NCBI GenBank assembly: GCA_039621445.1
Contig: CP154954.1
Coordinates: 23,510,954 to 23,574,953, forward strand
DNA from: Euglena gracilis
Lineage: Eukaryota
Length of the DNA stretch: 64,000 bases
Direction: 5' to 3'
Positions 1-64,000 of this stretch are shown piece after piece. The position numbers and the translations under genes were made by a program. The notes beneath the pieces were generated by a model. That model worked only from the letters and a program-made list of their open reading frames with translations, did no database searches and was not told the origin of the DNA. Positions within the stretch are counted from its first letter, which is position 1; every line of letters begins with the position of its first letter.

Positions 1-1
1 G

Positions 2-242
2 CAGGGTTTTTTTTTTTAAAGACTGGGGGTCCACTCCCTGGGGGACCCACCAACTTTCCCCCCAAAATGGCCAAAAAAAAACGCGGAAAATGCTAAAAAA
101 TAGCACCTTTTTCAAAAATTCTCGGCTCCTTCGCCGAAAAGTGTATCCCCCCCCGGGGACCCCCCCGGGGAGGGGGTGGCTCGGCTGGACCAACCCGCCC
201 CACCCCTCCCTCCCCCTGTCCAAGACTAAAAAAAAACCCCTG
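2..242. mobile_element. MITE with CAGGG-T-run terminal inverted repeats
   Basis: CAGGGTTTTTTT... / ...AAGACTAAAAAAAAACCCCTG. A related copy lies at 33664-33779. Confidence 0.6.
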
Positions 243-390
243 GGCGGGAGGGCTGCTGCTGTCCGAGGAGGAGAGGGGCTGGACGGGCGGGGGCGGCGTG
301 GAGGGGCGCAGCGGCGCGCGGGCGGGGGCGAGGACGGGCGCGAGGATCGGGGCGGGGGCGGGGGCGAGGGCCTGGCCGAGCAGGCGCGCC
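243..390 (-). CDS. Possible Pro/Ala-rich exon
   Basis: ARLLGQALAPAPAPILAPVLAPARAPLRPSTPPPPVQPLSSSDSSSPPA, directly abutting the MITE at 2-242. Confidence 0.3.
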
Positions 391-1305
391 CAGTCGGGAC
401 CAGGGGGCGGCCCAGACCCTCGAGGTCGGGGCAGGGCAGTGGGCGGGCTCCAAACCGTGACACCCTGCGGGACTGGGGAAGGCCATGCTGGTTGCCCACG
501 CTGAGCCCCTTGGCAACCACCAAATGGCACGGCACACATGAAATCAAAATGCCTTCGACGATGGAATATTTTCACCCGTGTTCATCCAATCATGGCACAT
601 TTTGGCCGCCTCTGGGAATGAGTGGGTAAACCCCAACTAATGTGTATACCCCCAGTCCTGAAAAGGAGCTGGACAGCAGACAGATACATCTTGAAATGAA
701 AAGGAAAGAGCCCAATAGCTGACAGTTTTGATGCAGCTCGAAAGCTGCTTCTTGGCTCCTTGACTGACCCGATGCATCAATTGAAAACACACCTCTGGGT
801 CGACTCCTTTGAGGCATACAAAAAAAAAACGTCGACTCCAGATTTCAAAATCCTCTTCTACGAAAATACTATCTGCGCCATGTGGGGGTGTGGTGACCCA
901 CAAGACTGAAAATGTGAGATGCATTTTCTTGACTCTTTTGCCCAAGACGGAAAACTCATGGATGACTAAATTCACTAATGTCGCAGGCATTAATGTTTGT
1001 GTGAGAATAAAATCGAACCACCAACCAAACCACAAGAACACCTAAAAATCCAAGAACCTGTTTAGGGGATTTGAGTAAGAGACCACCTGCCAGCAAAGAA
1101 ACGCAAGATTTTGACATGAGGTGGTCCGCATTGACGGGGAGGGGATCGAATGTTAGACTGGGGCCGCCCTCTGCCTGGCTGGCGGGGCGGTGGGGATGGC
1201 AGACAGATCGGCCACCCCACCGGGGACAGACCGGCGGCGGCGTCCATCAGGGGCGGTGGAAATGTGAACTGGTGGCAGGGCAGCGTGGGGGACCCGCTTC
1301 ACAAC

Positions 1306-1306
1306 A

Positions 1307-1346
<40 letters not shown>

Positions 1347-1429
1347 CACACCACACACACACACCACACACACACACCACACACACACACCACACACACA
1401 CACCACACACACACCACACACACACACAC

Positions 1430-1513
<84 letters not shown>

Positions 1514-1800
1514 ATGCACATACACACATGCACATCAATAGAAACAAAACAAACAAACACATACAACACAAACACACACACACACAAACACATACACATA
1601 CACCATACATACACCACATACACATACACATACACATACACATCCACACACATACACATCACACATACACTACACATACATCATACATGCACATATACAT
1701 ACATGCGCACGTGCACGCACACATAAATAACGCACAAACAGACAGACCGACAAACATAAGCAGCACACACGCACGCATACATGCAGGCACGCACAGACAC
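1306..1800. repeat. (CACG)n/(CA)n/(CATA)n microsatellite
   Basis: Direct inspection. Similar tracts at 2800-2910 (TG/TA), 6523-6733 (CA/CG) and 40115-40236. Confidence 0.95.
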
Positions 1801-2799
1801 ACAGGGGCAATAAAACAATGCATTTCCCAAAACACATCCCAAAGAAGAACAAGCAAAGATGGTGGAAAACAAGCATTTTCCACTCACGGATTCTTTGACA
1901 GAGCCTGGAAGCTTTTGCTCACACATATGCTTGCATGAACTATGTACTCGCCGCTTGCATTAAAATGCTCAATGCACTTGTGCATCCCCTTCTGAAAATG
2001 AGTGTTTGTTTTCCCTTCAGAAAGAAATATTTGTGGCCGGCCAAAAAAAGCAAATAAAGATAAAACAAGACAGATTGCAATAAGAATAAATAAGATATTA
2101 ATAAAAAGGAGAGCAAACATAAAGGAAAACACAACATATGAGACACATACATGACTTGAAATTTTTGTAAGATTCATGTTTGTATCACCCTGGTGCCACA
2201 CCTGTAAAATCTGTTTTCCTCAAATGCGGGAAAATATACCTGCAATATTGCACTGGTGTTCTCGCCAGTTAACGACAAGGGTTATCACCAAAAAGACGAA
2301 ACATCCCTGGGAGGAGCCGTGTCCCTCTGCAACCCGCCTGGCTGCGAGGAGAACGAGCCACGGAACTTGGGTCCAGAGCGGTGGCTGGTGTAACTCTTGC
2401 AGTTTGCGGCACCAGCAACACTGTCTGGTGTTCATACACCCACCCACATACATACGTACATGCTTGCCTGCATACATACAGACAGACAGACAGACAAAAG
2501 TCCCCCTTACCCACCCAGGGGGTAGCCCACCCCAGTGAGGTCCAGAGTCATTTTTGGCCAAAAAATCCAGAACTTTCCCCCAAAATAGAGGACCCCACTG
2601 CGGGGGTACCCACTCAGCCCGACCCACAGAACCCGAACACATAAAAAAAACCAACCTAACCCCTCCCTGTGTTGACCTTGTTTGCAATGGCCGCAAGAGA
2701 ACAGGGGAAGCAGGGCAGAAAGAGAGTTTCTGTGGATGTGAAGAAATGCAATTCGGTTTGAAACAATAATTTTATAATTTCATAAAAAATGATTAAACA

Positions 2800-2909
<110 letters not shown>

Positions 2910-3402
2910 CACAATCAATTACTGGCAGAAACCAAAACATGCCAATGATCACAAAAAAAAAGAACACATTTCTGAAAACATGGTTCGAAAATGCAAATAT
3001 TTTTTCAAGTCAAAGCAACTCCGGTGCATTTCCCAACAGAACTCAGAAAACATAAAATACATACAACTGTCCTTGTCCTCCAATCAATGGGAAAATGGGC
3101 AAACTTCTCCAAAGATTTCCACAAAGAACACAAAGACGGTTGCCACATCCGATAGAAGGGCAAACAAGGGGAGGTTTGGAAAGCTGGAGACACCACCGAC
3201 CATGCCGGCGCCCCCACCGTCCTGTGCGGCCGGGATGGCGGTGGGGATGCGTTCCAGGAGGGACGTCAGGCCGGATGGCGGGGGGCCGGGATTCTGTTGT
3301 CGATCTTTTGGAGGGGATGGACCAACAATTGCAGCATGACACGCAGGAAAGAACCACGGCGCAGATTTTTTGCAAGTTTGGCTAGTTCCACCCCCCCCCC
3401 CC

Positions 3403-3801
3403 CAGGGTTCGATATAAGGACAGGTGGGGGGGGGGTGGTCCGGACCCCCCCCTGTGGGCCAGGAGGGGGGGGGGGTGGGGGGGACCCCCCCCACCTAAAC
3501 AGGTGCGCGGTCAGGGTGGCCGAAAATTTTTGACCCCCCAAAACGACCAAAAGTGCCATTTTGGGCACTTTTTGGGCAAAAATGTGCCAAAAATGCAAAA
3601 AATTTTCGGCGCAAAGCGCCGGAGGAAAAAAGTGACCCTTTTTGGGGGGGTCCCGGGAACCCCCCCGAGGGTCGGTCCGGACCCCCCTGGCAGGTGGGGG
3701 GGGGGGTGGGTCCGGAAACCCCCTGCGGCCAGGAGGGGGGGGGGGCTATGGGGGACACCCCCCCACCTAAACCATGTACGCCCTCCTTATATCAAACCCT
3801 G
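3403..3801. mobile_element. MITE with 18-bp TIR CAGGGTTCGATATAAGGA
   Basis: TIR pair CAGGGTTCGATATAAGGA / TCCTTATATCAAACCCTG within poly-C flanks. Homologous copies at ~46657-47060 and 51511-51875. Confidence 0.75.
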
Positions 3802-6634
3802 CCCCCCCCCCCCAAAGCCCGAAGGGTCCAACTGGGGCCAGGCAGGGCTGTACGAGAAGGTATGGTGGGGGGAGGGTTGCTCGACCCCCCCCACCCACCA
3901 TGGCATGCACGCAAAGGAAATTCCTTCAGCGCCAAAAGAAGATTTTGGCCTAAAATCGGCGCTCCCGGAAATACGGGAACGCCGCGGCACCCCCCACCCA
4001 TATGGATTCCCGGACAGCCCGGGGGCCGGGGAAAAGAATCCCGGGGCAAAGCACCGTCCCCCTCCGCCGGCGCGAAGCGGCCGAAGAAGCCATAGCCCGG
4101 CCGCGGCGCCGGCGGCGTGCCGACGCTGGCGCCGGTGGCCTGGCGGAGCAGCCTCGGGGAGCGGAGGGCACGGGGCGTTGGGGGCGGGGCCGCAGGTCCG
4201 GCCGGGGGGGGGGGACCCCCACCCCCACCCCCCACGCACTCCACACTGGGCCCATCGGATTCCCACCAGCACCTCCCAAAGAGGACAGCCAGGCCCTATG
4301 CAGACCCATGGACAGCCACTCAGCAGACACGTGACTTGCATGACTCGCCCGGAAGCTCACCGGCACCACCGTTGTGGTGGTGGGGGGGACGGCCCCAGGC
4401 GGGGTACCGGGGCTGCGCCACGGGGCGGGGGAGCGGGGGGAGGGGGCCGCGCTGGGCTGCCGGGGCACCGCCCTGGGAGGGAGCAGGCGACGATGGCCTG
4501 GGTGGGGGTGGTGAGGTGGGGGGTGCGTTCCTCACTCTCGCCCCCTGACTAACCAGGGGGACAACTTGGGGGGTACCATTTTGGCCACCGGCGTGCCTTC
4601 GGCAGGGGCGGGGGCGGGGGGGGGGGGGCAACAAATCATCCTCCAGGCCAGATTGCCGATTTCCCCTGCATTTCGCAGGCATTCTAGCCCTGGACTTGCA
4701 CTGTATTGCAGTGGCAGACTTGCGAAGGTGCAAAACTGCATCCTCTGGATCCTTCTACTAATAATTGGACCACAGCATTTCAGACATTCACAACAACGGC
4801 ACCAGATTGCCCACTGTCTGGGGCATTGCTAATGAAGCTGTGGTATGGGAACGGAAACCCTATCAATTGTGAAATGACAAAATAAAGAGAAAAAAAACGG
4901 CAAAAATATATAAACCGGCAAAAAGATACCAAAGACAAAAGCGATTCTTTTAATGACAAGAGGAACTGTCGGTGTGCCCAGCAGCTATTGGAGTGGGGGC
5001 ATTGCTCTTGAAATAAGGTGTCCCAAGGTCAAAGAAACATTTCATTTGAGGTTCCTTGTGCCACACCCAACAACGACGAGAGAAAAATTTTGTGGCCCGT
5101 GGAGTGCATAAGAGGGCATGGGGTGACCTGTTTACTCACTACGCACCAGGCGGTGGGCACCTGTATCGCCTCCCAAGCCAGCCCTGGCCCTGAATGCTCC
5201 GCAGCTCCTCCTGGGTCAGGGTCCGGGTGGACCGCACCCCCTGCCAGGGGAGGGGAAGAATGCCCCAGGGGCCGGGCGCAACCAATTCAGGAGCATGGGT
5301 TCTCCTGATGAGTTCAACTCTGTAGCCAGCTTGGCCGGTGGCTCAGGGTTGGCACTTGTCCAAGCAGGCCAAGAGTAGATACCGTGTCTTGATTCCTGGG
5401 TACCTCCCCTCCCCACCCCTGGGTTGCTTGGCCCGGGCCACAATTCAGGGGGCGACGATGACTCCAACGGGCTAGGGTGGCCAACGAGCCGAATCAAAAT
5501 GCCTGGAAAGTGGGGTCCATATTGGGGCCAACAGGCTGGGGGGCCAACCTTTGGGGGGGGGGAAGTTGACTCCAACAACCCGGGGTCAACGAGCCCGGGG
5601 GGGGGGTTAGTCAGTCATGTAGACAGCTTGTAGACTGCCATCAATGGCAGGGAATCCTGCATTTGGCGGCTCAGGTTTTCCCGCCACTGTGGCTGCCAGG
5701 GGAATTCCGCAGCAGCAGTGCACCTTGACCCGGCGCAAGCCGTTGGACTTGGCCGTCGGGGACTCGGCGGGGCGCAGCGACCGCGACCGCCGCGAGAGGG
5801 ACCCGTCCAGCCACCGCGGCGGCTGCGGGCGGAGGGTGTGCCGCTCACGGCATCCGCAAACCAGCTCTGGTTCGAACAAAGAAAGGCCTGTCTTTCCGGC
5901 TGGAAGGGCGTAATGGGATGGGACCCCAATGGCGGCCGCCTGCGGTTCAGTCGAGCGGGAAGGTTCCTTGGCCCTGCCCCGGAGTGCTGTTTGCAATTCG
6001 CAACAGGCAGCACTCCGGGGGCAGACAAACGTCAACGGCATGACAATTGTGTCCTGTACAAATCCTGCAGCAGTCCCGAACCAGAACGTTTGGCTGCCGG
6101 TGACTTTCCAGTTGCTTGCATTTTCAGTGGGAGCACACCATTCTGACACCGGGCCGCAGCCCTCCCATGCGTGCAATGACATGGAACCACACCGATTTCC
6201 GCGGGGATGGTTTGGACGATCGTTGACGCGTCAAGCCCGTCCGCCTGAAAGGGACAGGGACATTCCCAACGAGAGCTAAAGAAATGGCAAAAAAGCAAAA
6301 AAAGAAATGAATTTTTTGTGGTTTTCTCAATATTTGAGTTTTTTTTTGCTTTTTGGAAAACTCCCTTCCGTTTTCTGTTTGGTACATCTCAGCGGTGTGC
6401 AGGAGGGGTTAAAACGTGCACAGTGAAACATAGGAAGATCTGCAGGGTGGATGAACAAATGAAAGCAGCAGGTGCATTTTGTGGCGCCCGTACACAACCC
6501 ACCTACACACCCACCTGCCAGCATGCGCGCGCACACACTCACGCACACACGCACACACATGCACGCACACACGCACGCACGCACACACACACACACACAC
6601 ACCCACCACACACACACACACCACCCACACACAC

Positions 6635-6727
<93 letters not shown>

Positions 6728-7849
6728 GCGCGCAACCCTGGGGTGGAGGCGACCCACACAACACACCGGGAGGGGCTCCAAAGGGGAGGCTGCTGCGGGC
6801 GCCTGCTGCGGGATTTGGACCGGCTGCGGCTGCGGGTGGCGGCGCGCTCCCAGCAGGCGACGCAGTGCCGGCACCGCCTGGGTTGACGGCGGTGGGGGCA
6901 GCGGGGGCCGCGGTGGAGGCCTGGGGGCCATTCCCTGGGAGGCAGGGAATGGCTGGGCCCCACCTCCGCCATACCGGGGGGAGGGGAGTCAGACCGGCAA
7001 CAATTGCCGACGGGAAGAACTCTGCCCGGGGAAGTATTGGACGAAGCCTAAATTGCTGGGAAAATTTCCAAACACTCGCTGAAAACAGCCGGGGAAAAAA
7101 TTCTGGACGACAAAACCTCGTCAACCACTTTTTCAGGGAAATACAAATGAATTTGAACACCAAATTCACAGCCGATGTTTTTGCGAATCCAAAAATCAAT
7201 AAATTGGTGAAACCTAAACTCCAAATTGCAAAATAAAACAAAGAAGATGTTCTTTTGTTTTGAAGGAGCAATGCACCTTCTGAACAGACGACTTGGAATT
7301 CCAAAACATCGGCGCGAGCGCCGAAGAAAATTTTTGGGGGGGTATTATTTGGGGGGGGGGTTTACCGTGGGGGACTTGAAAGGCCTTGAAAGACTTGAAA
7401 AATGTTGTGGGGAAAATTCTGGACGATTTTTGCCCAGGGGTTTTCCCGCCATTGTAAGGATCCGTCCAGATTTTTCCTAGAAAATTTAAGACAAAACCAA
7501 TTTCCTGCAGTAGACCCCCCGGCCGGGGTATTATTTTTTCGCCCGGCCTGAGGGGGGGGTATTATTTGGAGGGGGGTAATAGCAAACCAAAATTTTCGAA
7601 GTTCTTCGAAATCCCATAGCCAAAACAGTGCCAAAACCTCCTTTGGGGTCATTTTTTGTACTTTCTTATGAAATTTACGGTTTTTTGGAGGTCAGATGAT
7701 ACAGAAAAATCGATTTTTTTCGTACTTTGTTGTCAGAGGTTGTGATTTTCCCCTACATTTTCAGGTCAAAATCCGGGCCTTCGCCCGAAACCGGGGGGGG
7801 GGTATTAACTGAGTCGACGAAGTCGGACCCCGAGGGGGGGGGGATTATT

Positions 7850-10800
7850 TGGGGGTAAGAGCGAAGCTTACCACCGGGGGGAAAACGCCCCCCCCCCCCC
7901 CCCTCCCCCCCCTCGGGGCCACCTCGGGAACCGGCGGATTATCGCCGTGATCCCGGCCCGGTTCCGGATTTTTTTTTTCAGTCGCGAGCGACTGGATTTC
8001 AGGTTTCCGAATCACCTGGGTTTGACCCCCAACTCCACGCCAGGCCCGAGTTATTCACGCGCGAAGGGGTCCAAACTGGGTAGGATTGCCCCCCCCCCCT
8101 GGATAAGCCCCCCCCCCTTTGGACTCTGCCATTTCGGCCAAAAAATGTCAATTTTCAAAATTTCTCCCAAATGAAGCAAAATGAAAGGAATTGTCCGGAG
8201 ACCTAATTTGAAACCCTTGGAACGCCCCATCTACTGGTATTTTGATTTCCCCACAACTCCCCGCCACGCCCGAGATACGGCCGTTTTCGGCCAACGGGGC
8301 CTTTTTGTACACTTTTTCCATTGTCCGACTGGCCGTTTTCGGCCAAAATTCGGCCAAAAAATCAATATTTTCAAAATTTCTCAAAAATGAAGCAAAATCA
8401 AAGGAAATGTCCGGAGACCTAATTTGAAGCCCTTGGAACGCTCCATCTAACGGCATTTTGATTTCCCCGCAACGGTTCGCGTAGCCCGAGATACGGCCGT
8501 TTTTCGGCCGATTTTGTACATTTTGTACACTTTTTCCACTGGTGGACTTAGCCGTTTTTTGGCTAATAAAATGGAGAAATATCGAAATATTTTTTTGCCC
8601 AAAACCATGCTTTTTGGCCTCCCGGACCAGGAAAAAGTGTTTCCGAGCCGAAAATGGGCCCGGCCCATCATGACCCATGATGGCCATGATGCACATCATG
8701 ACCCATGATGCGCATCATGACCCATGATGGCCATCATGACGCATGATGCCCATCATGACCCATGATGCGCATCATGACCGATGATGCCCATCATGACCCA
8801 TGATGGCCATTATGACCCATGATGCCCATCATGACCCATGATGGCCATCATGGGTCATGATGGCCATCATAACCCATGATGCGCATCATGACCCATGATG
8901 GCCATCATGATCAAGCACCTCTGGTCAGTCATGCCCTTGGGCCCAGCATCGCCCAGCATCGCCCAGCATCGCCCAGCATCGCTCAGCATCGCCCAGCATC
9001 GCCCAGCATCGCCCAGCATCGCCTTTGGAGCCCTTGAAGGTGTACCTATAATGCCTGCTGCTTTTGCCGCTCTAGCCCACTTTTGGCTACTTTTGGCCAC
9101 CTTTGGTTGCTTTTTGACCACTTTGACCACTTTTGACTGCTTTTTGCCCACTTTGACCACTTTTGACTGCTTTTTGACCACTTTTGCCCACATTTGCTGC
9201 CTTTTGACCAATTTTGACTGCTTCTTGACCACTTTTGCTGCTTTTTGCCCACTTTTGCCCATTTCCAACCACCTTTGCAGCTTTTTGATCACTTTTGCTG
9301 CTTTTTGACCACTTTTGGCCCCTTTTGCCTGCTTTTTGACCACTTTTGACAACTTTTGTTGCTTTTCGACCACTTTTGCTCACTGTTTGCCCACTTTTGG
9401 CCATTGTTGCTGCTTTTTGATCACTTTCACTTTTTTTGCCCACTTTTGCCCACTTTTTTACCACTTTTGCTGCTTTCTGACCACTTTACCCCACTTTTCC
9501 CTGCTTTTTGACCACTTTTTGACCACTTTTGCTGCTTTTTGCCGGCACAGGATGTGGTGCAGAGGTTAAACCAGCAACAACCAAGGAAAGATGCAGCAAA
9601 GTGTGGCCGTATCCAACCAGTCGATTGCGTTGTCCAATATGTTGAGCTCCAAGGCTGGGCTTTTGCAGGGAGTGGCTTCGGCTGCGTCTCAATCTTGTCC
9701 AGTATCTGCATCTGTTGCATCCTGCATCCACTGCCTTGTCCAGCATCTGCATGTTGTCCAGTGTCTGCATGTTGTCCAGCATCTGCATCTTGCGCAGTAT
9801 CTGCATCTTGTCCAGCATCTGCACGTTGTCCAGCATCTGCGCGTTGTCCAGCATCTGCTTCTTGTCCAGCAACTGCATCTTGTCCACCATCTGCATGTTG
9901 TCCAGTGTCTGCATCCAGTTCATCTTGTCCAGCATCGGCTTCTTGTCCAGCATCTGCATCTTGTCCAGTTCCTGCATCCAGTTCATCTTGTCCAGCATCT
10001 GCATCTTGTCCAGTATCTGTCCAGTATTCATCCGTTGGCTCCTGACCAAGCCAAAATAACCACAAAAGCCCCAAAAAAGGCCACAAAAAGCCCAAAATTG
10101 ACCACAAAAAGCCCAAAAAGCAACCAAAATAACCAAAAATTGCCCAAAAATGCCAACAAAGTCCACAAAAGATTGCGAAAAATGACCCAAAATCACCAAA
10201 AAGACGCAAAATGGCCAAAATGCCATAAAATCTGCTCAAAAAGGCCCCAATTAGCCCAATATTGGCCAAATCAGTGATAAATAGCCCCCAAATTAGCAAA
10301 AAATTGACCCATAATGGCCAAAATGGGTGTAAAACTGGAGCTTTGTGGGAAAATTATCCCAAAAATGGTTCAATTCTCCAAAATATACAAAAAAAATGCC
10401 AGCATCGCCCAGCATCGCCCAGCATCGCCCTGCATCGCCCAGCATCGCCCAGCATCGGAACCCCACCTCTGGTCTCCAAAAATCCAGCATCGCCCAGCAT
10501 CGCCCTGCATCGCCCAGCATCGCCCAGCATCATCAGAGGTGCTTGATCATGATGCATGATGCCCATCTTGACCCATGATGCCCATCATGACGCATGATGC
10601 CCATCATGACCCATGATGCCGATGCCCATCATGACTCACGATGCACATCATGACCCATGCATGATGTGCATCGGGTCGGAAAAATTTGAAAATTTTTGTT
10701 TGGCCCAAATGCTGTTTTTTGGCCTCCCCGACCCAGAAAAATTGTTTTTGGGCTGAAAATGAGCGTTTTTCGACCCGCCAGCGCCCTGTTTTGGGCCGCC

Positions 10801-11030
10801 AACCCATTGACTTTGGGTCAAACCCGGGTAAAAAAAAGTGCCCCGTTTAGGGCCCGAAACCAATGGACTTAGGGTCATTTGAGGGTCAAAAAAAGTCGAA
10901 AAAATCGAAAAAAATGTTTGCCCGAAACGATGTTCTTTGGCCTCCTGGACCCGGAAAGGGTGGTTTTTTAGCCAAAAATGAGCGTTTTCGACCCTCCGGC
11001 GCCCCGTTTCGGGCACAAAACCCTTGCATT
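7850..11030. mobile_element. Dispersed repeat copy interrupted by a nested minisatellite-rich insertion
   Basis: ~7850-8655 and ~10680-11020 match the contiguous copy at ~49880-51050. Between them lie CATGACCCATGATG arrays and an inner block bounded by a 21-bp inverted repeat. Confidence 0.6.
8903..10554. repeat. Inverted-repeat-bounded block of compound minisatellites
   Basis: CATCATGATCAAGCACCTCTG / CAGAGGTGCTTGATCATGATG. Inside are (CCCAGCATCG)n, TTTTGACCAC-type repeats and 18-bp TTGTCCAGCATCTGCATC repeats. Confidence 0.7.
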
Positions 11031-12575
11031 TCAGTCAAAAGACCTCCATGGAGTGGGCCGGTTTATATGGGGGGGTCAATGAAGGGGTGGGTGCACGCTT
11101 ATTAAGAGCTCAGCACTATTCAAAACCTGGTTTACTCCAGGGGTGGCCCTGTGCTGCGACCCCCCCTCCAGCAGGCTGACACTCCAGCCCCAGTGGTGTG
11201 CTTCCTGTCACAATGCAGACGGACTGCAAATAAAAAAAACAAGTAGCAGACAGAAAAATAAGGAACTTGTGTCTGTTTTGAAAAAGGAAATACATATCAA
11301 GCCTCAGGGGGCTTAAATCTTGAACGTTAAAAATCTCATTTTCTCCAGGGGATTCAAATGAGAAATTCTTGGGAAGCAAAACGAGCGAATCACCAGAACT
11401 CAAAAACGAGCGGAAAAAAAAGGGGATTTGTGCGTACCCCGCAGCACATTTGGCTGGACCTGTCCTTCACATATTTGGCACAACATATTCTTTTGGGAAA
11501 TTTTAAATGAGCTCCTTGATGTCCTGCATATTTAATAAAAAAAGCATCAACAAATAAATTGTAGGGATTGGGCGATTTCAGTCCAATCTGCAGGGGAGGG
11601 GGGAATACGCTAGTCCGGCCACAAAATTTTCGCGCATTCTTTGTGCAAAAAAGTGCAAAAAAGTTCAAAATCTGAGAGAAGAATGCAGAAATTGCCCAAA
11701 ATAGGCAAAAATTGCCCCAAAAAACATGCAAAAATGGCACCAAATTTACAGCAATTGTATGGAATTTTGAGGAAAATGTCAATTTCAAAAAATGAAAAAA
11801 AAATTGCAAAAATGGTCCAAAAAAATGTGAAAAATTGGAATCATGCAAAAAATGCGCCAAAAAGCAAAAAAAAAATGTGCTGGAACAAATCGAAAAAATG
11901 CGCAAAAATGCGCAAGAAATGCGAAAAAATGTTAACCACGTCTCCCCTGAATCTGCTCTTCTCTCTAGCCCTTCCTTGAAGCTAGCATGGAAAAATATTT
12001 CAAACTAAACATACAACAAAAAGCATACACAACCAAAATAGCAAAACCACACAACATGAAACACACGAATGCACCCATTCAAACACACCAGGAAAGAGGG
12101 CCCCAATCAAGGGGTTCCATGGGTGGGGAATAGAAGGGGCGGAATAAGAGCCGAGAGCAGAGCTGGAAGGAAGGGGGGAGCGAGGTCGATCCACGATGGC
12201 ACTTTGCAGGGGAAAACTTCGTTTGAGGCCGAAAGTGCAGGAAAAACTTCGCTTAGAATTGGTCCACCTACCGCCCATAGGTTGTAAATATTCCCTTCAG
12301 CCCTGATTGAGAGACAGGGGCGGAGGTACACCGCCGCTGTGCCCGGACACGGGACCTGGGCAAAGACAGAACCATCATGCCAGCAGCAACGGCAATCGAA
12401 CGAGGTGGGACATCGAGAAACCCGAGACATATGACAAGCACAGCGGAGAGGGACAAGGAGCGCAGACGCCGGTGCACGCGCCAGCACACCCGTCAATCAC
12501 AGCACAAGTTGTTGAGGGAGGATTCAGAAGAGAGAGCGAAGGAGGGACTAGGGTGGGAGGTAGGGAAGGAGATAG

Positions 12576-13750
<1,175 letters not shown>

Positions 13751-13755
<5 letters not shown>

Positions 13756-14650
13756 TCCCTATCGGCAACGTCTTCATCGCGGAGAAGCAGAATCCGAAAG
13801 AGAGGCGCGCAAGCGTGTTTCCGCCACTGAGCGGAACATTTACAATTTCGCCGGGCGAGGCCCACCCCCCGCCGTGCCGCTGGAAGGCAGTCAGTCCGCA
13901 TAGAGGCTAGGTTGCCCACAAGGGTAGAGTAGCCCACCGACGGTGGGCGGCCGTGTGAGAGTTAGCCTGTGCGGAGAGCAGGAGAGCGGAGGCGAAGGGT
14001 GGACTAGAGTAGCCGGACGCATGGAGGCGGACGAAGGAGGCCCCGGTCGTGGACTAGAGTAGCCGAAGCCCTTTCCAGGGGAGGCGAAGGAGGCGCAAGA
14101 CGAGAGCCCGGCGGTCGGCGCAGCCGTGGACTAGAGTAGCTGACCCGGCAGTGGGTGAGGCGAAGAGGCTGCGCGGTCGGGGACTAGAGTAGCCGAGCCC
14201 CACCGGGGGAGCGAAGGAGCCCACCCACAATGCCGACAGTGGAGTTCCCACGGGGTAGGCGCGGTGGGTCCCCCATGGCCCGTCCCCTACGCCCCAAGCC
14301 GCTCGGATGCCGCGCTGCCCGCGTGAAGGGGTGGGACGCTGAAACCCACCTTAACAAAACAGCACCCCCTCCCGGACAATGCGATGCATGCCGGCTGAGG
14401 ATAAGACCTCCGCTGACTGGTGCTGTCCCGGGCGTCGAGGCTGGACGCTGACCCAACAACAGCGCACCTGAGAAGAGCAGGGGAAGAGAAGGCTCAAGAC
14501 GGGGCCCAAGCAAGACGACCCAAGAAGGGAGTCTGGGGAAAAGGCCGTGAGGTCCCCACTGAGGAGCCCCAACCCCACCGTGCCGGGCGAAACTCCCTCG
14601 GCAACGTCTTCATCGCGGAGTACGATGAAAGCAAAGAATCCGAGTTCGAA
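13751..14650 (+). mobile_element. Retrozyme-like element B (~838-nt unit with terminal direct repeat, one complete HHR)
   Basis: Begins at GAAACTCCCT..CGGCAACGTCTTCATCGCGGAG (13751), which is the 3' strand of the HHR. The same sequence recurs at 14589. Flanked by (GA)n. Confidence 0.8.
14526..14598 (+). ncRNA. Type III hammerhead ribozyme B
   Basis: AGGGAGUC, predicted cut after C14533. Stem I UGGGGA/UCCCCA. Core CUGAGGA 14559-65. Stem II GCCC/GGGC. GAAA 14589-92. ACUCCCU pairs with AGGGAGU (7-bp stem III, extendable by AAGACG/CGUCUU). Loops I and II are partly complementary. Confidence 0.9.
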
Positions 14651-14703
14651 GAGAGAGAGATAGCGAGAGAGAGTGTGGGACGTAGAGAGAGAAAGTGAGA
14701 GAG

Positions 14704-14750
<47 letters not shown>

Positions 14751-14755
<5 letters not shown>

Positions 14756-17700
14756 GGCCCACCCCCAGGCAGCCCGGGCCGAAACCACCGAAGTCCCAAG
14801 TGGAAGAAGAGAGAGCTACACGGGAAACCGTGGTCACCCCACAACGGGTGAGGAGGAGCCGGAGCTCGCCCGTTTTTCTCAGAACGGGTCTGTCTCCCCT
14901 GCTTTTTTCAGAGCAGGTCGGCCCCCACGGCTCGTGCCCCGCGGCAGAAGCAAGGTTCAAGCTCACCGACGCGGCATTCAAGACAGCTGTGGTCTGGAGA
15001 GAAGGGCGCTGGGGGACTCCACTGATGAGGCCCACCCCCAGGCAGCCCGGGCCGAAACCACCGAAGTCCCAAGTGGAAGAAGAGAGAGCTACACGGGAAA
15101 CCGTGGTCACCCCACAACGGGTGAGGAGGAGCCGGAGCTCGCCCGTTTTTCTCAGAACGGGTCTGTCTCCCCTGCTTTTTTCAGAGCAGGTCGGCCCCCA
15201 CGGCTCGTGCCCCGCGGCAGAAGCAAGGTCAAGCTCACCGACGCGGCATTCAAGACAGCTGTGGTCTGGAGAGAAGGGCGCTGGGGGACTCCACTGATGA
15301 GGCCCACCCCCAGGCAGCCCGGGCCGAAACCACCGAAGTCCCAAGTGGAAGAAGAGAGAGCTACACGGGAAACCGTGGTCACCCCACAACGGGTGAGGAG
15401 GAGCCGGAGCTCGCCCGTTTTTCTCAGAACGGGTCTGTCTCCCCTGCTTTTTTCAGAGCAGGTCGGCCCCCACGGCTCGTGCCCCGCGGCAGAAGCAAGG
15501 TCAAGCTCACCGACGCGGCATTCAAGACAGCTGTGGTCTGGAGAGAAGGGCGCTGGGGGACTCCACTGATGAGGCCCACCCCCAGGCAGCCCGGGCCGAA
15601 ACCACCGAAGTCCCAAGTGGAAGAAGAGAGAGCTACACGGGAAACCGTGGTCACCCCACAACGGGTGAGGAGGAGCCGGAGCTCGCCCGTTTTTCTCAGA
15701 ACGGGTCTGTCTCCCCTGCTTTTTTCAGAGCAGGTCGGCCTCCACGACACGTCCCCCACGGCAGAAGCAAGATTCAAGCTCACCGACGCGGCATTCAAGA
15801 CAGCTGTGGTCTGGAGAGAAGGGCGCTGGGGGACTCCACTGATGAGGCCCACCCCCAGGCAGCCCGGGCCGAAACCACCGAAGTCCCAAGTGGAAGAAGA
15901 GAGAGCTACACGGGAAACCGTGGTCACCCCACAACGGGTGAGGAGGAGCCGGAGCTCGCCCGTTTTTCTCAGAACGGGTTGTCTCCCCTGCTTTTTTCAG
16001 AGCAGGTCGGCCCCCACGGCTCGTGCCCCGCGGCAGAAGCAAGGTTCAAGCTCACCGCGCGGCATTCAACACAGCTGTGCTCTGGAGAGAAGGGCTCTGG
16101 GGGACTCCACTGATGAGGCCCACCCCCAGCCAGCCGGGCCGAAACCACCGAAGTCCCAAGTGGAAGAAGAGAGAGCTACACGGGAAACCGTGGTCACCCC
16201 ACAACGGGTGAGGAGGAGCCGGAGCTCGCCCGTTTTTCTCAGAACGGGTTGTCTCCCCTGCTTTTTTCAGAGCAGGTCGGCCCCCACGGCTCGTGCCCCG
16301 GCGGCATAAGCAAGGTTCAAGCTCACCGACGCGGCATTCAAGACAGCTGTGGTCTGGAGAGAAGGGCGCTGGGGGACTCCACTGATGAGGCCCACCCCCA
16401 GGCAGCCCGGGCCGAAACCACCGAAGTCCCAAGTGGAAGAAGAGAGAGCTACACGGGAAACCGTGGTCACCCCACAACGGGTGAGGAGGAGCCGGAGCTC
16501 TCCCGTCTTTCTCAGAACGGGTTTCTCCCCCGTGCTTATTTCAGAGCAGGTCGGCCCCCACGGCTCGTGCCCGCGGCAGAAGCAAGGTCAAGCTCACCGA
16601 CGCGGCATTCAAGACAGCTGTGGTCTGGAGAGAAGGGCGCTGGGGGACTCCACTGATGAGGCCCACCCCCAGGCAGCCCGGGCCGAAACCACCGAAGTCC
16701 CAAGTGGAAGAAGAGAGAGCTACACGGGAAACCGTGGTCACCCCACAACGGGTGAGGAGGAGCCGGAGCTCGCCCGTTTTTCTCAGAACGGGTTAGTCTC
16801 CCCTGCTTTTTTCAGAGCAGGTCGGCCCCCACGGCTCGTGCCCAGCGGCAGAAGCAAGGTTCAAGCTCACCGACGCGGCATTCAAGACAGCTGTGGTCTG
16901 GAGAGAAGGGCGCTGGGGGACTCCACTGATGAGGCCCACCCCCAGGCAGCCCGGGCCGAAACCACCGAAGTCCCAAGTGGAAGAAGAGAGAGCTACACGG
17001 GAAACCGTGGTCACCCCACAACGGGTGAGGAGGAGCCGGAGCTCGCCCGTTTTTCTCAGAACGGGTTTCTCCCCTGCTTTTTTCAGAGCAGGTCGGCCCC
17101 CACGGCTCGTGCCCGGCGGCAGAAGCAAGGTTCAAGCTCACCGACGCGGCATTCAAGACAGCTGTGGTCTGGAGAGAAGGGCGCTGGGGGACTCCACTGA
17201 TGAGGCCCACCCCCAGGCAGCCCGGGCCGAAACCACCGAAGTCCCAAGTGGAAGAAGAGAGAGCTACACGGGAAACCGTGGTCACCCCACAACGGGTGAG
17301 GAGGAGCCGGAGCTCGCCCGTTTTTCTCAGAACGGGTTGTCTCCCCTGCTTTTTTCAGAGCAGGTCGGCCCCCACGGCTCGTGCCCGGCGGCAGAAGCAA
17401 GGTTCAAGCTCACCGACGCGGCATTCAAGACAGCTGTGGTCTGGAGAGAAGGGCGCTGGGGGACTCCACTGATGAGGCCCACCCCCAGGCAGCCCGGGCC
17501 GAAACCACCGAAGTCCCAAGTGGAAGAAGAGAGAGCTACACGGGAAACCGTGGTCACCCCACAACGGGTGAGGAGGAGCCGGAGCTCGCCCGTTTTTCTC
17601 AGAACGGGTTAGTCTCCCCTGCTTTTTTCAGAGCAGGTCGGCCCCCACGGCTCGTGCCCGGCGGCAGAAGCAAGGTTCAAGCTCACCGACGCGGCATTCA

Positions 17701-20700
17701 AGACAGCTGTGGTCTGGAGAGAAGGGCGCTGGGGGACTCCACTGATGAGGCCCACCCCCAGGCAGCCCGGGCCGAAACCACCGAAGTCCCAAGTGGAAGA
17801 AGAGAGAGCTACACGGGAAACCGTGGTCACCCCACAACGGGTGAGGAGGAGCCGGAGCTCGCCCGTTTTTCTCAGAACGGGTTAGTCTCCCCTGCTTTTT
17901 TCAGAGCAGGTCGGCCCCCACGGCTCGTGCCCGGCGGCAGAAGCAAGGTTCAAGCTCACCGACGCGGCATTCAAGACAGCTGTGGTCTGGAGAGAAGGGC
18001 GCTGGGGGACTCCACTGATGAGGCCCACCCCCAGGCAGCCCGGGCCGAAACCACCGAAGTCCCAAGTGGAAGAAGAGAGAGCTACACGGGAAACCGTGGT
18101 CACCCCACAACGGGTGAGGAGGAGCCGGAGCTCGCCCGTTTTTCTCAGAACGGGTTGTCTCCCCTGCTTTTTTCAGAGCAGGTCGGCCCCCACGGCTCGT
18201 GCCCCGCGGCAGAAGCAAGGTCAAGCTCACCGACGCGGCATTCAAGACAGCTGTGGTCTGGAGAGAAGGGCGCTGGGGGACTCCACTGATGAGGCCCACC
18301 CCCAGGCAGCCCGGGCCGAAACCACCGAAGTCCCAAGTGGAAGAAGAGAGAGAGCTACACGGGAAACCGTGGTCACCCCACAACGGGTGAGGAGGAGCCG
18401 GAGCTCGCCCGTTTTTCTCAGAACGGGTCTGTCTCCCCTGCTTTTTTCAGAGCAGGTCGGCCCCCACGGCTCGTGCCCGCGGCAGAAGCAAGGTCAAGCT
18501 CACCGACGCGGCATTCAAGACAGCTGTGGTCTGGAGAGAAGGGCGCTGGGGGACTCCACTGATGAGGCCCACCCCCAGGCAGCCCGGGCCGAAACCACCG
18601 AAGTCCCAAGTGGAAGAAGAGAGAGCTACACGGGAAACCGTGGTCACCCCACAACGGGTGAGGAGGAGCCGGAGCTCGCCCGTTTTTCTCAGAACGGGTT
18701 TGCCTCCCCTGCTTTTTTCAGAGCAGGTCGGCCCCCACGGCTCGTGCCCGGCGGCAGAAGCAAGGTTCAAGCTCACCGACGCGGCATTCAAGACAGCTGT
18801 GGTCTGGAGAGAAGGGCGCTGGGGGACTCCACTGATGAGGCCCACCCCCAGGCAGCCCGGGCCGAAACCACCGAAGTCCCAAGTGGAAGAAGAGAGAGCT
18901 ACACGGGAAACCGTGGTCACCCCACAACGGGTGAGGAGGAGCCGGAGCTCGCCCGTTTTTCTCAGAACGGGTCTGTCTCCCCTGCTTTTTTCAGAGCAGG
19001 TCGGCCCCCACGGCGCGTGGCCGGCGGCAGAAGCAAGGTTCAAGCTCACCGCGCGGCATTCAAGACAGCTGTGGTCTGGAGAGAAGGGCGCTGGGGGACT
19101 CCACTGATGAGGCCCACCCCCAGGCAGCCCGGGCCGAAACCACCGAAGTCCCAAGTGGAAGAAGAGAGAGCTACACGGGAAACCGTGGTCACCCCACAAC
19201 GGGTGAGGAGGAGCCGGAGCTCGCCCGTTTTTCTCAGAACGGGTCTGTCTCCCCTGCTTTTTTCAGAGCAGGTCGGCCCCCACGGCTCGTCCCCGGCGGC
19301 AGAAGCAAGGTTCAAGCTCACCGACGCGGCATTCAAGACAGCTGTGGTCTGGAGAGAAGGGCGCTGGGGGACTCCACTGATGAGGCCCACCCCCAGGCAG
19401 CCCGGGCCGAAACCACCGAAGTCCCAAGTGGAAGAAGAGAGAGCTACACGGGAAACCGTGGTCACCCCACAACGGGTGAGGAGGAGCCGGAGCTCGCCCG
19501 TTTTTCTCAGAACGGGTTAGTCTCCCCTGCTTTTTTCAGAGCAGGTCGGCCCCCACGGCTCGTGCCCGGCGGCAGAAGCAAGGTCAAGCTCACCGACGCG
19601 GCATTCAAGACAGCTGTGGTCTGGAGAGAAGGGCGCTGGGGGACTCCACTGATGAGGCCCACCCCCAGGCAGCCCGGGCCGAAACCACCGAAGTCCCAAG
19701 TGGAAGAAGAGAGAGCTACACGGGAAACCGTGGTCACCCCACAACGGGTGAGGAGGAGCCGGAGCTCGCCCGTTTTTCTCAAACAAGCGTTGTCTCCCCT
19801 GCTTTTTTCCGATCAGGTCGGCCCCCACGGCTCGTGCCCGCGGCAGAAGCAAGGTTCAAGCTCACCGACACGGCATTCAAGACAGCTGTGGTCTGGAGAG
19901 AAGGGCGCTGGGGGACTCCACTGATGAGGCCCACCCCCAGGCAGCCCGGGCCGAAACCACCGAAGTCCCAAGTGGAAGAAGAGAGAGCTACACGGGAAAC
20001 CGTGGTCACCCCACAACGGGTGAGGAGGAGCCGGAGCTCGCCCGTTTTTCTCAGAACGGGTCTGTCTCCCCTGCTTTTTTCAGAGCAGGTCGGCCCCCAC
20101 GGCTCGTGCCCCGCGGCAGAAGCAAGGTCAAGCTCACCGACGCGGCATTCAAGACAGCTGTGGTCTGGAGAGAAGGGCGCTGGGGGACTCCACTGATGAG
20201 GCCCACCCCCAGGCAGCCCGGGCCGAAACCACCGAAGTCCCAAGTGGAAGAAGAGAGAGCTACACGGGAAACCGTGGTCACCCCACAACGGGTGAGGAGG
20301 AGCCGGAGCTCGCCCGTTTTTTTCAGAACGGGTCTGTCTCCACTGATTTTTTCAGAGCAGGTCGTACCCCACGGCTCGTGCCCGCGGCAGAAGCAAGGTC
20401 AAGCTCACCGACGCGGCATTCAAGACAGCTGTGGTCTGGAGAGAAGGGCGCTGGGGGACTCCACTGATGAGGCCCACCCCCAGGCAGCCCGGGCCGAAAC
20501 CACCGAAGTCCCAAGTGGAAGAAGAGAGAGAGCTACACGGGAAACCGTGGTCACCCCACAACGGGTGAGGAGGAGCCGGAGCTCGCCCGTTTTTCTCAGA
20601 ACGGGTCTGTCTCCCCTGCTTTTTTCAGAGCAGGTCGGCCCCCACGGCTCGTGCCCCGCGGCAGAAGCAAGGTCAAGCTCACCGACGCGGCATTCAAGAC

Positions 20701-23700
20701 AGCTGTGGTCTGGAGAGAAGGGCGCTGGGGGACTCCACTGATGAGGCCCACCCCCAGGCAGCCCGGGCCGAAACCACCGAAGTCCCAAGTGGAAGAAGAG
20801 AGAGCTACACGGGAAACCGTGGTCACCCCACAACGGGTGAGGAGGAGCCGGAGCTCGCCCGTTTTTCTCAGAACGGGTCTGTCTCCCCTGCTTTTTTCAG
20901 AGCAGGTCGGCCCCCACGGCTCGTGCCCCGCGGCAGAAGCAAGGTCAAGCTCACCGACGCGGCATTCAAGACAGCTGTGGTCTGGAGAGAAGGGCGCTGG
21001 GGGACTCCACTGATGAGGCCCACCCCCAGGCAGCCCGGGCCGAAACCACCGAAGTCCCAAGTGGAAGAAGAGAGAGCTACACGGGAAACCGTGGTCACCC
21101 CACAACGGGTGAGGAGGAGCCGGAGCTCGCCCGTTTTTCTCAGAACGGGTCTGTCTCCCCTGCTTTTTTCAGAGCAGGTCGGCCCCCACGGCTCGTGCCA
21201 ACCGGCAGAAGCAAGGTCAAGCTCACCGACGCGGCATTCAAGACAGCTGTGGTCTGGAGAGAAGGGCGCTGGGGGACTCCACTGATGAGGCCCACCCCCA
21301 GGCAGCCCGGGCCGAAACCACCGAAGTCCCAAGTGGAAGAAGAGAGAGCTACACGGGAAACCGTGGTCACCCCACAACGGGTGAGGAGGAGCCGGAGCTC
21401 GCCCGTTTTTCTCAGAACGGGTCTGTCTCCCCTGCTTTTTTCAGAGCAGGTCGGCCCCCACGGCTCGTGCCCCGCGGCAGAAGCAAGGTCAAGCTCACCG
21501 ACGCGGCATTCAAGACAGCTGTGGTCTGGAGAGAAGGGCGCTGGGGGACTCCACTGATGAGGCCCACCCCCAGGCAGCCCGGGCCGAAACCACCGAAGTC
21601 CCAAGTGGAAGAAGAGAGAGCTACACGGGAAACCGTGGTCACCCCACAACGGGTGAGGAGGAGCCGGAGCTCGCCCGTTTTTCTCAGAACGGGTCTGTCT
21701 CCCCTGCTTTTTTCAGAGCAGGTCGGCCCCCACGGCTCGTGCCCCGCGGCAGAAGCAAGGTCAAGCTCACCGACGCGGCATTCAAGACAGCTGTGGTCTG
21801 GAGAGAAGGGCGCTGGGGGACTCCACTGATGAGGCCCACCCCCAGGCAGCCCGGGCCGAAACCACCGAAGTCCCAAGTGGAAGAAGAGAGAGCTACACGG
21901 GAAACCGTGGTCACCCCACAACGGGTGAGGAGGAGCCGGAGCTCGCCCGTTTTTCTCAGAACGGGTCTGTCTCCCCTGCTTTTTTCAGAGCAGGTCGGCC
22001 CCCACGGCTCGTGCCCCGCGGCAGAAGCAAGGTCAAGCTCACCGACGCGGCATTCAAGACAGCTGTGGTCTGGAGAGAAGGGCGCTGGGGGACTCCACTG
22101 ATGAGGCCCACCCCCAGGCAGCCCGGGCCGAAACCACCGAAGTCCCAAGTGGAAGAAGAGAGAGCTACACGGGAAACCGTGGTCACCCCACAACGGGTGA
22201 GGAGGAGCCGGAGCTCGCCCGTTTTTCTCAGAACGGGTCTGTCTCCCCTGCTTTTTTCAGAGCAGGTCGGCCCCCACGGCTCGTGCCCGGCGGCAGAAGC
22301 AAGGTTCAAGCTCACCGACGCGGCATTCAAGACAGCTGTGGTCTGGAGAGAAGGGCGCTGGGGGACTCCACTGATGAGGCCCACCCCCAGGCAGCCCGGG
22401 CCGAAACCACCGAAGTCCCAAGTGGAAGAAGAGAGAGCTACACGGGAAACCGTGGTCACCCCACAACGGGTGAGGAGGAGCCGGAGCTCGCCCGTTTTTC
22501 TCAGAACGGGTCTGTCTCCCCTGCTTTTTTCAGAGCAGGTCGGCCCCCACGGCTCGTGCCCGGCGGAAGAAGCAAGGTTCAAGCTCACCGACGCGGCATT
22601 CAAGACAGCTGTGGTCTGGAGAGAAGGGCGCTGGGGGACTCCACTGATGAGGCCCACCCCCAGGCAGCCCGGGCCGAAACCACCGAAGTCCCAAGTGGAA
22701 GAAGAGAGAGCTACACGGGAAACCGTGGTCACCCCACAACGGGTGAGGAGGAGCCGGAGCTCGCCCGTTTTTCTCAGAACGGGTCTGTCTCCCCTGCTTT
22801 TTTCAGAGCAGTTCGCCCCCACGGCTCGTGCCCGGCGGCAGAAGCAAGATTCAAGCTCACCGACGCGGCATTCAAGACAGCTGTGGTCTGGAGAGAAGGG
22901 CGCTGGGGGACTCCACTGATGAGGCCCACCCCCAGGCAGCCCGGGCCGAAACCACCGAAGTCCCAAGTGGAAGAAGAGAGAGCTACACGGGAAACCGTGG
23001 TCACCCCACAACGGGTGAGGAGGAGCCGGAGCTCGCCCGTTTTTCTCAGAACGGGTTTGTCTCCCCTGCTTTTTTCAGAGCAGGTCGGCCCCCACGGCTC
23101 GTGCCCGGCGGCAGAAGCAAGGTTCAAGCTCACCGACGCGGCATTCAAGACAGCTGTGGTCTGGAGAGAAGGGCGCTGGGGGACTCCACTGATGAGGCCC
23201 ACCCCCAGGCAGCCCGGGCCGAAACCACCGAAGTCCCAAGTGGAAGAAGAGAGAGCTACACGGGAAACCGTGGTCACCCCACAACGGGTGAGGAGGAGCC
23301 GGAGCTCGCCCGTTTTTCTCAGAACGGGCTGGCTCCCCTGCTTTTTTCAGAGCAGGTCGGCCCCCACGGCTCGTGCCCGGCGGCAGAAGCAAGGTTCAAG
23401 CTCACCGACGCGGCATTCAAGACAGCTGTGGTCTGGAGAGAAGGGCGCTGGGGGACTCCACTGATGAGGCCCACCCCCAGGCAGCCCGGGCCGAAACCAC
23501 CGAAGTCCCAAGTGGAAGAAGAGAGAGCTACACGGGAAACCGTGGTCACCCCACAACGGGTGAGGAGGAGCCGGAGCTCGCCCGTTTTTCTCAGAACGGG
23601 TTTGCCTCCCCTGCTTTTTTCAGAGCAGGTCGGCCCCCACGGCTCGTGCCCGGCGGCAGAAGCAAGGTTCAAGCTCACCGACGCGGCATTCAAGACAGCT

Positions 23701-25663
23701 GTGGTCTGGAGAGAAGGGCGCTGGGGGACTCCACTGATGAGGCCCACCCCCAGGCAGCCCGGGCCGAAACCACCGAAGTCCCAAGTGGAAGAAGAGAGAG
23801 CTACACGGGAAACCGTGGTCACCCCACAACGGGTGAGGAGGAGCCGGAGCTCGCCCGTTTTTCTCAGAACGGGTCTGTCTCCCCTGCTTTTTTCAGAGCA
23901 GGTCGGCCCCCACGGCTCGTGCCCGGCGGCAGAAGCAAGGTTCAAGCTCACCGACGCGGCATTCAAGACAGCTGTGGTCTGGAGAGAAGGGCGCTGGGGG
24001 ACTCCACTGATGAGGCCCACCCCCAGGCAGCCCGGGCCGAAACCACCGAAGTCCCAAGTGGAAGAAGAGAGAGCTACACGGGAAACCGTGGTCACCCCAC
24101 AACGGGTGAGGAGGAGCCGGAGCTCGCCCGTTTTTCTCAGAACGGGTCTGTCTCCCCTGCTTTTTTCAGAGCAGGTCGGCCCCCACGGCTCGTGCCCGGC
24201 GGCAGAAGCAAGGTTCAAGCTCACCGACGCGGCATTCAAGACAGCTGTGGTCTGGAGAGAAGGGCACTGGGGGACTCCACTGATGAGGCCCACCCCCAGG
24301 CAGCCCGGGCCGAAACCACCGAAGTCGGGAGTGGGAGAAGAGAGAGCTACACGGGAAACCGTGGTCACCCCACAACGGGTGAGGAGGAGCCGGAGCTCGC
24401 CCGTTTTTCTCAGAACGGGTCTGTCTCCCCTGCTTTTTTCAGAGCAGGTCGGCCCCCACGGCTCGTGCCCGGCGGCAGAAGCAAGGTTCAAGCTCACCGA
24501 CGCGGCATTCAAGACAGCTGTGGTCTGGAGAGAAGGGCACTGGGGGACTCCACTGATGAGGCCCACCCCCAGGCAGCCCGGGCCGAAACCACCGAAGTCC
24601 CAAGTGGAAGAAGAGAGAGCTACACGGGAAACCGTGGTCACCCCACAACGGGTGAGGAGGAGCCGGAGCTCGCCCGTTTTTCTCAGAACGGGTCTGTCTC
24701 CCCTGCTTTTTTCAGAGCAGGTCGGCCCCCACGGCTCGTGCCCGGCGGCAGAAGCAAGGTTCAAGCTCACCGACGCGGCATTCAAGACAGCTGTGGTCTG
24801 GAGAGAAGGGCGCTGGGGGACTCCACTGATGAGGCCCACCCCCAGGCAGCCCGGGCCGAACCCACCGAAGTCCCAAGTGGAAGAAGAGAGAGCTACACGG
24901 GAAACCGTGGTCACCCCACAACGGGTGAGGAGGAGCCGGAGCTCGCCCGTTTTTCTCAGAACGGGTCTGTCTCCCCTGCTTTTTTCAGAGCAGGTCGGCC
25001 CCCACGGCTCGTGCCCGGCAGAAGCAAGGTTCAAGCTCACCGACGCGGCATTCAAGACAGCTGTGGTCTGGAGAGAAGGGCGCTGGGGGACTCCACTGAT
25101 GAGGCCCACCCCCAGGCAGCCCGGGCCGAAACCACCGAAGTCCCAAGTGGAAGAAGAGAGAGAGAGAGGAAACCGTGGTGAAGGAGGAGCCGCTCGCCCG
25201 TTTTTCAGAACGGGTTGCTTTTTTCAGAGCAGGTCGGCCCCCACGGCTCGTGCCCGCGGCAGAAGAAGAAGCAAGAAGTCGCGGCTCAGACGCTGTGGTC
25301 TGGAGAGAGAGGCGCTGGGGACTCCACTGATGAGGCCCACCCCCAGGCAGCCCGGGCCGAAACCACCGAAGTCCCAAGTGGAAGAAGAGAGAGCTACACG
25401 GGAAACCGTGGTCACCCCACAACGGGTGAGGAGGAGCCGGAGCTCGCCCGTTTTTCTCAGAACGGGTTGTCCCTGCTTTTTTCAGAGCAGGTCGGCCCCC
25501 ACGGCTCGTGCCCCCGCAGAAGCAAGGTCAAGCTCACCGACGCGGCATTCAAGACAGCTGTGGTCTGGAGAGAAGGGCGCTGGGGGACTCCACTGATGAG
25601 GCCCACCCCCAGGCAGCCCGGGCCGAAACCACCGAAGTCCCAAGTGGAAGAAGAAGAGAGCTA
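14751..25663 (+). mobile_element. Tandem array of hammerhead-ribozyme repeats (retrozyme-like satellite): 40 full periods plus a terminal partial
   Basis: The GATGAGGCCCACC core segment recurs 41 times (14751, 15024, 15296 ... 25595), mostly at 272-273 bp spacing, with one short degenerate unit near 25100-25330. Every unit has GTGGTC-TGGAG-loop-CTCCA-CTGATGA-GGCCC-loop-GGGCC-GAAA-CCAC. Both ends merge into (GA)n. Confidence 0.93.
14989..15061 (+). ncRNA. Type III hammerhead ribozyme C (first complete copy; repeated in each array unit)
   Basis: Stem III GUGGU(14989-93)/ACCAC(15057-61). GUC cleavage triplet, predicted cut after C14994. Stem I UGGAG/CUCCA. Core CUGAUGA 15022-28. Stem II GGCCC/GGGCC. 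GAAA 15054-57. Loop I GGGC..CUGGGGG is complementary to loop II CCCCCAG..GCCC. Confidence 0.93.
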
Positions 25664-25715
25664 GAAGGGAGAAGAGAGTGAGAGAGAGAGAGAGAGGAGA
25701 GAGGAGAGAGAGAGA

Positions 25716-28631
<2,916 letters not shown>

Positions 28632-29942
28632 GAGTTGAGTTGAGTTCAAAGTCACGTTCGTATTCATGGAATACGCTGGCCGCAGGTGGTATCATATGCA
28701 TGATATCCACGACCGTGACCGGGCCATGTACCCTCAGCCCCCCCTATTATTAGGTGTTATTTTGCGAGTGATGCGGCCAGCGCTCGGGCGGGCGGGCAGG
28801 CGGGCGGGCGGGCTGGGGCAATGGGCAGGGATGGGGATCCCACAGCCGCCGGTCCAACAAAAACAAAAGTAAAAAACAAAAAAACAGCAATAATAATATT
28901 TATAGATAGAGATGGAGATTATAGTCAGAGGAGTAGATCAGAAAAAGAAGAGGAAAGTAAGTGGCTTTCATCGTCGGTGGTTACTAGCAGGTTCCCTATT
29001 CAGCTCCCTATTCATAGATCCATCAGTTCCCTATTCAGCTCTTTTTGCCGTCCCTTGAAACGGAAGCGGGAGTCCTGAGTGTCATAAGAGAGACAAGATG
29101 GAGTCCCTTACTGTAAATGCTCAAGAAACTGCCAATTGCAAAAAAGAATCCTTTTTGACCAAAGAATTGCCCCACCCATTTGCCCCTGATTTGGCACCCA
29201 AAAATCCATAACCGTCTTGCCTAGGATTCGACGTAAGGGCAAGTGGCGGGACCCCCAACCTAAAATGGCGTGGTCCAGGTGACCAATTTGCGGCTCAGCA
29301 AAGCGCTGGGACGAAAAAACACCGTGGTGGGGGGTTTGGTCTAGAAGAGGTGCCAGTAGTTGTGGGGAAAACCAGCAGACCCAGGCCTATGGCCTGCCTA
29401 TGGCCTGGGGGCTATTGGCGACGAGGCGCCCTGAGAGCAAGACTGACAGTGCTCCCAATGGGGGAGAGTCTCCCGGCAGCCGTAAATGAACTCCAGGCAG
29501 ACGGGGCGTCCCGGTACACCGTGGGTAGTGTCAGGGGGGGGAGCTCTGGAGATCTGGCTGACGGCTGCAACCGAGGAGATGGTGAGCTGCAGGATGCGGG
29601 AGAGGTTGCGCCGGGCTGACAGATAGTGGGGGAAAGGCTGTACAAGGAGCACTGCCACTTCAATAAGGCAGCCGGGCACTCCACTCCACTTGATGTGGTA
29701 GTCACAGGGGCAGGGTGGCTCTAAATAGGAGGGAACAACTATCCCCTGTGATTATGAACCTCTCTCACTCCGTTCAAAACCAGCACAAGCCCACAGGTTG
29801 GCTCGAAAAAAAATCCGTAAACAATGGCTGATGATGGAGGATGAGAGGAAAAGGGAGAGAAGAAATTGTGGAGATGGGTCAAGAAAAATACCAAGACGGG
29901 AGTGCGATGCGTTGGAGAGAGCAGACCAGACCAGGGCCCCTG

Positions 29943-30380
29943 AGGGCTGTAAAAAAGGCTGTGGGCTGTAAAAAAAAAGCCTGGGCTGTAAAAACAGCTG
30001 GGGGCTGTAAAAAAAAATTGATGGGGGCTGTAAAAAAGGCAAGGGGATATAAAAAAGGCTGGGGGGCTGTAAAAAAAAGGCTGGGGCTGGGGAAAAAAAG
30101 GCTGGGGGCCGTAAAAAAGCCTGGGGGCTGTAAAAAAAAAAAGCTGGGGGCTGTGAAAAACCTGGGGGCTGTAAAAGAGAGAGAGAGAGGGAGGGAGGGA
30201 GGGAGGGAGAGGGAGGGAGGGATGGAGGGAGGGAGGGAGGGAGGGAGGGAGGGAGGGAGGGAGGGAGGGAGGGAGGGAGGGAGGGAGGGAGAGAGAGGGA
30301 GGGAGGGAGAGAGAGAGAGGGAGGGAGGGAGGGAGGGAGGGAGGGAGGGAGGGAGGGAGAGGGAGAGAGAGAGAGAGAGG
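29943..30380. repeat. GGGGGCTGTAAAAAA minisatellite followed by (GGGA)n
   Basis: Direct inspection. Confidence 0.85.
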
Positions 30381-30383
30381 AAA

Positions 30384-30537
30384 AGCACCCCCAGTTTCGC
30401 TGCGTTGGAGGCCAGGCGGGGGACACCCTGCCGTCACCGCCCAGAGCACCTCCTGGAAAAAAAAAGCAACCCCCCCCCCCACCTCCGACACCTCCACACC
30501 ACACACTTCCCATCCACACCAATCTGGAAGAGAGAGG
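30384..30537 (+). mobile_element. 5'-truncated copy of the same retroposon 3' end
   Basis: GCACCCCCAGTTTCGCTG...CACACACTTCCCATCCACACCAATCTGGAAGAGAGAG matches 28352-28503. It follows a (GGGA)n/(GA)n tract. Confidence 0.65.
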
Positions 30538-31517
30538 AAAAGCGAAACAGAAAGTCTGCATGTTGTTGTTGGTTGTTGGTTGGCGGTGGGGGTGGCTGTG
30601 TTGGGGGGTTGGTCGGTGGGACGCTTTCAAATGACACTCCAACGCACACTTCTTCGTGGTGGCTGGGTGGCCCCGAGCCGGGCGCCGCGAGGGCGGGCAT
30701 GTGGAGGGCCGCTTCGACTTGGAGACGGTTTCCCAGCACGCCTGGCATCGCTCCCGTAGCCTGGGGGCCAGAGGGGCGCCGGCACGCCACCGTCACTCGT
30801 GTCACGCGAGTATCTCACAATCCCTTTGCCATTACTTTTTTTTTTTTGAAAAATCATCCCCACCCCCAGGCAGCCGGGGTCGGCCACTGTCCAAGGGAAA
30901 ATTGACCACACCCATTAAAAAATGGCAATGCCATTTTTTAATTTGAATTTTTTGAGCGCTTTGGGCGCCCGGTCACTTTTTGTGATTTTTTTTGCCACCC
31001 CCCCCCCTCCCGAGGGGATTTGGGACAAAAACCAGCCAATCACTCTGAAAAAAGACCAGTCACCCCCCCCCCGCAGTGAAGAAGTGATTGTATGGGCATG
31101 GCGCGTGCACCGACAGACACACCTGCTGATGCGGGCCTTTAGCAAGTCATGGGTGTGGTGGGGCAGCCGCTTGGAATGGGCCTTGGTGCCCGGGGACCGT
31201 GGCACGACGTGCCGGAAGGGGGAGGGCGGCCAGGCCTGGTCTGTGCGGGCTGGGATCGAGACTCCAGGCGCCAATCAACCTCCCTCCCACGTCGGACGAT
31301 CACTGACCCCTGTCTCTGCGATGGGATCGCTGATATGTGGGGGTTTTAAAAATGTTCCAACCCCCCCACCTGAAAAGTGGACGGATGCTCACATTTTAAG
31401 AACGTAGTTTCGGACCCCGAAGGGGTGCGCACTTTTTAGGGCACTGCACACTTATCAGGGCAAAGCACAAAACACTTAATTTTCAACCACTCTATTTCAG
31501 TTTGTGATGTCAAGCAA

Positions 31518-31730
31518 TGGCATTATCTCACATTCTCTTGGCATTATCTCAAAATCTCTTAGCATTCTTAGCATTCACATTCTCTTAGCATTACCTCACA
31601 TTCTTTCAGCATTATCTCACATTCTCTTAGCTTTATCTCGTAGTCGCTAAGCATTATCTCACAATCTTTATCTCATATTTTCTTAGCACACCCACATTCT
31701 CTTTGCATTATCTCATGTTCTATTAGCATT
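31518..31730. repeat. ~21-bp GCATTATCTCACATTCTCTTA minisatellite inside a dispersed repeat
   Basis: The flanks (~31385-31520 and ~31740-31865) resemble ~41615-41880, which lacks the array. Confidence 0.7.
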
Positions 31731-32663
31731 TTTTTCACGTCAAGTGATTATGTGTCAAATTTGGGCTTGGACGATGGAAGTATTTGGTCTGAGAGGGACA
31801 ATTCTGAGAATTGTGTGTGCTTTCTAACCTGAGATGAGACAGTGATTTCTCCTCTAGGTTTCGGACCCGGGACTCTGAATTGGATGAACTGAAGACGGAG
31901 TTCAAACTATTTCAAGGAGTTGCTTTCTGGTATCGGTGTACGAGGAGCACGTGGAGTGAGCACGTGGAGATGGTAACTGCAACCTGCGAGTTATAGTGGG
32001 GGTGGTCGTTGTTCACAGCATTGACCGATACCAACGGGGACCCAAACTGTCCGAACCAAAAGCCAAAAGATCTTGTACCACTTCGGAAGCGTTTGAGACA
32101 TCGCTACAGGTGCACAAAACGTGAGCGCCGGTGGGGAACATGGAAAAAGCCTGGAAAAAGGGTGGCATACATGGATGCAACATCATACAACCTCAACCAC
32201 CATAAAAACCAGCGTCTTTTTGGGGTCCTGACCTGCAACCTGCGACCGGGGGGGGGGGGTGGTCGTTAGACCCCCCTGACCTGCAACCTGGGCTGATGGG
32301 TCTCGGGCGTGGCGTTGAGGAACGCCGGGGAAGCAGCGGCGGCGGCGGACGCCAGCGTTGTTCCCTCGAGTGCGGACGCCATCGTGGCCTGCGGCGACGT
32401 CCTGCGGGGAGGACAGGCCACGCATCCTGCGGGCGATTTAGGCACTAAATAATTACACTGATTAATTAAATACACTAAAAAGTTAAATGTTGCAGGGGCA
32501 AAACGTTCCAAACTTCTGAACAAAAAAAAACAGGCGGAGAGTGAGAAAACTGATTTCTGGCATCACTGGACCATCGCCAATCCCCCAAACCATCAACAAA
32601 TGTGTTATTCAACTTTGATTTCAACATCATTTGAGTCACAGAATGCTGCTTGGCCCCGGCACA

Positions 32664-32850
32664 CCCGCGCCAGCGCAGGCGGTCCGCCAGCTGGGCCTCG
32701 ATGGCATCCTCCAGGCGGGCGAAAGTGCGGAGGCCGAGGCGGCCGCTGAGGTCCGCCGCCCGCCGGCCGGGGGATGGGGCGGCCCGCTGGCCGGGAGAGG
32801 CCGGGGGCGGCGGGGGGCGAGGCGGGGGCGGGGAGGCGACAGTGGTCAGC
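32664..32850 (-). CDS. Probable exon of an unknown multi-exon host gene
   Basis: Minus frame reads AADLSGRLGLRTFARLEDAIEAQLADRLRWR with nearly all G/C third positions, followed by a GT (GTGTG). Boundaries approximate. Confidence 0.5.
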
Positions 32851-33284
32851 GGCGGAGGCCACCCTGGTAACGCTGCAGGTCACGCAGCAGGCGTGACGAA
32901 CGGGGTGCAGCAAGCAGCAGATCTTGAGACTGGGGCCAGGTGGGGTCCTCAGTGCATTGGGACTGAGGACCCGTCACCTTGTCCTCCGTCCCAAAGCGTT
33001 ATCTCTGGCCTCACTGTGGCAGAGCTATATGGGCTGAGTGGCGGACACAAACCCTGGCCAGGAAGGTGAGCCAACCACTGAAAAAGCAACAGGTTGACGT
33101 TGGCGCCTTCTTGACAACCTCTGAGTGATTCAGCCAAACACAGAAATGGCTCAGGGACGGGCACGACAACTCCTCAGCCCACTTCAGAAGGGAACAAATA
33201 ACTTATAAAAACACCGCAATGGCACGAGCAGGAACACGGATGGGGGATCTCCGGGCGCGAAATTGGGAGTCGAATTTGCGTCCG

Positions 33285-33460
33285 GGGTGGCCCGCCGGCG
33301 GCGGACGCTGCGGAAGATGGGCCGCCCGTCGTGGGCGAAGAACCCGACGCCGAGCTCGGTGCCGAACACCGGCAGCGGCGGCGCGGCGCGAGGGGGGGCG
33401 GCAGCCCGGGGAGCGGGGGCGCCGGCGGCTGCCACGGGGAACGTGAGCATGGGCTGGTCG
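33285..33460 (-). CDS. Probable exon of the host gene
   Basis: PMLTFPVAAA...LPVFGTELGVGFFAHDGRPIFRSV, with high GC3. Boundaries approximate. Confidence 0.45.
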
Positions 33461-33663
33461 CACCAAGGGGTGGGCAGGGGGGGCGGCGGGGGGTGGGGGG
33501 GGGGGGCGGGGCCCTCGGAAGGTCGGGCCCCCACTCAGGGCCAGGGGGCCGGGCCCAGTAGGCGCTGGCGCTGGCGGGGCGGCGCCGCGGCACGTTCCAG
33601 CGCCAGGGACACCTTGAGAGTTGGTGCGGAAAGAGCAGCGCTGGCAGGATACCCCATCACAAC

Positions 33664-33779
33664 TAGGGGTTTTTTAAGGGGGGGGGGGGGTCACCCCACC
33701 CACCGACGCCCTGGGGGGGGGGCGCCACCCCTACCCCCCAACCTCCCCCGGGGGTACAAGACTAAAAAAAAAAACCCTG
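33664..33779. mobile_element. Short MITE (hAT-like, 8-bp TSD)
   Basis: TAGGGGTTTTTT...AAAAAAACCCTG, flanked by ATCACAAC / ATCGCAAC (8 bp, one mismatch). Confidence 0.65.
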
Positions 33780-35184
33780 ATCGCAACCCAGACCATACAC
33801 GGAGGGGCACTGGCCTTTAGCATCGCCCCACCCCCTTCTCCTGGGTATTTGCTGCCCCTGTCTGCGCGGGCCAACGTGCTGCATGCCAATGCCCCAGAGG
33901 GTCAGGATTTTGAAACAAGGGTGGGGGAGCGGCCCAGACCCCTCCTGTGGTCAAGAAGAGGGTGGAAAGCACCCGACAACCCTCCACACATCACCCCCCT
34001 GGTCCACACGACTGGCGCCGTCGCCGGAATAGGGTCCCACTCATTGGCCGGGGAGGGTCAGTGCACTCTGCGGAGGTCCTCCCTGGCCGCCGCCCAGAGG
34101 CCCGGGCGCGCTGCCGCCGCCGTGGCCGGGCCGGGGGCTCACTGTGGCTCCGGATGGGCCGGCCGCAGGCCCGCCCTCCGCCCCCTGCCCCCAAACCTAA
34201 CGCCGCGTCATCCACGGGAAACGGAGGGCTGGCGGAAAGGACGACGGCGGCGGGGGACGGGGGTTCCGCATCGGAGTTGGTTGCCAGAAAAAAAGGCTGA
34301 CCACTGCAAGGTGAGTCGCAAGAAGACGGAGGCACACGGAAGCCCCAGTCAAGTTTTTGACGGAAAAGCAGGTGCGGGCTGGCAATTATGCCAAAAGCCC
34401 CCTCTGGAGGCAAGGTTGCAGGTGCTTTGTGTCTCAGAGCGGCAATCATATTTGATTTTAAAAAACCAGACTCTTTAAGAAAAAGACAGCAACCTGGGGA
34501 TGCATCCAGATCCAGATCCACCATCAGGTGGATGAACACACTTTGGCAGGCCAGGGGGGGATTCCGCCAAAAACCAATCAGTCAGCTGGCTTCGGCATTA
34601 GCATAATGGGGGGGGGGTCCCAGGGAAGGCCATGGCCAGAAGTAGGGGGTCGCGGCGGGGGCAGGCATCCGATGGGGAGGGCGGGCAGGACCGCCGAGGA
34701 GGCTGCCGGAGGGGCCGCGCGACCCGACGCGCGGCGGGCAGCTGTGGGACAAAAGGTGGAGGGCAGGGGGTTCAAAACCAGTCCCTTTGGAGGCTCTGGT
34801 TAGGGTTCACCCCCCACCCCCTGGACCCCTTCGGAGAAGCAGCCGGATCTGAGGCTTCCGAGCCGACACGTTCCACGGCTGACAAGTGTGGGGCATCCTG
34901 GAAAAAAAAGGCCGGCAGATTTAGGTTCAAATCTTCGCGGATGAATCGAAGCTGAACATTCGCGGAACGTCATGGGGTAGGAAACCGTTACAAATTAGAT
35001 TTTGTTGTGCCGAATTTTAGAAGTGATTTGATTTTGGGTCATCCCCTCTGATAATTGTGGTGTTTTCATCAGGGGTTCTGGTCGTTCCCAGACATATATA
35101 TATATATATATATATGCATACATATGTATATATACATATATATATATACATATATATGTACATATACACATATATATATACATA

Positions 35185-35491
35185 TGGCAAGTGTTAAGTT
35201 TAGTACACCCCCGGGGGGGGTACTAAACTTGACACCGGGTTGGGCACCCCCGTTATTGAAGGTATAGGGTTAGTTGCGCACATGCTAATTTGTGCTAATT
35301 GGCTATGTTGCGCTACAGGGCTATGTTGCGCAACATAGCCATGTAGCGCAACATAGCCATGTAGCGCAACATAGCCAACTAGCGCAAATTAGCATGTGCG
35401 CACCTGACCCTATACCTTCAATTAAGGGGGGTGCCCAACCTGGTGTCAAGTTTAGTACCCCCCCGGGGGGTACTCAACTTAACACTTGCCA
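35185..35491. mobile_element. Fold-back MITE in (TA)n
   Basis: Near-palindrome TGGCAAGTGTTAAGTT...AACTTAACACTTGCCA, flanked by TA repeats. Confidence 0.75.
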
Positions 35492-35556
35492 TACATATAT
35501 ATATCATATATATAAATATATATACATATATATACATATATATGTATATATATACA

Positions 35557-35840
35557 TGGCAGCTCCCAACTATGTGCCCCCCCCCAGGGGGGGGCATATA
35601 GTTGGGGGGGGGGGTCAAGATATTTTTTTTTGTGTTAATGATGGAGTAGGGTTAGGTGCGCGATTTAGGGTTAGGGTTTGGCCTAACTTATAGACGGGTG
35701 TTCGGTGTACAAGTTAGGCCTAACCCTAAGCCTAAATCGCGCACCTAACCCTACTCCATCATTAACACAACAAACTCCACCCCCCCCCTACTCCCAACTA
35801 TATGGCCCCAGGGGGGGGGGGTATAAATTTGGGAGCTGCC

Positions 35841-35841
<1 letters not shown>
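35557..35841. mobile_element. Fold-back MITE in (TA)n with internal TTAGGG
   Basis: TGGCAGCTCCCAA...TTGGGAGCTGCCA. Near-palindromic throughout, with TTAGGGTTAGGG on one arm and CCTAACCCTAA on the other. Confidence 0.75.
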
Positions 35842-35893
<52 letters not shown>

Positions 35894-35959
35894 CATACAT
35901 ACATACATACATACATACATACATACATACATACATACATACATACATACATACATACA

Positions 35960-35995
<36 letters not shown>

Positions 35996-36012
35996 CACAC
36001 ACACATATATAT

Positions 36013-36237
36013 AACCCCCCCCCCCAAATAACCTGCGGGGTGCCAGGTTATTGGAACCAACTTTTGACCCTGTCCCCCCGCCAGGTTATTTGGGCCATTT
36101 TTTCAGCGTCGTAAAGGAATTTTGCCTGAAAAGGACCCCGCCAAGTTACTGGAACCATCTCTTTTGCCCCTCCCCCCGCCAAGTTATTCGGCCCCCGCCA
36201 GGAGTTGGGACCCCGCCAGGTTATTTGGGGGGGGGTT
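36013..36237. mobile_element. MITE in (TA)n
   Basis: AACCCCCCCCCCCAAATAACCTG / CAGGTTATTTGGGGGGGGGTT, with internal CCCGCCARGTTA repeats. Confidence 0.65.
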
Positions 36238-36264
36238 ATACACACACACACACACATACGTATA

Positions 36265-36384
36265 TGGCGGGGGTGAACTTGTGCCCCCCCCCTAACCTTA
36301 ACCCTAACCCTAACCCTGACCCAAATCTAGGGGAGCAAGTTCTCCCTCGATTCCAAATCTAGGGGAGCAAGTTCTCCCTCGCCA
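36265..36384. mobile_element. Short TGGC...GCCA MITE with CCCTAA repeats
   Basis: TGGCGGGGGTGAACTT / AAGTTCTCCCTCGCCA, flanked by TA repeats. Internal CCTAACCTTAACCCTAACCCTAACCCT. Confidence 0.6.
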
Positions 36385-36394
36385 TATATATGTA

Positions 36395-36459
<65 letters not shown>

Positions 36460-38097
36460 TCTCCCTCGCCATGTATACATATATATATATACGTATATAT
36501 GTATATATGTATATATGTGTGTGTGTGTCATACATGTATGTATATGTAACACAAGAGATTGTTGCAGGGAGGAAATAAAAAATTTGAGAGTACTTTCTTT
36601 GTTTAACTCTAAACCTTTTCAAAACACCATCACCAGCTGTTCACGTTCAAATATCCCTTGACCAAGACAAAGATGTCCATTGTGCGTGGAAATAAGTGGC
36701 GAGTGCCTGCAGGGGGGGGGGATGCGGCAAATGTTACCAAATTATGTGGACTGATGCGGCAATTCTGCAGGATTATGATAAAAAATGCGGTGTAAAAGTG
36801 GGCAGAAGGACTGTTGTTTGCATTCATGCAAGGCCGGAAAACTGCAATTTTTGTATTAAATACTCAACCAAAAACACAAAAAAAATCAGCCCAAGCCCAA
36901 GCCGAACAGCTCAAAACAGCTCAATTTGCCATTTTAGTTTTTTTCATGCCATTTTAGACCATTTTAGTCGTTTGACCGATAGGGAGGATTTCAAAAAACC
37001 ACAGATTTAGGTTTTCCTTCAGGCACAAAACTGCGTTATAAATTTGATTTGAGGCCACTTTAAGCCATTTTTTTTTTATTAGTGATGGTCCACCACAACC
37101 TAAGATGAGCAGCTCCTCAGTACTGGCGCCAAATCGCATCGGAGGCGGAGGTGGTATGCTGCACGGTTGGGTTGCAGGAGGGGCCAAGCAGGCTGCCAAC
37201 AGGCCGGCGTCCTCGCCGTGGGTGACCAGAGAAGTTGAGGTGAACCAGTGCAATGAGAGAGAGCACGGCATCGCCACAGCAACGGAATCGGGAGGAAGGG
37301 GTGCTGCACTGTGCTATGGAAGGTCATCAGCAGGGACAACCTGTGTTAGCATAAAAATGGTGAAGGATTCAGGTGTGGCACGCATGCACGCAGCAGCGCA
37401 CACATATTGCACCACACAACCACCATTACATCGAATGGAACCCCAGAATGGTGGTGAATGCAAAAAAAAAATGCACATTGAATATGCAATGTTAAATTTG
37501 TGAGGGCAAAAGAAATGCAAATAAATTCAATGTAAATTTTTTTGGAAACTTCCAGACACTTTCAACTCAAAATTACAAAATCAAATCAAATCAAATCAAA
37601 TGTTTATTCATCTGGCAACACAACCCAAGCTTGCCAAGGGTCCCTGAGCATGAGCCAGGATGAGGTAACTAACCAGCGAGAAGCCAGTAAGCAGAGACAG
37701 ACGGGCCTTGAAGAATTTCTGAACAGAAATAGCCAGCAATGCATTTCCCTGAAAATGGTGGGGGAAAACAGGAAACGAAGCACAAAAAAAAAGCGGATGC
37801 AACAATATTTGAATTTCTTTTGCACACTGGGATGGGATGCTATTTCTGCCGCGCACACACGAAATAATATTGACGTGGCCTGCAATCCAGATGTCGAAAA
37901 ATAATTTTTTTTTGATGCAATGCCCGCATCGCAAATCTGGAAACCCTCAGGGCCTCACTGACCATGATGAGTAGCATGAACAATGAGTCGTGACCCAGGC
38001 TGAATTGGAAAGGCCTGGTGGGGGGAAACCTGCAGACCATAGCATTTTGCAACAAAATACCAGGTACCAGACGCCAGATTCTTCTCAACACCAAAAC

Positions 38098-38250
38098 CAG
38101 TATCGCTTGGAATTCTGGGTGATGGGCGGTGGAGCCGCACAAGGTCGCTGGGGTTCCGTCCAGCCTGGTCGTGGCCGCGGGCGTTGGGCGGCGTGCCGAA
38201 CTCCACTGTGACGACAAAGAGGTGGTCCTCCAGTGACAACGTCAAAGGCA
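38098..38250 (-). CDS. Probable exon of the host gene
   Basis: LTLSLEDHLFVVTVEFGTPPNARGHDQAGRNPSDLVRLHRPSPRIPSD, in a GC island. Boundaries approximate. Confidence 0.45.
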
Positions 38251-39479
38251 GAGGGCACAGCAGGGGATTCCATAAAGGCTGCCGGGCTGAGTTGGTTGGG
38301 AATGCCAACGGCCGGCACCCAAAACGTTAAATGGCTCAACCAGGCCAGAGAACATTCACACAACTGCGCATGAGTTGACCCAAATAACGGAACCACAAAA
38401 ATTCTGCTTGTGGTAGACTTATCATAAGATGGCACCCCAGCAGATTGAAGGAATTCAAGAAAATAACAACATAAACGAAGCTGCAAAACCCGCGGCGAAT
38501 ACCCCACCTTCGTTCACGCTCCATTATGGGAAACCGCTTGAGAAGGACAGCTGAGCAAAGAGGTGTTTCATTTCACTCCAGCAGTGTGTTGTCGCGCGTC
38601 AGTTGTCTTCTGTGCCATACACATGCGTGCATGTGTTCATGCAGCAGTAGTGCGAGAGAGATGACTTCTGTTGGATGGCAACGGTCTGCGACAATGGAAC
38701 CCCACCATCCACCCAGCCCTCAACACCGCAGCGCACCCCTGGCCTCCGGCTGCAGCACCACCACCTGAGCGATGTTCTGCTGGATCTGTGCCCCGCAGTC
38801 GTACGGCAGGTTGACGCAGCCGATGTGCCGGATGGGGTCCCGCATCTGGCCCATCCCACTGCCACACCGCACCATTCCCCTCCGGGAGGGGGGGGGATGG
38901 GGTTGTTTGACAGTTTCGAGAGAGTCGGGGGGGGGCGGGCAATGGGGTGCTCCCCTCGGCAGTGGGATGCTCCGGACGTCCATCGTGATGCTCTGCCGCC
39001 GCCCACGGGCCAGGCTGGCCGCCTCCACCATTTTCGAGAAACGGAGCGACGCTTTCTTCCCCGGATGACCCATACTGCACTCGGGTGTTCAGGCGCTGAG
39101 ACAGGAAATCCCAGAAGCGTCCATGCCCCCCCCTCACCATGGTAATGCGCAAAGAAAAATTCATTTACGAATTTTCGACCTAAAAATCGGTGCCGTGGAA
39201 AATCCGGGAAGGTATGGTGGGCGGGGGACCCCCCCAACCACAATCGGGGTGGGGGAGTGTCACCACCCGGTGGGCTTGCGGGATCCCCGTTCCGCCTTGG
39301 ACGGCGTTGGGGGGGGGGCGTCCCAGACTCTTCACCTTAAGGGGGGGGGCAACGAGAGGATGGAGCCAATGAGCCGGGTGAGAGGTGCTGGGGAACCCCA
39401 GACAAAACGCGGGACGGGGAAATGGGGGCAGAACAAGGCGCATTGGGGGCAGCAAACCGCCCGGCAGGGGGGAAGGAGG

Positions 39480-39770
39480 GTGGCCGCGGCCGATGGGCGC
39501 GTGGGGGGCGATAGGCAGGACGGACATGGGGAGGAGGAAGCTCTGCCGGCCGGTCTCCTCCAGCAGGGCACAGGTGAAGGTGACGTCCAGGGCGGTGGTG
39601 GTGCTGGGCTCGAGGTCAGCGCCAGGGGGCCCCAAAGGCAGGCGGGGACCGTGGCGGAAGGGAGGGTGGGCGGCCGGCGCGTGTGGAGGCGGCTCTCGGA
39701 GGCGGAGGCAGACAGAAAACGCGAAGGGACGCACGATGTGAACCGCTTCAGAGCACAGCACGACGCGGAA
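39480..39770 (-). CDS. Probable exon of the host gene
   Basis: FRVVLCSEAVHIVRPFAFSVCLRLREP...TTTALDVTFTCALLEETGRQSFLLPMSVLP, with high GC3. Boundaries approximate. Confidence 0.5.
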
Positions 39771-39984
39771 TGACGGAGACGCATGAGCACTGGGGCGGTG
39801 CTGAAGCAAAAAGAAATCCCGTCCCAGCACATTCGATGAAATCTCCACAAGAAAATGGGCGAAAAAAATGGCCGTATTTTGGCGAAACAATGGGTCGACC
39901 TTGGGGGGAGGGGGAGCAATTTCTGGAATTCCTGGAGCATCACCCACCTGAAAAAATGGCAAAAAAAACCCGCGTTTTCGACAT

Positions 39985-40440
39985 TTCGGACGTCTGGGCG
40001 TCGAAGCCGTTCGATGCCCGACGCCTGGACCCCGTTGGCCGCCTTGGGCCTAAAGGCGGTCCTCAAGGGGCGGTCCTTGAGAATAAAAACTTCACCGCCC
40101 TGAAGAGCACCCACCCACATCGACCCACCCACCCACACCCACCCACACACACCCACACACCCACCCACACACACCCACACACCCACACACCCACACCCAC
40201 ACCCATCCACCCACCCACACACACGCTCGCGCGCGCGCCTTCGCGCAGGAACGTCAAAATAAGCAGCCTGGAGACACCCTGGGCCTGCAGCTGGGGCCCG
40301 GCCCAGTAATAATAAAACAGGGAGGGCGAGCCCTCAGTGAGGTCTGGGCCCGCGCCCAGCGGATATCGTACTGGGTCGCCCTCCGGCGGCACCTCCTCCA
40401 ACTGCGAGAGGCGGCGGCGGGGGGTGCTGTGCTCAGGGTG
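39985..40440 (-). CDS. Two probable exons separated by a (TG)n-rich intron
   Basis: RRRLSQLEEVPPEGDPVRYPLG...SLFYYYWAGPQLQAQGVSRLLILTFLRE (~40230-40420) and VLFRAVKF/FILKDRPLRTAFRPKAANGVQASGIERLRRPD (~39985-40110). Boundaries and frames approximate. Confidence 0.45.
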
Positions 40441-40484
40441 CACGCAACTCATCTCGAGCAATTATATGGACCACATATCTAACC

Positions 40485-41559
40485 CAGGGATTTGTGCGTA
40501 TCCTTTTTTGGGGGTCAAATTCTTATCCGTAGTTATCCGTTGTTATCCGTAGTTATCCGTAATTATCCTTATTTGCTAAAATACCCTTCCTGACAGGGGA
40601 TATCCATCTAGAAATGGCTGCAATTGAAAGGATGAAGAGAGTTGATCATCATAAACCTCAGGAATGTCTAAAATTCGTGAAATATGACAATCTAAACAGA
40701 AAACGACAAGCATCCAAGGCAGATGGAAACGACAATGTCCGGTGTGGGTTTTTTAATCTTTCATCCACCGTTCTTCACAATCACCGTTGTAGAGCCAACG
40801 GCTGCCTGCCGGAATGACATCGTTTAACCTCCGGTTTTTACCATCGGTTTTTAAAATCAATGACACCGTCGGTTTTTAAAATCAATGACACCGGCCAAAC
40901 TGAAAGCAGCCCATCTCTTTATAGGATGCACGCTGCCAAATGGAAAATTGTTGCGAAAAAAAAGCCTGAGGGGGGAAATTGATACCCAGATGCTTTCTAA
41001 CACAAAATACCTGCATCTTCAGGAACCTTTATCAAAGCTGCACTTGCTCCGGGCTGTTTAACCACCTTTGCCCCTTCCAATTTCATTTTCTTGTGGGACT
41101 GGCTCGCAACGTGCCTTACAGCAAAGCAATTTTCCTTATAATCAACTTGCACACCACAATGGCAGCAACACAACTCCTAACCTTCGTTTCGCACCTCCAA
41201 ATCATCTCGAAACTGGGCAGCCCGCTTCTGCGGAGTCAGATGACTTCTGCGCTTCACAGCTCCCTTCTCCTTTGCCGATGGAGACTCAGGAGGGAAATCC
41301 ATTGGTAGGGAGAAAGAATAGAGCCTGTGGTTGAGGATGTGGGTGTGCACGCAAGCTTCATGCAGTTCTTGCTCATCCTCATTCGTCAATTTTTTTTTGC
41401 TTATCCGTAGTAATCCGTAATTATCCGCAGTTATCCTTATTTGGACTTTTGGCTCATCCGTAGTTATCCGTAGTTATCCATTTTTATCCGTATTTGGGGG
41501 TTTCGGGCTTATCCGTAGATATCCGTAGTTATCCATTTCAGGATAAGCACAAATCCCCG
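40485..41559. mobile_element. Non-autonomous TIR transposon with TTATCCGTAG subterminal repeats
   Basis: TIRs CAGGGATTTGTGCGTATCCT / AGGATAAGCACAAATCCCCG, flanked by the direct repeat TCTAACC. TTATCCGT repeats cluster near both ends. Confidence 0.7.
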
Positions 41560-42390
41560 TCTAACCCCCCCCCCAACGCGTTCTCAGCCATTCCCCCCCA
41601 AAAAGTGCACGGGTGCGCACATTTTAAAGAGGTCATTTCGGACCCTGAAGGGGTGTGCACTTAAAGCACGAAATACTTAATTTTCCACCGCTCTTTTTCA
41701 ATTTTTTTCCCCCTTCTTGTGATGCCAAGCAATGAGTTGAGTGATTATGTGTCAAATTTCACAGTCTTCCAATGTCTGGCCCAACAGGAAACTGACTGTG
41801 CTTCGACAAGGCAGGGTGCCTTCAGCATAATTGGGTGTACTTTCCGACCTGAGATGTGACCTTTGGGCTCTAGTTTCGAACCCTTTGGTGGTGCGCACTT
41901 GTTAAGGAACTGCGCATAATCTGGGCACTGCACATAATTAGCGCGCTTATTGGGGGGGGGGTTGCTCGCGCGCACAGGAAGCGGACCTGCCCAACGCAGG
42001 GTTCGCCGTTCAGCTGCCAATGAAAGTCCGAGAAAGCGCGCAGCTCCCCGATGGGGAAGTAGAGCTCCGCCTCTCGGAACAGGGCCAGGGGCAGATGGGT
42101 AAAGGAGGGGGTAAAGCGATGCCGGGAAGGGGCTGGGGACTGGGTGGAGGGCGGGGCACGCATGGGGTGTTCCGTTGACAGAGGAAAAGGGCGACCCGGA
42201 TTTTTTGTTTGTAGTCACACTGGTCCAAAGAAGGGGAAAAAACTATAAAAAAAAGGTCAATGGTCCGAAATTGTCAATGGTAAATGGTCCGAAATTGGGG
42301 GGAAAAACAAAGATGGCATCGTCCCACAAATATAAACCCCTGGCTTTATATTTGGGCGGGAATTCAGGACCGTCGCGGGGGACTTCGAGA

Positions 42391-42691
42391 CATGCTTGTG
42401 CTTACCAACCGGGGGGGAAGGGGGGTGGGTGCTATAGGGTGCCTGCCCCTAGCAGGCACACCCCCCCCCCCGGGGGATAGGGGTCCGGGGGGGACCCAGA
42501 ACATTTTCATTGAAAATGGCCTTTTCCGGGCCCCCGGCGCCGAAGGCGCTGGGGTCGGAGGGGGGTGCCTGCTAGGGGCAGGCACCCTCCAAAACCCCAC
42601 CCCCGGGGGGGGGGTCGGATCGGGTGCTATAGGGTGCCTGCCCCTAGCACCCCCCCCCCGTGGGGTAGGCACCCGACTAAGCACAAGCATG
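42391..42691. mobile_element. MITE (hAT-like, 14-bp TIR, 8-bp TSD)
   Basis: CATGCTTGTGCTTA / TAAGCACAAGCATG. Flanks are CTTCGAGA / CTTCGGGA. Confidence 0.75.
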
Positions 42692-43029
42692 CTTCGGGAA
42701 AATCAAAGTTTTTGGGCAGACTCTACAAACGTTCACTGCCTTCAATTGGAATCAAATAACAGTACAAAATTTTGTGCACCTCCTGGTTCCCCCCAAAATA
42801 CACATTTTTGGGGCCAAAATGAACCAATTATTGTGAACGTTTGTAATTATCCACGCAATTTTTTTTGATCTACCCCGAATGGCACAGTTGGGGTGCTTTG
42901 GGAGGGGAACTGTACATTTGGGCGGCGAAACCAAACCCCCCTGTGGGGGAAGCTTCATATTTGGGGATGAATAAAATGTCTTCTGTGCTGCAGAGTAAGA
43001 GAAGCCCACATGGACACAGATGGTGGCGC

Positions 43030-43270
43030 GCTTCCCCTGGACGTGTTCTCGAACTCATAGTGCAGGTCCACACTCGCCTTCTGGTGGCGCAGCTGGACGT
43101 GCACCGTGAGCTTCGCGCAGGGGAAGGGCTTGCTGGTGTGGACGGCGGTGGGGCCAACCTTCAGCGAGGGGCCCTTCAGACGGTCATGACTGCTCTTCGT
43201 CAGGCACAGGCGGATGGGGGCCAACCCTTCCAGGGGGGGGGGCGGTCTCGCCTCCACCATCAGGCACTGG
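43030..43270 (-). CDS. Probable exon of the host gene
   Basis: PPLEGLAPIRLCLTKSSHDRLKGPSLKVGPTAVHTSKPFPCAKLTVHVQLRHQKASVDLHYEFENTSRGS. Boundaries approximate. Confidence 0.45.
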
Positions 43271-46200
43271 CATGGGGGTGAGGGTGACATCAGGGGGAGG
43301 GGGTCAGCCGGACAACCAGAGGCGATTTTCTCGAAAATGGCCAAGACAGGGTCCTTTTCTGTTCCTTTTCACCGACACTGCAAAGTGCTTGCCAGATTCC
43401 TTTAGCCATTAACCGGCACAGGACCCCCCCCCTCGGAGAATCGGCATCCTGTTTTGTAACCTGAGCCACAAAGGAAATGTGCTTGCATTTGTAACACTGA
43501 AAATGAGAAAAAAAATTGCAGTTTGGCTTGAGGTGCTTGTTGGAAGGGTGTGGCATTCAGCAAAAGCGAAAGGAAACCTTTAGGAGTCTCTCTCCAAGAA
43601 GCAAACTTGAGTATATATTTTTACTGACCCGAAAGGGGGAGAGGGGAGTTCGGGCCAAAATCGAGTCGATTACTCTGAAAAAAAAATGCGTCAGTCAAAC
43701 TCTCTGGGGGTCTCAGTGAATTTCATGCATATATTGCCCACATTGTGGGCATGTTGCTGTTGTTGCTACTGTTGGTTCCCAGAATCTCCGCAGTGGGCGA
43801 GCGACCTCATGTCCCCATTTAATCCAACCCACCCCTTTTGAAAGAATCGAAGACCAGTCAGGGACTCTCCCGGCGTGCGAGTCCAAAGCGGGCCCACCAT
43901 TGTGGGCCGCCGCAGGCGGCGGGCAGGGGGAGTGACCTAAGCAGCACAACGAAGAGGGAGCAAAATGGGCCTCCCATCAACGTGGCCATTTTTGGGACTC
44001 CCCAGCACTGTGGCGCAACTCCGGGGCTGCGAACACAACTGCATCCTGGTCAAAACCGTGCCTTCGGAACAAGGGGGCAGTGGTGACTAACCTCATTCTG
44101 GCCGATGGAGTGAGTCTGCTAATCTTCTGCAATTATGATAGGAATGGAGGATGGGAAGGGCAATGCATCTTGTGCCGAATCAAGCTCCAGAAGGGTCACC
44201 CAAAACCCCAGGTGTTCCAAAAGAAAAAAAAACTCCGCCTCCCGAAACGACACCATTGACCGGCCCTAGCTTGCTTGCGCAGAACAATTTCCCTGTGGGA
44301 AACCGGAGGTCAGCAGTGTACCGCAGCAGAGGCCCGACACTGGATGAAACCCCCCCCAAAAATGCAAATGGTGGTTGTTCTCTCACGTGGCTGTTCCACT
44401 CGAAGGCATCAGCCACAGGAGCAGATGCGTGCCGGTATATGTATGTAGACATGCACAGCTGTGGGTGCCAAATTAGAACAGGGAATGGAGCCTACGGCTG
44501 TGCTGCATCGTTTGCCACCCAGCGGTGACGGGGGCAGCGAGACAAGGCCGGTGGGGGCTCACCCCTGGGCGAAGGGCGCGGGGCTCTCCAGGGGCTGGCT
44601 GGGGGACGGCGGGGCTGGGTCGTCCTCGTCCTCATTGTCCATCGGTGGCAGGCCCGCCCATCAGCCACGGACGCCACAGTGCCTTGGGGGGAAACCCCTT
44701 TCCCGGCGTCGCTGCGGTCGACTATTTGCAGCCTGCTGGCTGGTGGGGGAAAAGGGAGGGTCGAGGGTTGCATGAACGTCCCCATCACTGGATCTCTTCA
44801 GGTCTTGAGGGGCGCTTCTGTGCCCCGACTCACTCACCCCCCTCCCCTCATACCCCCTCCCCTGGGCTGTCCGAAACACCAAAGATTATGCCACCACGTG
44901 ACACGCTTCAGGGTTCAACTGGTTGCCTTCAGTTCAAGTGGTGTATGACTCAATGGGTCATTGAGTGGCCTGGCTTCCAGGTCCACTGAGGGATCCGCCT
45001 CCTCGTCATTGGGCTTCTTCCGCTTCAGAAGCCTTCAGAGAGAAAATATTGGCGATTGCCTGCTCTGCTTGCACTGACTCAAAACCGGAGAAAATGAAAA
45101 TATTCTCATGAATCGGGTTAAGCGTCAAGATGTCATTATGAAACGCGATCAACGACAGGTGGATGAACCCACAAAATGTTTTTCCGGATTCCGAAAGGAT
45201 GGCTGTTACTCCAACAATTTCGGGTTGAAGGGCCAGAATCAGTTCTTTTGGCCCCCAACTAACTTTCCCTGATAAAGAAATGTTGAGAGCCCCTCTGGTG
45301 CCAGATACCAGGTTCTTACTTTGATCAACACTTCAGACATCCCCTTTCGAAGAGGGGGTTCTCCAAATCACTCATCTTGGGGGAATATTAACGACACCCT
45401 GTTGATTGGTAGATGGGCTGAAATAACTTACCAATCTTTTCTTGAACAATTTGGACAACAAATGATCAGACTGCAATATCAACCGACCAAAAGATGGGGA
45501 ATCATGCAACACATTGGGAACCATGCCAAACCATGCCACCGTGCACAGTTGCAGGGCCCTAAAACGGTTCAAGCGGACGGAGGAGTGGCAGGCAAACATT
45601 GGCACAGCACCCTTTGGGGCATCTGGTGACACAAGAGCCGGAACCCGGTGCAATTCCAGGTCGCCGGCGAAACGGGGGCCGGAGGGACCTGCTGCTGGCA
45701 CTGCCCTCCGAGCGATTGGTCCGCGGCGACGTGCTGGCCGACGTCGGGGACGACTGGGCGGAACAGCGCACAGATCGCCATCGACAAAACCGTTGCACCC
45801 CCATCCATGGCAGGGGTTGGAGGTGGTTTGTGGAGGCTGTTTAACCCGGGGGGTAAGGGAGGGGGTTTAAAAAAGTTCGAAGAGGCTCGAGTTCGAACGT
45901 TGGAGCTCGAGCCTCCTCCTAAGGCACCCCTCCCCCCCCCCCCCGCTCGGACGTCCCTGGCCAACCAACACACGACCGCTCGGGGAAATCATAATCGTGA
46001 ATGGCCAAAAATAGGAGGGGCTCCCCCGACGCCGGAGGCGGCCGTCTGATTGAAGGGGTTACCACTGGAGAGACGTGGTTGGAACCGCCGACAGAGCGGC
46101 GGGCGGGGACTAGCACTGTGCACAGGCGGTGAGCCGGTGACAAGGCAGGGAGGGGGACACCTGCCGCGGCACTGGTTTGCGGCTGCTCTTCTTAGTTGAC

Positions 46201-46656
46201 CGGCTGACCCGGAGGGGCTCCATCTGGAGGACGTTGCTGAGCGTGGGCAGGGCGTGTCGCCGGGCCAATCACTGGCCACGAGATGGATCGCTCCATCCCA
46301 TGACGAGACCCAGATTGAGCAATCGAGACCCACCCAGGACCAATCCATCGCATAAAGAGACAGAATTGAGCAATCCTGCTCTTCTTCTTGAAAAAGAGAA
46401 GATGAAACAAAATATGTTTCGGCATGTACAATTAGAAAAACTAGATGTGTGAATCGTAACCCAAACACAATTCAATTATAAGAATTAAAAGCCAGTGGAA
46501 CATAATTGACCACAGAAAACGAGGTTTTAAATCCCGGCACCCCCTGAGGTACGGGGCGGCTTCGGCATGCTCGCATCCGCTTCATCATGCACTTCTCCAA
46601 ATGTTTGGTGTAGGCCTCCCTCAGGGCGGGATGAGTTTGTCTCCCCTTCCCCAACC

Positions 46657-47060
46657 CAGCGCTTGACATAAAGGCAGACGGGGTGGGTGAGTCGGACCCT
46701 CCTGGTCGAGCAGGGGGAGGGGTGGGGTGGACAACCCCCCTCCCCCCTGAACAGTGGCGCGGTTCGGGCAACCGAACATTGGCCCGCTTTTCGCTGGGCT
46801 GAAAAAATTTGCCCCCCCCCAAAAAAAATTGCCAAAAGTGCCACTTCGGGCACTTTTTTGGGCCAAAATGCCAAAATTTTCGGTACAAGCGCCGGAAATA
46901 AGATCTTTCTTACTTATTGGGGGCCCTGGGTACCCCCCCCCCGGGCTCGGTCCGGACCTCCCTGGCAGGCGGGGGGGGGGGGGGCTGGTCCAGACCTCCC
47001 CTCCGGTCCAGGGGGGGACACCCCCCTCTATAACCCGCGCACTCCTTACATTGAACCCTG
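46657..47060. mobile_element. Diverged copy of the 3403-3801 MITE family
   Basis: Shares the CCAAAAGTGCCA..GGGCACTTTTT core. Right end is TCCTTACATTGAACCCTG. Confidence 0.6.
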
Positions 47061-49879
47061 GCCCCTACCTGCTAACCCTTTTCATTCTGGAAGACCAATC
47101 AAAAGGTCAGCCTGGGGTGAGGAATGATGAGGAGAGGTCTTTGCAGTTGCCATCGCTGCAAAAGACAGTTTTAGACAGTTTTACTTCATTTTCTTCTCAT
47201 TTGTATTTTCTATTGAATCAAATGACCCTCGGGGAAGAAAAATGCATCAATCCGCTTCTCATGATGGATGATTTTGTCGGAAAATTGCCCGATTGCACAT
47301 GCACATGTGCACACATGCACCAAATTCTCATCCTAACCGACAATAAATTCTTCAACTCCACCCTCTCTCTGCCAACCCCCCCCCCCCCAGCCTGCGTTCA
47401 ATGGAGGCGGAATTCGACAAGGGGGGAGGTCACAGGGTTGGCGACATTGGGATTCCTTCAGACCCCAATTTCGGATGAGGTCTCTCAACCCGTCCTGGTG
47501 TTGGAGTTGACTACGGACCCACAATTGTCGCATGGGAATAGCACCCCCTGCGAAAAGGGGGACATGGTTGAGACATGGTTGACTGATGGCTTACAGCACA
47601 AAAAAGACGCCAGCCCTGTGCCAAGAAAAGTTTCCAAAAAAATAATTTTGCTTCGTGGCAAACGACAGAGGTGTCCCAGCCTGGAGCATAGAAAAGTACG
47701 AAAACCTTTTCACTTGCTGATTCCATAATTTGAACACTGTGTATGGATTGAGAAGGACTCGAGCGCTCCACCTAGATACTGCGAGTGACCTTTTCGCCAA
47801 CCAAGCGTTTGGGGATGTTTGGATACACAGATGGTCAGACTGGAGATGGTGGGGTTTTTGGTGGCGCGAAAAAAAAAACCGAAAACGTTCTCTGATCAGG
47901 GGTGGTTGTCGGATGTGGAGGAATGCAAAAGCTTTCCTCATTTTCGCTAATGGTGTGGGCCACCAGGAGGTTGCATGGTAATTATCCCTTTCAAAAAATG
48001 ATGGCTTGCCATACACAGGAAAACTTGGGAAAAATTCGATCATGGGCCTCAGCATGCGGACAATACCAAACTTTTGAAAGAAGTTTACTATAAGCATCCA
48101 AAAAGAATTCTGGGTGGTCAAGGCCAAAGGTTGGTAACGTTGGTCGGTCCTAATTAGGCGAACCCGAAAACGCCACTTCTAAAAAAAGCAGACGCCCCTG
48201 ATGCCATATTTTCACTCCCACCTTCCACCGCCCAACACCATTGTTGCAAATCCACGCGCCTTCAACGGTGACATTCTGGCTGTACACCCGGCAGGCACTT
48301 GCATGCTGCAGGGAAGGGCAGGGCGAGCACGCGCCTCCCCATCAGCTTCGGCGGCCATTTCCGGAAACACCAGCCGCCCCTTGCCCAGGGCCTTCCCCGC
48401 CTCCATCGGCCGGTCACATCGTCGGCGGCACGCTGGCGGGCGGGGGGGGGGGGGGCTGGTGTCCAGTGTGGTGGAGCAAGCCACCGCCAAAGAAATCCTG
48501 CTGAGTAGGAAATGGGTTGGGATACGCGATCCTCACGATTCCAAAAATAAGGAAGAGATACCCCGCTTGTCCAGTTGTCCAGAACTTCAACACACAAAAG
48601 GTAACAACCCAGTGTGTTGTGTTCTTGCGCGCTTGTCAGGGTACACTCCGTGCTGATTCCAGTTCCTGGCCATCCGGTGGCAAAGGAGTTGTTGGCTGCA
48701 CTGGCGGTGAACCCCACCCCCAAAATGCTATGGCTTTGCAATACCCTGAACTTTGCAAGGGGGAAAGCCAAAAATTAGTCTGTCCAAATCCCTTTGTCAC
48801 CCCTCACAAAGAACAACGGGAACATGATGCATCCTTCCGGAAAGTCAGGAGCCAATGAACAAAAAAAAATACCATAAATGCCATGTTCTTGCTGTTCGAT
48901 GACCAGAAGAATTAAACCACGTTAAGCTCTTTAGTAAAAGAAGCATTTTACACCAAATTGCTTTCAGGGAAAATGGTAACTCAATCCATCAACATTTTCT
49001 AGCTTCTGCCCAGATGGCTTTGCAGGGGTAAAAGCTAATGAGGTTGGTCTATTACCTTTCCAGGGTGCATCGTTATTTGGGGAGTCACCATTTATGGTTG
49101 GCTAGTGCAATCAACAGGGCTCCCAGGCGGGAAACCAAGCAAGGCATCCTGTTTAAAAAAACACCAATCCTGTTTAAAAAAACACCAATCAGCTGCACTA
49201 GGGGGGGGGTGGACCAGAGTTGTTCACCTGGCCAGGGGGAGCAACACGAGAGCACTGATGTAAGGGGTCCCTGGCCACTCACCACACAAACTGGGCAAGA
49301 AGCGAAATTAGCGCCGACCATAAACAGACAAGAAGCCTTAGTGTGGACATGATGATCCACAGTGACATCGTCAGGCTCCGGGGGAAGCCTTGACGCTGGC
49401 AACAAGATACGATACGCCTCGCCGACAAGACGGTGCGTGCTGTCTGTCTCGCGAGGTACAGGGGGAGGTTGAGGGGAGGGGCCAGCGTGCAGCGGAGGTG
49501 CCCCGGCGTTGTGCCACCTGGCCCATACCATGGTGGGCCATGCATCGGAAGCCCGGGCAAGTGGGTTGGGGGGTGGCCGGTCAGAAGAAGGGAGAGTACT
49601 GCCCGGGGTCGATGAACGCGGTGGGGTCAGACTCCACACTGCGGCTGGACTCGGCCTGGGCATCTGTCGGGAAAAGAGCGAGACGGGGCAGCGATGGTGG
49701 GGGGGAGACCACATGACGAGCACAACACACAAGGCGTGGGGGCATCCAGGGTTCCGGGGGACACCTAGGCCCTAAACCCCCACTTATGAACCCCCCGGGG
49801 TTTAAAGCATCCAGTTAGGTTGGTCGGCCGAAGGGGGGGGTTTATAAGTGGGGGGAGGGGTCGCTGAACTGTTATCCCT

Positions 49880-51050
49880 TTATGGGTAAGAGCGAAGCTT
49901 ATCCCTGGGGAAAAGGGGGGCCCCCCGCCCCCCCCCCCCCTCTGGGTCGGGGCCACCTCGGGAACCAGCTGATTATCACCATGATCTCGGCCCCTTTCCC
50001 GGAATTTTTTTTCCAATCGCGAGCCCTGGGTTGACCCCCAACTCCCCGCCAGGCCGGAGTTATTCACGCGCGAAGGGCCGCCCCCCCCCCCCTGGATGAG
50101 CCCCCCCCCCCTTTGGACTCTGCCATTTTGGGCCCAAAAATCGATATTTTCAAAATACGAAAATGATGCAAAATGAAAGGAAATGTCCCGAGACCTAAAT
50201 TGAAGCCCTTGGAACGCCCTATCTACTGGTATTTTGATTTCCCCGCAACTCCCCGCCTAGCGAGATACGGCCGTTTTTTTCCGGCCCAGATGGCCGTTTT
50301 GTACACTTTTCCCACTGTCCGACTTGGCCGTTTTCGGGGGGTGGGGGGTCAAAAAATCAATGCTTTCAAAATTCCTCGAAAATGAAGCAAAATCAAAGGA
50401 AATGTCCTGAGGCCTAATTTGAAGCCCATCTGCCGGTGTTTTGATTTCCCCACAACTCCCCGCCAAGCCCGAGATACGGCCGTTTTTCGGCCAATTTGGG
50501 ACATTTTGTACACTTTTTCCACTGTCAGACTCAGCCGTTCAGCAGGACAAAAAAGTCGAAACAAATCCAAAAAAATTGAAAAAATTTTATTGCCCCAAAA
50601 TCATGTTTTTTGGCCTCCCGGACCCGGAAAAAAATGTTTTCGAGCCGAAAAGGAGCGTTTTTCGACCCCCCCCCCCTGCCCCCGTTTTGGGCCCGAAACC
50701 AATGGACTTTGGGTCATTTTGGGGTCAAAAAAGTCGAAAAAAGTCGAATTTTTTTTAACCCAGAACGATGTTTTTTGGCCTCCCGGACCCGAAAAAATGT
50801 TTTTGAGCCGAAAATGAGCGTTTTTCGACCCGCCAGCGCCCCGTTTTGGGCCGCCAACCCATTGACTTTGGGTCAAACCCGGGTCAAAAAATTTGAAACA
50901 ATTCGAAAAACCTTTTTGCCCGAAACGATGTTTTTTGGCCTCCCGGACCCGGAAAAACTGTTTTTGAGCTAAAAATGAGTGTTTTTCGACCCGCCAGCGC
51001 CCCGTTTTGTGCCGCCAACCCATTGACTTTGGGTCAAAAACGGGCAAAAA
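49880..51050. mobile_element. Uninterrupted copy of the dispersed repeat at 7850-11030
   Basis: Shared blocks GGTAAGAGCGAAGCTTA, CCCTTGGAACGCCC.ATCTACTGGTATTTTGATTTCCCC and TTTTTGGCCTCCCGGACC. Confidence 0.7.
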
Positions 51051-51510
51051 TATTCCAAAAAACTCCAAGAAACTCCTCTTTTCTCTGCCCCCCCCCTTCC
51101 AGGGGACAAAAGCTCAATCCAAGCAAGGGCTATGACAGCCTTTCAAATCAATGGCTATGGAATCCAGGAGGGGATTACGGCCAAGGCGGCCCAAGACACA
51201 GATGTCAAGATTGGGGAAGGAGCTGGAAGAGCCAAATGCCGAACTCTTCAGCAGTGGGAACCCCACCGGTCAAACAGACCCACCCATCCCCCCCTCCATA
51301 AATCCCTTCAGGGACAGTGGGAGCAAGAAATGGCATCAACCCTTCAACGCAAGGCCCTGGGGGGCATCATGTCAAGGGCCAAGGCTATGGCAGCCTGCAG
51401 CATCAGAGCCTGGACAGAGGCAGTCAATATCATTAAACTGGCAGCAGCCCAGGACAACAGGTCGAACAGATCCACCAACTCCCCCTTTCACTTACCCCTT
51501 CACCCCCCTG

Positions 51511-51876
51511 CAGGGTTCGATATAAAGAGAGGAGGGGGGGGGGTGGTCCGGACCCCCCCCCCCTGCGGGCCAGGAGGGGGGGGGGTGGGGGGGACACCCC
51601 CCCCCACCTAAACAGTGGCGCGGTCAGGGTGACCGATTTTCGGCCCAGCGCAAAGCGCCGGGCCGAAAAATTTTGACCCCCCAAAACGACCAAAAGTGCC
51701 ATTTTGGGCACTTTTTGGGCAAAAATTGGCCAAAAATGCAAAAAAATTTCGGCGCGAAGCGCCGGAGGAAAAAATTGACCCTTTTGAGGGGGGGGGGTCC
51801 CGGGTACCCCCCGAGGGTCGGTCCGGACCCCCCTTGCAGGTGGGGGGGGGTGGTCCGGACCCCCCCTGCGGGCCAG
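51511..51876. mobile_element. Truncated copy of the 3403-3801 MITE family
   Basis: Starts CAGGGTTCGATATAA. Internal sequence is near-identical to 3403-3733. Confidence 0.7.
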
Positions 51877-52759
51877 GATTTGGATTTGGATTTGGTATGC
51901 CTCGCACGCAACGCCCGCGGTCAGCAGCCAATGCCGCAGCCTTGACTGCCGCCGCGGGGCGGACCCGAGGCCCGGGAATGGAGCAAGAAGAGGAGCAGAG
52001 GGAAGAGAGACACAAGAGGCAATGCTGTTGCACTTTCACTAAGGATGGGTGGAGGGGAGGTGGTCCTGAGGGTAGAGCTCTAAACAGAATTGAGGAACCA
52101 ACAAAGAGTAACATCAAAACTAAGACTAAAGAATAAAAATAGGGAAAAGCCAAAATGCAATGCGGGGTATGACACTGTAGCGTGCAGACACACATTGAGG
52201 CTGCAGCGTGGTATGGCCATCTATTGCTAATGTGACTCTGGAGTGACACCGGACCGCTGTACGAGACAGCATAGAACAGGAAAGTTGCACATATTTTGGG
52301 GAGGGTAAATATTGGTGAGATAGAGTATTTTATGGGTATATCAATGAATCCCTGCCGGCGGTGCAGCCTAGACTGCATCTGCACGGGCGCTTCAGCTCCA
52401 GCACTGCCCCGTCTCTGCCCCCATAACCAAAAAGGGCTTCTCGTCCTCCCGCTCCATCGCACAGCAGGGGCAGGCCCTCGTCCCCCACGACCGGCGTAAA
52501 GAAGCAGTACGCTCCGCGCCGACGACACCCACTTCAGCACCGACAGAGGAGCGGTGTGGACAAACCCCTTCTCTACTCCGCCGGTCTCCAGAACTCACAT
52601 GTCGAGCAGCACCACGCCGCCTTCTCGCGCCACAGGCACACCGGGTCCAAGAGGGGGTGGATGTAAAATTGCACCTAACGTTCCCCGCCAGTCCGCCACC
52701 TCCAGCATCCCATCCCACACACTCGCGCGGTGTCCGGGTGCGGACCGAGTCCCTTCCCC

Positions 52760-52861
52760 ATCACATTGAAGAACGGGCGATGGAGTCCGAAACCCGAAAA
52801 GTCGGAGGACAACCTGGTGGACCATGATGTGGAGCAGACAGTGCTTGTGGCGTACGTCCAC
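52760..52861 (-). CDS. Possible exon of the host gene
   Basis: VDVRHKHCLLHIMVHQVVLRLFGFRTPSPVLQCDG, with high GC3. Confidence 0.35.
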
Positions 52862-55554
52862 AAAGGAGTTAATTTTGGGATTTTGAGCTGAAATATATTA
52901 TATTATTGTTCCTGAGGGGGAAAAAAACCAAATCCACAGAGCGTGGTGCCAGCCCTTGTTGGCTCAATCATGCCTGTATTTTGTTACCTTCTTGGGCATT
53001 GGCGCTGGCCTGGCAGTGGGCTGGTGCACAATATCGTCCCACCGCACTGCAGCACAACGACCTTGCATAATATGCCCCCCCCTGCAAGGATGCCACCGCC
53101 CACAGCCATCGCCACCGAGGACCCCCCCCCCTTCACATCAAAACCAGCATCTCCCACACAGTTGCCTGCTTTGCCCGCTAACCGCCTGGAGATCTGTCAC
53201 TCCCATTGGCACTGACGTTGTACAGTTTGGAGAAAAAGTTCTGAGTTGTCTAATGAATCAGTCAGTAAATGTCGCTGGTTTTTTCCGACCTTTCTTCGGT
53301 GGACAAGGAGCAGCCTGTTGCATGGGCAAAAAAAAAAAGAATCAAGCACCCATTCCCCCAGCAGCAGTTTAACGTCTCCCGGTGCAAACCCGTTGAGACG
53401 CAGCTCTCTCATTTCGGGGCCTAACCACAAATCTGTTTGTGCAAATCCAGCACTTTTAACTTGATTTTCAACCCCCCCCCGACTGCTTCTGCACGCACAT
53501 TCCACAATACAGGAGTAACGCAGCCTTGGCCCAATGCTGTGCAGTCATTTACCCATCACGACTACACTACCAGAAATCCCCGTTCCTAGTGCTGCCACCC
53601 AGCCCACAAACAGCCACCCTCCCCGGCGCTTTGGGTTTCCGCAACCTCTTACTGCACAGTGCAGCCGTGCCAGAGCGGCTGCAGCAGCCACAACCCCACC
53701 ATACTGCCCACAACCCAGCCACAATGGCCAAAAACCATGTCCATATTTTCGCACAGGAGGTTGAATCTTTCCACTTACTCTCACCTGTTTCTCCATCCAT
53801 TAATGACGCCAGCTGCAGATTTCGTGTCTACGGCAACTGCGTTGCGGGGTCCGTCGGCCAATCACCCAGCAGGATTCGCGAGAGGTTCATCTTGGCCTGG
53901 AGGTGCCACTGCTCGCATGCACCCGGGACTCCTGCTCAAATCAAATTGAATAATTGGGCAGGCTTGGGGATTTGGACGGGATGGCTGGCAACATCTGCAA
54001 GCGGTGGCAAGAAGAGACCTCCCAGAGCAGAGAGTGGTCAGACATTTTTCGGAAAACCGGCTGGTAGACAGAAAATATTCTAGGAAGCAAGGAGACAATT
54101 AGTTGTCAAGGGATGTATCACCTTTGCATCGTAAGAGGTCACAGCAGCTGGTGTAGCTCCTTGCTGGTGTGGCACAGCTTCAGTTCAGAGCTGAGCTGAG
54201 GGCAGCACTGGCAGCACTAGATGGCGACAAGTCAAGCGGTTGCATTGCAAGATGCAGCCCACCAAAAGAGCAGATTGCGAGAATCAACAACCTGACATCC
54301 CCATTTTGGACGATCCGGCAAGACAAAATCGAATAAGAATTCGCCCAGATTTGGAAAATTTTGAATGTTCCGCCAGATGAACCTCCTTTTTCCCTGCACA
54401 AACTTTTGAAACCATTTGATTTGAAAGCTGCGGTGTAATTTGTACCCGATTCTCATAGCAGCAGAAGGCAGATGCGGAGGTAACTTGTTTGGCTGGTGGC
54501 CATGCTGGGGCGTGGCGTCGGGCTATTGGGCCAACTGGCTGAGGAGTTGACTGCAATGGTACCTGCGCAGTTGCGTTACAGGGGGCAGCTCACTGAGCGG
54601 TGGTGGTCCGCAACGAAGCGGTGAGTGACGACTGTTGCTGACTGCGGGTGGTGGCTGGCATGGGTGGGGATGTGCGTATGATGGCGGATGCGCTGTGGCG
54701 GATAACAATCTGGCAATGAGACACCGTCCCCTGCTGGAATAAGACAAACTTCTGGGATGAGGGTGGAACTTAAAGCAATGAACCACATATTGGAGTACAA
54801 ACGCTACAGTGCTGCTCCATTTCTGCTGAGGCCTTTCACACCTCGCCAGAGTGCTCATCAATGATCTTATAATTTGTACAATCCCCAAACAAACAACTGG
54901 AACCCCGGTCAAGACCACCCAAATAACAAGTATGGTGAGGTGCGTCATTTAGAAAACATCTGGTTGGGGTCTATCATCGGTACGTGGCAGAATACTAATA
55001 TGTGATTTCTGAACCTACTGAACTTCCAGCGAAAAAAGGGGGGGAAACGGTTGGAAATTTGCACGAAAAATTTGTACGCCCAACAACAGAGGTGGGTGTT
55101 AATTCTCAAATATGTGTTAATTCTCAAAATATGCCCGGGGGGGGGGGGGCTGGCAAACTCCATTTGAAACTCGGCGGCAGTTATAAATAATGCCAGTCAG
55201 ATTGTTCTTTGGTTCTTTTCATCGGACAGGGTGGAAAAAGCAAAAAAAAAACTCTGCAGAAACAAACAGGGAACTAGGCGAATTTTTTTTTGTATACAAA
55301 TGGGGTAGAGATAGGAGTTGCCCAAATCAAACTGGTCTGCACTCAGCCTTGTACTAGTTCTTCATGCGGAAAGTGGAAAAATGTTTTCAAAAAAATGCAC
55401 CATGCAACTGCTGTGGCGGACTGGAAATTACTTTGGTAGAGCAGAAACGGCTGTGGCAGATATCAACTGCCTCAAAAAAAATTTTTGGCGCATATTGGGC
55501 AGGGAGACTGGCTGCATGGCGGGGTGAGGTTTGAGATGTTCACAAAGATGGAGG

Positions 55555-55555
55555 G

Positions 55556-55628
<73 letters not shown>
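55555..55628 (+). repeat. Poly(A) tract
   Basis: About 73 A with a single C. Confidence 0.9.
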
Positions 55629-55630
<2 letters not shown>

Positions 55631-56239
55631 TCTCGCCTAGCGGACAGAGCTGCTACGAACACAGGGTCCAAAATAAATAAATAACTGGGTGGTTTGGTTG
55701 CCCCGGGGGGGATGGATTAGAAGCCGCTGTGGCAGTTGAAGGCTGTGGCGGTGGCAGGCACTGCCGCAGCAGCGCCTTGTGCCTGCCGCAGAACTGGCAC
55801 GGGCAGTGGCTTGCTCCAAGGCAGCTGCCTGCATAGAGGTGGCTGTGGCGGTGGCTAGCACTACAGCAATGCCTGGCGGTTCAGTGGCACTGCGGAAACG
55901 AGTGGCACTGAAGTCACAATGGCTGACACGGAGCAGCTGCTGCAGTGGTGCGTGCTGTGAGGTGGTGACTGGTACAGCCTTGACGGTAACAGGGTCCGCA
56001 GTGGTGGCTATCGGCACTGCGATGCTGCAAGTTCTGGCAAAGCTGTGGAGGTGAGGGCAGCTGGGCATATTGCCGGTCCATTGCAGCGGCTGACGAGTCG
56101 ACGGGCAGCGGCAGCTGGCAACGCCGCGCTCCCTCCGCCAGCATTGCGAGCGGGCTACATTGTCCAGGGCAGTCTTTAAGCAGGAAAATGGGGAGAAAAC
56201 CACTGTCCCAGCACCTGCAATGCAAAATCCACCCCCCCC

Positions 56240-57675
56240 ACCGGCAAAACAGGTCGACCTCGGGGGGGACGATATCTGGATGTTTTTGACTAGCACTGAA
56301 CCAGCCAAAACTTCAAATGTGTTGTTTTTTTTGAACACGTTCAGTTCTGGGTCTGGCTCTTAGCCAGCCCTTGGTCCTGAGGCGGTCCTTTTCAAATTTT
56401 TATATATAAAAAAACAGCTTGATATGGACCACCCTGACCCTCTCACGGAGCTGGTGGAGCCAGCGGTGGTGGCTGTCTCTGCGCAAGGCACTGCGGCGAC
56501 CGCGGCAGGCAGTGCTGTGGCGGCGGCTGGCACTGCCGCAAACGGTTGGTGCTGTGGCGGTGGTGGGGCGGGGGCTGCGGTGGTCGTCCACTGTGGGGTG
56601 CTGACGCGGTGGCTGGAGCTGTGGCTATGCTGGGGTGCTGCAGTGGCCGGTGCCCAGCGGTTGAGCGGTGGTCGCCTCTGCCCAGCAGGCGCTGCGGCGG
56701 TGGCTGGTGCTGCGGCAGCTGTTGCTGTAGTGCGGTGGGCACTGCTGTCAGAGAGGTTACAGCGGTGGCTGGAGGCTGCTGTTGCGGTGGGAAAAGTGGT
56801 ACTGCGGTTGCAGATGCTACGGCGATGGGCACTGCTGCAGCCTTGGGCTGCGCAGAATGGGTGATGTGATTCATGCTGCCGCTGCGGCGAGTACAGAGGC
56901 GGGGACCAACGCTGTGGTGGGGGAGCACAGCGGCTGCGGAACGCCCTAACGGTGGAGACCGCGGTGGAGTGTGCTGTGTGTCATCGACTGGAGCTGCTGC
57001 TTCGTGGGCACTGCAGCAGCTGATGTGGTGGCTGGCAAAATGGCCAGCGTGACGTGACGGCTGCACTGCCGAGCGAAGCTTGTTTCTGTGGCACCAACCA
57101 ACCTCAGCGGCTGAAACTGTCCAGGGAGGTCCTTCAGTGAATAAAAAGAATATAAAAAGCAGCACCTTCAATGGAAAAAGAAACACCAACATGCAGAACA
57201 AATTTGATATATTTCGTAAAAAGTTGACACCAGGGGGGGACGATATTTGGATGTTTTTGGCCAGCACTGAACCAGCCAAAACTACAAATGGGTTGTTTTT
57301 TTTGTTTACACGTCCAGTTCTGGGTTTGGATCTTAGCCAGCCCTTGGTCCTGAGGCGGTCCTTAAGAGGTAAAAAAAAAATAAACACTTGATATGGACCA
57401 CCCTGACCCTGTCACAGAGCTGGTGGGGCCAGCGGTGGTGGCTGCCTCTGCGCAAGGCACTGCGGCGACTGCGGCAGGCAGTGCTGTGGCGGCGGCTGGC
57501 ACTGCCGCAAACGGTTGGTGCTGTGGCGGTGGTGGAGGCGGGGACTGCAGTGGCCATGCTGCAGTGGCCAGTGCCCAGCGGTTGAGCGGTGGTCGCCTCC
57601 ACCTGGTAGGCGCTGTGGCGGTGGCTGGTGCTGTGGCAGCTGTTGCTGTAGTGCGGTGGGCACTGCAGTCAGAGA
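56240..57675. repeat. ~1-kb-period degenerate tandem duplication
   Basis: About 56263-56750 is repeated at about 57233-57672 (GGGGGGACGATAT.TGGATGTTTTTG...GATATGGACCACCCTGACCCT...). Confidence 0.75.
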
Positions 57676-57899
57676 AAAAAAAATAATAATAAATTGGAAT
57701 CCCTCTTGGACGACCAGAACCCATCTGACGTGTTTCCAGCCCCACGCCCTGTTCCACACGACCCGCAACCCTGCCTCTGTGTTGGTGTAGCTGGTTTTCG
57801 TGGGCATTTGTTTGGCAAGTGGTGATGATGATATTTCGTCGAGTGGGACTGACTGCGTGGTACAGGAGAAAATACTCAGTAATGAAGGAAACCATCAAA

Positions 57900-60800
57900 G
57901 TACCCGTCGTTGACCAGTGATCCTTGTTAAGTGTAGCCCTGGGGAACGACGGTGTGAATCGCGAAGGCGAGGGGGCCAAAATTTAAGGCAGCAAGCGTGG
58001 CTCCAGGGAGCGCGAGAATTGTTGCGGTGTGAATCGCGAAGGCGAAGAGGTTTACGGGTTGTTATGGGGCCCAAATACATTGAGAGGTTAAGAAACGGTA
58101 AAATGATGTTTATGTCTTTTTATGGTAACATAAATTGGGATTTTGGACGTCCGATGGATGGATGGGTAGGACGAATTGCCAACTAGCATGTTCTGAATGA
58201 ATGTCTCAGGAGGTCATAAAAATGGTACAAGAGCCCAAATAGTTGAGATTTTCCGCACGCCACTGTCGTTAAACTAGCCGGTGGAGATTGGGAAGGAAAA
58301 ACCCAGGAATCTGCCCCCCCCCAAAAATTGGATATTCATAAATCAAATTGAACGTGATGGGGAGCTGAAATCGCGGCAACAAGCCTGGTCCTGGCGGGTG
58401 TCCGCATGGCTCGAGAAGGGGACTAAAATCTGCGCCAGCAAGCCTGGTCCTGGAGAGCAGCGGCGCGGAACATGAGTGCGAGGGGGTTACAATTGAGGCA
58501 GCAAGTTGGGACCTGGGGAGCAGCGGCGCAAATCGAGAGGGCGAGGGGGTAGAATTGCAGCAGCAAATCTGGTCCTGGGGAGGCAAATCAAGAGGGCAAG
58601 GAGGCTAAAATTTGTGCCAGCAAACCTATTCTGGGGAGGCGTAGACCGCAGGCGGAGCTTAGACCGCAAGGGTGAGGGGGCAAAAATTTGCAGTTGCAAG
58701 CCTGGTCCTAGGGGGCGTCGGCGTGGATCGAGCGGGCAAGGGGGCCACCATTTGCGGCAGCAAGCCTGGTCCTGGGTAGCAGCAGCGCAAGATCGAGAGG
58801 GCGAGAGGTCCCAAAATTTGTGGCAGCAAGCCTGGTCTGGGGAGACGTCTATTTGGACCGTCTGGGCAAGGGGGTTAGAATTTACGGCAGAAAATTTGGT
58901 CCTGGTGAGCGTCGCTGTGGACAGAGAGGGCGAGGGGCTAAAATTTGAGGCAGAAGGCCTGGTCCTGGGAGAGCGAAGGGGCAAAAATTTGCACCTGGTC
59001 CCGGAAGCGTCAATTTGGAGCGCCAGGGTGAGGGAGCTTAGATTTGTGGCAGCAGGCCTGGCCCAGGACAGCAGTAGCACGGATCGAGAAAGCAAGGGGT
59101 CAAAATTCCAAGCAGCAAGCCTGCTAATTAAGAAGCAGTGGCGCAGATCGGGAGGGCGAGGGGGCTAAAATTTGTGGCAGGAAGCCTGGTCCTGCGGAGC
59201 ATTAGTGCAGCTCGAGGGGCGAGAGGGCCGAAATATGCAGCAGCAAACCTGGTGTGAGGAGGCGTCAATTTGGGCCCCCAGGGCGAGGGGCTAGAATTTG
59301 AGGCTGCAAATTCGGTCCTGGTGAGCAGCGACGCAAATCGAGAGGGCGAGGGGGCTAAATTTGTGCCAGCAAGCCTGATCCTGGGGAGCGGGTTTTGGGG
59401 AAGCACCAGTTTGGACTGCCAGGGCGAGGAGGCTAAAACATGCGGCAGGAAGCGTGGTCCTTGGGGTCGTCCGTGTGGATCGAGAGGGCGAGGGGACAAA
59501 AATTTGCGGCAGCAAGCCTGGTCGATCGAGGGATCGCGGCGGATCAAGAGGGCGAAGGGGCTAAAATTTGCGGCATGAGGCCCGGTCCTGGTAGCAGCAG
59601 CGCAGATCGAGAGGATGAGAGGGCCCAAAATTTGCGGCAGCAAAGCCTGGTGCAGGGAGGCATCAATTTGGACTGGCAGAGGGGGTTGGATTTTGCGGCA
59701 GCAAGCCTGGTCCTGGGGGTCGTTGGCGTGGGTCACGAGAGCGAGGAAGCTTAAAATTAGCGCCAGAAAGCCTAGTCCTGAGGAGCGGCGGCGCGGATTG
59801 TGAGTGCGACGGGACTACACTCTGCGGCAGCAAGCCTGTTACGGGGAAGCGTCAGTTTGAACCGCCAGGGTGAGAGGGCTAAAATATGCGCCAGCAAGCC
59901 TGGTTAGGCGGTGCAATTTGCCCACAAAAAAAATTGACTACACAGTAGTTTAAAAGACCCCCATAAAACCAGTAAAAAAAATTGTTCATTTTGCGCTTCA
60001 TGTTCGAAAATTTTGGGAGGTATTAAGCTTCGAAACAAAAGAAGCGAAAAATCACTGGGGCACGGGGGCTAAAATATGCGGCAGCAAGCATGGTCCTGGG
60101 GTTGTCAGTGTGGATCGAGAGATCAAAGGTGCAAAATTTTCGGCAGCAAGCCTCGTAGGTCGAGAGGGCGAGGGGGCACAATTTGGGACAGCAAGCCTGG
60201 TCCTGGCGAGCAGCGGCGCGGATCGAGAGGGTGAGGGGATTAAAATTTGCGGCAGCAATCCCGGTCTTCAGGAGCATCGGCGTGCATCGCGAGGTCGAGG
60301 GACCAAAAATTTGCCGCAGCATGTCTGTGCCTGGGGAGCGGCGGCATGGATGGCGAGGGCAAGGGGTTTTATGAGCTGTTGTTGGGCCCGACACATTTGA
60401 GGAGATGGAAGGGGAAAAATTGAAATGATGGTTATCTTCCCATGGTTACAGCCGGGAATGGGTTGGTCAAATCGCTAACTGGCATATTCTGAATGAGTGT
60501 TTCGGGAGGGTAAGCAATTAATGCAGTCGCCAACTCAAGTTTCCCGCAAGCAATTGCCGCGAAACGAGCTAGTGGAGGGAGGGCTAAAAAGGAAATGCAT
60601 GGTTCTGTAGGCCAACATAACCACGGCATTGATTGTCAGTGGGGATGCACTCAAAACAAATTGAACGCTTGGTGCTATCGAAATTTGTCCCAATTAAATA
60701 AATTAAAACAGGGGCGGGAACCAGGGAGTGCGGCCCAACAACGTTTGGTGTATTGTTTCAAGGGGGCTGTGCCAGGCAGGGGGGTTTCAAAATTTAGGTG

Positions 60801-63800
60801 AGGAATGCCACAATGTTGTTGCCTTTGTGAGGAAAACCAAAAAAAAAAAACGTCCCCTTGGTTGACCAAGCCCTGTCAGGTGAAAGGGTGGGTCCCTCTT
60901 GTAGCAAGCCTGGTCCAGGGGATCGTCGGCGTGGACCGCGTGGGGGAGGAGGCTGAGATTTGTGGCAGCAAGTCTGGTCCTGGGGAGCGCATGGATTCTC
61001 GCTGATGCAGATCGCAAGTGCGGGAGTTGTTGGGCCCAGATATAATGAGGAGATGGAGGTAGGGTTTAGGAGAGGTTAAAATGATGAGGTTGGTTCATGG
61101 TTACAGAACTTGGGATTTTGGACGTCTGGGAATGGGTAGGAAGACTGGCATGTTTTGAATGAAGTCTGCAGGCGCCCAAGTACTTCAGGTTTCCCACGCG
61201 AGTCTGTTGTGAAACGAGCTGGTGGGGAGAGGGAGGAGAGAATTAAAAAAAAAATCATGCTTCTGTGGGCGCAAAGAACAATTTGTGTGGGGCCGACATC
61301 ACCACAGCATTGTTATTTTTTTTTATTCCAGTAAGCTCAAAAAAAAACCCAGGTGGGCACCAGGGAGTTGGGCCCGTCAAAAATTGGTGTTTTCAGGTGA
61401 CAAGCAGACGGGTTTGAGGGTTTAGGTGCAGAATAAGAAAAAGAATACCTTAATGCGAGTTTGAGAGTCAAAACACAAAAAGACAAAAAAAAACAAACAA
61501 AAAAAAGAACCAACAACAAGAAACAAGAAAAAATACAAAAAAAACAAAAAAAAAAAACAAAACACGCCAAGCACAAAAAATAAAAAAAAACCAAACAACA
61601 CCCCCACACAAAAAGCATCGGTTTGAGGGTTTAGGTGAAGAATGACTTAATGCGAGTTTGAGAGTCAGGAGACATGGTGCCTTCGCAAGGGAAACCAAAA
61701 AGAAAAAAAAAGATCAACGTCCCGTCATCCTTGTCTAGTTGTTGATCAAGCCCTGTTAAATGAAGGGTGGGTTCATCTTGCAGCAAGCCTGGTCCTGGGA
61801 GGGTCGGGCGTGGATTGCGAAGACGAGGATTCTGAAATTTGCTGAGCAGGTCTGGTCCAGCGGAGCGGCGGCGTGGATCGCGCGGGCAAGGAGTTTTATG
61901 AGTTTATGTGTGAGGAGATGGGGATGAGGTAGGGTTTAGGAAATGTTAAAATGGTTTTCTTTCAAAGCTGAACTGGGATTATGGATGTCCAGGGACTTTC
62001 GGGGGCCGGGTTGGACAAATGGCCAACCGGCATGTTATGAATGACAGTCTCAGGAGGGTATGAAACTGACGCAAATTACATAAATCAAATTGAATCAAAA
62101 TTTGAGCCAGTTGAAACAGGACGGACGGAACCAGGGTGGTGAAAATTGACAAACCCCAGGGGGTTTGCCCACACTGCAAAGCACTCTGAAACTCCCCTCC
62201 CTCTGGTGGGGTGGTGCTTACCTGGTCGTTGACCGGGGAAAAAAATTTGGGAAAATGGCCTTTTCAGGTCTAACCGCGCCACCGGCGCTGGGAGTCATGC
62301 AAGTCCCCAAGCACTTTTGGTCTGAACCCTACCCCCCCCCCGGGGTGAGATCTGTGGGCCATGGAGTGCGTGCCCAGGCAGACATCCAAACCCCAAACCA
62401 CCCTGCAAGTTGGCACCGCATTGAAATTCGGCCTAGAGGGGAATAGGGCCCTCAAAATTTGGTGCAGTTTGTGTTTTTGGGGGTGTTTACCTGCCAGGAG
62501 TGCTTGGAATTTAAGGTGAGAAAATTAGGTATTGGAGATTCGCCTCACGGCAGGTTGGAAAGGTCTGGAAACATAACTCCTTATGGGAAGAGCAGAAAGG
62601 AAAAAAAAACAGAGAGAAAGAGGCATGGTATCAACCGGCATATACCTAAGCCTATTCGTTGAAAAGCTTGGTTGGTCCGGGTAAAAACCTGGCCCAGGGG
62701 AGCGGTGAACTGGTTCGCGAGGGCGAGGGGTGTCAAAGTTTTCGGCAGCAAGCCTTACCCCGGGGGAGCGGCGGAGTGGTTCGCGAGGGCGAGGGGTGTC
62801 AAAGTTTTCGGCAGCAAGCCTGACCCCGGGGGAGCGGCGGAGAGGTTCGCGAGGGCGAGCCCCCCCCCCCCCCTAGAGTGTGGTGTCTGAGAGGGGTCCA
62901 TCAGGCTTCTGGCTGGTCTCAATTGATACCGAAATCCTGGGGGGAAAAAAAACAAATGCAGCTTGGTTGGAATGCCCATTCAAAAATTAGACAGCAAGCC
63001 AAAAAAGGGGGAAAAAAACTGCCATGAAAACCATTGTAGCCATCTTCGCCCAAGTTCCAACATAGGTGGTGTTTTACTTTTCGGCAGCAAACCTTACCCC
63101 ATCGCAGCGGCGCAGTGGTTCACAAGGGCGAGCCACCCCCCCCCCTAAAGGGTGGTGTCCGAGACGGTTCCACCAGGCTGCTGCATTGTCTCGACTGGCA
63201 CCAAAATACTGGAAAAAAAAGATTGAGTTCGGTTGAAAGTTTGCGGCAGCAACCTAACCTGGGGTAGCGGCGGAGTGGTTCCTGAGGGCGAGCCCCCCCC
63301 CCCCCCAGAGAGGGTGATGTACGAGAGGGGTTCATCAGGCTGCTGGCTGGTCTCGACTCTTGAACCAAAAAATCCTGGCAAAAAAAATGCAGCTTGGTTG
63401 GAATGCCCATCCAAAAATTAGACAGCAAGCCAAAAAGGGTGGAAAAAAAACTGCCATAAATCATCATAGGGGGTGTCCAAGTTTTCGGCAGCAAGCCTTA
63501 CCCCAGGGCAGCGGCGCAGTGGCTCACGAGGGCGAAGGGTCCCCTCACCCCACAGGAGGTGTACGAGAGGGTTCCATCACGCTGCTGGCTGGTCTAGACT
63601 GGTACCAAAATCTTGGGGGAAAAAATTGAGCTCGGTTGAAAATTTGCGATAGAAACCTCACCTTGGAGCAGCGGCAGAGTGGTTCGTGAGGGCGAGCAAC
63701 CCCCCCCCCCCACAAGCGCGATGTACGAGAGGGGTCCATCAGGCTTCTGGCTGGTCCCCACTCTGGAACCCAAATTATGGGGGAAAAAATTCAGCTTGGT

Positions 63801-64000
63801 TGGAATGCCCATCCAGAAATTTGACAGCAGGCCAAAAAAAAAACTGACAGAAAACACCGTTTCAGTCATTATGACCAGCTGCCAACATGGGGGGTGTCAA
63901 AGTTTTCGGCAGCAAGCCTTACCCCGGGGGGGGGGGGGCGGCGGAGGGGTTCGCGGGGGCGGGGGGGGGCAAAGTTTTCGGCAGCCAGCCTTACCCCGGG
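57900..64000. repeat. Degenerate ~60-bp satellite with higher-order repeats
   Basis: GAGGGCGAGGGG.TAAAATTTGCGGCAGCAAGCCTGGTCCTGGGGAGC recurs many times. Larger blocks repeat at ~58050, 60370, 61020 and 61900, and with a ~420-bp period at 62880-63840. Confidence 0.75.

What the first reader, a model, noticed from the sequence alone, without database searches (positions are those of the whole stretch)
14751..25663. 10.9-kb satellite of 40 tandem type III hammerhead ribozyme units (retrozyme array)
Seen: each 272-273-bp unit holds a complete hammerhead (GUC site, three stems, CUGAUGA and GAAA). The core stays conserved while variation clusters elsewhere in the unit. Established: tandem HHR repeats such as newt satellite 2, schistosome Sm-alpha and non-LTR retrozymes self-cleave multimeric transcripts into monomers that can circularise. 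Those animal repeats use type I HHRs, whereas type III is typical of plant LTR retrozymes and viroid-like RNAs. Inference: this is a tandem non-LTR retrozyme with a type III ribozyme in a probable protist, yielding a ~272-nt monomer that starts UGGAGAGAAGGG. I do not know this combination as described.
Basis: partly seen in the sequence, partly recalled or inferred. Interest (0 to 1): 0.95.

Follow-up and report, generated by a model that had tools for sequence, protein, structure and literature searches.

The report
Tandem satellite of type III hammerheads
A 10.9-kb block of about 40 head-to-tail copies of a 272-base unit, each carrying a complete self-cutting hammerhead RNA motif, sits in gene-free DNA of an unidentified eukaryote and turns up in RNA libraries from soil, litter, roots and wastewater; it resembles known ribozyme-bearing repeats but combines their features in an unusual way.

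Summary
TRF finds one array at 14751-25670 (period 273, 40.3 copies, 97% matches). A descriptor scan finds a complete type III hammerhead with 5-bp stems I, II and III in 38 of 40 units and nowhere else in the window. None of 200,000 shuffled units reached that quality.

Rfam's Hammerhead_3 model stays below its gathering score (24.1 vs 48.5 bits). It does align all three stems and the core. The 17- and 15-nt loops cost the score.

The hammerhead part varies less than the rest of the unit, both within the array (p 0.0009) and in contigs of four RNA libraries (p 0.006). Those contigs carry head-to-tail joints.

Loops 1 and 2 are complementary over 12 bp. This could be a stabilising pseudoknot or a blocking fold.

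I found no LTRs, reverse transcriptase or recognisable gene in the window. The organism is unidentified. Self-cleavage, circularisation and mobility remain inferred.

Verdict: a real hammerhead satellite, retrozyme-like, and a new variant of a known kind. Interest is moderate, not 0.95.

The parts
14650..14752 (.). Imperfect (AG)n microsatellite that abuts the left end of the array. The array starts inside the CUGAUGA box (…AGAGAG|ATGAGGCCC).
   Evidence: TRF row 14650-14752, period 2; sequence read
14751..25670 (+). Tandem array of 40.3 copies of a 272-273-bp unit, 63% G+C and T-poor (T 0.147). It has 40 CUGAUGA boxes and 38 complete hammerheads.
14989..15061 (+). First complete type III hammerhead, taken as the reference copy. 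It comprises stem III 5' strand, GUC, stem I with a 17-nt loop, CUGAUGA, stem II with a 15-nt loop, GAAA and stem III 3' strand. An interrupted extension of stem III reaches about 14982-15069.
14994..14995 (+). Predicted self-cleavage site (GUC|U). It recurs every 272-273 nt up to 25565/25566.
   Evidence: position relative to the core; cleavage itself not tested
15004..15015 (+). G-rich part of loop 1 (GGGCGCUGGGGG), complementary to loop 2.
   Evidence: MFE fold; loop-loop duplex -22.8 kcal/mol
15035..15048 (+). C-rich part of loop 2 (CCCCCAGGCAGCCC), partner of loop 1. It shares no nucleotide with stems I or II, so it could form a pseudoknot or a blocking helix.
14995..15266 (+). One predicted monomer RNA of 272 nt, from cut site to cut site. 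The non-ribozyme part (about 15062-15257) folds into several short hairpins.
   Evidence: z about -2 against shuffles
16080..16080 (+). G16.2>C in stem III of one unit; the hammerhead is weakened.
24861..24861 (+). A15.1>C (GAAA to GAAC) in one unit; the hammerhead is probably dead.
25069..25565 (+). Two degenerate terminal units of 231 and 266 nt, with 69 and 15 differences from the consensus. Their hammerheads are still complete.
25655..25736 (.). AG-rich microsatellite that abuts the right end. The array stops just after the unit's own AG-rich tract (GGAAGAAGAGAGAGC).
   Evidence: TRF rows; sequence read

Best explanation
This is a genome-encoded satellite whose plus-strand transcript carries one canonical type III hammerhead ribozyme per 272-273-nt unit.

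Shown: the array, the complete motif in 38 of 40 units, lower variation in the ribozyme part, and the presence of the unit with head-to-tail joints in RNA libraries.

Inferred: a long read-through transcript folds each hammerhead as it is made. Hairpins I and II form first, probably clamped by a Watson-Crick loop 1-loop 2 pseudoknot (UGGGGG:CCCCCA and beyond). Stem III then closes. The RNA cuts itself after C14994 and at every equivalent C, releasing 272-273-nt monomers with 5'-OH UGGAGAGAAGGG... and ...GUGGUC 2',3'-cyclic phosphate ends.

Inferred: the monomer then refolds into a more stable state in which the full loop 1-loop 2 helix and a 3' hairpin replace the hammerhead. This blocked ribozyme state resembles what is described for retrozyme and viroid RNAs, and it would protect a ligated circle from re-cutting.

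Less certain, about 0.4: the monomers are circularised by a host RNA ligase and copied back into DNA by a reverse transcriptase supplied in trans. In that case the array is a retrozyme rather than a plain satellite. The array lies inside an (AG)n microsatellite, with its 3' end at the unit's own AG-rich tract. That placement would fit target-primed reverse transcription of a circular or multimeric template.
For: - Array confirmed.
- Full core and 5/5/5-bp stems in 38 of 40 units, 0 elsewhere in 64 kb on both strands.
- 0 of 200,000 shuffled units reach this quality, and 14 reach a relaxed version.
- Hammerhead_3 aligns core and all three stems at E 0.0017 when 101 nt are searched.
- Hammerhead columns vary less than the rest of the unit: 5 of 76 vs 46 of 197, p 0.0009.
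- All 4 RNA libraries laid, each from a different study (wastewater, leaf litter, soil, root), hold contigs at least 95% alike. They show 0 differing sites in 14975-15092 against 10 in 15093-15262 (p 0.006).
- Each of those libraries has a contig that joins the unit's end back to its start. One 305-nt contig equals a 275-nt period plus 30.
- The loop 1 and loop 2 nucleotides are disjoint from the stems.
- Perreault et al. 2011 (PMC3088659, passages) report that about 40% of hammerheads use such a loop I-loop II pseudoknot, and that it is needed for fast cleavage.
- Penelope-like elements show a microsatellite insertion bias (PMC8557442, passages).
Against: - No unit reaches Rfam's gathering score. 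The best is 24.1 bits against 48.5.
- Pseudoknot-free folding gives stems I and II a probability of about 0. The alternative fold is 13 kcal/mol more stable than the hammerhead-constrained fold, -35.1 vs -22.1. If the loop-loop helix is not compatible with the active fold, the ribozyme may be mostly off.
- No covariation is available. Every copy seen has the same stems, and the only more distant relative (L008) keeps just the 5' half, 43 of 49 nt.
- Only contigs could be laid, not raw reads. No RNA ends at the cut site were seen, all contigs cross the cut site, and RNA libraries can contain DNA.
- No reverse transcriptase, LTR, or target-site duplication distinct from the microsatellite was found, and no second locus could be examined.
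Confidence: 0.7

Rival explanations
1. Plain satellite DNA with an active hammerhead, as in newt satellite 2. Transcripts are trimmed to monomers, but there is no circular RNA or reverse-transcription cycle. The array grew by unequal crossing-over, and the AG-rich flanks are incidental.
For: - Units are homogenised in blocks and the edge units are degenerate, as expected from unequal exchange.
- AG microsatellites are common across this region, at 13694, 27878, 28496 and 30179.
- No reverse transcriptase or Penelope-like ORF in 30 ORFs tested.
- No LTRs.
Against: This rival cannot be separated from the retrozyme reading with the data in hand. The head-to-tail RNA joints fit multimers as well as circles.
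Confidence: 0.3
2. The hammerhead motif is a relic or is held inactive. The 12-bp loop 1-loop 2 helix is the real structure, and the RNA or DNA repeat works without self-cleavage.
For: - The MFE of the 93-nt domain lacks stems I and II, and the ensemble probability of these stems is about 0.
- The alternative fold is 13 kcal/mol more stable.
- The score is below the Rfam threshold.
- The partial relative L008 keeps the G-rich and C-rich complementarity but has no stem II, GAAA or stem III.
Against: - All 13 core positions, the A15.1-U16.1 and G10.1-C11.1 pairs and three 5-bp stems are kept in 38 of 40 units and in four environmental RNA sets.
- The two helices use different nucleotides from the stems, so both can coexist as a pseudoknot. 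Such pseudoknots are common in active hammerheads (PMC3088659).
Confidence: 0.15
3. DNA copy of an autonomous or satellite circular RNA replicon. This would be a retroviroid-like integration, as recalled for carnation small viroid-like RNA. The RNA seen in the environment would then replicate RNA-to-RNA.
For: - The size of 272 nt is in the viroid/virusoid range.
- The ribozyme is type III.
- The RNA is present in RNA libraries from 4 different studies, in four kinds of habitat.
- From recall, not from a call: some virusoids carry a hammerhead in one polarity only.
Against: - There are 40 tandem DNA copies with decayed edges, embedded in unique flanks.
- DNA-labelled runs hold the unit at shares of 0.76-0.84.
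- There is no ribozyme box on the minus strand.
- The folding z-score is only about -2, so the RNA is not rod-like.
Confidence: 0.07
4. Chance motif in an ordinary repeat, or an assembly artefact that inflates the copy number.
For: - The copy number cannot be verified from short-read contigs.
- Rfam gives no hit at the gathering score.
Against: - 0 of 200,000 shuffles reach the observed motif.
- Units differ by real substitutions shared in local blocks, and the array has decayed ends.
- 20 listed run rows from 14 studies hold the unit or part of it.
Confidence: 0.04

Closest known systems
Metazoan non-LTR retrozymes and classical hammerhead satellites (newt satellite 2, Schistosoma Sm-alpha, coral, mussel and axolotl repeats; Cervera & de la Peña 2020, PMC7229834)
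   Same: Long head-to-tail arrays of a unit a few hundred bp long (150-450 bp there, 272-273 here). Every unit carries one plus-strand hammerhead. There are no LTR, PBS or PPT. The RNA is found in transcriptomes with head-to-tail joints.
   Different: Those carry type I hammerheads, often with a weak helix III that works as a dimer, and have low G+C, below 45-50% (passages). Here the ribozyme is type III with a stable interrupted stem III and long complementary loops, and G+C is 63%. No Penelope-like partner was seen here, and circular RNA is not shown.
Plant LTR retrozymes (Cervera et al. 2016, PMC4918200)
   Same: Type III hammerhead, G+C above 55%, a non-coding ramified RNA, and a predicted stable fold in which the ribozyme is blocked.
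   Different: Plant elements have two hammerheads in 300-400-bp LTRs around a 300-600-bp core, with PBS, PPT, 4-bp target-site duplications and circles of 600-1000 nt (passages). Here there are no flanking direct repeats, about 40 units, and a 272-nt monomer.
Pseudoknot-stabilised hammerheads (Perreault et al. 2011, PMC3088659)
   Same: Watson-Crick pairing between loop I and loop II in place of the classical non-canonical loop contacts.
   Different: The reported pseudoknots are 4-6 bp (passages). Here up to 12 bp with two bulges are possible. That is long enough to out-compete stems I and II in nested folding, so it may act as a switch.
Viroid-like satellite RNAs and retroviroid-like DNA copies (Avsunviroidae, sobemovirus virusoids, carnation small viroid-like RNA; the last two recalled, not from a call)
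   Same: A type III hammerhead and a unit of about 220-400 nt cut from multimers.
   Different: Those are RNA replicons. Avsunviroids carry ribozymes in both polarities. Here the unit is chromosomal DNA in 40 copies, and the minus strand has no hammerhead box.
Tandem hammerhead copies reported in Chlamydomonas reinhardtii and oomycetes (de la Peña & García-Robles 2010, cited in PMC5680766)
   Same: Tandem hammerhead repeats in microbial eukaryotes outside animals and flowering plants.
   Different: I saw only the one-sentence mention, and the 2010 paper is not held. I therefore cannot say which hammerhead type, unit size or copy number was described, or whether this family is among them.

Membership tests
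Hammerhead ribozyme, type III (Rfam RF00008) | Conserved core: C3-U4-G5-A6-N7-G8-A9, G12-A13-A14, the A15.1-U16.1 pair, and H17 that is not G | tested here: met
   CUGAUGA, GAAA and GUC are in the right order and spacing in 38 of 40 units. One unit has A15.1>C and one has G16.2>C.
Hammerhead ribozyme, type III (Rfam RF00008) | Three helices around the core, with I and II capped by loops and III open | tested here: met
   Stems of 5/5/5 bp. The cmscan alignment shows all three stems. Stem III is closed only by the remaining roughly 190 nt of the unit.
Hammerhead ribozyme, type III (Rfam RF00008) | Score at or above Rfam's gathering threshold (48.5 bits) | tested here: not met
   0 hits at gathering. 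Scores were 19.6 bits and 24.1 bits, E 0.0017. The loss comes from insertions of 14 and 9 nt in loops 1 and 2.
Hammerhead ribozyme, type III (Rfam RF00008) | Loop 1-loop 2 tertiary contact that supports activity at physiological Mg2+ | tested here: inconclusive
   Loop-loop complementarity of 12 bp, -22.8 kcal/mol. This fits the pseudoknot class of PMC3088659, but no pseudoknot-capable folding and no covariation were available.
Hammerhead ribozyme, type III (Rfam RF00008) | Site-specific self-cleavage | not testable with these tools
   Only contigs could be laid, so no read ends were visible.
Non-LTR retrozymes (metazoan) | Tandem repeats of 150-450 bp, each with a hammerhead, and no LTR, PBS or PPT | tested here: met
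Non-LTR retrozymes (metazoan) | Type I hammerhead in every unit (the definition used in 10.64898/2026.07.22.740005 and PMC7229834) | tested here: not met
   The topology here is type III.
Non-LTR retrozymes (metazoan) | Low G+C (below 45-50%) | tested here: not met
   G+C is 0.63 across the array.
Non-LTR retrozymes (metazoan) | Expressed as linear and circular unit-length RNA | tested here: inconclusive
   Contigs from 4 of 4 RNA libraries show head-to-tail joints. A circle, a multimer and contaminating DNA cannot be told apart from contigs.
Non-LTR retrozymes (metazoan) | Dispersed copies with target-site duplications, and relation to a Penelope-like element | tested here: inconclusive
   No genome is held. 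Both flanks are (AG)n, so no target-site duplication can be read. No Pfam family reached its curated score in 30 ORFs; the only listing was a sub-threshold Atrophin-1 match.
Plant LTR retrozymes | Hammerheads inside two 300-400-bp LTRs flanking a non-coding core, with PBS, PPT and a 4-bp target-site duplication | tested here: not met
   No direct repeats flank the array apart from microsatellite matches. It has about 40 short units rather than a dimer. PBS and PPT were not searched for.
Viroid-like RNA replicons (Avsunviroidae type) | RNA-only genome with hammerheads in both polarities | tested here: not met
   The unit is a chromosomal DNA array, and the minus strand has no CUGANGA box.

The most novel reading that the evidence does not exclude
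This is a third architectural class of retrozyme: a short-unit (272-nt) tandem element without LTRs that uses a monomer-active type III hammerhead. The ribozyme's long complementary loops would act as a cleave-then-lock switch. The element would live in a cosmopolitan soil and freshwater microbial eukaryote and produce an abundant small circular RNA. Such an element would bridge animal tandem retrozymes and the type III ribozymes of plant retrozymes and viroid-like RNAs.
Probability: 0.3. Interest if true: 0.75.

Novelty: new variant of a known kind. Interest (0 to 1): 0.55.

Why it matters
Reviews and a 2026 preprint still divide retrozymes in two: type I hammerheads in tandem repeats of animals, and type III hammerheads in LTR elements of plants. 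A tandem array without LTRs, with a stable type III hammerhead, from what looks like a widespread microbial eukaryote would show that this division is not strict. It would also add a possible genomic reservoir for viroid-like type III ribozyme RNAs outside plants.

The 12-bp loop-loop complementarity gives a simple, testable case of a hammerhead that may switch between an active pseudoknotted form and a locked form. If the RNA is circular, its presence in soil, litter, root and wastewater RNA libraries makes it easy to find.

If cleavage fails, the locus is only one more GC-rich satellite.

Tried and rejected
- Whole-genome census: no genome is held for this window.
- Earlier notes of this scan: none for this genome or for this sequence. 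The word search returned only hammerheads of other genomes, which do not bear on this locus.
- Organism identification: no Pfam family reached its curated score in 30 ORFs. The only listing was a sub-threshold Atrophin-1 match (15.2 vs 29.9 bits) to a low-complexity stretch. There is no tRNA, no Rfam family and no ORF with coding-like GC3. The origin stays unknown, and I did not try to decode the coded run labels.
I used single ORFs instead.
- Relatives by pattern, IMG/VR, stem II pattern: 7 phage contigs carry unrelated hammerheads that are open at stem I and share only the core and the stem II sequence.
- Relatives by pattern, IMG/VR, family-specific stem I pattern: 0 hits.
- Relatives by pattern, JGI metagenomes: 1 contig (L008) with only the 5' half of the motif (43 of 49 nt), no tandem repeat, and AT-rich unrelated sequence beside it.
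- Relatives by pattern, prokaryote genomes: 2 chance matches that are not hammerheads. This shows that a pattern hit alone is weak evidence.
- Protein-level search with a two-unit translation of the array (P0001): none of 1674 candidates passed.
- Covariation in the non-ribozyme part: of 7 substitutions seen in RNA contigs, 2 lie in loops, 3 keep a pair through G-U or A-U changes, and 2 break predicted pairs. This is not decisive.
- Parts of the unit without contig cover in single runs are not evidence of anything.
- Other RNA contigs of 1597, 922 and 218 nt share only 15068/15080-15123 with 5-8 differences and then run on unlike. I could not fetch them and did not type their loose-end letters into other tools, so this stays unexplained.
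- Literature: I found no description of this sequence or of a type III tandem array in a protist in searches. The library lacks most subscription journals and the 2010 paper, and supplements were not opened.

Full report
**What is there**

Tandem Repeats Finder reports one array at 14751-25670 with period 273, 40.3 copies, 97% matches and 1% indels.

The array is 63% G+C and T-poor, with T at 0.147. Imperfect (AG)n tracts bound it on both sides. It holds 40 CUGAUGA boxes, spaced 270-274 nt apart except in the last two decayed units, which are 231 and 266 nt.

Units differ by real substitutions that are shared in local blocks, and the last two units are strongly decayed (69 and 15 differences). 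This is the pattern of a genuine satellite, not of a collapsed or inflated assembly. The copy number itself could not be checked.

**The hammerhead**

Reading the reference copy gives these parts:

| Element | Sequence and coordinates |
|---|---|
| Stem III | GUGGU 14989-14993 with ACCAC 15057-15061, including A15.1-U16.1 |
| Cleavage site | C14994 \| U14995 |
| Stem I | UGGAG 14995-14999 with CUCCA 15017-15021, 17-nt loop |
| Core box | CUGAUGA 15022-15028 |
| Stem II | GGCCC 15029-15033 with GGGCC 15049-15053 (G10.1-C11.1), 15-nt loop |
| GAAA | 15054-15057 |

Stems I and II are loop-capped. Stem III is closed only by the other roughly 190 nt of the unit.

- A descriptor scan of the whole window, both strands, found this full arrangement with 5/5/5-bp stems in 38 of 40 units and nowhere else.
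- The two exceptions carry G16.2>C (16080) and A15.1>C (24861).
- The minus strand of the unit has no CUGANGA box at all.
- Of 200,000 dinucleotide-preserving shuffles of the unit, read as a circle on both strands, 14 had a relaxed motif (stems of 3 bp or more, G-U allowed) and none had 5/5/5. Chance is not a serious explanation.

- At gathering thresholds the window has no Rfam hit.
- An E-value scan of 1.6 kb reported only a 19.6-bit local match in a variant unit, using a spurious short stem I and no stem III.
- With only 101 nt given, Hammerhead_3 aligns the canonical unit through all three stems and the core at 24.1 bits, E 0.0017. This is still half the 48.5-bit gathering score. The alignment shows 14-nt and 9-nt insertions in loops 1 and 2.
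- Formally, the Rfam membership criterion is not met. The structural definition is met.

**Conservation**

- Within the array, using the first 37 full units, 5 of 76 hammerhead columns vary against 46 of 197 other columns (Fisher p 0.0009).
- 35 of 40 92-nt hammerhead stretches are identical.
- The variation outside the ribozyme is concentrated in a few hot spots, and long stretches of the remainder are just as invariant. Concerted evolution could explain part of this.

The run index gives independent material:

- It lists 20 rows from 14 studies that hold the unit or part of it. Six of them are recorded as RNA metatranscriptomes.
- I laid four of these six: wastewater, leaf litter, soil and root, from four studies. 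All four hold contigs at least 95% alike.
- Across them no site differs in 14975-15092, which covers the hammerhead. Ten sites differ in 15093-15262 (7 substitutions and 3 one-base insertions), and two runs also have a replaced stretch near 15228-15246 (Fisher p 0.006).
- Every one of the four has a contig that joins the end of the unit back to its start. One contig of 305 nt equals a 275-nt period plus 30, as expected from a closed cycle in an assembly graph.
- This shows head-to-tail RNA, either multimers or circles, if the libraries are free of DNA. The tool itself warns that this is not shown. I had no second call to lay a silent flank.

**The loops**

- In pseudoknot-free folding this helix wins. 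The MFE of the 93-nt domain is -35.1 kcal/mol and lacks stems I and II, while the hammerhead-constrained fold is -22.1.
- The ensemble probability of stems I and II is about 0 in every context tried.
- In longer contexts the 5' strand of stem III is also taken by an upstream hairpin.

Taken alone, this argues against an active ribozyme. However, the loop-loop helix shares no nucleotide with stems I and II, so all three can coexist as a pseudoknot. Perreault et al. 2011 (PMC3088659, passages read) report that about 40% of natural hammerheads, in all three types, use a Watson-Crick loop I-loop II pseudoknot of 4-6 bp. They also report that it is needed for fast cleavage at 0.5 mM Mg2+.

The 6-bp UGGGGG:CCCCCA segment lies one nucleotide from the top of each stem. 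By my own geometric reasoning, not a computation, this is where such a clamp would sit. The extra complementarity could then drive the cleaved monomer into a locked state. [quoted passage not shown] The 272-nt monomer folds into several short hairpins with a modest z-score of about -2, linear or circular.

**Surroundings**

- The window has no recognisable gene. No Pfam family reached its curated score in 30 ORFs; the only listing was a sub-threshold Atrophin-1 match to a low-complexity stretch.
- No ORF has coding-like GC3. There is no tRNA and no Rfam family.
- The window is full of microsatellites, minisatellites and dispersed repeats that are 70-85% alike.
- No direct repeats flank the array apart from microsatellite matches, so there are no LTRs.
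- No reverse transcriptase was found.
- No genome is held, so the number of loci is unknown.
- The organism is unidentified. The habitats of the RNA hits suggest a widespread soil or freshwater eukaryote, but that is inference.

**Relatives**

| Collection and pattern | Result |
|---|---|
| IMG/VR, core plus stem II | 7 phage contigs with unrelated hammerheads that are open at stem I |
| IMG/VR, family-specific stem I pattern | 0 hits |
| JGI metagenomes | 1 contig (L008) sharing 43 of 49 nt from GGUC to the C-run, without stem II, GAAA or stem III, and not tandem |
| Prokaryote genomes | 2 chance hits |

A protein search with a translated two-unit stretch found nothing. No covariation test of the stems was therefore possible.

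**How it most likely works**

Shown:
- The array.
- The motif.
- Its relative conservation.
- RNA-library presence with head-to-tail joints.

Inferred:
- Read-through transcription of the plus strand. Its T5 and T6 runs make RNA polymerase III unlikely; this is my reasoning.
- Co-transcriptional folding of each hammerhead with a loop-loop clamp.
- Cleavage after every GUC to give 272-273-nt monomers.
- Refolding into the locked form.
- Possibly ligation to circles.

More speculative: reverse transcription of a circular or multimeric template, primed from a nick in an (AG)n·(CT)n microsatellite on the unit's AG-rich tract (GGAAGAAGAGAGAGC). This would explain why the array's 3' end stops just past that tract and why its 5' end is truncated inside the core box. 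Penelope-like elements, now proposed as the partners of animal retrozymes, do show a microsatellite insertion bias (PMC8557442 passages; preprint 10.64898/2026.07.22.740005 passages). AG tracts are common in this region anyway, and unequal crossing-over explains the array equally well.

**Comparison with the known**

The locus works like the hammerhead satellites and non-LTR retrozymes of animals. It fails two of their stated features, type I ribozyme and low G+C (passages). It shares the ribozyme type and the G+C content with plant LTR retrozymes but not their architecture.

PMC5680766 (one sentence) says that putative retrozyme sequences with tandem hammerhead copies were detected in Chlamydomonas reinhardtii and oomycetes. 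It cites a 2010 paper that the library does not hold, and I could not see which type these are.

My searches found no description of this sequence or of a type III short-unit array in a protist. They cover open-access texts only, and supplements were not opened.

**Verdict**

I rate it a new variant of a known kind.

| Claim | Confidence |
|---|---|
| Self-cleaving hammerhead satellite | 0.7 |
| True circRNA-mediated retrozyme | about 0.3-0.4 |

Interest is 0.55. A ribozyme or transposon specialist would find it noteworthy and easy to test, but hammerheads of all types are already known to be widespread.

Noticed in passing
window 15068-15123 (and equivalent places in every unit): In the leaf-litter and soil RNA libraries, three other contigs (1597, 922 and 218 nt; depth 6-33) share only this 44-56-nt stretch with 5-8 differences and then continue with unrelated sequence. 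The same loose-end letters appear in two studies. A longer, conserved RNA seems to share a module with the unit.
   Followed up: no
window 22828-25596 and every 273-nt unit, for example 23707-23979: In 273-nt units, two of the three plus-strand frames have no stop codon, and one starts at the AUG inside the CUGAUGA box. A 273-nt circle would therefore carry an endless ORF. In 272-nt units the same AUG frame should close at the next box after 90 codons (hand count, not verified by a call). With T at 0.147 this can arise by composition alone. A protein search with a two-unit translation found no relative.
   Followed up: partly
L008 (Ga0073936_10212179) 1-400, minus strand: A metagenome contig carries a half hammerhead (GGUC, stem I, a similar G-rich loop, CUGAUGAG, a C-run) at 43 of 49 nt identity to the unit. 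It lacks the 3' half. It is joined to about 950 nt of AT-rich, unrelated-looking sequence, so the contig may be chimeric.
   Followed up: partly
window 25700-28700: The stretch right of the array is extremely T-poor on the plus strand (AT skew 0.675, G+C 0.67 in 26001-28000). It contains a 78-nt tandem repeat (27678-27856) and long (AG)n tracts (27878-28002, 28496-28629). The whole 12-30 kb region has A in excess of T.
   Followed up: no
window 36283-36322: A short interstitial run of CCCTAA (TTAGGG-type) repeats of about 5.5 copies lies between AT-rich microsatellites, next to a perfect 32-nt duplication at 36321-36381.
   Followed up: no
window 7853-8654 vs 49884-50651; 3395-3734 vs 51503-51878; 58373-60340; 62793-63929: Dispersed and tandem non-coding repeat families, 65-83% alike, fill much of the window, including 64-66-nt minisatellites and a 161-nt repeat at 50594-51062. 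None matched a Pfam family or an Rfam family.
   Followed up: partly
L001-L007 (IMG/VR contigs): Seven phage contigs carry intergenic hammerheads that are open at stem I, with the same GGCC(C)...(G)GGCC stem II and GUC|UGG cut site, placed just after a stop codon and before the next gene. They are ordinary phage hammerheads, unrelated to the array.
   Followed up: partly
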